Source: Gammaproteobacteria bacterium
GTDB lineage: Bacteria; Pseudomonadota; Gammaproteobacteria; JADZEE01
NCBI GenBank assembly: GCA_020850735.1
Contig: JADZEE010000027.1
Coordinates: forward strand, 1-24,000
Length of the DNA stretch: 24,000 bases
Direction: 5' to 3'
Shown here: positions 1-24,000 of the stretch, piece after piece
How the letters are laid out: every line of letters begins with the position of its first letter
How positions within the stretch are numbered: the first letter of the stretch is position 1
Translations under genes and position numbers: made by a program
Notes under the pieces: generated by a model
The model's database searches: none
The model's input: the letters and a program-made list of their open reading frames with translations, nothing else
Told to the model about the DNA's origin: nothing

Positions 1-1971
1 GAGGCCAAGCGAGCGGCCATCAACCCCGCCGAGGCTGAGGTGCAGGCGAAGGTCTACGCCGCGCAGCTCAAAGTGCCCTATGTCTTCCTCGCCAACGGCG
101 AGGAAATCCGCTTCTGGGAATGGCAGCGCGAAGCCTTCCCCCGCGTCATCAAGACGTTTTTTTCGCAGGGAGACCTTGAACGCCGTGCCGCAACCGGGCA
201 TATGCGGCGCGACCCGCTCACGATTCCCATCGACAGGCACATTGTCGAGCGCGATTACCAAACCGATTGCGTAGACACGCTTTGTCAGGAAATGAATGCA
301 GGGCGGCGCAAGATGCTCGTTGAAATGGCGACCGGCACCGGCAAGACGCGGACTTCCGCGGCCTTGATCAAACGCCTGTTCGAAGCGAATGCCATCACAC
401 GCGTTCTCTTCCTCGTCGATCGCATCCCGCTCGCCAAGCAGACCGAGGACGCATTCGCCGAGCACCTGCCGGATTTTCCGGCTTACGTGCTGCGCGCCGG
501 CCGGCGCTTTCAGGACGAAAAACGCATCACGATCACCACGCTGCAAAGCATGGTGAACATTTATCACGAGTACTCGTCGGGCTACTTCGATCTCGTGATT
601 TCGGACGAGTGCCATCGCTCGATCTACGGCAAGTGGAGCGGCGTCCTCAAGCATTTCGACGGCGTGCAGGTCGGCCTGACCGCTACGCCGTGCATCGCCA
701 ACCCGGAGGATTTCGGCGACGATGAGGACAAGCTCACGATTCGTGACACGCTGCGCTTCTTCGAGGTCGAGGTGCCGACCTACAGTTACAAGCTCAAGGA
801 CGCCATTCGCGACGGTTTCCTGGTCCCGTATCAGATCTACAAAGCCAAGACCGTCAAGACCGCCGCGGAGGGTGGTTTTCCGGTCAGCCGCGGCGAGCTC
901 GACTGGAGCGCGATGGATCAAGGCACGCGTGCCGAGCTCGAACAGCTTTTTGGCAATGAGCAGAGCATCATCATCGATCCGGCGGCGCTGGAGCGGAAAT
1001 TCACCATCCCCGAACGCAACCGCGCCATCGTGCGCGAGTTCCGCGACGTGCTGGAAAACGGCTATACCGACGCGAAGGGGATCGTCCGCAAACCGCTGTT
1101 GGGCAAGACCATCGTCTTCGCCGTGACCAAGCGCCACGCCGAGACGCTCGCACAGATGCTCGACGCGGCCTATGCCGGCGAGAAACCGTCCCCTGAAATC
1201 CGCTATGCGGACTACGTCGTCTCCGGTATGGGTGCGGACGACACGGTCGACGGCATGACGAAGATCAAGCGGTTCAAGAAGGAGAAATTTCCCCAGATTA
1301 TCGTCTCCGTGAACATGCTCGATACCGGCTTCGACTGCCCGGAGGTCGTGAATCTCGTGTTCGCGCGGTTCACGAAATCGGCCATCCTCTACCGGCAAAT
1401 GCGCGGACGCGGGACGCGCAAGTTCAAGGGCAAGCCTGTGTTCACCATGTTCGACTTCGTCGGCGTCACCGACTACCACGGCGACGAGGACGAGGGCGGC
1501 GAAGGCGGCATCGTGGTCGCTCGTCTGCCGAAGAGGAAGTACGAGCCTCGGCGGTTGCTCTCGCTCGACATCAACGACCACATCGACCCGACCACGCGCG
1601 AGTGGGTCACCATCGATGAGAACGGAAACATGGTCTTCCCCGAAGCCTCGGAAGCGAAGGCCGCCGCGCTCGGGGCGTGCTTCGAGGCGTGGTTTCTTGC
1701 CCGGGCGGACAGTCTCACGCCCGATCAGGAGCGCTGGCTCCGCGTCGTCGGCAGCCAGCTCCGGGCAAACGCCGACACGATGGAGGAGTTCACTGCCGGG
1801 CACTTCGCCTTCCATCCCTTCACGCTGATGGGCGGCCTGCCTGAGGCCATCCGGATCTTCGGCGGCGACGAGAACGTGGACGCCGTGCTTGAGTCGCTCA
1901 ACGACGAGGTGTTCGGTGCCGACGAGCCGATGACAGCCGCCGCACTGCAGCCGGGCGCACGGCCCTCATAA
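1..1971 (+). CDS. hsdR: Type I restriction enzyme R subunit (HsdR), 5'-truncated by the window edge
   Basis: Frame 1 is open from base 1 (EAKRAAINPAEAEVQAKVY...), so the listed GTG at 40 is internal. The window starts inside the N-terminal nuclease domain (ExK 'EAK' at bases 1-9, QxxxY 'QAKVY'). SF2 helicase motifs: Walker A 'MATGTGKT', DEAH-type 'SDECHRS', 'LTATP', motif VI 'QMRGRGTR'. The C-terminal tail (LTPDQERWL...FHPFTLMGGL...IFGG) looks like the EcoEI-type R C-terminal domain. hsdM and hsdS follow directly. Confidence 0.9.
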   Translation, partial: EAKRAAINPAEAEVQAKVYAAQLKVPYVFLANGEEIRFWEWQREAFPRVIKTFFSQGDLERRAATGHMRRDPLTIPIDRHIVERDYQTDCVDTLCQEMNAGRRKMLVEMATGTGKTRTSAALIKRLFEANAITRVLFLVDRIPLAKQTEDAFAEHLPDFPAYVLRAGRRFQDEKRITITTLQSMVNIYHEYSSGYFDLVISDECHRSIYGKWSGVLKHFDGVQVGLTATPCIANPEDFGDDEDKLTIRDTLRFFEVEVPTYSYKLKDAIRDGFLVPYQIYKAKTVKTAAEGGFPVSRGELDWSAMDQGTRAELEQLFGNEQSIIIDPAALERKFTIPERNRAIVREFRDVLENGYTDAKGIVRKPLLGKTIVFAVTKRHAETLAQMLDAAYAGEKPSPEIRYADYVVSGMGADDTVDGMTKIKRFKKEKFPQIIVSVNMLDTGFDCPEVVNLVFARFTKSAILYRQMRGRGTRKFKGKPVFTMFDFVGVTDYHGDEDEGGEGGIVVARLPKRKYEPRRLLSLDINDHIDPTTREWVTIDENGNMVFPEASEAKAAALGACFEAWFLARADSLTPDQERWLRVVGSQLRANADTMEEFTAGHFAFHPFTLMGGLPEAIRIFGGDENVDAVLESLNDEVFGADEPMTAAALQPGARPS

Positions 1972-1988
1972 CGGAAGGACACAACGCA

Positions 1989-3611
1989 ATGCCCCTGACC
2001 CCCGAGATGCGCCGCTCGATCGAACAGATCCGCGACTACCTGTACGGCGGCGGCTACCCCGATCCGGTCAGCAATGCCGAGCAGCTCGCGTTCCTGTTCT
2101 TCTTCTATCTGATCGAGGGCATCGACGCCGAGAATGCGGCCCGGGCCAAGGTGCTCAAGCGGAAGCATGAGAGTCTCTTCGGCGGCTCATGGACCCTGAA
2201 GAACCCGCTGAACGCCCTTGAGAAGGGCGAGACGACGATCCCGAAAGAGCGCTTCCGCTGGTCCGTCTGGGCCAAGGGCCTTTCCGGCGAGCCGCTCGTG
2301 CGCTTCGTGCGCGATGAGGTCTTTGCGTTCTTCACCGAGGTGGCCGGGAACGGCGCCGTCAACTTCATGCACGGCGCGCGCCTCGGTATCGACGAGCCCA
2401 CCGTGCTGACGCAGGTCGTGACCCTCGTCGATGGCCTGCGGCTGGATCGCTCGGATGCGGACACCAAGGGCGACCTGTTCGAGCACGTCTTGAAGCAGAT
2501 CAAGCAGGCGGGCGAGCTGGGCCAGTTCCGCACGCCGCGCCACATCATCCGCGCCATCGTCGAGATCATCGATCCGAAGATCGGCGAGACCATCTACGAC
2601 CCGGCGGCGGGAACGGCCGGGTTCCTGGTCGCAGCCTACAACCACATCCGGCTTGCGAACTCGTCGCCGGGCGGCATCCAGAGCGTCGATTTCGACGGCA
2701 AGGTGCAGACCCGCGGCCTCGGCGACAAGCTCTCGGCCGCGCATGTCTCGGCGCTCCAGAACCAGACTTTCTTCGGTAATGATGTCGATCCGAAAATGGT
2801 GCGCCTCGCCACGATGAACCTCACGCTGCGCGGCCTGCCGAACGTGCGCATCCTGCTGCGTAACGTCCTGACCACCACGTTTGATGTCGAGCGCAAGGCC
2901 GAGCTGGGTCTGCCGCAGGAGGGCTATCACGTCGTCCTCGCCAATCCGCCGTTTTCCGGCAGGGTAGACCGGGATCGGATCGTCGATGACGTGAAAGTCG
3001 GGACGACCACTGCAACCGAGCTGCTGTTCCTCAAGTACATGATGGACAGCCTGCGTCCGGGCGGGCGCTGCGGCGTCATCGTGCCCGAGGGCGTGCTGTT
3101 CGGATCGACCGGCGCCCACAAGGAGCTGCGGCGTCAGTTGATCGAGAACAACCGCGTCGAGGCGGTGATGAGCCTGCCGGGCGGGGTATTTCAGCCGTAT
3201 TCCAGCGTGAAAACCTCGGTGCTTTTCTTCAGGAAAGGCGGCAAGACCGAAAACGTGCTTTTCCTGCACGCGGATAACGACGGCTACAAGCTCGATGCCA
3301 ACCATGACCAGCCCATCGAAGCCGATGACTTGCCGACGCTGATCACCGCTTATCGTGAGCGCGAGGCGGGACTGAAGGCTTGGGAAAAGCGCGATCCGAA
3401 AGCGGAGTGGAGCGGGCAGTGGTGGTTTGCCGATGAGGCTACGCTCCGGGCGAACGACTTCAACCTGTCAGCCGGGCGTTACCGTCCCATGAGCCAGCAG
3501 CAGGTTAAGCACCGGGACCCGCGCGAGCTGCTGGACGAACTGGCGGCCATTGAGTCCGAGATCGTCGAAGAAGTTGAAGCGCTGCGAGCGGCGCTGGGCG
3601 AGGCTGCATGA
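1989..3611 (+). CDS. hsdM: Type I R-M N6-adenine DNA methyltransferase subunit (HsdM)
   Basis: ATG at 1989 is preceded by GGAAGGA. AdoMet-binding motif I 'DPAAGTAGFL' and catalytic motif IV 'NPPF' (LANPPFSG) are present. 540 aa. Its stop overlaps the hsdS start (ATGA at 3608-3611). Confidence 0.93.
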   Translation: MPLTPEMRRSIEQIRDYLYGGGYPDPVSNAEQLAFLFFFYLIEGIDAENAARAKVLKRKHESLFGGSWTLKNPLNALEKGETTIPKERFRWSVWAKGLSGEPLVRFVRDEVFAFFTEVAGNGAVNFMHGARLGIDEPTVLTQVVTLVDGLRLDRSDADTKGDLFEHVLKQIKQAGELGQFRTPRHIIRAIVEIIDPKIGETIYDPAAGTAGFLVAAYNHIRLANSSPGGIQSVDFDGKVQTRGLGDKLSAAHVSALQNQTFFGNDVDPKMVRLATMNLTLRGLPNVRILLRNVLTTTFDVERKAELGLPQEGYHVVLANPPFSGRVDRDRIVDDVKVGTTTATELLFLKYMMDSLRPGGRCGVIVPEGVLFGSTGAHKELRRQLIENNRVEAVMSLPGGVFQPYSSVKTSVLFFRKGGKTENVLFLHADNDGYKLDANHDQPIEADDLPTLITAYREREAGLKAWEKRDPKAEWSGQWWFADEATLRANDFNLSAGRYRPMSQQQVKHRDPRELLDELAAIESEIVEEVEALRAALGEAA

Positions 3612-4858
3612 ATTGGCCGGAAAGGACGCTAGGGGACGTTTGCGAGATCAATCCTCGTCTACCGCGCGATCACGGTCTCGCGGACGACATGTCAGTTTCT
3701 TTTGTCCCAATGGCGGCGGTTGACGAGGTATCAGGCGTCGTGCGGGACAAGCAGCAACGCCCATTTCTTCAGGTTAAGAAGGGGTATACCAGTTTCCGTG
3801 ACGGCGATGTGCTGTTCGCCAAGATCACGCCCTGCATGGAGAATGGGAAAGCCGCTGTCGCGAGTGATTTGCTCAACGGAGTCGGCTTTGGCTCGACGGA
3901 GTTTCACGTTCTTCGACCAAAGGCCGGTGTGTTAGCTGAGTGGATTTACTACTTCGTAAGGAGGGAGCCCTTCCGTAGGGAGGCGAAGCGGAATTTCACT
4001 GGGACCGCCGGGCAACAGCGCGTGCCGGCAACTTTCCTTGCGAACTGTCGCATACATATTCCGCCTCTCGACGAGCAACGCCGGATTATTGATCTGCTCT
4101 CCCGCGCCGAAGGAATTATCAGACTGCGGCGCGAGGCGCAGAAGAAGGCCGCCGAAATCATCCCCGCGCTCTTCATCGACATGTTCGGCGACCCGGCGAC
4201 GAATCCGAAGGGGTGGGTCGAAACGACACTTGGAAATGTCGTTGACGAGTTTCGCTACGGAACCTCTCAGAAATCGGGAACGCTCGGACTGCCGACGCTA
4301 CGAATCCCGAACGTCATTGGCGACAGACTCGACCCGACGGAGATCAAACTCGTCTCCGTGCCCGACGTTGAGGCCAATCGCCTGCGTCTGCGCGACGGCG
4401 ATTTCCTCTTTGTTCGCACCAACGGAAATCCCGACTACGTTGGGCGGAGCGCCGTCTATGAATCGCATGTCATGCGGAACGCGGGATTCGATGGCGACAA
4501 CTGCCTCTATGCCTCCTACCTGATTCGAGCGCGCCTAAAGCTCGACGCCGTCAACCCCCGGTACCTTCAGTCCTTCCTATCGACTTCCGAGGGCCGCAAG
4601 CGTCTCCGCGAGCAGGCGCGGACATCGGCAGGGCAGTACAACATCAACACCGAGGGTCTAGCCAGTATCCGTATTCCGCTGCCATCCATTCAGCTCCAGA
4701 CTGACTATGAAGAGCGTTGCCGCCCGTTGTTCGGACTTCGAGACCTACAGTCAGTGGCGAGTGCGAAAGCAGAGGGCGCCTTCAGCGCCCTTGTCGCGCG
4801 GACGTTTTCTGGGGCCAAGCAGGCACACGACAACCCGGTGGAGGTTGCCGTCGCATGA
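3608..4858 (+). CDS. hsdS: Type I R-M specificity subunit (HsdS)
   Basis: 416 aa with two variable target-recognition halves separated by conserved helical regions ('PPLDEQRRIIDLLSRAEGIIRLRREAQKKAAEIIPALF' centrally, 'LPSIQLQTDYEERCRPLF' distally). It sits after hsdM with a 4-bp overlap. It looks more AT-rich than hsdR/hsdM, as expected for a swappable specificity gene. Confidence 0.9.
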   Translation: MNWPERTLGDVCEINPRLPRDHGLADDMSVSFVPMAAVDEVSGVVRDKQQRPFLQVKKGYTSFRDGDVLFAKITPCMENGKAAVASDLLNGVGFGSTEFHVLRPKAGVLAEWIYYFVRREPFRREAKRNFTGTAGQQRVPATFLANCRIHIPPLDEQRRIIDLLSRAEGIIRLRREAQKKAAEIIPALFIDMFGDPATNPKGWVETTLGNVVDEFRYGTSQKSGTLGLPTLRIPNVIGDRLDPTEIKLVSVPDVEANRLRLRDGDFLFVRTNGNPDYVGRSAVYESHVMRNAGFDGDNCLYASYLIRARLKLDAVNPRYLQSFLSTSEGRKRLREQARTSAGQYNINTEGLASIRIPLPSIQLQTDYEERCRPLFGLRDLQSVASAKAEGAFSALVARTFSGAKQAHDNPVEVAVA

Positions 4859-5025
4859 AGTACCCATATGAAGACATGAGTGAGGACCAGTTCGAGAAGC
4901 TCGTCGCCCTCATCTGTCAGAAGTTGCTCGGCATATCTGTGCAACCGTTCGCAAAGAGGCCAGACGGCGGGCGCGACGCGCTTGGCCGCACGGAGCAGAG
5001 GATCAAGCATTGTCTATTGTCCTGA
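4855..5025 (+). CDS. 56-aa ORF resembling only the N-terminal part of an Mrr-like/PD-(D/E)XK restriction-endonuclease domain (small protein or gene remnant)
   Basis: Internal ATG of the listed ORF 4717..5025. ATG 4855 overlaps the hsdS stop (ATGA), and GGAGG lies 10 nt upstream. The sequence MKYPYEDMSEDQFEKLVALICQKLLGISVQPFAKRPDGGRDA fits the 'xxDFExLvxxLLxxlG...F..g.DGGxD' opening of Mrr-cat-type domains. It stops 15 codons later, before any (D/E)xK strand. Its 3' end overlaps the Argonaute start by 16 nt. Confidence 0.4.
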   Translation: MKYPYEDMSEDQFEKLVALICQKLLGISVQPFAKRPDGGRDALGRTEQRIKHCLLS

Positions 5026-7202
5026 ATGCATTCCGGCTGAAAGTCCCGGACTTGTACCTTGAAGCCCGCCAGGTTTCCTACGACCAGGAAACACTTGAAG
5101 GCCTTCGCACGAAGCACGGCACTACCCACGCCTTCCGCCGACAGGGCGAGAGCATCCTTGTATTCTCGCCAGACGGAAACTTTCCCGTATCCGGTGCGAA
5201 GCAGACGATTGGGCTCAAGGACAATTTCGGCATTTTCTGCTTCTTGGTCAAGGACGGACTGACGCGGCATCTGGCCGGTCTTGGCCGTCGTCCTGTCGGC
5301 TTCACGCCCATCGAACTGGTGAGCGCTAAGCCTGAAGATAATCTTCTCGTTCCGATTCTCGGAGAGGCCTACCCTTTTCAAGTCTGCGCCAAGTACGCAA
5401 TCCACACGCGCTACGTTCAGGGCCATCCCAGTCTGGTCATTGACTGCACCACGCGGCGGGTGCTGAAGGAGACGTGTCTGTTTTTCCTTCGAGCCGGTTT
5501 CGATCTCAACGGCCGCTATGTTGCAATTGAGGAAGAGGACGGATACCGGAAGTTTCTCGGGTCGGTGAGCGCGCAGAAGGGTGACACGCTTTATGTGACG
5601 CGGCCTGACGGACAGACTGAGCAAGTCGAAGCGAAAGACATTTATCTGGAAGCCAGCCGGACGAACTTCGACGACTACGTATCCCATACGCATGGTGCGC
5701 AGAAGGACGCAATCGTCGAGCGCATCCGCCAATCTGTGTCGTCGTTTAATGGCGGCGAGAACAAGAAGACTCGCATCGATACGCTCAAGAGATACGTACA
5801 GTCGAAGTCCATTCCCCTGATCGACGGAACCCGCATTGAAATCGAGGACGCGCCTGATATTCAGCGTCACTGCGACCAGATGCCGAAGCCGGTATTCGTC
5901 TTCAATGACAACGGCGAGGCCGATTGGGTGGAGAAAGGCCTGACGCAGTACGGTCCATATACAAAGCGCACGTTTGACCGAAACGATCCGTCTATCTGCG
6001 TCATCTGTGCGCAACACGACAAGGGGCGCGTGGAGCAGTTCGTCCGCAAGCTCCTAAAAGGGATTTCCTCAAGCAAGTATTTCAGCAGTGGCCTTGAAGG
6101 TAAGTTCACTCTGGGAACCAGCCGCGTCGAGGTGTTCGCAACGGCCACGGACAGTGTGGAGGCATACAAGAACGCGATAGAAGCGGCGATCCGGAAGAAA
6201 GCGGAAGACGGGGGACGCTGGGACCTCGCGCTTGTTCAGGTCCGGCAGTCGTTCAAGAAGCTCAAGGTGACGGAGAATCCCTACTACCTGGGGAAGAGCC
6301 TTTTCTTCCTGCATCAGGTTCCTGTTCAGGACTTCACGATAGAGCTTCTCGCCCAGTCGGACTACTCGCTGGGGTATTCGCTCAACAATATGGCGCTAGC
6401 CTGCTACGCGAAGATGGGCGGTGTTCCTTGGCTACTCAAGTCCTCGCCGACGCTTTCCCACGAGCTGGTGATAGGCATTGGCAGCGCAAATATCGGGCAG
6501 GAGCGAGGCGCCGATAAGCAGCGGATCATGGGTATTACCACCGTGTTCTCAGGGGACGGCAGCTACATCGTTTCGAATACTTCGAAGGCTGTAGTGCCGG
6601 AGGCCTATTGCGAGGCGTTGACGGCGGTGCTCGGAGAGACAATCGAGAAGATCCAGAAGCGCATGAACTGGCAAAAAGGCGACACGATCCGCCTGATCTT
6701 TCACGCGCAGGTCAAGAAGTTCAACAAAGAGGAGATTGGCGCCGTCCGTGCCGTGATCGACAAGTACCGCGAATATCAGGTCGAGTATGCGTTCCTGAAA
6801 ATCTCCGAGGATCACGGGCTGCACATGTTTGACACTGCTCCGGCAAGGGAGAAGAAGGGGCGATTGGCTCCCCACCGTGGAAAGACGTTCAAGCTCTCAA
6901 ATCACGAAATGCTTGTCTACCTTATAGGTCAGCGCGAGCTGCGGCAGGATACCGATGGGCATCCGCGCGGCGTAATCCTTGATGTTCACAAGGACTCGAC
7001 CTTCAAAGACATCAAGTATCTCAGTGCCCAACTTTATAGCTTTGCGTCGCACTCGTGGCGCAGCTATTTTCCGAACCCCATGCCTGTGACGATCAGCTAT
7101 TCCGACCTGATCGCCAGGAATCTCGGGTGGATGAATCAGCTTCCGGGATGGAATGATTCGATAATGATCGGGAAGATTGGGCAATCCCAGTGGTTTCTGT
7201 AG
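5010..7202 (+). CDS. Long prokaryotic Argonaute (pAgo), catalytically degenerate (long-B-like)
   Basis: 730-aa ORF. TTG start at 5010 with GAGGA 7 nt upstream. The N-terminus 'SIVLNAFRL' resembles the LNxF opening of pAgos. MID/PIWI signature: 'VTENPYYLGKSLFFLHQVPVQDF...YSLNNMALACYAKMGGVPWLLKS...HELVIGIGSANIG'. Y-x3-K...Q...K residues match a 5'-end binding pocket. By-eye alignment to the TtAgo DEDX positions gives G (GIGSA vs GFDAG), H (RLIFHAQ vs LLLRDGR) and a retained D (SYSDLIA vs HLADRLV). Confidence 0.88.
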   Translation: MSIVLNAFRLKVPDLYLEARQVSYDQETLEGLRTKHGTTHAFRRQGESILVFSPDGNFPVSGAKQTIGLKDNFGIFCFLVKDGLTRHLAGLGRRPVGFTPIELVSAKPEDNLLVPILGEAYPFQVCAKYAIHTRYVQGHPSLVIDCTTRRVLKETCLFFLRAGFDLNGRYVAIEEEDGYRKFLGSVSAQKGDTLYVTRPDGQTEQVEAKDIYLEASRTNFDDYVSHTHGAQKDAIVERIRQSVSSFNGGENKKTRIDTLKRYVQSKSIPLIDGTRIEIEDAPDIQRHCDQMPKPVFVFNDNGEADWVEKGLTQYGPYTKRTFDRNDPSICVICAQHDKGRVEQFVRKLLKGISSSKYFSSGLEGKFTLGTSRVEVFATATDSVEAYKNAIEAAIRKKAEDGGRWDLALVQVRQSFKKLKVTENPYYLGKSLFFLHQVPVQDFTIELLAQSDYSLGYSLNNMALACYAKMGGVPWLLKSSPTLSHELVIGIGSANIGQERGADKQRIMGITTVFSGDGSYIVSNTSKAVVPEAYCEALTAVLGETIEKIQKRMNWQKGDTIRLIFHAQVKKFNKEEIGAVRAVIDKYREYQVEYAFLKISEDHGLHMFDTAPAREKKGRLAPHRGKTFKLSNHEMLVYLIGQRELRQDTDGHPRGVILDVHKDSTFKDIKYLSAQLYSFASHSWRSYFPNPMPVTISYSDLIARNLGWMNQLPGWNDSIMIGKIGQSQWFL

Positions 7203-8350
7203 AAAAAGAGAACGCCTACCAGTTGCGCGAGTACCTTCAGCGTAAGGTATCCGAAAGCGCGCACGGCGATCCGTTCAAATCGTCCTTTCTGCGTTTTCTA
7301 GGACTCTCGAAGGACGGCGGGTCAGCTTTCGACGCTACCAAGCTCTCCTTGTACCAGCGGTGTGCGGTCTCCGGGCTTGACGTTTGGGGAGTGACCGTAC
7401 CTGCTCAGGATGTGTCGCGACTGCTGGGGCAGGCCGCCAAGATCGACTCTACGCCCCGGCCCTGGGTGTCTGATGTTTTCGGCGTGATGGCCGTGAAGCG
7501 GCTCGTCGACAGGCTGAACGACAACCGCATCGTCCGTGAGTTCGAGCACTGGACTGCTGGCTTCCTTGCGCAGCAGGTCGGCGGTGACCACCTCAATCTC
7601 TTTGAAAAGGACATCGCGACCCTTATCCGCAGTGGGGAGTCCGCCGTCTATGCGACCGCCTGCGTTCCGCTCTTTCTTCATTATCAAGCGATCAGGAGGA
7701 TTGACGATCACCAGCTTCGTCTGTCCCTCATAAATCGGTTCATGCACGAATTCCGGCAGCAGGCGCAAGCAGATTCTTCGACGGCGCTACTGGGGGTGAT
7801 GGTCTACGTCTTCGACCAGATCAACGAAGATGTCGCCGTTGTGCCGCCGAAGGGCTGGAGCCTCGACGATCTTCTGATCTTTCTGGAGCATGTTCCCGTT
7901 GGCCTAAAGCGCTGGACTTGGGAAGACGCGGGGCGCACGAAAGGCGCGGTACCTGCCAAATGGCGCGTTGATAACGAATACCACGTCCAGAATCTGCTCT
8001 ACGTGTTGCTTGCGCCCGTCTTTAGTGACATCGCGGATGAAGTATATCTGCAACCAGTTGGGCAGAAGACGCCGCGGGTGGACTTGTACTTGCCGCCTCT
8101 GAACACAATCATCGAAGTTAAGTATCGGAAGGACGCGAAGAAGTCGTTTCCGATGCTCATCGGCGAGATCGCCGAGGATGCGTCTCTCTATCGGGCCGAC
8201 GCAAAATACAAAGATGTACGGATTGTCAGCTTCCTGTGGGATTGCACGCGCGCGACGCAGGAGCACACAAAATTCAAAGAGGGCGTATTGAAGATCGACG
8301 GCATGAATGGGTGCGTCGTGATCAGTGCGCCATCGACAATGAATGAGTGA
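7190..8350 (+). CDS. pAgo-associated protein with C-terminal PD-(D/E)XK nuclease fold motif and unrecognised N-terminal domain
   Basis: 386 aa. GTG 7190 overlaps the pAgo stop by 13 nt; an alternative TTG at 7223 is possible, so the start is uncertain. The C-terminal region 'DNEYHVQNLLYVLLAPVF...TPRVDLYLPPLNTIIEVKYRKD' gives the E...D...E-x-K arrangement of restriction-endonuclease-like nucleases. The first ~250 aa match nothing I recognise. Confidence 0.75.
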   Translation: MVSVEKENAYQLREYLQRKVSESAHGDPFKSSFLRFLGLSKDGGSAFDATKLSLYQRCAVSGLDVWGVTVPAQDVSRLLGQAAKIDSTPRPWVSDVFGVMAVKRLVDRLNDNRIVREFEHWTAGFLAQQVGGDHLNLFEKDIATLIRSGESAVYATACVPLFLHYQAIRRIDDHQLRLSLINRFMHEFRQQAQADSSTALLGVMVYVFDQINEDVAVVPPKGWSLDDLLIFLEHVPVGLKRWTWEDAGRTKGAVPAKWRVDNEYHVQNLLYVLLAPVFSDIADEVYLQPVGQKTPRVDLYLPPLNTIIEVKYRKDAKKSFPMLIGEIAEDASLYRADAKYKDVRIVSFLWDCTRATQEHTKFKEGVLKIDGMNGCVVISAPSTMNE

Positions 8351-8505
8351 TCTCGGCCGTACTGCCGAAGCGCGGGACGGCGACCGAACGTCGTAGTTGT
8401 GGCCGGTGCTGCGTTGCCAGGCCTGAATTCCCACCCGACTGTTAGCATTGCTAACGGCCAGCCAGTCATGCCATGAATGCGGAGTAAGTTGCTACGGAAC
8501 TTTCT

Positions 8506-8847
8506 TCATAGTTCGAGGATCACACTGTCAACCGCAAGAGGTCGGCATTCGTTGAACGACCATCTCGCACACAGTGCGCCCAGGCATTCACCGAAGACAT
8601 CACTGGACGCACCTGCACGATCTTGAATTTCGTTGGCTGTGTCAGCCCGCTTGATGCTCGTTACGCATCGCCCACGCTCGAAAGAGCGCCCGAAACCGGC
8701 CTCATCTCCTGAAAGCCGGTGGCCGCAAGGCTCGGAGGTATCCGTAAGCAACCGCCTCTCGGGGCGCTCAGCAATGCGCATGACGCAATAGTTCGCGTTC
8801 CTGCCGCAGTTCGTAAGTGGCGCCAGCAAGCGGAATTCCGTTTGCAT
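8506..8847 (-). CDS. Possible Cys-rich hypothetical protein or degraded gene (very uncertain)
   Basis: Internal ATG (8847) of the listed ORF 8506..9018, with GAGG 9 nt upstream. Third-position GC looks moderately coding-like. No recognisable family. The upstream part of the listed ORF is Ala/Arg/Trp-rich and unconvincing. Confidence 0.15.
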   Translation of the reverse strand: MQTEFRLLAPLTNCGRNANYCVMRIAERPERRLLTDTSEPCGHRLSGDEAGFGRSFERGRCVTSIKRADTANEIQDRAGASSDVFGECLGALCARWSFNECRPLAVDSVILEL

Positions 8848-9048
8848 CGGCGTCAACCTCGAGCGGGGTTTCTCTCCGTTCTCAGTCTGTACCGCTGCCC
8901 CTGCTGAACGCTTGGTGCGCCAACCGCGCGTCCATGCGTAAGGCTCGCGGGCGGACCCCTGCCAGCACGCCGCGACGGCCTTGGCCGCCGCAATCCCTGC
9001 GCCAACATGTGTCCGCACTCCTGCGGCAATCCGTGGCTGCGCCAGCCG

Positions 9049-9191
9049 GCGTCGTCACTGGCGGCTTGCTGCTAGTGACGACGCGCCATATGCCTCAGTC
9101 ATCAACGAGTTATAGGGTGCTGGCGCAAGTGACGACCCCTCGCGATGCGCTCTTCTGGCGCATCGCACCGTAACAACCGCGCAATGCGGTT
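9049..9191. repeat. Cluster of GC-rich inverted repeats plus a reiterated 9-mer in a non-coding region
   Basis: Perfect 11-bp inverted repeat GCGTCGTCACT (9049-9059) / AGTGACGACGC (9074-9084) with a 14-nt spacer. The 9-mer AGTGACGAC recurs in direct orientation at 9128-9136. Perfect 9-bp inverted repeat GCGATGCGC (9142-9150) / GCGCATCGC (9158-9166) with a 7-nt loop. 6-bp inverted repeat AACCGC/GCGGTT (9175-9191). Confidence 0.6.
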
Positions 9192-9482
9192 CGTCCATCG
9201 GCCCGTTCCTCGACGGGCATCGTTCCACGTCGCGCGCAATCCGCGCACCCCTGAGCCTTGGGTGATGGCTCATCTCGAAGGATCGACTTCCAACAGGAAG
9301 CGGCCTCGATGCCAATGCCACGTGTCGGGCAGGCAAGCAGCAAAAACTACGGCACAAAACGGGAGTGGTGTCCCGGGTCCCTCGAAGTACTCGTCCTGCC
9401 CAGGCAGGCGAGACGGACAGAAACACTAACCGGACATGCGGCACGCACCAGGGGCAATTGAGCAACGAACGAAGAGGACGCG

Positions 9483-10349
9483 ATGAGAGACCTGAACTAC
9501 GAACTGAAGCAACTCTGCCTGCGCAACCGCGACGGCAGCTTTTCCACGCAGTACGCGCGCGAGCGCATTCTGACCATGATCGCCAATCAGTTGCACGAGA
9601 TGGGCTTCCATCACATGCAGGCGGCGAGCCTGAAGCCTAAGCATGTCGAGGCACTGGTCGAGCGCTGGAAGGCGGAATCCCTTTCCGCCGGCACGATCAA
9701 GAACCGGATGACCGAGCTGCGCTGGTGGGCCGAGAAAGTGGCCAAACAGAATGTGCTGGCTCGCGCCAACGAATTCTACGGCATCCCGCGACGGAATTAT
9801 GTGACCAATGTCAGCCGGTCACGGGTGCTCACCACCGGGGACCTGGAGAAGCTCACCGATCCCTGGACGCGCATGTCGCTCAAGTTGCAGGCGGCCTTCG
9901 GTTTGCGGCGGGAGGAGTCGATCAAGATCCGGCCCGAGTGGGCCGACCGCGGCGACCGGCTCGCGCTCAAGGCGAGCTGGACCAAGGGTGGGAGGGAGCG
10001 CGAGATTCCGATTCGCACGGCAGAGCAGCGCCTAGTACTCGACGAAGCCAAGCAGCTCGCGGTCCGCGGAAGCCTGATCCCAAAGGCGTCGAGCTACGTC
10101 CAGCAGTTGCAGCGATTCAAGGCGCAGTGCATGGCGGCGGGAATTCAGCACGTGCACGGCCACCGCCACCAGTACGCGCAGGATCGCTACCGCGTACTGA
10201 CCGGCTGGGCCTGTCCCGCGCAAGGCGGGCCGACCTCGAAGCAGCTCACCTACGAGCAGAAAGCTATCGATCGCCAGGCCCGTCTCGCGATCAGCGCGGA
10301 GCTGGGCCACGGTCGCGAAAGAATCACATCGGTCTATCTCGGCCGGTAG
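9483..10349 (+). CDS. Tyrosine recombinase/integrase-family protein (plasmid/ICE-type 'integrase domain-containing protein')
   Basis: 288 aa. ATG 9483 is preceded by GAAGAGGA. N-terminal SAM-like region 'LKPKHVEALVERWKAESLSAGTIKNRMTELRWW'. Catalytic-type residues in order: 'GLRREES' (R), 'HGHRHQYAQ' (HxxR), 'LGHGRERITSVYLG' (H...Y). Confidence 0.8.
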   Translation: MRDLNYELKQLCLRNRDGSFSTQYARERILTMIANQLHEMGFHHMQAASLKPKHVEALVERWKAESLSAGTIKNRMTELRWWAEKVAKQNVLARANEFYGIPRRNYVTNVSRSRVLTTGDLEKLTDPWTRMSLKLQAAFGLRREESIKIRPEWADRGDRLALKASWTKGGREREIPIRTAEQRLVLDEAKQLAVRGSLIPKASSYVQQLQRFKAQCMAAGIQHVHGHRHQYAQDRYRVLTGWACPAQGGPTSKQLTYEQKAIDRQARLAISAELGHGRERITSVYLGR

Positions 10350-10437
10350 CGGATTCTGACGGCGGCAATCGAACGCGGACGACGATGCTGTTAGCAGTGT
10401 TGACACGCCGCATTGACGTGAAATTGGAACCGCCGGC

Positions 10438-10740
10438 ATGCGCACACGCCTGAACGCGCCGCGGAACGACTCCGGTCGCGAATCGGAGGTGCTGACCTTC
10501 AGCGCGCTGCTGGTGGTGCTTGGCCGTCGGTCCCGGCAGTCGATCTACGATCTGATGCGGCGGGACCCATCGTTCCCTCGACCGCGACAGCTCGGCAGTG
10601 AGTTCTCCATCGGCTGGCTGCGGGCCGAGGTGATGCAGTGGTTGCATTCTCGGCCGCTCGTCGAACTGAACGGGCTCGATGCGGTGGAACGGCGGAGGCG
10701 GGCGCGAGGAACGAGGGCGGCAGGGGTGGCCGGGAAGTAG
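10438..10740 (+). CDS. AlpA-family (prophage CP4-57-type) helix-turn-helix regulator / excisionase-like protein
   Basis: 100 aa. 'LTFSALLVVLGRRSRQSIYDLMRRDPSFPRPRQLGSEFSIGWLRAEVMQWL' fits the AlpA pattern (l..El...lG.SrstiY.l...g.FP.P..lG.r...W...EV..Wl). It lies next to the recombinase gene. No strong SD at ATG 10438. Confidence 0.72.
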   Translation: MRTRLNAPRNDSGRESEVLTFSALLVVLGRRSRQSIYDLMRRDPSFPRPRQLGSEFSIGWLRAEVMQWLHSRPLVELNGLDAVERRRRARGTRAAGVAGK

Positions 10741-10770
10741 TCAGGCGAGCCCGTCGCCCCAGCCGCGCTT

Positions 10771-10852
10771 CCCCTTCTATTGGAACGCGCGTAATATGTA
10801 CACGATTCTGCACGTTTAACGCGCCACTATTTTTCGCCCCAGGAGGCTTGCA
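10771..10852 (+). promoter_or_regulatory. Putative promoter/operator of the antitoxin-toxin operon
   Basis: The only clearly AT-rich stretch upstream of the antitoxin gene. Good -10 candidate TAATAT (10792-10797) with a weak -35 TTCCCC 17 bp upstream. Palindrome TGTACA (10797-10802) and the related TGCACG (10809-14) are 12 bp apart centre-to-centre, reminiscent of TGTACA-core operators described for yefM-yoeB (from memory). AGGAGG lies 7 nt before ATG 10853. Confidence 0.3.
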
Positions 10853-11143
10853 ATGGGAATCTCCACCAACGACGTTATTCCGCTGTCGCAGGCCCGCGCC
10901 AACTTTTCGGAGCTGGCTGAGGAGGTCAAGGCCGGCGCCGAGAAGATCATCACCAAGAACGGCGAGAGCTACGTGGCGCTGATCGACGCGGAGCGGTTGG
11001 ACCATTACCACCGGCTGGAGCGCGAACGCATTCACTTGCTGTTGATCGATGAGGCGGGCAAGGGGCTCGACGATGTCGCCGCCGGCCGCGTGAAGGATGC
11101 CCGCGGCACAATCCAGTCGATCAAGCGCCGCCGCAGCGCGTAA
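10853..11143 (+). CDS. Phd/YefM-family type II antitoxin
   Basis: 96 aa. 'ISTNDVIPLSQARANFSELAEEVKAGAEKIITKNGESYVALIDAERLDHY' is the canonical Phd/YefM N-terminal fold sequence. Strong SD. A toxin gene follows 20 nt downstream. Confidence 0.85.
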   Translation: MGISTNDVIPLSQARANFSELAEEVKAGAEKIITKNGESYVALIDAERLDHYHRLERERIHLLLIDEAGKGLDDVAAGRVKDARGTIQSIKRRRSA

Positions 11144-11162
11144 GACGGTCGGAGCGGTCCCG

Positions 11163-11570
11163 ATGGCGAGGAAGCCTGTCGTCCGGCTCACCGCGAACTT
11201 CGAGAGCAACCTCGCCGACATCGAGCGTTTTCTGACCGAGGCTGAAGCGCGCAAAGCTTACGACGCGCTGCTCGACGAACTGCTGGACACCGTGATTCCG
11301 AACCTCGAACGGTTTCCCGGCATTGGACGGCCGTTCCTCGCGCATCCGGCGCGCTCGGTCGAAACCTCGAATGCGCTGGACGCATTGCGCGCGAAGTTAT
11401 CGGCGCTGACTCCGGACCCGGAAGCACTGCGCGAATACATCCTCGACCACTATCTGGTGCTGTACGCGCAGATTGACGCGAATCTCTATCTGCTGGCGAT
11501 CAGGCATCACCGCCAACTGTCGTTCGATTTCCAGTCGCACTGGGGCGGGACTTCGTCGATGCCAAAGTGA
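11163..11570 (+). CDS. ParE/RelE-family type II toxin (with an internal insertion)
   Basis: Internal ATG (11163) of the listed ORF 11097..11570, 135 aa. 'LADIERFL...NLERFPGIGRP' and C-terminal 'YLVLYAQIDANLYLLAIRHHRQL' match the ParE/RelE pattern (..rfP..Gr......y.i.Y......i.il.i.H.r). It sits directly after a Phd/YefM antitoxin. It is longer than typical toxins because of a ~30-aa insert (ARSVETSNALDALRAKLSALTPDPEAL). Confidence 0.75.
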   Translation: MARKPVVRLTANFESNLADIERFLTEAEARKAYDALLDELLDTVIPNLERFPGIGRPFLAHPARSVETSNALDALRAKLSALTPDPEALREYILDHYLVLYAQIDANLYLLAIRHHRQLSFDFQSHWGGTSSMPK

Positions 11571-11577
11571 GATCGAA

Positions 11578-11604
11578 CGCTGCCCGGTTCGCAGCGAATT
11601 TTCC
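11578..11604 (+). terminator. Candidate rho-independent terminator after the TA operon
   Basis: Stem CGCTGC (11578-83) / GCAGCG (11591-96) with a 7-nt loop, followed by AATTTTCC. The stem and T-tract are both short, so this is weak. Confidence 0.3.
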
Positions 11605-11764
11605 GGTTCAGTGTAGGTCGCGGTATAGGTCGTTGCTTCAACCGCCCGGAAACCCAATGAATTCGCGGGCTTTACGCCCATGCATCACGGGCGTATGGCG
11701 GGCGGGCGGGCCCGTCGTCGCGTTCATGGTCGCGATCTTACGGGCACGGGGCCGGTGCCTGAAA

Positions 11765-12604
11765 TTACGGAGTTTCGCGGAAGGCCGGCGACTGCATGCG
11801 CACGATGGCCATCGCGTTCAGCGGGATGCGGGGATTCGGCTGGGCGTATAAGCAGCGGTCGGGCATCGGCAGCGTGCCACCAGTGGCGCGGGCCGCGAAG
11901 TAGTCCTCGACCTGCGCGCGCCATTCGCCTTCCGGCGCCTGCGGATTCAAGCCGGCGGCGTACAGGCGCAGCAGCGTCGCGATGGTGTTGTTCACCAGCG
12001 GGACGTACATGGGGTAGCAATAGGTCACGCGGATCTTCAGCAGGTTGGCGTCCTGGATGCTCACACCGCCCTTCACCGTGGCCGGGCGGTACATCAGGTT
12101 GTCGTTCGGGATCTCGTATCCGCCGCTGACGTCGACACCGTGATTCGATGTCTGGAAGTGCTCCGGGCGCGGATTGAGGATCTCGATGTCGACCCACGTG
12201 TCATTGGTGGCGCCAGCGGGGATCACGGGTCCCGGGGGGGGATCGCCGCCGGCCTGGCAGGCGTACTCGTCGCCGCCGTACAGCTCGGTGCGAACCACGC
12301 AGCGGGCGCGGCGGACGCCGTCCGCCGTGTCGTCGTGCGTGAACAGCGGCGCGAGGCCGCGAACGAAACCGTTCTCGATGAAATTCATGCGCGCGTTGTT
12401 CAGCGATCCGGAGCGGGCGGCTTCGAACGCGGCGTAGTTCAGGGTGATCTTGGCGTGATAGATGAGTGCGAACTGCAGGGCGCCGAACACGAGCAGCAGC
12501 AGGACCGAGCCGACGATCACGCTTTCGACCATGGCTTGGCCCCGTTGTCGCGACCGCTGCACGAAACGGTACCGCATGGACGGAATTCTAGCAGGGCGGC
12601 TCAC
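11765..12604 (-). CDS. TadE/TadG-like pseudopilin (Flp pilus assembly)
   Basis: 279 aa. Leader plus hydrophobic segment 'QRGQAMVESVIVGSVLLLLVFGALQFALIY' (G-x4-E prepilin-like junction and TadE-like helix). GTG 12604 overlaps the upstream stop (GTGA); an alternative ATG lies at 12577. Last gene of the tad operon. Confidence 0.7.
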   Translation of the reverse strand: MSRPARIPSMRYRFVQRSRQRGQAMVESVIVGSVLLLLVFGALQFALIYHAKITLNYAAFEAARSGSLNNARMNFIENGFVRGLAPLFTHDDTADGVRRARCVVRTELYGGDEYACQAGGDPPPGPVIPAGATNDTWVDIEILNPRPEHFQTSNHGVDVSGGYEIPNDNLMYRPATVKGGVSIQDANLLKIRVTYCYPMYVPLVNNTIATLLRLYAAGLNPQAPEGEWRAQVEDYFAARATGGTLPMPDRCLYAQPNPRIPLNAMAIVRMQSPAFRETP

Positions 12605-13674
12605 GGCTCACCGCCGTTTTCGCCGTTGCGCGTGACCTCGTCCTCACCAGGGCCACTGGTCGCGGTGGCGGCGGCAGGCCCGGATTCCGGCGCATCCGTC
12701 CCGGTATCGGCGTCATCGCCGGCCGTGGCATCGTCCTCCGCGGCGCCGGTCGTGCCTGTGTCCTCGACGATACCGCCGGTCGTGACCTCGTCCGCGATCG
12801 TGCCGGCGCTCACAGCGGTGGCGGCAGGCCCGGGTTCCGTCACCGCCGGGTCGTCCGGCGCGGGTGCGGGCGGCGGCGCGTCCGCTCCGGTATCGCCGCC
12901 GTCGCCGGCCGTGGCATCGTCCTCCGCGGCGCCGGTCGTGCCTGTGTCCTCGACGATACCGCCGGTCGTGACCTCGTCCGCGATCGTGCCGGTGCTCACA
13001 GCGGTGGCGGCAGGCCCGGGTTCCGTCACCGCCGGATCGTCCGGCGCGGGTGAGGGCGACGGTGCGCCCGTCCCGGTGTCGCCAGCCGCAGCCGGTACGG
13101 TTGCCGCCCCGTCACCCGCGCTGTCGTCGGCCGCGGTCGCCGGCACGACCTCGAGCGGGGACGGCGCGGCCTGCGGCGGCGATGCCGGCGGGTTGCCGGC
13201 AGCGGTCTGATCGCCGCCTTCCAGCAGCGCGGCGACGCCGCCGAGCAGGGACCTGGCACGGTCGCGCAGGGGATCGTTCGCCGACGCGAACTGATCCATC
13301 TGCGCGAAAGTGGCCGCCGCCTCGCGCAACTGCACCACGCCCATGTTGTGCCAGGCCTTGCTCATGCCGGGTTCACGCAGCACGGCTTCCCGGTAGGCGG
13401 CGACGGCCTCGGCCGGCCGGCCGAGGCGCGCGTAGACATTCCCCAGCCGGAACCAGGATTCAGTGACCCGCGGCGCGCGCTCGGTGAGCGTCTTGTAAGC
13501 GGCGGCGGCCTGGTTCCAGTCGCCGCCGTCGTAGGCGGCCGCCGCGCTGCGCTCGATGGCGTACAGATCCCCCTTCGGCGTGTCCGGGCGCGTCACGTCC
13601 TCGAGGCTGCAGCCGGCCAGCCAGGCCAGCGCGATCATCAACGCCGGCGTCGCGATCCTCGTCCGGCGGGCCAC
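12601..13674 (-). CDS. TPR-repeat lipoprotein (TadD-like) with an acidic repeat-containing C-terminal tail
   Basis: Start proposed at GTG 13674 (GGGAGA 9 nt upstream, 1 nt after the DUF192 stop) rather than the listed 13728. Lipobox 'LAWLAGC' follows the basic n-region 'ARRTR'. TPR-like segment 'WNQAAAAYKTLTERAPRVTESWFRLGNVYARLGRPAEAVAAYREAVLREPGMSKAWHNMG'. The C-terminal ~190 aa are a T/G/D/A/E-rich tandem repeat. Confidence 0.75.
   Translation of the reverse strand: MARRTRIATPALMIALAWLAGCSLEDVTRPDTPKGDLYAIERSAAAAYDGGDWNQAAAAYKTLTERAPRVTESWFRLGNVYARLGRPAEAVAAYREAVLREPGMSKAWHNMGVVQLREAAATFAQMDQFASANDPLRDRARSLLGGVAALLEGGDQTAAGNPPASPPQAAPSPLEVVPATAADDSAGDGAATVPAAAGDTGTGAPSPSPAPDDPAVTEPGPAATAVSTGTIADEVTTGGIVEDTGTTGAAEDDATAGDGGDTGADAPPPAPAPDDPAVTEPGPAATAVSAGTIADEVTTGGIVEDTGTTGAAEDDATAGDDADTGTDAPESGPAAATATSGPGEDEVTRNGENGGEP
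12668..13050. repeat. 186-bp (62-codon) near-perfect tandem repeat inside the TadD-like gene
   Basis: The landmark 'ggcaggcccgg' recurs at 12673, 12823 and 13009. Units 2 and 3 are 186 bp apart, and the first unit is 36 bp shorter. A ~140-nt block (from about 12718 and about 12904) is identical apart from 2 mismatches seen by eye. It encodes PAPDDPAVTEPGPAATAVS(T/A)GTIADEVTTGGIVEDTGTTGAAEDDATAGD. Confidence 0.85.
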
Positions 13675-13675
13675 G

Positions 13676-14029
13676 TCAGCAGGTCTCCCACACGAGCGTG
13701 TCACCCACGGCGAGCGCCAAGGCCGCATTCGCGCCCGGGGCGAGCTCCAGAGTCATCGACGCGGCCAGGCAGGCTGACAGGCGGGCCGGCGCGAGCTCGC
13801 GCACGAGCTTGACCACCGCCCAGGCCGTGTCGAGGTACACCAGGTCGATCGCGCCGCGCATGCCGAAGGTGTGCACGCAGCGGCAGCGATCGATGAGCAG
13901 CCCCGTTCCCGGAGCCAGGGGAGGACGCCCGAGCAGCCCGCGCATGCGTTCCCACGCGGTCGTCGTCAGCGAAACATCGCCGAGCAGGGTGGAATGATCT
14001 TTCTTGCGGCGCAGGCGGCCGGCGATCAC
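13676..14029 (-). CDS. DUF192 (COG1430)-family protein embedded in the tad operon
   Basis: Only the last 117 codons of the listed 400-aa ORF 13676..14878 are credible. GTG 14029 overlaps the tadC stop (GTGA). 'AWERMRGLLGRPPLAPGTGLLIDRCRCVHTFGMRGAIDLVYLDTAWAVVKLVRELAP...LELAPG' fits the DUF192 pattern (er..GLmgr..l....gml......vhtfgM...iDvvflD..g.Vv). Confidence 0.7.
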   Translation of the reverse strand: MIAGRLRRKKDHSTLLGDVSLTTTAWERMRGLLGRPPLAPGTGLLIDRCRCVHTFGMRGAIDLVYLDTAWAVVKLVRELAPARLSACLAASMTLELAPGANAALALAVGDTLVWETC

Positions 14030-14922
14030 AACGTACCTTCGGCCATGAACTTCATCACGATGGGAAATCCGAGCACCACGAAGGTGACCGGGAAGATGAA
14101 AACGATGAGCGGGAACACGAGCTTCACGGGTGCTTCCATCGCCACCTTTTCCGCGCGCGTGAAGCGTTCGTTGCGACGCTGCTCGGCCTGCACCCGCAGC
14201 ACGGCCGCGAGGCTCGAACCCATACGTTCGGCCTGGATCATCGACGTGACGAAGCTGGTGACCTCGGGGATGTCGAGGCGCTCGGCCATGCGCCGCAGCG
14301 AATCGGCACGGCTCAGGCCCGAACGCAGATCGCGCAGCACGATACCGAACTCGTTGCGCAGCGGTCCCGGCGGCGCCTTTTCCATCGCCTGGGCGAGTCC
14401 CCCCTGCAGGTTCAGGCCCGCCTCCACCGCCATGGTGATGAAGTCCAGGTACACCGGCATGGCGCGCACTACGGCCAGCTCGCGCTTGCGCCGCGTGTCG
14501 CGCAGCCACAGCGTCGGGAACAGAAAGCCCAGGAAGGGCGCGAGTATGTGCACCACGGGCGGGATGTTGACCGGCAGGGCGACGTCCATGTACAGCGACA
14601 GCACCAGGAAGAAGATGGCGGACAGGATCCGCAGCCCGATGAACTGCTCCGCGGTCACCATGTAACTGACGCCCGTCTTCTGCAGCTTGTCTTCCGTGCT
14701 CTCGAGGTATTCGTAGGGCAGAAACTGCACGAAGAAATGGGCGATGATCCGCACCAGCGGCCAAATGGGTCTCATCAGCGGCGGAATCGGATCCATGAAC
14801 GAGCGGTCCTCGTCCTCCACCATCCCGTGCAGCAGGTGGATGGTCATGAGGAAGCAGAATACGCTCAGCCCGGTGCACAGCGCGCTGACCTCGAACATAC
14901 GGTTGACGAGAAATTCCTGCAT
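14026..14922 (-). CDS. tadC: Flp pilus assembly inner-membrane platform protein TadC (T2SS F family)
   Basis: 298 aa polytopic membrane protein. T2SSF-like cytoplasmic domain 'LPVYLDFITMAVEAGLNLQGGLAQAMEK...LRNEFGIVLRDLRSGLSRADSLRRMAERL'. It is the second platform gene after the ATPase. Confidence 0.85.
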   Translation of the reverse strand: MQEFLVNRMFEVSALCTGLSVFCFLMTIHLLHGMVEDEDRSFMDPIPPLMRPIWPLVRIIAHFFVQFLPYEYLESTEDKLQKTGVSYMVTAEQFIGLRILSAIFFLVLSLYMDVALPVNIPPVVHILAPFLGFLFPTLWLRDTRRKRELAVVRAMPVYLDFITMAVEAGLNLQGGLAQAMEKAPPGPLRNEFGIVLRDLRSGLSRADSLRRMAERLDIPEVTSFVTSMIQAERMGSSLAAVLRVQAEQRRNERFTRAEKVAMEAPVKLVFPLIVFIFPVTFVVLGFPIVMKFMAEGTL

Positions 14923-14927
14923 GGCGG

Positions 14928-15809
14928 CTACACGTCGATCCGGGTGATTTTGCGGATGAAGAAATTACCGAGCCCCAGCCACACGATGATGCCGGCGAGC
15001 ACTCCCCAGCCGACCTTGGTCGTCCACAGCTTGGACATTGCCTCGGGCTCGAGCATGTACAGCAGCACGGCGAGCAGGAACGGCAGCAGGCTCATGACGA
15101 TGCCCTGCAGCTTGCCCTGGGCGGTGAGACTGTCGATCTTGCCTTCCATCATCTGTTTGCGGCGCAGGGTGTCGGCCAGCGACTCGAGTGTTTCGGCCAG
15201 ATTGCCGCCGACCTCCCGGCTGATACGCATCGCCGACATCACCATGGTGAAATCCTGCAGCGGCATGCGCTTTTCCATGTTGTCCAGCGACTTCTCGAAG
15301 TCCAGGCCCAGGCGCTGCTCGCGCATGAACAGCTCGAACTCCTGGCTGAGCGGTGGCGGTTGCTCCTTGACCAGGGACTCCAGCGCGATGTTCAGGCTCG
15401 CACCGGCGCGCATCGATCCGGAAACGAGCAGCAGGCCGTCGGGCAGCTGCCGTTCAAAGCGTTTCAGCCTCTTTTTGCGCATCGCGCGGTAGAAAAACCC
15501 CGGCAGGATGATCAGCACGCCGAGCAGCACCAGCGCCGAGATTGCGTCGCGCGTGATCGCCCACACCAGCAGCGGCAGCACCACGATCGCGGCGATGTTC
15601 ATGTAGAACAGCCTCGTCGCGTCGACGAACATGAACATGTCCGCCATGTTCGTGCTCGCGCTGTCGGTGAAGGTCGACTGGTAGCGCGCCATGAAACTCT
15701 GCCCCTGGACGAGCGTGGCGTAGACCAGCAGCGCCGCCGACAGGAAGGCGAGTGTTATGACGACCAGGAACAGGATGTCGCCACCGATGTCGAGCATGAA
15801 TGCCTTCAT
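14928..15809 (-). CDS. tadB: Flp pilus assembly inner-membrane platform protein TadB (T2SS F family)
   Basis: 293 aa. T2SSF-like domain 'QLPDGLLLVSGSMRAGASLNIALESLVKEQPPPLSQEFELFMREQRLGLDFEKSLDNMEKRMP' plus flanking TM segments. Lies directly downstream of cpaF. Confidence 0.85.
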   Translation of the reverse strand: MKAFMLDIGGDILFLVVITLAFLSAALLVYATLVQGQSFMARYQSTFTDSASTNMADMFMFVDATRLFYMNIAAIVVLPLLVWAITRDAISALVLLGVLIILPGFFYRAMRKKRLKRFERQLPDGLLLVSGSMRAGASLNIALESLVKEQPPPLSQEFELFMREQRLGLDFEKSLDNMEKRMPLQDFTMVMSAMRISREVGGNLAETLESLADTLRRKQMMEGKIDSLTAQGKLQGIVMSLLPFLLAVLLYMLEPEAMSKLWTTKVGWGVLAGIIVWLGLGNFFIRKITRIDV

Positions 15810-15820
15810 GGCGGGGCCCC

Positions 15821-17482
15821 CTACTGGAAGATGCTCATGTCGACGCCGATACCGCGTTCGCGTAGTTCCTCGTAGAACTCCGGAATGCGCCCCGTCGCGT
15901 GGTAGTGCCCGCGTACCTTACCGTTTTCGTCGAAACCCTGCTGCTGGAAGCGGAAGATGTCCTGCATCTGCACCACGCCGCTTTCGACGCCCGTGATCTC
16001 GCTGATGTTGACGACCTTGCGGCTGCCGTCGGCGAAGCGGGATATCTGCACGATGATGTCCACGGCCGAGGCCACCATCTCGCGGATCGCGAGCGCGGGC
16101 AGATCCATGCCCGACATCATCACCATGACCTCGAGACGGGAAATGAGGTCACGCGGACTGTTCGCGTGCGCCGTGGTGAGCGAGCCGTCGTGGCCGGTGT
16201 TCATGGCCTGGAGCATGTCCAGCGCCTCGCCGCCACGGCACTCGCCGACGACGATGCGGTCCGGCCGCATGCGCAGGCAGTTCTTGACCAGGTCGCGGAT
16301 GTGGATCGCGCCCTTGCCCTCCAGGTTCGGTGGCCGTGCCTCCAGGCTGACGATGTGCGGCTGCCCGAGCTTGAGCTCGGCGGCGTCCTCCACGGTGACG
16401 ATGCGCTCGGCGGAAGGAATGTAGTTCGACAGCACGTTGAGCAGTGTCGTCTTGCCGCTGCCGGTGCCGCCGGAGATGACGATGTTCTTGCGCATCTCCA
16501 CCGCCACCTTCAGGAACTTGAACATGTTGGCGTCGGCGGCGCCGAACTTGACGAGGTCCGTGTCCGCGAGCTTCTGTTTGGAGAACTTGCGGATGGTGAT
16601 GCAGGGTCCCCGCAGCGCGAGCGGCGGGATGATGGCATTGACGCGCGAGCCGTCCTTCAGGCGCGCGTCGACCATCGGTGAGCTCTCGTCGATGCGCCGG
16701 CCGAGCGGTGAGACGATGCGCTCGATCGCGGACATGACCGCGTCGTTGCTCGAGAACGTGACCGTGGATTTCTGCAGCCGGCCGGCCTTTTCGATGAAGA
16801 TCTCGTCGAACTTGTTGACCATCACTTCGGTGATGTCGTCCTGGGCGAGCAGCTCCTCCAGCGGACCGAGACCGACGGCCTCGTTGAGCACGTCGACCTC
16901 GAGCTGCTGCTTGTCGATGTTGGCCGGGAGCTTCCCGCTCATGGCCTCGACAATCTCGTGGATCATGTTCTGGACGTGTTTCCTGAGCCTGTCCTCGCTC
17001 ATGGCGCCGATGTCGGTGCGGCGCAGGTCCATGGCCTCGAGCAACTCGGAGTGGACGCGGTTGCGCCACTTGTAGCGCTCCTCCTTGAAGACCGTGGAAT
17101 CCTCCTTGATCTCGACGTGCCGCGACACGCCGATCATGGTCTTGACGTCCTCGATGTCCTCGGAATAGTCGTCGTCGGCATCCGCGGTCTCGTCGATGCC
17201 GACACTGATGAAATACGAACCGATCCGCACGACGTCCGAGGCGCGCAGCGGTCCGTGGCGTTCGACCTTCTGGTCGTTGACGTAGGTGCCGGGGCTCTTG
17301 CTCTTGTCCTCGATGAAGATGCCCTGGGCGTTGCGAGAGAGCTCCGCGTGATGCGGGGCTATGCGCCAGCCGCGCAGCTGGATCAGGTTGTCGCGCGCCT
17401 TGCCGATGCCGCACTCGTTGATCGGGCAGCGCACGCCGTGAACCTTGCGGCCTTTTTCGTCTTTTACGACCACATCGAACAT
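15821..17482 (-). CDS. cpaF: CpaF/TadA-family pilus secretion ATPase with an N-terminal FHA domain
   Basis: 553 aa. N-terminal FHA pattern ('CGIGKARDNLIQLRGWRIAPHHAELSRNAQGIFIEDKSKSPGTYVNDQKVERHGPLRASDVVRIGSYFISV'). T2SSE core with Walker A 'SGGTGSGKTT', 'IVTVEDAAEL', 'RMRPDRIVVGECRGGEALDMLQAMNTGHDGSLTTAHAN'. Confidence 0.93.
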   Translation of the reverse strand: MFDVVVKDEKGRKVHGVRCPINECGIGKARDNLIQLRGWRIAPHHAELSRNAQGIFIEDKSKSPGTYVNDQKVERHGPLRASDVVRIGSYFISVGIDETADADDDYSEDIEDVKTMIGVSRHVEIKEDSTVFKEERYKWRNRVHSELLEAMDLRRTDIGAMSEDRLRKHVQNMIHEIVEAMSGKLPANIDKQQLEVDVLNEAVGLGPLEELLAQDDITEVMVNKFDEIFIEKAGRLQKSTVTFSSNDAVMSAIERIVSPLGRRIDESSPMVDARLKDGSRVNAIIPPLALRGPCITIRKFSKQKLADTDLVKFGAADANMFKFLKVAVEMRKNIVISGGTGSGKTTLLNVLSNYIPSAERIVTVEDAAELKLGQPHIVSLEARPPNLEGKGAIHIRDLVKNCLRMRPDRIVVGECRGGEALDMLQAMNTGHDGSLTTAHANSPRDLISRLEVMVMMSGMDLPALAIREMVASAVDIIVQISRFADGSRKVVNISEITGVESGVVQMQDIFRFQQQGFDENGKVRGHYHATGRIPEFYEELRERGIGVDMSIFQ

Positions 17483-17491
17483 GGCGGTTCT

Positions 17492-18793
17492 CTACTCGAT
17501 GATCTCGATGTCCTCGGAATCGATGGACTGCTTGAAGCGCTCGATGAGGCCCCGCTGGCGTTCCATGCGACCCGCGTTCGCCTCGTCACCGGCGTCGACG
17601 ACGGTCGGTGTCACGAATATGACCAGCTCGCTCCGGCGGTTGCGGAAATTGGTGGAGCGGAACAGCGGCCCGAAGATCGGCAGGTCGCCGAAGAATTTCA
17701 GCTTGCTCAGATCCTCGCCGGCGTCCTGGTTGACCAGGCCGGAGATGACCAGCGTTTCACCCGCGTGCATGCTGATGTCGGTCTCGGTCTTGCGGGTCAG
17801 GAACCCCGGGATGCCCTGCACCGCCACCGAGGCATCGACCGCGCTGACCTCCGTGAATACGCGCGCGACGATGTTGTTCTGTACGTCCACGACCGGACTG
17901 ATGCGCAGGCTGATGCCGAACTCCTTGAATTCGACGTTGGTCTGTCCGAGCGCGCCCGTGGTCGGGATGGGCAGCTCACCGCCGGAGAGGAACTCGGCCT
18001 CACCGCCGCTGCGGGCGCTCAGGGTCGGCTCGGCGAGTATCATCGCGTCGCCGCTGGAGACCAGGAAGTTGATGCGCGAGCTGATGGCGGTGGCGATGCC
18101 GAAAAATCCGAGCGGCGGGGCCGCGCTGATCGGAATGGCATCGTCGCCCGTGAGCTTGAGGTCGGGATCGAGGACCCGGAAACGGTTGTTGTGGGCCACG
18201 TCGGCGATGAGACCGGCGCTCGGACCGGCGATCGGGTTGGTCCACTCGATGCCGAGATCCTGCAGCTTGCTGGTGTTGAACTCGGTGATTTTCACGCTCA
18301 TGAACACCATCTTGTCCGTGGGCAGGATGGGGGCGTTTTTCTGCGTGATGTCCAGGATGCCCTCGTACTCGCCCTTGACCGTCGCCAGGATCGGTTCCCA
18401 GTTCGGGTCGATCTTGCCGGACAGGACGATGCGTTCGCCGACCTCACGGACCGTCAGGCCCGGGATCTCCTTGAGCAGCTCCTGGACCTCGCTGGTGCCC
18501 TTCTTGGCGAACCCGCCGCCGACCGCGACGGTATAGGCACGCTCGCTGCCGTCCTTGAACCAGATGTGCATCGAGGTCACGCCTTCGCCCTCCGCGAGCA
18601 GCACGAGCTGTCCGTTCTTCAGCGCCGAGGTGCTGATGAGCTTGGCGTTGCCCACCGCCACGCGTTCGACGGCACCGAGTTTCATGACCTTGATTTCGCC
18701 CACGTACAGCGTGATCAGCTCGTCGTCTGCGGCACGTGCAGGTCCCAGTGCGCACAGCGTCCCCATGAGCAACGTGAAGAGAAATGTTCTCAT
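17492..18793 (-). CDS. cpaC: CpaC/RcpA-family outer-membrane secretin
   Basis: 433 aa. Signal peptide 'MRTFLFTLLMGTLCALGPARA'. Pilus-assembly N-terminal domain ('LYVGEIKVMKLGAVERVAVGNAKLIS'). C-terminal secretin domain ending 'FFGDLPIFGPLFRSTNFRNRRSELVIFVTPTVV'. Confidence 0.9.
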   Translation of the reverse strand: MRTFLFTLLMGTLCALGPARAADDELITLYVGEIKVMKLGAVERVAVGNAKLISTSALKNGQLVLLAEGEGVTSMHIWFKDGSERAYTVAVGGGFAKKGTSEVQELLKEIPGLTVREVGERIVLSGKIDPNWEPILATVKGEYEGILDITQKNAPILPTDKMVFMSVKITEFNTSKLQDLGIEWTNPIAGPSAGLIADVAHNNRFRVLDPDLKLTGDDAIPISAAPPLGFFGIATAISSRINFLVSSGDAMILAEPTLSARSGGEAEFLSGGELPIPTTGALGQTNVEFKEFGISLRISPVVDVQNNIVARVFTEVSAVDASVAVQGIPGFLTRKTETDISMHAGETLVISGLVNQDAGEDLSKLKFFGDLPIFGPLFRSTNFRNRRSELVIFVTPTVVDAGDEANAGRMERQRGLIERFKQSIDSEDIEIIE

Positions 18794-18859
18794 TGTCGTC
18801 TCATCCCCTGGTTCTATCCCATTGGTCTTGCCGGTACGCCGTCGGCGTACCGAAACGCA

Positions 18860-19450
18860 TCAGTCGAGTACCGGAATCGCTTCGACCGCTGCCACTCCGT
18901 CGCGCCCCTTGCCGCCGGAGATCAGCTCGATCGTACCGACCGCGGAACGTGGCAGATTTCTGTCAACGGGGGCCGCGACGGCGCCGCGCTGCTCCTGCGC
19001 CGACTCGTCGTCCGCCTCGTTCTCGCCCGGCGCCGTAGCCGTCGCCGCGCCGCTGCGCACGTTCACGACCGGCTGGGCCCCGCCCTCGGCGCGCGCCTGG
19101 GGCCCGTTGATGGCCTTGCCGTCACGGGTCGTGACCACACCGTCGTCGCCCACGGTCACTTCCCCCGGACTGATGGGCCGGCCATCCGGACCGCGGGCGT
19201 TGCCGCCGTCGATGAGCTTCTGCACGGCTTCCTTCTTGCTGAGGCGCTTGCCATTGGAGAACTCCAGGCCGCCGTCGGGTGTCTCGTGCAGGAAGCTCGG
19301 CAGGGTGTAGCTGCCGTTCTCGTTGCGCGTGGCACGACCGAGATCCAGGCGTATCGGTCCGCCGTCACCGTCCTCGGCATGCGCCGGTGCGAGCAACAGC
19401 GCCGCCAGGGCGGCACCGAGGACCGGACGCGTACGCATGCGAGACTTCAC
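18860..19450 (-). CDS. Secreted hypothetical protein sharing a C-terminal module with the CpaB-like protein
   Basis: 196 aa. Signal peptide 'MKSRMRTRPVLGAALAALLLAPAHA'. Contains DG-x-V motifs (PDGRPISPGEVTVGDDGVVTTRDGKAI). The C-terminus 'RSAVGTIELISGGKGRDGVAAVEAIPVLD' parallels the CpaB-like C-terminus. It lies between cpaB and cpaC in the operon. Confidence 0.6.
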   Translation of the reverse strand: MKSRMRTRPVLGAALAALLLAPAHAEDGDGGPIRLDLGRATRNENGSYTLPSFLHETPDGGLEFSNGKRLSKKEAVQKLIDGGNARGPDGRPISPGEVTVGDDGVVTTRDGKAINGPQARAEGGAQPVVNVRSGAATATAPGENEADDESAQEQRGAVAAPVDRNLPRSAVGTIELISGGKGRDGVAAVEAIPVLD

Positions 19451-19480
19451 CTCAATCCCTCTGAACGGCTGTCCCGGTGC

Positions 19481-21172
19481 CTATGGCAGGATTGGCAGCT
19501 CGCTCACCGGAGCGACGCCGTCCTTGCCCTTGCCGCCGGCAATGAGATCGATGGACCGCCGGCCCGTCTCGATGCCCGCGCCTTCGCCTTCCAGGAAGGC
19601 CTGCGCCGCCTCGTCGAAAGCCCCGCCCGGGGCACCGCCCACGGCCGCCGAGGCCGCCGCCGCTGCCGCCGCGGTACGCGCCCGCGCCGCCGCGGCCACG
19701 GCCGCGGCGCCACCGCCGACCCCGACGCCGCGTATCGGCTTGCCACTGGAATCGGTGACGGTACCGTCTGCGGCGACCCTGAGGTTCGGATCGGTCAGCA
19801 CCTCGCCGCTGGCGGTCACGACTTCGCCGTTCGCGTTGACGCGCACGCCGGTCAGCACCGTGCCGTCGGCGGCCATGACGTTGCCGTTCTCGTCGACGAG
19901 GAAGCCGTCCTTGGTCCGGGTGACCTTGGGTCCGGAAATCACGGTGCCGTCGGCGGCCATGACGGTGCCGTTGGCGAGCACCTTGACATCCTCTTTCTTG
20001 ATGACGTTGCCGTTGGCGTCGACGAAGTCGCCATTTTCGTTGACGGTATAGCCTGCCTTGGCCATGAGCGCGGCCTTGGTGGTGATCGTGCCGTCGGGCT
20101 GGACCACGATGTCGTCCGGATTGACGACCTGACCGTTTTCGTCGATGTACTGGCCGTCCTCGTTCATGCGCAGGCCCTTGGCGCCGAGCACCTTGCCGCC
20201 ACGGGTCATCACGGTGCCGTTGGCGCCGACGACGATGTCCTCTTTCTTGACCACCGTACCGTCGGGCATCACCCAGTCGCCGTTTTCGTTGATCACGGCG
20301 CCGGATGCCGCGGCGGCCTCGCGCAGCGCCGCTTCCTGCTGCATGCGCGCGGCGTTGGCGACGAGATCGAAGGCGGAAACCGTGGTGAAGCCCGCGAAGG
20401 ACTTGTCCTGGCGATTACGCAGCAGCGCCACCGGGTCGCCCGTGTCGACGGCGGTGGCCACCAGGGCGGCCTCCTCGGGCGAGACGTCCAGGGTCAGATT
20501 GGTGTAGCGCCGGCCGCTCGAGGGCTGCGGGCGGTACAGCTCGTCGAGCGTCTCGTCGTAGGCGGCCTCGCCGGTCGCCAGCACACGCACATTCTGCAGC
20601 ACCGGCACGATGAACTGGCTCGGTCCCTTCTGCTCGGCGACCTGCTGCGCGCCGGCGGCGGCCGGGGTATCCAGACCCACCGCGCTGCTGGCGATGATCA
20701 CGAAGATATCGACGAAATTACCCGGGCGTATGTGACCGCCGATGGAACTGACCTCATCGACCGTGACGGTGATCGCGCGCCGCCCCAGCTTGACGAGATC
20801 GGAGAAATCGATCGGGAAGCTGTCGTCGACGAAATTGGTCAGCAGCGGTTTGCCGGCGGGCAGCGGCTCGGTGAGAAAGCGGCCGTCGACGAGGCTCTTG
20901 AAGTCTTCCGGTCGCACCGCGTTGGGATGTACGTACTGCGCCGGCATCGAGTCGACGTTGAAGTAGGTCGATTTCAGTCGCAGCCCTTTGGGCAGATCCT
21001 GTTTCGGGGCGATGACGCGAACCATCTGCTCGGACTCCGGTCCGGCGATGCTCGCGAGCAGAGCGTTTTTCTTGCTCGTCAGGTACCAGCCCGACAGGAC
21101 GGCGGCCAGCACGCCGAAGATCACGGCGGCAACTAGGAATACGATCGTTTTTGTACCGTTTGCAGTCGCCAT
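19481..21172 (-). CDS. cpaB: CpaB/RcpC-like pilus assembly protein with a long repeat-rich C-terminal extension
   Basis: 563 aa. N-terminal TM anchor 'IVFLVAAVIFGVLAAVLSGWYL'. SAF-like segment ('VRVIAPKQDLPKGLRLKSTYF...LTEPLPAGKPLL') and an RcpC-like segment ('GRRAITVTVDEVSSIGGHIRPGNFVDIFV...VLQNVRVLATG') span the first ~270 aa. These are followed by ~190 aa of ENG/DGTV repeats, an Ala-rich linker and a conserved C-terminal motif. Confidence 0.8.
   Translation of the reverse strand: MATANGTKTIVFLVAAVIFGVLAAVLSGWYLTSKKNALLASIAGPESEQMVRVIAPKQDLPKGLRLKSTYFNVDSMPAQYVHPNAVRPEDFKSLVDGRFLTEPLPAGKPLLTNFVDDSFPIDFSDLVKLGRRAITVTVDEVSSIGGHIRPGNFVDIFVIIASSAVGLDTPAAAGAQQVAEQKGPSQFIVPVLQNVRVLATGEAAYDETLDELYRPQPSSGRRYTNLTLDVSPEEAALVATAVDTGDPVALLRNRQDKSFAGFTTVSAFDLVANAARMQQEAALREAAAASGAVINENGDWVMPDGTVVKKEDIVVGANGTVMTRGGKVLGAKGLRMNEDGQYIDENGQVVNPDDIVVQPDGTITTKAALMAKAGYTVNENGDFVDANGNVIKKEDVKVLANGTVMAADGTVISGPKVTRTKDGFLVDENGNVMAADGTVLTGVRVNANGEVVTASGEVLTDPNLRVAADGTVTDSSGKPIRGVGVGGGAAAVAAAARARTAAAAAAASAAVGGAPGGAFDEAAQAFLEGEGAGIETGRRSIDLIAGGKGKDGVAPVSELPILP
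19733..20290 (-). repeat. Degenerate coding repeats (ENGxV...DGTV units) in the CpaB-like extension
   Basis: Residues ~295-480 read NENGDWVMPDGTVVKKEDIVV / GANGTVMTRGGKVLG / DENGQVVNPDDIVVQPDGTITT / NENGDFVDANGNVIKKEDVKV / LANGTVMAADGTVISG / DENGNVMAADGTVLTG / NANGEVVTASGEVLT / AADGTVTDSSGKPI. At DNA level 'gtgccgtcggcggccatgac' recurs near 19860 and 19940. Confidence 0.6.
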
Positions 21173-21223
21173 TGCGTTCCCCTTCCCCTGGTTTTCGGTC
21201 TCGCCGTCCGCGCTCCGCGGAGC

Positions 21224-21622
21224 TCAGAACGGCGAGAGGAATTCAGCCGGATTCAACGGCAGTGCGCCGAAGTCGAATTCCCCGAGCCCCGGCAGGCTGG
21301 AGAGCAGGTATTCGTTGAGCAGGAACTCGACCATATCGAGTGGATCGTCGGCCAGGTAATCCACCATCTCGTCGGGCGCCCCCTGTGCTTCGAGCATGTT
21401 GCGGTAGCCGACGCCGTTGTCCGCGTCCGGGTATTCCGACAGTGACACGGCATAGGAGTAGCCGTCGTAATTGTTGCGGATGGCGTCGCGCAGCCCCCAG
21501 ATCACCTGATCGTTGGTCACCAGCACCAGTATGCCGAACGTCACAACGACGACGTATTCGACAAACGCCTGTCCGCGTGCCGGACGGCCCGCACGGCTGC
21601 GGCGCCCGGACAGGCCCGTCAC
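21224..21622 (-). CDS. Prepilin-like protein with a Flp-type G-xxxx-EY junction (atypical pilin/pseudopilin)
   Basis: Start proposed at GTG 21622 (GTGA overlap with the upstream stop); the listed TTG 21628 is also possible. Basic leader 'GRRSRAGRPARG' is followed by 'QAFVEYVVVVTFGILVLV' (G|xxxxEY plus a hydrophobic helix). At ~132 aa it is larger than a classical Flp pilin. Confidence 0.55.
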   Translation of the reverse strand: MTGLSGRRSRAGRPARGQAFVEYVVVVTFGILVLVTNDQVIWGLRDAIRNNYDGYSYAVSLSEYPDADNGVGYRNMLEAQGAPDEMVDYLADDPLDMVEFLLNEYLLSSLPGLGEFDFGALPLNPAEFLSPF

Positions 21623-22326
21623 CACCAACCCTCGTTGACGACCTGCGCCGTGATCACGGCTTTGCCTTCCCCTTGAACTACAACTAAATTAACACTTTCT
21701 GCGCCGTTCTTGAAGGTAAATGTGTGCATCCGGTCGCCCAGCGGCTTGTCCATCAGCACGGTCCAGCCACGATCCTTATACCAGTTGCGATAAAAGATGA
21801 CATTGCTCTCTTTGGACTTGTCGTTGCTTAATTGCAACGTCCGGCCCTTCTTGCCCGGGTCTTCACTCTCGATATCGTTATAGACCACGCTGTCGTGCAG
21901 CGCCGGGAACCCCCGGCCGATCGCGGGCAGATCGTCGGGATCCGGCAGCTTGCTCATCGCCAGATAGCCGACCACCAGATCCCGGCCTTCGGCCGTGACC
22001 TGTACGGTCATGAGATGCTCGTGTTCGACCCGGGTGAGGATCTGCCAGGGCGTGAGTTCGTCCGACGTGGTGTAACCGGGCTCCTTTTCAGTGCCCTTCG
22101 GCCAGCGCTGGCGATAGAACTCGAGGATGTCCTCGACGCTGCCCGGGCAGCGCAGCTGCCGGATCTCCATATCGATGCCGTTGAAGGTCATCGAATCACC
22201 GAGCCGCCCCACGGTGCAGCGCGGCGGCGCCGGAAACTTCGGTGTCCAGGCGAGTGCCTGCGCCGTGGTGCCGGCGAGCACGAGCGCGACCAGCATGCCG
22301 GCACAGCGCTGGCTCACGGACTGCAT
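21619..22326 (-). CDS. Secreted hypothetical protein of the tad operon
   Basis: Only the last 235 codons of the listed 628-aa ORF 21619..23505 are credible. ATG 22326. Signal peptide 'MQSVSQRCAGMLVALVLAGTTAQALA'. The mature part has ordinary globular composition and ends 'VITAQVVNEGWW'. No family recognised. Confidence 0.6.
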   Translation of the reverse strand: MQSVSQRCAGMLVALVLAGTTAQALAWTPKFPAPPRCTVGRLGDSMTFNGIDMEIRQLRCPGSVEDILEFYRQRWPKGTEKEPGYTTSDELTPWQILTRVEHEHLMTVQVTAEGRDLVVGYLAMSKLPDPDDLPAIGRGFPALHDSVVYNDIESEDPGKKGRTLQLSNDKSKESNVIFYRNWYKDRGWTVLMDKPLGDRMHTFTFKNGAESVNLVVVQGEGKAVITAQVVNEGWW

Positions 22327-23372
22327 GGCGCACGCCCCGGGTCGTCCGCGAACGAGCACAGGCCGTTCGGGCAGCTCACCGTGCCGTCCAGCCCCTCGAG
22401 CCGGTCCGAGGGCACGGCGTCGGCATTCACGTACCCGAGCCACAACCAGCCATCGGCGTTGTTGTCTAGCGGGTGCCAGCCCTGGCTGCAGTCCAGGATC
22501 TCCGGGATGAGCACACCGATGATGGCACGCACCGTGGACAGCCCGGGGATAGAGTCGATCAGCACGTCGAGCAGGCGCGTCGGGATGATGCCGCCGGTCC
22601 GATCCTGCACGTGCGCCGTACCGCCGGCATTCCACGCGTCGGTGAGCACCGCGGCCTGGGCCGAGAAGCGCAGCGTGCCGATGTCGACGTTCGTGTCGCC
22701 GCCGGTATCGCCCTGCAGCGTGCGCACGTCGATCAGGCCCGTGGGTGTGGCGACCGGGATGTCGACGGTGGCGTGTGCCAGCCCTTCGATGTTGATGACG
22801 TCGAAACTGACGTTGCTCGAACCGCCGAAAGCCGCGGCCACCGCGGCGAAGATCTCGCCGATGGCCGAAAACACGGTGTCGATCGCGCCGAGCACGGCGT
22901 TCATCACGCCCCCGGTCAGGTCGGGGGTGTCGTCGGAGCTGGTCAGCTCCGTCGTGTTGCCCGTGGCGCCGGCCCACAGCGGGTCGCCGCGGTGATCGGT
23001 CCAAAGCGGATTGCGTTCCGCGGGGCCGATGGTGGCGCCGGTGTCCGCGACGCTGTCGATGGGCCGATCGGTGCTGGTGAAAAAGCGCTTGAGCGCTTCG
23101 CGCTGCGTCTGCACGGTCCCCTTCACCGGCTGGGCGCCCGTGAAGCCGGTCGGCCGTTCGTTGTTGCTCGCGTACCAGACCGTGTACTCCCAGGCTTCGT
23201 AGCGGGCGGCCTCGATGGTGGCGTGCTGGATGTCGATGTACTTGCCGAGCAGCGGGATCAGCAGCAGCAGCGGGATGAGCACGAACGCCGCCGTGATGGC
23301 GAGCTCGGTCATGGCCTGGCCGCGCTGGGCGGGCGCGGCAGTCGGGCTCCGGCGGCGTCGGTGCGCGTTCAC
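22314..23372 (-). CDS. TadG/TadE-like pseudopilin (Flp pilus assembly)
   Basis: Start proposed at GTG 23372 (GTGA overlap with the upstream stop) rather than the listed 23459. Leader 'NAHRRRRSPTAAPAQRG' is followed by 'QAMTELAITAAFVLIPLLLLIPLLGKYIDIQHATIEAARYEAWEY' (TadE-like N-terminal domain). 352 aa. Confidence 0.65.
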   Translation of the reverse strand: MNAHRRRRSPTAAPAQRGQAMTELAITAAFVLIPLLLLIPLLGKYIDIQHATIEAARYEAWEYTVWYASNNERPTGFTGAQPVKGTVQTQREALKRFFTSTDRPIDSVADTGATIGPAERNPLWTDHRGDPLWAGATGNTTELTSSDDTPDLTGGVMNAVLGAIDTVFSAIGEIFAAVAAAFGGSSNVSFDVINIEGLAHATVDIPVATPTGLIDVRTLQGDTGGDTNVDIGTLRFSAQAAVLTDAWNAGGTAHVQDRTGGIIPTRLLDVLIDSIPGLSTVRAIIGVLIPEILDCSQGWHPLDNNADGWLWLGYVNADAVPSDRLEGLDGTVSCPNGLCSFADDPGRAPCSP

Positions 23373-24000
23373 GGCAGCCAGTCCAGCAGATCGCCCCAGT
23401 CCGGCAGGGTCGGGATGTTGAACGGGAGCGAGTAGAAATTCTGTTTCTGCTGCAGCCACATGGCAACCATGCGATCGGATTCGGTGGTCTCCACCAGGCG
23501 CGCATTCCAGAACGGGCTGAAAGCGCTGCCGTTCTCCACCAGGCCGTCGGCGCGACGGAACAGGGCGAAGTCGTTGGGACGGTAGAAATACAGCTCGGCC
23601 TTGGCGATGGCCGCGATCTCGTTGTCCGCGGGCCGATCGGTCAGCGCCAGGTTGCCGGTCGGGTTCGCCGCCGTGGCGCTCCAGACGTCGTCGATTTCCT
23701 TCACCAGGCCGAGGATGAGGTAGGGCGCTTCGAAGCCCCAGGGATCGGTCTGTTCCTCGGTGTCGAGGTAGGACGGCAGACCCTTGTAAGACGTGTTCGG
23801 CTTGTGATTGGGCTTGGGCATGGTGTTCATGACCACCGGCACCTGGCAGGGGCCGCCGGGCGTTACGCAGGGGATGGGTGGATCGGTGAGCGCCGGTATG
23901 AACGGTACGCCCAGCGACCAGGCGGTATTGATCAGATGCGCATTGCCATAGTCCCGCGGCGAGAACTGATTGGTCAGGGGATTGAGGTCGCCGATGTCGA
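23369..24000 (-). CDS. C-terminal part of a larger tad-locus protein (TadG-like?), truncated by the window edge
   Basis: My hand translation shows the reading frame stays open upstream of the listed GTG 23842 all the way to base 24000 (...DIGDLNPLTNQFSPRDYGNAHLINTAWSLGVPFIPALTDPPIPCVTPGGPCQVPVVMNT...). The gene therefore continues beyond the window. 'AELYFYRPNDFALFRRADGLVENGSAFSPFWNARLVE' resembles the C-terminal region I associate with TadG-type proteins (from memory, unverified). Confidence 0.5.
   Translation of the reverse strand, partial: DIGDLNPLTNQFSPRDYGNAHLINTAWSLGVPFIPALTDPPIPCVTPGGPCQVPVVMNTMPKPNHKPNTSYKGLPSYLDTEEQTDPWGFEAPYLILGLVKEIDDVWSATAANPTGNLALTDRPADNEIAAIAKAELYFYRPNDFALFRRADGLVENGSAFSPFWNARLVETTESDRMVAMWLQQKQNFYSLPFNIPTLPDWGDLLDWLP

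Follow-up and report, generated by a model that had tools for sequence, protein, structure and literature searches.

The closest described relative of the locus analyzed here is EcBPAN of Escherichia coli, the two-gene system represented by PDB entry 23wq. EcBPAN uses RNA guides to sense target DNA, which is followed by collateral DNase activity and abortive infection; it loads 5'-phosphate small RNAs that mirror the transcriptome, and it is functional in heterologous hosts that do not carry the restriction-modification (R-M) system discussed below (Song et al. 2023, PMC10620215; Liu et al. 2026, PMC13535254).

ABC-3C conflict systems, composed of a REase-like effector, CTD12, MC8 and a DUF2326 ABC ATPase, are relevant as well, because their first gene is homologous to codons 1 to 42 of a small ORF in our locus. 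Defense islands, such as the E. coli immigration control region (hsdRMS-mrr), also place R-M genes beside other defense modules on a mobile island, with content that turns over by recombination. A further precedent is the PrrC anticodon nuclease, whose gene lies within the EcoprrI type Ic R-M operon; the protein associates with the R-M enzyme until an anti-restriction peptide from a phage sets it free. Finally, recent work on sedentary and mobile integrons has reportedly described gene cassettes that carry phage defense systems, while the literature searched makes no mention of BPAN in an integron.

We analyzed a 24,000-nt stretch of a gammaproteobacterial contig (JADZEE010000027.1, hereafter the window), in which positions 1 to 8350 carry a type I R-M system followed by an Argonaute (pAgo) and a nuclease. 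With a probability of roughly 0.68, we read this region as a composite defense operon formed by capture of a promoterless BPAN cassette behind a type I R-M operon.

Gene content and junctions

The region holds six ORFs on the plus strand (hsdR, hsdM, hsdS, orf56, pAgo, and the nuclease gene). Rereading of the ORF coordinates confirmed this chain, along with all five junctions listed in a preliminary description of the sequence. The frame of hsdR (1 to 1971) is open from base 1, and its 5' end lies beyond the window, leaving the N-terminal 50 to 60 codons outside; a full-length homolog at locus L051 begins ~170 nt upstream of the position equivalent to window base 1. A 17-nt gap containing the ribosome-binding site GGAAGGA leads to hsdM (1989 to 3611), which is joined to hsdS (3608 to 4858) by an ATGA overlap, as is hsdS to orf56 (4855 to 5025). 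orf56 overlaps pAgo (5010 to 7202, TTG start) by 16 nt, ending 13 nt beyond the pAgo start, and pAgo overlaps the nuclease gene (7190 to 8350, GTG start) by 13 nt, as also annotated in the RefSeq E. coli homolog and in Shewanella. Because the hsdS-orf-pAgo junction is present in seven independent metagenome contigs (L041 to L045, L051, and L052), the arrangement is not an assembly artifact. In hsdR and hsdM, third-position GC content (GC3) is 0.83 to 0.85, and it drops to 0.70 for the pAgo-nuclease pair.

The first three genes are typical of type I R-M systems. HsdR, the restriction subunit, matches ResIII (1e-36), Helicase_C, EcoEI_R_C, and PADLOC REase_I (214 bits), and its translation contains a DECH motif. 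HsdM, the N6-adenine methyltransferase, matches N6_Mtase (1.3e-55) and PADLOC MTase_I (426 bits) and has an NPPF motif, and HsdS, the specificity subunit, matches Methylase_S and PADLOC Specificity_I (316 bits, full length over residues 1 to 403). The nuclease domain of HsdR falls outside the window and is present in the 92%-identical L051. With an HsdR helicase/translocase core, an HsdM NPPF motif, and two HsdS target recognition domains (TRDs) encoded together, hsdR-hsdM-hsdS is, as judged from sequence, an ordinary type I R-M operon in which all three ORFs are intact and activity is predicted. The same module (78% nucleotide identity) stands alone on a conjugative plasmid of Aromatoleum EbN1, where a DUF262 gene follows it. 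TRD1 of hsdS has been replaced in L051, and the second half of the gene has been replaced in the Aromatoleum plasmid and in L042 to L045.

The last two genes correspond closely to EcBPAN. The pAgo matches PADLOC pAgo_II over its full length (954 bits) and aligns with EcAgo (PDB 23wq) over its full length and essentially without gaps (1347 bits). Its catalytic tetrad positions are G491, E531, Q567, and D699, equivalent to G492, E532, Q568, and D700 of EcAgo, and the tetrad is thus substituted and inactive in both. The TTG start is used in 35 of 36 homologous loci. The nuclease matches PADLOC Aga_Helical-REase (432 bits) and a DpnII-MboI REase domain (1e-41) and aligns with EcbAgaN (PDB 23wq, 594 bits) over residues 1 to 385 without gaps, with the PD-(D/E)XK motif D-EVK present as D298, E309, V310, and K311. 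This is a long-B pAgo with a substituted tetrad and a bAgaN with D-EVK directly downstream, the same two genes in the same order, with the same G-E-Q-D tetrad and nuclease motif, as in EcBPAN. By homology, then, the pair is the known two-gene BPAN suicide defense system in a form close to EcBPAN, from which we carry over the expectation that RNA-guided DNA sensing would trigger a collateral DNase and abortive infection. A scan of IMG/VR for relatives of the pAgo found none, so that carriage of the pair by phages is unsupported.

Where the window pair departs from EcBPAN is upstream, as it lacks an intergenic region and a relic ORF ties it directly to a type I R-M operon. Two E. coli genomes bear homologs; in one of them, the pair is free-standing, with ~580 nt upstream, and a nearby type I R-M system is convergent with it and hence not in the same operon.

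A chimeric ORF at the junction

The ORF that bridges hsdS and pAgo is chimeric. orf56 has weak matches to the N terminus of Mrr_cat (E value of 1.4e-3, below the Pfam cutoff) and to the N terminus of a PADLOC REase-TIR protein (4e-5). Its 5' portion (4855 to 4980) has 76% nucleotide identity to REase-like genes at L046 and L047, and its homologs, of 105 to 121 aa, precede CTD12, MC8, and DUF2326 genes. Homology to these REase-like genes stops at 4979/4980, and homology to BPAN loci (L004, L007, L010, and L018) starts at 4976/4977, leaving the sequence ACGCG (4976 to 4980) common to both. These breakpoints mark orf56 as a recombination scar, in which codons 1 to 42 of the first gene of an ABC-3C system are joined to a BPAN leader at a 5-nt microhomology.

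The leader (4976 to 5009, 33 to 34 nt) is common to the class C loci and to L004, despite the different upstream context of the latter. It contains a Shine-Dalgarno sequence, GAGGA (4998 to 5002), and a CAG codon (4996 to 4998) where relatives carry a TAG stop, which L042 to L045 keep. In class C loci, the final codons and the stop of a HEPN-like ORF come from this leader, which could be the tail of that gene instead of belonging to the cassette. We also considered that a frameshift might fuse orf56 with pAgo and rejected this, as in L042 to L045 the ORF ends at the TAG, 12 nt before the pAgo start.

Relative to ABC-3C systems, the window keeps a 5' stub only, without CTD12, MC8, or DUF2326 genes, and the 42 homologous codons of orf56, out of a domain of ~105 to 121 aa, fall short of a complete REase effector. 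We found no locus in which hsdS is followed by an intact REase-like/ABC-3C operon; L046, L047, and L054 to L059 have other upstream genes. We infer an ancestral hsdS plus ABC-3C state solely from the ATGA coupling.

It is conceivable, if very improbable, that orf56 is no relic but codes for a small protein with a function of its own, such as regulating the pAgo module or serving as its adaptor. The frame is open in all eight copies, even across a 3-nt in-frame insertion in L042 to L045, and its omega of 0.34 is below 1, but that value is three times that of pAgo and is based on just 19 differences. Moreover, the ORF retains only the first 42 codons of its parent domain, without the QAKH part of the nuclease motif; its C terminus varies by lineage, giving 48 aa where the TAG is kept and 56 aa upon read-through; and 36 other BPAN loci have no such ORF.

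A repeat search found no direct or inverted repeats flanking positions 4976 to 8350 and so gave no indication of a transposon-like insertion. Scans of the window for Rfam families and tRNAs had no hits, revealing neither a tRNA-type attachment site nor a riboswitch. Just downstream lie an integrase, AlpA, and Phd/ParE, a mobile island setting. Unlike the residents of a typical defense island, however, the neighbors here lie on one strand and read on continuously with zero intergenic bases, which is more than mere proximity.

BPAN as a mobile cassette

The BPAN pair is mobile across a wide range of contexts. DNA homology to 40 loci from many phyla is restricted to window positions 4976/5010 to 8341/8352. 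Elsewhere, the pair occurs as an attC-flanked integron cassette, 12 to 27 nt behind type II or type III-like R-M operons, or free-standing. In five loci (L009, L022, L028, L039, and L049), it is a promoterless cassette between two attC sites of the same orientation, inside same-orientation attC arrays, and is bounded by GTTRRRY and its own attC; at L003 and L030, at least the cassette's own attC is present. We found no intI in the fetched flanks of the attC arrays, and none is annotated beside the attC array on a Shewanella plasmid; these may be integrons, or else attC clusters that lack an integrase. A tblastn search of plasmids yielded six pAgo hits, too few for statistics. Given these forms, as an integron cassette or abutting other operons, the BPAN cassette is promoterless in origin.

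The copy in the window differs from integron defense cassettes in that it lost, or never had, attC and GTTRRRY and is fixed in a nonintegron context. An attC covariance model (R1) gave 26 hits in relatives and 0 in the window (E ≤ 1), GTTRRRY is likewise absent, and homology ends at the nuclease stop. A role for an integron integrase in this insertion is thus not indicated. The integron-cassette form has a 51-nt leader, and it is possible that the leader in the window resembles that of the class D integron cassettes (ACGCGC.TTG.CC) over ~12 nt, a likeness missed by BLAST; Shewanella pSA70-2 carries one such class D cassette.

Expression of the BPAN pair

The preliminary description had concluded that there is no room for an intergenic promoter of pAgo, and this was borne out: intergenic space is zero, and the 600 nt preceding pAgo contained no sigma-70-like site with the threshold relaxed to 8/12, although scans for consensus promoters have little power at 60% GC and are blind to non-sigma-70 promoters. 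No terminator-like site was found between hsdS and pAgo. Between two lineages that both carry the fusion, pAgo has an omega of 0.11 at a dS of 0.43, the divergence covered by the seven contigs. The fusion has therefore persisted under purifying selection, and pAgo must be expressed in the fused context. The simplest way to account for this expression is read-through from the hsd operon, and the sequence makes cotranscription from hsdR to the nuclease gene likely. At the sister contig L051, the promoter that serves hsdR may be located upstream of a higA-like gene.

Alternatively, BPAN may have its own promoter within the 3' part of hsdS or within orf56, in which case the tight packing would be uninformative regarding coregulation with R-M. 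Promoters inside upstream coding sequence are common, the scans are insensitive, and there are two weak 8/12 sigma-70-like matches inside hsdS (3816 to 3844 and 4089 to 4119). Still, the 600 nt before pAgo lack a match even at this threshold, and beyond position -33 no other BPAN locus has related upstream sequence, so that a promoter would have to preexist in hsdS or orf56 by chance. Nor does any terminator-like site separate hsdS from pAgo, and read-through would happen anyway. We regard an internal promoter as unlikely and favor hsd read-through.

Linkage with restriction-modification

Seeing the tight junctions, the preliminary description suggested coregulation and possibly functional coupling, beyond ordinary defense-island clustering, with R-M cleavage or translocation products perhaps feeding pAgo guide acquisition, and called for a survey of the arrangement in other genomes. 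In our comparison, the only recurrence of the hsdRMS-pAgo-nuclease fusion is in a single lineage made up of seven metagenome contigs, and of the 28 species-level loci for which 6 kb or more of upstream sequence is available, 0 have a type I R-M system within 10 kb of pAgo. With a junction that is an illegitimate-recombination scar, functional coupling finds no support here. The guide idea fares no better: EcBPAN loads 5'-phosphate small RNAs, and restriction DNA fragments therefore cannot be guides; the RNAs that guide BPAN come from the transcriptome, and the system needs no R-M to work.

The arrangement resembles that of PrrC in placing an abortive-infection effector within a type I R-M transcription unit or at its end, with BPAN a probable member of such a unit here. 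In contrast to PrrC, no physical or regulatory link is indicated for the BPAN of the window, the module is autonomous elsewhere, and the obligate co-occurrence with R-M expected of a PrrC-type guard is not seen, as 0 of the 28 loci have a type I R-M system. Nothing suggests biochemical cooperation between R-M and BPAN.

It is also important to consider whether selection favored the linkage. R-M and BPAN might cooperate, either with BPAN as a PrrC/EcoprrI-type backup that comes into play once restriction is blocked or through restriction breaks whose processing exposes single-stranded invader DNA to RNA-guided sensing, and we judge this improbable. We hold as equally doubtful the broader proposal that BPAN tends to become fixed at the 3' ends of R-M operons, whatever their type, where coexpression would be advantageous, with the window as the type I instance. 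At 11 of 36 loci, an R-M operon of one type or another immediately precedes BPAN, which leaves room for a selective link, but these reduce to about three junction events spread by transfer, and R-M genes are the commonest residents of defense islands. Three R-M types are represented (type I here, an Eco57I-like methyltransferase with a XhoI-like REase, and ResIII with an N6_N4 methyltransferase), and three such pairs sit on one contig of a metagenome-assembled genome (MAG); yet among loci with 6 kb or more of sequence upstream, the majority are without a neighboring R-M system, and type I is found at none of them. The E. coli BPAN is beside a type I R-M, albeit a convergent one, and the orthogroups enriched near pAgos include HsdS (PMC6299218). 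The fusion has lasted to a dS of 0.43, although EcBPAN is protective without a partner R-M, its guide RNAs mirror the transcriptome, and the junction here is a scar rather than a designed interface.

Proposed history and implications

Under the capture reading, the ancestor would have had an intact hsdR-hsdM-hsdS operon with the REase-like first gene of an ABC-3C system start-stop coupled to hsdS. A BPAN cassette with its 33-nt leader would then have recombined into codon 42 of the REase-like gene at the 5-nt microhomology, deleting the remainder of that gene and leaving orf56 as a scar. As the cassette would bring just a Shine-Dalgarno sequence and a weak TTG start, it would most likely be transcribed by read-through from the hsd promoter. 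Translation of pAgo would begin from its own Shine-Dalgarno sequence, possibly aided by translational coupling, through termination-reinitiation of ribosomes finishing orf56. The result would be two independent layers of defense, with R-M cutting unmodified incoming DNA and BPAN providing abortive infection: small RNAs would be loaded, complementary invader DNA would be recognized, and the pAgo-nuclease complex would degrade DNA indiscriminately.

Both component systems have already been characterized, and the value of this locus is in its architecture and history. It offers a base-pair-resolution view of a promoterless pAgo cassette joining another defense operon, with a microhomology joint, a bridging relic ORF, and a ribosome-binding leader that has been kept. 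Of possibly greater importance are two side results, namely, that BPAN circulates across phyla as an attC-bearing integron cassette and that it lies directly behind R-M operons of three types. Together, they provide a concrete and testable reason for the wide horizontal spread of pAgos and for the frequent absence of regulation of their own. Were preferential fixation behind R-M operons true, BPAN might serve as a fail-safe, killing the cell once restriction has been evaded or inhibited, or else processed restriction ends might expose single-stranded invader DNA to the RNA-guided pAgo; the window would then represent the type I case of a general two-layer R-M and pAgo operon design. The two side results also mark out a natural system for genetic tests of layered R-M and abortive-infection defense.

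Architecture and identity of the fused operon

The six same-strand ORFs at the start of the window, and all of the junctions between them, were re-derived from the sequence and agree with the preliminary description, which had read them as one transcription unit. On the forward strand, hsdR (1 to 1971; ResIII, Helicase_C, and EcoEI_R_C by Pfam/PADLOC) is open from the first base of the window, hsdM (N6_Mtase) starts at 1989 after 17 nt containing GGAAGGA, and hsdS (Methylase_S; 3608 to 4858) overlaps hsdM by ATGA. A second ATGA overlap leads into the 56-codon orf56 (4855 to 5025), which shares 16 nt with pAgo (TTG start at 5010), and a 13-nt overlap joins pAgo to the nuclease gene (GTG start at 7190, stop at 8350). 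The five larger genes were identified unambiguously by Pfam and PADLOC, with a full-length class II (long-B) pAgo match of 954 bits and an Aga_Helical-REase match of 432 bits; orf56 matched only Mrr_cat residues 1 to 40, and that below threshold. GC3 was 0.83 to 0.85 in hsdR and hsdM versus 0.70 in pAgo and the nuclease gene.

The pAgo and nuclease aligned end to end with the two chains of the E. coli BPAN complex, EcAgo and EcbAgaN (PDB 23wq; 1347 bits, and 594 bits with zero gaps, respectively). Together with a tetrad (G491, E531, Q567, and D699) bearing the substitutions described for EcAgo, and with D298, E309, V310, and K311 retained in the nuclease, these matches identify the pair as a BPAN system. 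EcAgo loads 18- to 22-nt 5'-phosphate small RNAs whose abundance tracks the transcriptome, binds complementary DNA, and recruits the nuclease, an autoinhibited dimer, to form an 8:8 complex; this degrades DNA nonspecifically and protects against a plasmid and one phage by abortive infection (PMC10620215, PMC13535254).

The BPAN pair is a mobile cassette

The two genes of the pair move as one cassette. Scanning a single genome per species returned 40 loci with pAgo 69 to 92% identical to that of the window, in Gamma-, Beta-, and Alphaproteobacteria, Nitrospirae, Acidobacteriota, Gemmatimonas, Anaerolineales, and Desulfobulbus, and in all 40 the DNA similarity to the window was restricted to the stretch from 4976/5010 to 8341/8352. 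The TTG start behind a purine-rich Shine-Dalgarno sequence was kept in 35 of 36 loci. Most leaders among the 40 loci also carry TAA, TAG, or TGA about 12 to 13 nt before the TTG, directly ahead of the Shine-Dalgarno sequence, so that an upstream ORF entering the cassette in that frame would terminate beside the pAgo start.

Conversely, hsdRMS occurs without BPAN on conjugative plasmid 2 of Aromatoleum aromaticum EbN1, with 78% nucleotide identity over window positions 1 to 4233 and a DUF262 gene after hsdRMS. The target recognition domains of hsdS (window 3611 to 4059 and 4233 to 4836) are swapped among relatives: the first differs in L051, a contig sharing the hsdS-orf-pAgo joint, and the second half of the gene differs in the EbN1 plasmid and in four other such contigs (L042 to L045), while the flanks remain 78 to 97% identical. 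This is the usual specificity shuffling.

Four contexts were seen for the cassette elsewhere. In six loci, a type II restriction-modification (R-M) system (an Eco57I/TaqI_C-type methyltransferase and an XhoI-like endonuclease) leads into pAgo across gaps of 3 and 13 nt. In four others, ResIII, an N6_N4 methyltransferase, an AAA_13 ATPase, and a HEPN-like ORF precede pAgo, the last by 12 nt; L006 has ResIII and the methyltransferase 27 nt ahead of pAgo. Cassettes 12 to 27 nt behind R-M genes are seen in loci L011 (7433 to 13340), L007 (1736 to 13340), and L006 (4894 to 13340), and one Alphaproteobacteria MAG contig (JAHDXS010000001.1) holds three BPAN copies, one per R-M-linked context.

In the third context, the pair forms an integron-type cassette of ~3.55 kb bounded by attC sites (loci L022, 1 to 3623; L028, 9864 to 13509; L039, 6353 to 9989; L009, 9873 to 13509; and L049, 5878 to 9495), and at least the cassette's own attC is present in L003 and L030. 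These cassettes have GTTAGAC 51 nt before the TTG and, ~95 nt past the stop, an ~80-nt attC whose sequence between TAAC and GTTA forms an imperfect hairpin. With a covariance model trained on seven of the cassette sites, 26 same-strand matches were found, in arrays, in the cassette-type loci and none in the window or the R-M-linked loci. One such array lies on the conjugative Shewanella putrefaciens plasmid pSA70-2; no intI was seen in the retrieved flanks, and the literature examined makes no mention of BPAN in an integron. The remaining loci have 100 to 480 nt of intergenic DNA upstream of the pair.

The junction as a recombination scar

The hsdS/pAgo junction is a recombination scar. Window positions 4855 to 4980 share 76% identity with the 5' part of a small restriction-endonuclease-like gene (loci L046 and L047), the DNA from 4976/4977 onward matches that directly 5' of pAgo in five BPAN loci (L004, L007, L010, L015, and L018), and the two homologies overlap by ACGCG. 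The 33-nt leader travels with the cassette, because it provides the final codons and TAG stop of an unrelated HEPN-like ORF in one class of BPAN loci, yet lies behind a further, different sequence in L004. In the window, this TAG has become CAG (4996 to 4998), and therefore the relic ORF extends 13 nt beyond the pAgo start; L042 to L045 retain the TAG, and their relic ORF has 48 codons.

The parent of the 5' part of orf56 is an ORF of 105 to 121 aa that precedes CTD12, MC8, and DUF2326 genes, and is thus the first gene of an ABC-3C system. Decayed copies are frequent: L057 has lost an internal segment, and in L047 an IS5 element interrupts the gene. Across 105 database matches to this gene (loci L046, L047, and L054 to L059), none exceeded 121 aa, and many copies on long contigs are truncated at differing points by IS5 insertion, internal deletion, or replacement, which suggests that the operon often loses sequence, or is overwritten, starting from the 5' end. 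No genome with hsdS followed by an intact ABC-3C system was found when looked for, so we infer the ancestral state from the ATGA coupling alone.

Recurrence and maintenance of the fusion

The preliminary description had called for a survey of the hsdRMS-pAgo-nuclease arrangement. The identical joint recurs in seven metagenome contigs, of which L041, L051, and L052 are 92 to 98% identical to the window and L042 to L045 are 84 to 88% identical from 4836 on, with an upstream hsdS just 29% identical; these and the window share one ancestral fusion event. Recurrence was confined to this lineage: type I R-M genes were found in 0 of 28 loci outside it with at least 6 kb upstream (tblastn and phmmer, with window and E. 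coli queries mutually detectable at 1e-28 to 1e-34). In E. coli VTB96935v, BPAN adjoins a type I R-M system in convergent orientation.

Between the two fused lineages, pAgo has a dS of 0.43 and an omega of 0.11, which argues that it has been maintained, and hence expressed, in the fused context; omega for the relic ORF is 0.34, from 19 differences. In L052 (2423 to 2962), pAgo is 98.5% identical to that of the window, yet nuclease residues 1 to 180 are only 88% identical, a contrast that hints at recombination inside the cassette.

Expression of the pair and its relation to restriction

The cassette would bring no promoter of its own, and the expression implied by selection would be most simply explained by read-through from the hsd operon. 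All DNA upstream of BPAN in the window is coding and has no counterpart at other BPAN loci. The main alternative is that an internal promoter drives the pair; scans, which are weak evidence, found no sigma-70-like site (at least 8 of 12 positions) in 4400 to 5010 and no terminator-like site between hsdS and pAgo. Ribosomes leaving hsdS may reach the weak TTG of pAgo by way of orf56. In L051 (92% identical; positions 49 to 380), a higA-like HTH gene stops 13 nt short of the ATG (at 377) where hsdR likely starts. The gap-free chain thus probably continues past the left edge of the window, and a toxin-antitoxin pair may supply the operon promoter.

The earlier idea that restriction fragments serve as pAgo guides is at odds with BPAN, which is guided by RNAs. 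A less direct link could exist, with BPAN as a fail-safe behind restriction or with restriction-generated ends exposing target single-stranded DNA. R-M genes lie upstream of BPAN in 11 of 36 loci, and HsdS is among the orthogroups enriched near pAgos (PMC6299218). However, about three junction events account for these 11 loci, R-M genes are more common in islands than any others, and BPAN is autonomous in experiments, being active in heterologous hosts without a partner R-M system (PMC10620215, PMC13535254).

Beyond the pair, 8351 to 9482 (1.1 kb) holds no convincing gene, only a 170-aa minus-strand ORF without a Pfam match, a palindrome (GTTAGC-ATT-GCTAAC, 8441 to 8455), and a hairpin with 17-nt arms (9049 to 9084). 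Positions 8624 to 8749 and 9037 to 9599 have 70 to 80% identical counterparts in a Ramlibacter MAG (L025), upstream of the integrase that also follows here. Hallmarks of a mobile island follow at 9483 to 11570: an integrase (Phage_int_SAM_2/Integrase_1), an AlpA-like regulator, and a Phd/YefM antitoxin with a ParE toxin. A minus-strand Tad/Flp pilus locus (11765 to 23842) encodes TadE, a TPR protein with a 186-nt tandem repeat (12688 to 13095), two T2SSF proteins, an FHA-CpaF ATPase, a secretin, and RcpC/CpaB with a long, repeat-rich C-terminal extension.

Taken together, the observation is real and well explained as a new arrangement of known parts: on a mobile island, illegitimate recombination would have joined a known BPAN system to the 3' end of a known type I R-M operon, where it became fixed. 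Two leads stand out as most useful: BPAN also occurs as an integron cassette, and it is found repeatedly behind R-M operons.

Follow-up and report, generated by a model that had tools for sequence, protein, structure and literature searches.

The open reading frame at positions 5010 to 7202 of the 24,000-nucleotide stretch of DNA analysed here (the window; this frame, its leader and the nuclease gene described below lie on its forward strand) raised the question of which kind of Argonaute it encodes, and through which partner this protein might act if it does not cut its target. The product of 730 amino acids, pAgo, is a long-B prokaryotic Argonaute and an orthologue of EcAgo from E. coli. Together with the gene of a nuclease, bAgaN, which overlaps its 3' end, it constitutes with a probability of roughly 90% an intact abortive-infection system of the BPAN type (long-B prokaryotic Argonaute plus nuclease) at 5010-8350, orthologous to EcBPAN. 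This reading is based on the overlap of pAgo by a bAgaN gene whose catalytic motif and docking loop are conserved.

[quoted passage not shown] The motifs quoted for the core (PYYLGK, HQVPVQ, NNMALACYAKMGGVPWLL, LVIGIGSA and LIFHAQ) were all present in the translation of 5010-7202. Pfam Piwi matched with an E value of 8.3e-10 (38.8 bits; cut-off 28.9), and the PADLOC model pAgo_II spanned residues 4 to 730 (E 1.6e-287). EcAgo (731 amino acids; PDB 23wq) aligned end to end across residues 1 to 730 with 1347 bits and 79.2% identity (578/730), as expected of a long rather than a short Argonaute. In the PDB sequence comparison RsAgo gave an E value of 1e-76, whereas the long-A protein CbAgo reached only 1.2e-3. 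The assignment to the long-B side, a class defined by Ryazansky et al. (2018), was made from such match scores and from structural similarity. An AlphaFold model from a shallow alignment was poor (pLDDT 52), while a second run reached a pLDDT of 92.6 overall and of 85 to 98 over the N-terminal half. In the Foldseek library, whose PDB set is older than 23wq, the best structural match of this model was RsAgo in its guide-RNA/target-DNA complexes (TM 0.90 to 0.92), on which it superposed at TM 0.91, compared with TM 0.66 to 0.71 for slicing long-A Argonautes. The deposited name of the protein, which comes from a Gammaproteobacteria MAG, is 'stem cell self-renewal protein Piwi domain-containing protein'.

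The gene begins with TTG, and the first in-frame methionine occurs only at about residue 291. The N-terminal half upstream of this methionine aligns residue for residue with EcAgo, a Shine-Dalgarno sequence (AGAGGA, 4997-5002) lies 7 nt before the TTG, and the identical start codon was found in 34 of 35 related loci; judged by this conservation, TTG is therefore the true start. Comparison with nine loci gave a dN/dS of 0.05 to 0.08, and pAgo is thus under strong purifying selection.

The domain limits were taken from the EcAgo cryo-EM structure and mapped through the alignment, which contains a single one-residue indel. The N-terminal half (5010-5927) comprises the N domain (amino acids 1-92), linker 1 (93-154), a shortened PAZ (155-217) and linker 2 (218-306). 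Pfam PAZ did not match pAgo. The region aligned, with the one single-residue indel, to the hairpin-like EcAgo PAZ of about 60 residues (155-218), and by this alignment it is a shortened PAZ*. The MID domain (5928-6458, amino acids 307-483) holds the pocket residues Y425, K429, Q440 and K468, which correspond to EcAgo Y426, K430, Q441 and K469, plus D441. Among 67 diverse long-B proteins these four were kept in 65, 64, 67 and 66 cases, respectively, and at the level of sequence the pocket is intact, with the canonical YK-type 5'-phosphate motif. N423 and N459, which according to their roles in EcAgo contact guide base 1 and belong to the pocket for target base 1', also lie in the MID domain. 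The PIWI* domain (6459-7202, amino acids 484-730) carries a degenerate catalytic tetrad and ends with L730; in EcAgo the C-terminal carboxylate is a ligand of Mg2+ according to the cryo-EM paper.

The gene of bAgaN, the long-B pAgo-associated nuclease (7190-8350, 386 amino acids), starts with GTG 13 nt before the end of the pAgo stop codon (overlap 7190-7202), which suggests translational coupling of the two genes. Annotations of E. coli VTB96935v and of the Shewanella plasmid pSA70-2 show the identical 13-nt overlap. The protein matched PADLOC Aga_Helical-REase (E 7.7e-130, amino acids 8-385) and Pfam DpnII-MboI REase (E 1.3e-41, amino acids 234-382), and it aligned to EcbAgaN of PDB 23wq across residues 1 to 385 (E 1.7e-177, 67.3% identity), so that pAgo and bAgaN match the two chains of one solved complex. 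It consists of an N-terminal helical regulatory domain with an Ago-docking loop (Q81-R90) and a C-terminal PD-(D/E)XK domain. The motif D298/E309/V310/K311 is identical to that of EcbAgaN, and 9 of the 10 residues of the docking loop are the same. Neither Pfam nor PADLOC yielded a TIR or SIR2 match; the REase-fold domain was the only one found, with no helicase domain. The gene lay directly downstream of pAgo in 38 of 40 related loci, and the other two were cut by contig ends. A plasmid copy of a protein of this pair bears the name 'lipase chaperone'.

The pair is a compact cassette with a lower GC content. Between the 40 related genome loci, which belong to several phyla, only these 3.3 kb were common and the other flanking DNA differed. 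In blastn of 4001-9600 against these loci the similarity began at 4976-5022 in full-length loci with 76% identity or more, and deeper in the pAgo gene in more diverged or contig-cut loci. Leftwards, the DNA shared with other BPAN loci accordingly reaches as far as a conserved leader (4976-5009), which holds the AGAGGA. In the window the cassette is joined to a type I restriction-modification (R-M) operon, and an Mrr-like gene is cut at the junction. Overlaps of stop and start codons link hsdM, hsdS, a chimeric ORF of 56 codons, pAgo and bAgaN in one chain, with no promoter or terminator in between, an arrangement that makes co-expression more likely. Scans of 4400-9600 for promoters and terminators remained at chance level, with no promoter-like site ahead of the pair, so that its expression would depend on upstream transcription. 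No tRNA genes or Rfam matches were found in the window, and the locus is hence tied to neither a tRNA attachment site nor a known regulatory RNA. When hsdR, hsdM, hsdS, ParE and the other neighbours in the window were compared with the 40 related loci by tblastn, none was found there except for one integrase homologue (L025). A conserved linkage between R-M and BPAN genes was rejected, as these neighbours are absent from the related loci.

Such surroundings could also be those of a decaying or silent remnant, dropped into the R-M operon by an old recombination and no longer expressed or functional. The missing promoter-like site, the weak start codons TTG and GTG, the position at a junction that destroyed the neighbouring gene and the interruption by IS2 of one of the two E. 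coli BPAN copies would all fit such a fate. Both ORFs are nevertheless of full length, without frameshifts or stops, and no catalytic or pocket residue has been lost. The low dN/dS also speaks against decay, TTG is the norm of the family, and the overlap with hsdM-hsdS argues for expression. We consider a remnant improbable, and an intact BPAN pair explains the locus better.

The transfer of function to this pair rests on sequence identities of 79% and 67%. The residues named for the EcBPAN structure were compared individually. In pAgo 23 of 26 were identical, including the pocket, N423 and N459, the tetrad positions and the bAgaN-contacting residues Y317, R320, F322, N553 and D558, and in bAgaN 35 of 40 were identical. 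Five of the six EcAgo docking contacts (Y318, R321, S524, R552, N554 and D559) are kept, S524 being replaced by N523. At the Ago-Ago dimer contacts (EcAgo D400, R552 and H726) pAgo retains R551 and has E399 and Q725 in place of the aspartate and the histidine. In bAgaN, E14, R189, R259 and Y286 are the four substitutions among 30 listed oligomer contacts, and A83 differs in the docking loop. Because of these interface substitutions, the stoichiometry or the activation threshold could differ from that of EcBPAN. Among 23 close homologues Q725 was invariant and N523 occurred in 22, which makes the E. coli protein the outlier at both sites. In other respects the systems agree closely, with the same order of two genes and the same 13-nt overlap, similar lengths (730 versus 731 and 386 versus 390 amino acids), an identical 5'-phosphate pocket, the same tetrad (G/E/H-x-Q/D) and the same D-EVK nuclease motif. 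They differ in that the pair in the window has a higher GC content and a different host. The neighbouring type I R-M operon is joined to this pair by its 3' end, whereas EcBPAN lies opposite such an operon.

The conservation of the docking residues also bears on whether pAgo might act alone, as an RsAgo-like long-B Argonaute that silences plasmid DNA or promotes its degradation under RNA guidance, with the nuclease as an unrelated neighbour. RsAgo from Rhodobacter sphaeroides, the long-B prototype (PDB 5awh and 6d8a), is the next-best solved relative and the best structural match. It shares with pAgo the fold, the YK-type MID pocket, glycine at the first and histidine at the sequence-equivalent third tetrad position, and the RNA-guide/DNA-target geometry. 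The identity to RsAgo, however, is about 25%, against 79% to EcAgo, and the N-terminal 150 residues have no sequence alignment with it; at the fourth tetrad position RsAgo has Glu where pAgo has Asp. The RsAgo equivalog model (NCBIfam NF052569) scored amino acids 161-730 of pAgo at 338.6 bits, below its curated cut-off of 700, and pAgo was not accepted as an RsAgo equivalog. Moreover, pAgo is paired with a nuclease gene which overlaps it by 13 nt, which stays beside it in 38 of 40 loci though the other flanks differ, and for whose product the docking residues of EcAgo are conserved. A solitary Argonaute is thus very unlikely, slightly more so than the remnant.

It was further asked whether pAgo could cut a target. 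Twenty-three close homologues gave no usable profile alignment with TtAgo (Neff 1.4), while 67 diverse long-B representatives did align. In this hhalign comparison (TtAgo reference verified as PDB 3dlb) D478, E512, D546 and D660 of TtAgo fell on G491 (codon 6480-6482), E531 (6600-6602), H565 and D699 (7104-7106) of pAgo. The replacement of the first catalytic Asp by Gly, proposed in the first-pass annotation, was thereby confirmed. For the third, where it had proposed His, the result is ambiguous: the profile alignment indicates H565, but a published cryo-EM comparison assigns the EcAgo tetrad as G492/E532/Q568/D700, and Q568 corresponds to Q567 here (H565 to Q567, 6702-6710). As H565 and Q567 are both non-acidic, the conclusion of an inactive tetrad stands with either assignment. 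Acidic residues are kept at the second and fourth positions, and with the first and third non-acidic there is no intact DEDX tetrad. With its intact pocket and degenerate tetrad, pAgo is predicted to bind a guide and to lack slicer activity, in line with the earlier proposal, and the partner effector postulated for such a protein was found in the overlapping bAgaN gene. That pAgo is instead an active slicing Argonaute of the long-A type, its catalytic residues misaligned by eye, is hardly credible: E531 and D699 are still acidic (2/4), but among the 67 relatives Gly is present at the first position in 62 and His at the sequence-equivalent third in all 67, residues 565 to 567 (H, A, Q) are all non-acidic, EcAgo with the same four tetrad residues does not cleave in vitro, and long-A proteins are distant in sequence and in fold.

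The guide, target and outcome, noted earlier as unknown for this protein, are known for the orthologue from E. coli (79% identity) as 5'-phosphate RNA, DNA, and collateral DNA degradation leading to abortive infection. EcBPAN is an anti-plasmid and anti-phage suicide system of E. coli, for which 5'-phosphorylated small RNAs in vivo, RNA-guided binding of single-stranded DNA, lack of slicing, a collateral DNase activity, phage defence by abortive infection and an 8:8 structure have been published (Song et al. 2023, Nat Commun, PMC10620215; Liu et al. 2026, NAR, PMC13535254). Its trigger range comprised one replication origin only and 1 of 6 phages tested. While the gene pair, its architecture and the conservation of its residues are direct observations, each biochemical step of the following course is transferred by orthology. 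pAgo would load 5'-phosphate small RNAs of about 18 to 22 nt from the transcriptome, with the guide 5' end held in the Y425/K429/Q440/K468 pocket and by Mg2+ bound to the L730 carboxylate. The guide would base-pair with single-stranded DNA to which it is complementary, from an invading plasmid or phage; pAgo would leave this DNA uncut, as two of its four catalytic positions (G491 and H565/Q567) are non-acidic. The target-bound pAgo would then dimerise and capture the protruding loop Q81-R90 of an autoinhibited bAgaN dimer, resulting in a large complex of Argonaute and nuclease, which in E. coli has 8:8 stoichiometry. The released PD-(D/E)XK domains (D298, E309, K311) would degrade DNA of any origin, the host chromosome included, and by death or growth arrest of the infected cell the invader would be lost from the population.

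Several other Argonaute systems resemble this scheme in part. In BPAS and BPAM an inactive long-B Argonaute also stands upstream of a toxic effector and acts by abortive infection, but the effector is a Sir2 NADase or a transmembrane protein, as opposed to the PD-(D/E)XK DNase here. In DdmDE a long Argonaute without catalytic activity recognises its target and then recruits a nuclease partner, which is an autoinhibited dimer. DdmE, however, takes DNA guides, and DdmD is a large helicase-nuclease which unwinds and degrades the plasmid and not the host genome, whereas bAgaN has no helicase domain. With a partner of 386 amino acids and an REase-fold domain only, an interpretation of pAgo as DdmE was rejected. 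SPARTA, SPARSA and SPARDA likewise combine an inactive PIWI with guide-dependent activation of an oligomerising toxic effector; their Argonautes are short, without the N and PAZ half, while pAgo has an N-L1-PAZ*-L2 half of about 306 amino acids. Short pAgos depend on an APAZ-containing partner. As the 306-residue half has its homologue in the N-L1-PAZ-L2 part of EcAgo, a short pAgo was rejected as well.

The BPAN family is already known. Publications cover the effector, which guides and targets the family prefers, the defence phenotype and the structure of the activated state; HMMs for defence systems recognise both genes end to end, and the pair in the window is an ordinary member. It serves to correct the annotation of pAgo and of the plasmid copy, and it adds a further natural variant of the interface sequences in the BPAN assembly. 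The boundaries of the cassette, the conserved TTG, a dN/dS that is very low across phyla, and the copies flanked by attC bear on the spread of BPAN and not on its identity. Some related copies resemble integron cassettes flanked by attC. attC-like sites were detected in other loci using core-site patterns, blastn-short and single-stranded DNA folding; none was found in the window. Three screens were empty: a search for direct repeats on one related locus (L009), a 9-mer test for exact complementarity and an attC screen without gaps. It is conceivable, if rather doubtful, that a recombination event placed the BPAN pair at the 3' end of the type I R-M operon, two layers of defence then being expressed as one unit, and that the cassette arrived as, or descends from, an integron-type gene cassette of about 3.5 kb found in related genomes. 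If true, such an origin would explain how a near-invariant pair of Argonaute and nuclease reached several phyla.

The Argonaute (pAgo) reading frame occupied positions 5010..7202 on the plus strand and comprised 730 codons with a TTG start. All MID-PIWI strings quoted in the first-pass annotation were found in its translation, the Pfam Piwi profile exceeded its gathering score (E 8.3e-10), and the PADLOC model 'pAgo_II' matched residues 4-730 (E 1.6e-287). The top match among Protein Data Bank sequences, with 1347 bits across residues 1-730, was EcAgo (23wq), the Argonaute of the E. coli BPAN system (long-B prokaryotic Argonaute plus nuclease; EcBPAN); lower matches were three RsAgo sequences (~1e-76), AfPiwi (~4e-14) and long-A CbAgo (1.2e-3). 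The Pfam, PADLOC and PDB matches indicate that the reading frame is not a chance one. An identical sequence, from a Gammaproteobacteria MAG, was already present in NCBI nr as 'stem cell self-renewal protein Piwi domain-containing protein'.

The earliest in-frame methionine lies at about residue 291, yet alignment with EcAgo extends through the 290 residues before it, which supports the TTG start. Further support comes from an AGAGGA motif 7 nt 5' of the TTG and from the related loci, 34/35 of which have TTG at this codon, preceded by a comparable purine-rich motif. The remaining locus uses ATG; the 35 loci span several phyla. Retention of a weak start across loci suggests selection for low Argonaute expression. 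The 13-nt overlap with the start of the following nuclease gene (GTG or ATG) was likewise kept in related loci.

Assignments as a long-A slicer, a short pAgo system, the RsAgo equivalog or DdmDE each failed on the features tested. Global alignment gave 79.2% identity to EcAgo (578/730) with one single-residue indel, in agreement with the earlier reading of a long, long-B-like pAgo. The EcBPAN cryo-EM paper divides EcAgo into N (1-92), L1 (92-155), a small, hairpin-like PAZ (155-218), L2 (218-308), MID (308-484) and PIWI (484-731); judged from the alignment, these limits carry over directly. The predicted fold also supported the assignment: an AlphaFold model from 67 diverse relatives (mean pLDDT 92.6, pTM 0.91) gave Foldseek TM scores of 0.90-0.92 to RsAgo guide-RNA/target-DNA complexes, and of 0.66-0.71 to the slicing long-A proteins CpAgo, CbAgo, KmAgo and TtAgo. 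The NCBI RsAgo equivalog model scored 338.6 bits against a cut-off of 700, so the protein is a relative of RsAgo and not its equivalent. The published hallmarks of long-B pAgos, namely an inactive PIWI, a usually shortened PAZ, a YK-type MID motif and frequent nuclease neighbours (Ryazansky et al. 2018), were all found. The protein is a long-B prokaryotic Argonaute of the bAgaN-associated subclade.

The catalytic tetrad was located by alignment to TtAgo, the reference sequence matching PDB 3dlb at each of its 685 residues. With 23 close homologues the profile lacked the depth for this alignment; one built from 67 representatives, 25-57% identical to the query and taken from an exhaustive search, aligned to TtAgo 361-670 (E 2.7e-5). 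It placed TtAgo D478 opposite G491 (VIGIGSA), E512 opposite E531 (VVPEAY), D546 opposite H565 (LIFHAQ) and D660 opposite D699 (SYSDLIA). The substitution of the first aspartate by glycine, read by eye before, was thus confirmed. The claim of histidine at the third position held in the sequence register only: a published structural comparison assigns G492, E532, Q568 and D700 to EcAgo, which map to G491, E531, Q567 and D699, so that three positions agree and the third differs by two residues. Among the 67 diverse long-B proteins H565 was invariant and G491 was present in 62; Q567 lies inside an insertion that 56 of them do not have. In either register the missing carboxylate is not supplied, as H565, A566 and Q567 are all unable to provide it. 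The same structural comparison found the glutamate finger of EcAgo unplugged even in the guide-target complex, and EcAgo, with the same tetrad residues, does not cleave DNA in vitro. The pAgo should therefore bind without slicing, as had been predicted, judging from these residues and from EcAgo.

In EcAgo the guide 5'-phosphate is anchored by Y426, K430, Q441, K469 and D442 together with Mg2+ on the C-terminal carboxylate of L731, while N424 touches guide base 1 and N460 target base 1'. The corresponding residues Y425, K429, Q440, K468, D441, L730, N423 and N459 were identical. As Y425, K429, Q440 and K468 were each found in 64-67 of the 67 long-B representatives, the proposed Y-K-Q-K pocket of the 5'-phosphate type was borne out.

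A partner effector had been expected, and the adjoining reading frame at 7190..8350 on the plus strand (GTG start, 386 aa, 13-nt overlap with the Argonaute gene) encodes the nuclease bAgaN. It matched PADLOC 'Aga_Helical-REase, class II' (E 7.7e-130, residues 8-385), Pfam REase_DpnII-MboI (E 1.3e-41, residues 234-382) and EcbAgaN, the nuclease chain of 23wq (E 1.7e-177, residues 1-385 without gaps, 67.3% identity). The D-EVK motif (D298, E309, V310, K311), essential in EcbAgaN, was identical. [quoted passage not shown] On the Argonaute side the contacts Y317, R320, F322, R551, N553 and D558 were unchanged and EcAgo S524 was replaced by N523; at the Ago-Ago dimer contact D400 was replaced by E399 and H726 by Q725. 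Q725 was invariant in the 23 close homologues and N523 was present in 22, so at both sites it is the E. coli protein that departs from the rest. Oligomer contacts of bAgaN differed from EcbAgaN at E14, R189, R259 and Y286. BPAN is defined as a two-gene operon with a pAgo upstream of a RecB-like PD-(D/E)XK bAgaN (PMC10620215), and all of these gene-order and domain features were found in the pair.

The small RNAs recovered with purified EcAgo are 18-22 nt long, carry a 5'-P, reflect the transcriptome and are biased towards A/U at their first positions; as guides EcAgo prefers 5'-P RNA, and it binds complementary ssDNA without cleaving it. Robust non-specific DNase activity of EcBPAN needs Ago, guide RNA, target DNA and bAgaN, all four. 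In cells the chromosome is degraded after a CloDF13-origin plasmid or phage Lab02 is sensed, and protection, for which bAgaN D298 is required, is seen at low but not at high multiplicity of infection. [quoted passage not shown] By orthology, guide RNA and target DNA would likewise drive assembly of the present Ago and bAgaN, leading to non-specific DNA degradation. The pair very probably works like EcBPAN (a probability of roughly 90%); what doubt is left is over stoichiometry and triggers rather than over what kind of system it is.

One genome scan yielded 40 loci with 69-92% protein identity over the matched segment, in Gamma-, Beta- and Alphaproteobacteria, Desulfobulbus, Acidobacteriota, Nitrospirae, Gemmatimonas and Anaerolineales. 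bAgaN directly followed pAgo in 38 of these, and the remaining two ended at contig edges. Across phyla, the proteins of 5010-8350 were 80-88% identical to those of the 40 loci; against nine loci, dS was 1.0-1.7 (near saturation), dN 0.07-0.12 and dN/dS 0.05-0.08. As dS is near saturation and dN low, the high protein identity reflects strong constraint and not only recent transfer; this constraint is unusually strong for a defence gene. One Alphaproteobacteria MAG carried three full copies (L006, L008, L018) on the single 1.2-Mb contig JAHDXS010000001.1. The upstream context differed for each; the L018 copy has a DNA methylase/AAA_13 ATPase pair on one side and a GmrSD restriction enzyme on the other, and a Mu-type transposase is close by. 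Among complete E. coli genomes the pair was rare (2/5,426), one copy being split by IS2; in VTB96935v it adjoins an hsdRMS system and is named 'argonaute/piwi family protein' and 'PD-(D/E)XK nuclease domain-containing protein' in RefSeq. The Shewanella putrefaciens conjugative MOBH plasmid pSA70-2 (CP078039.1) encodes an Argonaute of 86% identity at 7001-9193; its public record labels this 'lipase chaperone' and the nuclease partner 'hypothetical protein', a clear mis-annotation.

DNA similarity to the other loci was limited to the two-gene block; in those full-length loci that are closer to the window, it ran from ~4976-5022 to 8341-8352. The block is preceded by a type I R-M operon with an EcoAI/EcoEI-type hsdR (ending at 1971 and running off the left window edge), hsdM (1989-3611, its stop overlapping the hsdS start) and hsdS (3608-4858, two target-recognition domains). 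The GC content of hsdS was 58.8%, below that of hsdR and hsdM. A 56-codon ORF at 4855-5025 on the plus strand, whose ATG overlaps the hsdS stop (ATGA), ends about 13-16 nt into the pAgo gene. Over its first ~41 residues it is similar to the beginning of an Mrr-type restriction endonuclease, with a sub-threshold Pfam Mrr_cat match (E 0.0014). At ~4976, the very position from which other BPAN loci become similar in DNA, its character switches; what follows is shared with the 3' end of the gene preceding BPAN in L007, L010, L015 and L018. The ORF looks like a scar left when the cassette recombined into the locus and cut short an R-M-associated gene; the rest of the Mrr-like gene was not visible past 8350. 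From hsdM through bAgaN there were no intergenic gaps, and no site stood out in a promoter and terminator scan of 4400-9600. At 55.9% GC the cassette is poorer in GC than the DNA upstream (61.7%) and downstream (65.6%), which fits acquisition by horizontal transfer.

The 1.1 kb 3' of bAgaN held no convincing gene. A perfect 7+7 palindrome (GTTAGCA-T-TGCTAAC) at 8441-8455, non-coding and 90 nt past the bAgaN stop, was not an attC site by the tests applied, and no integron-type core sites were found at the window copy. In a subset of relatives (L022, L028, L030, L039, L009, L003) the pair was flanked by two such sites: GTTAGAC (R' type) 48-54 nt 5' of the TTG and, ~98 nt past the bAgaN stop, a ~75-nt imperfect palindrome beginning GTCTAAC (R'' type). 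L022 carried three attC-like sites in one orientation (3545-3622, 4721-4786, 8476-8543). On ssDNA folding the L022 and L028 copies gave an attC-like hairpin and the L009 copy did not. At L022 the pair seems to form an integron gene cassette of 3.5 kb.

A tyrosine-recombinase-like integrase (Phage_int_SAM_2/Integrase_1 domains) lies at 9483-10349, beside a type II toxin-antitoxin system of Phd/YefM antitoxin (10853-11143, plus strand) and ParE toxin (11097-11570, plus strand). The integrase and ~0.7 kb upstream (8624-8749, 9037-10349) were common with 17030-18808 of L025, a Ramlibacter MAG locus (68% protein identity), in which an integrase of this kind follows that locus's BPAN pair at a distance of 4.6 kb. 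A common island bearing the integrase may carry the pair from genome to genome. Downstream of the toxin-antitoxin pair, a Tad/Flp-type pilus assembly cluster (12601-21172, minus strand) contained a TPR protein, DUF192, two TadB/C-like T2SSF proteins, an RcpA-like secretin, RcpC/CpaB and a TadA-like T2SSE ATPase with an N-terminal FHA domain. On the opposite strand, a 1392-codon ORF (16958-21136) matched no family and is probably an artefact of high GC content.

To a specialist the pair is unsurprising, and it makes no open question testable. BPAN is a kind of system already known and well characterised, and the pair is an additional representative of it.

Follow-up and report, generated by a model that had tools for sequence, protein, structure and literature searches.

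Organization of the locus

The window analyzed here is a stretch of 24,000 nucleotides from an uncultured gammaproteobacterium (about 63% GC). A Type I restriction-modification (R-M) operon, hsdR/M/S, occupies positions 40-4858 on the + strand, and a cassette of two genes, an Argonaute gene (pAgo) and a nuclease gene (bAgaN), lies directly downstream of it on the same strand. The features of this region are:

4855-4980, + strand, remnant of an ABC-three-component-system (ABC-3C) gene (first 42 codons, Mrr-like nuclease N-terminus), located by tblastn
5010-7202, + strand, long-B pAgo, catalytically inactive, the sensor of BPAN, 730 aa, TTG start
7190-8350, + strand, bAgaN gene (long-B pAgo-associated nuclease), 386 aa, GTG start, stop at 8348-8350, from the ORF listing
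7190-7202, + strand, 13-nt overlap of the bAgaN start with the pAgo stop, GTGGTTTCTGTAG, GTG at 7190 and TAG at 7200-7202

The original prediction placed at 7190-8350 an ORF that overlaps the pAgo stop by 13 nt, and the raw sequence confirmed this. The overlap is kept as ATGGTTyCTrTAG in all 16 orthologous loci from other genomes. We infer that the two genes are coupled in translation, and the overlap is probably the coupling site. Both genes have weak start codons, TTG for pAgo and GTG for bAgaN. The TTG start of pAgo follows a purine-rich ribosome-binding site, AGAGGA, and is found in 17 of 17 loci. pAgo lies directly upstream of the bAgaN homologue in all 28 related loci with upstream DNA, and no third conserved gene was found near BPAN in 15 loci. 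Of the two copies of the cassette in E. coli genomes, one is interrupted by IS2.

Identity of the 7190-8350 product

The 7190-8350 product aligned without gaps to EcbAgaN (PDB 23wq) over residues 1-385 (phmmer, E = 1.7e-177; 67.3% identity), and the PADLOC model Aga_Helical-REase (PDLC02404) matched its residues 8-385 with E = 7.7e-130. Its homology to the characterized bAgaN (BPAN effector; og_15; PADLOC Aga_Helical-REase) is full-length, and its build is the expected one of two domains, in which a linker joins some 220 aa of helical N-terminal domain to the C-terminal PD-(D/E)XK domain. The divergence from EcbAgaN is 33% overall and 43% in the N-terminal domain. An NCBI entry from a Gammaproteobacteria MAG, named "hypothetical protein", is 100% identical to it. 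Judged by its sequence, the product is bAgaN, the DNase partner of the inactive pAgo and an ordinary member of the known BPAN system.

BPAN is a two-gene anti-phage and anti-plasmid system whose E. coli counterpart, EcBPAN, has been characterized biochemically and by cryo-EM (PMC10620215, PMC13535254). Song (2023) described the DNase activity of EcbAgaN and plasmid-triggered cell death (PMC10620215). Liu (2026) solved the 8:8 complex by cryo-EM, studied mutants with swapped loops or altered interfaces, and reported phage defense via abortive infection (PMC13535254). In EcBPAN, RNA-guided recognition of target DNA leads to the 8:8 complex and to indiscriminate DNA degradation (PMC13535254). bAgaN and BPAN are already known through the PADLOC model, the 2023 functional paper and the 2026 cryo-EM structure with interface mutants; the implication of the original prediction that this is unexplored ground does not hold in view of these.

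Nuclease domain and catalytic residues

The C-terminal part of bAgaN contains the following features:

7850-8347, + strand, C-terminal domain by experimental definition, aa 221-386
7889-8335, + strand, PD-(D/E)XK nuclease domain (Pfam REase_DpnII-MboI, PF18742), aa 234-382
7976-7978, + strand, E263, helix glutamate of the nuclease core (NEYHVQ, aa 262-267), invariant in a 42-sequence alignment
8081-8083, + strand, D298, catalytic aspartate (PRVDLYL, aa 295-301), same number as D298 of EcbAgaN
8114-8122, + strand, E309-V310-K311, (D/E)XK motif (IIEVKYRK, aa 307-314), identical to EcbAgaN

The motifs NEYHVQ, PRVDLYL and IIEVKYRK, on which the original prediction was built, are present and give the arrangement E263...D298...E309-V310-K311. 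They are not a chance resemblance, because PF18742 is matched with E = 1.3e-41 (profile positions 2-150 of 150) and EcbAgaN with the E-value given above. The proposed C-terminal PD-(D/E)XK nuclease is borne out by Pfam, by PADLOC Aga_Helical-REase and by the solved orthologue EcbAgaN, whose C-terminal domain is 81% identical. The domain sizes had to be corrected: the nuclease comprises about 150-165 aa (aa 221/234 to 386) and not about 120, and the N-terminal part about 220 aa and not about 250.

D298 is kept in 138 of 138 homologues, as are E309 and K311. The D298A mutant of EcbAgaN lost DNase activity and defense in E. coli (PMC10620215, PMC13535254), and the E309A-K311A mutant was inactive (PMC10620215). 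DNA cleavage by EcbAgaN is non-specific and includes methylated DNA (PMC10620215). By the general PD-(D/E)XK layout, E263 may also have a catalytic role. An AF2 model of full-length bAgaN, computed from a 42-sequence alignment of 75-95% identity, reached a pLDDT of 49.9 and a pTM of 0.44, too poor for a fold search; because of this, the nuclease fold rests on Pfam and the solved orthologue.

Helical N-terminal domain and docking loop

Two features were defined in the N-terminal part:

7190-7849, + strand, all-helical N-terminal domain, aa 1-220, 57% identical to residues 1-220 of EcbAgaN
7430-7459, + strand, protruding loop Q81-R90 (QAAKIDSTPR), 9 of 10 residues identical to E. coli (P83A)

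An AF2 model of aa 1-225 contained 10 helices, with a pLDDT of 72 and a pTM of 0.70. Foldseek found no fold match to this model in the PDB at E<=1e-3, and a Pfam search found no match in the N-terminal domain. A phmmer search of the domain against 1.84 billion representatives gave 25 matches, of which P0139 (an EF-hand repeat protein) and P0144 (a repetitive ORF) were the only ones differing in architecture from bAgaN. Both were rejected as spurious, repeat-amplified matches on the stretch FEHWTAGFL. The short matches P0121, P0122, P0124, P0125, P0127 and P0130 are truncated or frameshifted fragments and not stand-alone N-terminal-domain proteins. It remains true that, by structure (Foldseek, PDB) and by sequence alike, the N-terminal domain is without relatives beyond its own family, as Liu (2026) likewise states (PMC13535254). 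The original prediction could put no name to this domain; that stands outside the family, by Foldseek and phmmer.

In E. coli, the loop Q81-R90 of bAgaN docks in the MID/PIWI cleft of pAgo, and its replacement abolishes assembly (PMC13535254). Autoinhibition of the nuclease domain comes from the N-terminal domain; the C-terminal domain of EcbAgaN alone is toxic and the full-length protein harmless (PMC13535254). The loop is near-invariant across 138 homologues, and the block 81-100 is the most conserved stretch of the N-terminal domain in the same set (0.95 vs 0.86). Alanine at position 83 is the family majority. The AF2 model of aa 1-225 has an exposed low-confidence loop at 85-95, and the contact residues R77, D86, S94 and H134 are all identical to EcbAgaN. 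The suggestion that the helical part is a pAgo-docking or activation-sensing module has been shown correct for the E. coli orthologue (PMC13535254), and by homology aa 1-220 would be the pAgo-docking and autoinhibitory module here.

Partner pAgo and the interface

The pAgo aligned to EcAgo of PDB 23wq over residues 1-730 (E = 0; 79% identity) and was matched by PADLOC pAgo_II with E = 1.6e-287. It has a full-length N/PAZ/MID/PIWI architecture with a disrupted DEDX tetrad. The tetrad residues G491/E531/Q567/D699 correspond to G492/E532/Q568/D700 of EcAgo, and the tetrad is broken at G491 and Q567. The 5'-phosphate guide pocket is intact: Y425, K429, Q440, K468, D441 and L730 are kept in 18 of 18 sequences. 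These matches, together with that to RsAgo, agree with the prediction that the effector is coupled to an inactive pAgo of the long-B class and BPAN/RsAgo type.

The pAgo residues contacting bAgaN (Y317, R320, F322, N553 and D558) are kept. On the bAgaN side, identity to EcbAgaN is 2 of 4 at the site 1 interface (D14E, Q189R), 9 of 10 at the site 2 dimer residues (Q259R) and 9 of 10 at the site 3 octamer residues (N286Y). These four bAgaN residues and three of pAgo (D400E, H726Q and S524N) are reported hydrogen-bond partners in E. coli that differ here. At most of these positions the residue found here is the one that prevails in the family, with E. coli the exception. Since hydrogen-bond partners reported in E. 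coli are altered here, the stoichiometry and the contact details could differ from those of the E. coli complex.

Comparison with known systems

The locus resembles EcBPAN in its pAgo-then-nuclease operon with a 13-nt overlap, in equal protein length and domain order, in a D-EVK motif at identical positions, and in an identical guide pocket and broken tetrad of pAgo. It differs in the bAgaN start codon (ATG in E. coli, GTG here) and in its N-terminal domain, only 57% identical; the copy here sits behind a Type I R-M operon.

RsAgo of Rhodobacter sphaeroides (PDB 5awh, 6d8a, 6d95) is likewise a long-B pAgo; its PIWI domain is inactive, and it is directed to target DNA by guide RNA. It is far more distant from the pAgo here than EcAgo is (E = 1e-76, aa 153-730), and against the NCBIfam equivalog for the Rhodobacter-type Argonaute, whose cut-off is 700 bits, the pAgo here reaches only 338 bits.

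SPARDA (DREN-APAZ) and SPARHA share with BPAN the principle that target recognition by an inactive Argonaute activates a PD-(D/E)XK collateral DNase via a higher-order assembly, leading to abortive infection (PMC13535254). In those systems, the effector carries APAZ, is constitutively paired with a short pAgo as a heterodimer and is activated in filaments (PMC13535254). In contrast, BPAN has a full-length pAgo of 730 aa, no APAZ and an unrelated helical domain, and its effector is recruited only after target binding, into a closed 8:8 ring (PMC13535254). A short-pAgo effector of the SPARDA/SPARTA type was rejected for the locus: the PADLOC and Pfam matches include no APAZ or short-pAgo model, and the pAgo is long.

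Genomic setting

Residues 1-42 of an ABC-3C protein 326 aa long share 69% identity with the remnant at 4855-4980 (tblastn, E = 3e-15); the remnant also matches Pfam Mrr_cat with E = 0.0014. Nucleotide similarity to the leader of another BPAN locus (L012) starts at 4976. The remnant lies outside BPAN and shows where the inserted cassette begins on its upstream side; the ABC-3C gene was truncated there after codon 42. From hsdS through bAgaN the genes overlap successively, hsdR and hsdM are 17 nt apart, and all are on the + strand. No sigma-70-like promoter was found between hsdS and pAgo, and promoter and terminator scans stayed at background level. A search for att-like direct repeats flanking the cassette and integrase gave only short, chance-level repeats. 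The window contains no Rfam families or tRNAs.

This arrangement raises the possibility, which we regard as tentative and rather unlikely, that BPAN recombined into the 3' end of the Type I R-M operon, deleting an ABC-3C system beyond codon 42 of the first gene in it, and did not arrive as a free-standing unit. The cassette may then be expressed by read-through, as an hsdR-hsdM-hsdS-pAgo-bAgaN transcript.

Proposed function and alternative explanations

Homology with E. coli makes it very likely that the two genes work as a BPAN system, in which pAgo is the sensor, bAgaN an autoinhibited DNase and abortive infection the outcome. Resting bAgaN would be a dimer whose helical domain (aa 1-220) holds the DNase (aa 221-386; D298, E309, K311) inactive. 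pAgo would take up 5'-phosphorylated small RNAs and base-pair them to invader DNA. Target binding would open the MID/PIWI cleft of pAgo and let the bAgaN loop Q81-R90 enter. Four pAgo dimers and four bAgaN dimers would then interlock into an 8:8 bowl in which the nuclease domains form the active octamer. The octamer would degrade DNA non-specifically, the host chromosome included, so that the cell is killed or arrested and the population is protected. The two genes make up a self-contained cassette that was acquired horizontally, and the overlap probably couples their translation.

bAgaN might instead be a stand-alone Type II restriction endonuclease of the DpnII/MboI kind that belongs to the hsdR/M/S cluster and acts independently of pAgo. 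REase_DpnII-MboI is indeed its only Pfam match, and the catalytic core matches the whole profile; however, the match is limited to aa 234-382, and the other 230 aa are the bAgaN-specific helical domain. Unlike the Type II enzymes of PF18742, bAgaN has an extra regulatory domain of 220 aa, always has a pAgo partner, lacks a cognate methyltransferase, and has no reported sequence specificity (PMC10620215). The Type I R-M operon directly upstream on the same strand would suit a restriction enzyme, but it already has its own HsdR nuclease/helicase. The conserved neighbor is pAgo (28 of 28 loci), whereas only 1 of 108 neighboring ORFs, from 15 of these loci, matched an N6 methylase; here, no Dam-type (GATC) methylase is adjacent to bAgaN. 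Cleavage by EcbAgaN, non-specific and extending to methylated DNA (PMC10620215), also argues against this explanation. Membership in the Type II REases was rejected on the core-only match and the pAgo, not methylase, partner, and we consider pAgo-independent restriction hardly credible.

It is also very improbable, if somewhat less so, that the cassette is silent or decaying, a passenger that entered a defense island without a promoter and no longer gives protection here. The TTG and GTG starts would fit such decay, but TTG is common to pAgo in the 17 loci and is no local defect. The hsdS-pAgo interval has no sigma-70-like promoter; however, AGAGGA precedes pAgo, and read-through from hsdRMS is plausible given the shared strand, the overlaps from hsdS to bAgaN and the 17 nt between hsdR and hsdM. 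The gene receiving the insertion was destroyed and IS2 has disrupted a copy in E. coli, but both ORFs here are intact and full length, with all catalytic and guide-binding residues and most interface residues kept. The BPAN explanation is the one that we favor.

About 140 homologues, drawn from several bacterial phyla, show hardly any variation in the catalytic motif, the docking loop or the pAgo cleft. Several of the hydrogen-bond residues stressed in the E. coli structure are minority states among homologues. The comparison also supports the 731-aa start site of EcAgo and a family-wide TTG start. The locus points to turnover of defense systems, with BPAN in place of ABC-3C at a hot spot downstream of the Type I R-M operon. 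If the read-through transcript exists, the genes would form a layered defense operon in which restriction is regulated together with the suicide that Argonaute triggers.

The bAgaN-pAgo pair is an orthologue of a known system

The feature under study, bAgaN (a nuclease associated with long-B pAgo), lies directly downstream of its pAgo partner on the same strand.

5010-7202, + strand: pAgo, ORF of 730 aa, TTG start, detected by PADLOC
7190-8350, + strand: bAgaN, ORF of 386 aa, GTG start, detected by PADLOC

This window pair is an orthologue of the EcAgo-EcbAgaN cassette (BPAN) of E. coli, which has been catalogued, functionally characterised and structurally solved; as to novelty, the system is already known. 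EcbAgaN forms dimers and, with Mn2+ as a requirement, cuts DNA non-specifically; its D298A and E309A/K311A mutants are dead. Its collateral DNA degradation is switched on when EcAgo, guided by RNA, recognises target DNA, and plasmid-invaded cells are killed by the system (Song et al. 2023, PMC10620215). The E. coli system has also been shown to act by abortive infection with host DNA degradation, to protect against one phage, and to assemble into a bowl of eight EcAgo-guide-target ternary complexes (four dimers) and eight EcbAgaN (four dimers), EcbAgaN's C-terminal nuclease domains forming an active octamer (Liu et al. 2026, PMC13535254). One EcAgo is held per EcbAgaN N-terminal domain by a protruding loop, Q81-R90, which is inserted between MID and PIWI; with a linker in place of this loop, neither assembly nor activity was found. 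The EcbAgaN C-terminal domain alone is toxic and the full-length protein is not, thus the N-terminal domain is autoinhibitory (PMC13535254).

The only Pfam domain in bAgaN is PF18742 (REase_DpnII-MboI) at aa 234-382 (E=1.3e-41, whole profile covered), and PADLOC assigned the full-length protein to Aga_Helical-REase (PDLC02404, E=7.7e-130). Among the sequences of solved structures, bAgaN matched the 'EcbAgaN' chain 23wq_1 without gaps over residues 1-385 (E=1.7e-177). These matches support the PD-(D/E)XK nuclease C-terminus of the original prediction, and all the motifs quoted for it were found (NEYHVQ, aa 262-267; PRVDLYL, aa 295-301; IIEVKYRK, aa 307-314). No NCBIfam model matched the nuclease, and the first 230 aa had no match in Pfam. 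The two-part layout also held, with sizes corrected from ~120 to about 150-165 aa for the nuclease and from ~250 to about 220 aa for the N-terminal domain. Global alignment of bAgaN with EcbAgaN gave 67.3% identity (57% over aa 1-220 and 81% over aa 221-385). D298, E309, V310 and K311 are the same residues at the same positions in both proteins, and across 138 aligned homologues D298, E309 and K311 never vary.

The upstream protein was identified by PADLOC as pAgo_II (E=1.6e-287). Against the sequences of solved structures it matched 'EcAgo' of 23wq over 1-730 with E=0, as compared to about 1e-76 for Rhodobacter sphaeroides Argonaute, and its global identity to EcAgo is 79%. The tetrad positions are G491/E531/Q567/D699, as in inactive EcAgo. 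The EcAgo match, the pAgo_II assignment and this same broken tetrad agree with the predicted pairing with an inactive long-B pAgo. Conservation extends to the 5'-phosphate pocket (Y425, K429, Q440, K468, D441 and L730 at the C-terminus), to N423 of the specificity loop and to the 1'-nucleotide pocket.

The predicted 13-nt overlap of bAgaN with the pAgo stop was seen in both the ORF coordinates and the raw sequence. The pAgo frame ends CAG TGG TTT CTG TAG and the next frame opens GTG GTT TCT GTA GAA, so that the overlap is exactly 13 nt (7190-7202). It is kept as ATGGTTyCTrTAG in 16 close loci. The bAgaN start (7190-7192) is GTG in the window and in L015; the remaining 15 orthologous loci have ATG. 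The pAgo start codon (5010-5012), preceded by a purine-rich ribosome-binding site, is TTG in 17 of 17 orthologous loci. A 743-aa form of EcAgo has been discussed by Song et al. (PMC10620215). This form would start at an in-frame ATG 36 nt upstream. That codon is found in L013, which of all the loci is closest to the E. coli copy, and is missing from the window; this supports the 731-aa form of EcAgo.

Docking loop and N-terminal domain

The docking loop reads QAAKIDSTPR in the window and QAPKIDSTPR in E. coli. The contact residues R77, D86, S94 and H134 of bAgaN are the same as in EcbAgaN, and the pAgo residues that contact bAgaN (Y317, R320, F322, N553 and D558) are kept. Nine of ten residues are identical at each of the dimer site 2 and octamer site 3 reported for EcbAgaN, and site 1 carries D14E and Q189R. 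Block 81-100, which includes the loop, is the best conserved stretch of the N-terminal domain (0.95 vs 0.86, 138 homologues). Because E14, R189 and A83 of the window are the majority states in this alignment, E. coli is the outlier. The window pAgo changes S524 to N and H726 to Q are majority states too. Of the residues reported to form hydrogen bonds in the cryo-EM structure from E. coli, D14, P83 and Q189 of bAgaN and S524 and H726 of EcAgo are in the minority within the family; the window and most homologues have E, A and R at bAgaN aa 14, 83 and 189, and N and Q at pAgo aa 523 and 725 (window numbering).

The AF2 model of full-length bAgaN was poor (pLDDT 49.9). That of aa 1-225 was usable (pLDDT 72, pTM 0.70), with ten helices and an exposed low-confidence loop at 85-95, and this predicted loop is consistent with the published protruding loop. 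A phmmer search of 1.84 billion cluster representatives with aa 1-225 returned only 25 proteins, of which the full-length ones are Helical-REase proteins of 375-388 aa. The other matches are truncated or frameshifted fragments and two spurious repeat proteins. As judged from these matches, the N-terminal domain is restricted to the bAgaN family, as Liu et al. also state (PMC13535254). The N-terminal part had been described as unlike anything nameable, which is correct outside this family, and the guess that it is a docking or sensing module agrees with its published role in the E. coli orthologue (PMC13535254).

Spread and genomic setting of the cassette

NCBI lists the exact bAgaN protein, from a Gammaproteobacteria MAG, under the name 'hypothetical protein'. 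Homologues at E<=1e-3 number 616, and the best 120 of these (75-95% identical) come from Pseudomonas aeruginosa, Xanthomonas albilineans, Methylomonas, Thiohalobacter and MAGs labelled Nitrospirae and Acidobacteriaceae. This taxonomic spread points to horizontal transfer. BPAN is rare in E. coli (2 of 5,426 complete genomes); the copies in the two carriers, NZ_CP178662.1 and NZ_CP024147.1, share about 70% of their nucleotides with the window, and in one of them IS2 interrupts the match. A bAgaN with 79% identity to that of the window lies on a plasmid of Shewanella putrefaciens (CP078039.1, 211525-212679), where the features that the match covers bear the names 'hypothetical protein | lipase chaperone'. 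Because the window pAgo weakly matches the NCBIfam lipase secretion chaperone model (E=0.039), the second label is probably that of the pAgo gene overlapping it and looks like a mis-annotation.

A scan limited to a single genome for each species gave 30 loci. Of these, 28 have upstream DNA, and in every one of the 28 the gene directly upstream of bAgaN encodes a pAgo homologue. No conserved neighbouring genes were found around the loci, the neighbours including resolvases, integrases, ParB, AbiEii, TIR, GNAT and TetR. Thus, BPAN is a self-contained two-gene cassette. Its surroundings in the window are as follows.

40-1971, + strand: hsdR, C-terminal part
1989-3611, + strand: hsdM
3608-4858, + strand: hsdS
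4855-5025, + strand: 56-codon ORF, joined to the hsdS stop by an ATGA overlap
8351-9482: 1.1-kb stretch without recognisable gene
9483-10349, + strand: integrase
10438-10740, + strand: AlpA-like regulator
10853-11570, + strand: Phd/YefM antitoxin and ParE toxin pair, overlapping ORFs, adjoining the integrase module
11765-23505, - strand: Tad/Flp-type pilus cluster (TadE-like protein, TPR protein, T2SSF, T2SSE ATPase with FHA domain, secretin)

The GC content of the cassette (5000-8500) is 0.556-0.565, that of the flanks 0.60-0.65, and up to 0.73 in the pilus cluster; the lower value is consistent with recent horizontal acquisition. The very GC-rich stretch (0.73) of the pilus cluster lies at about 12500-14000. 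The BPAN cassette may travel with the integrase module. Positions 8624-8749 and 9037-10317 have 80% and 71% DNA identity, respectively, to a Ramlibacter MAG region (L008, 12850-14599) that lies about 3.7 kb downstream of that MAG's own BPAN cassette. No att-like repeats flanking the cassette or integrase were found in the window. Scans for a promoter-like site between hsdS and pAgo stayed at background level and found none; expression of the cassette by read-through is possible.

Residues 1-42 of the 56-codon ORF (4855-4980) share 69% identity (E=3e-15) with the Mrr-like nuclease N-terminus of an 'ABC-three component system protein' of 326 aa from a Citrobacter plasmid. No other parts of the three-gene system were found in the window. 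The ABC-3C homology ends at 4980; from 4976 on, the DNA resembles the BPAN leader in another genome (L012). Because the one ends where the other begins, an ABC-3C defence system at the end of the Type I R-M operon appears to have given way to the BPAN cassette.
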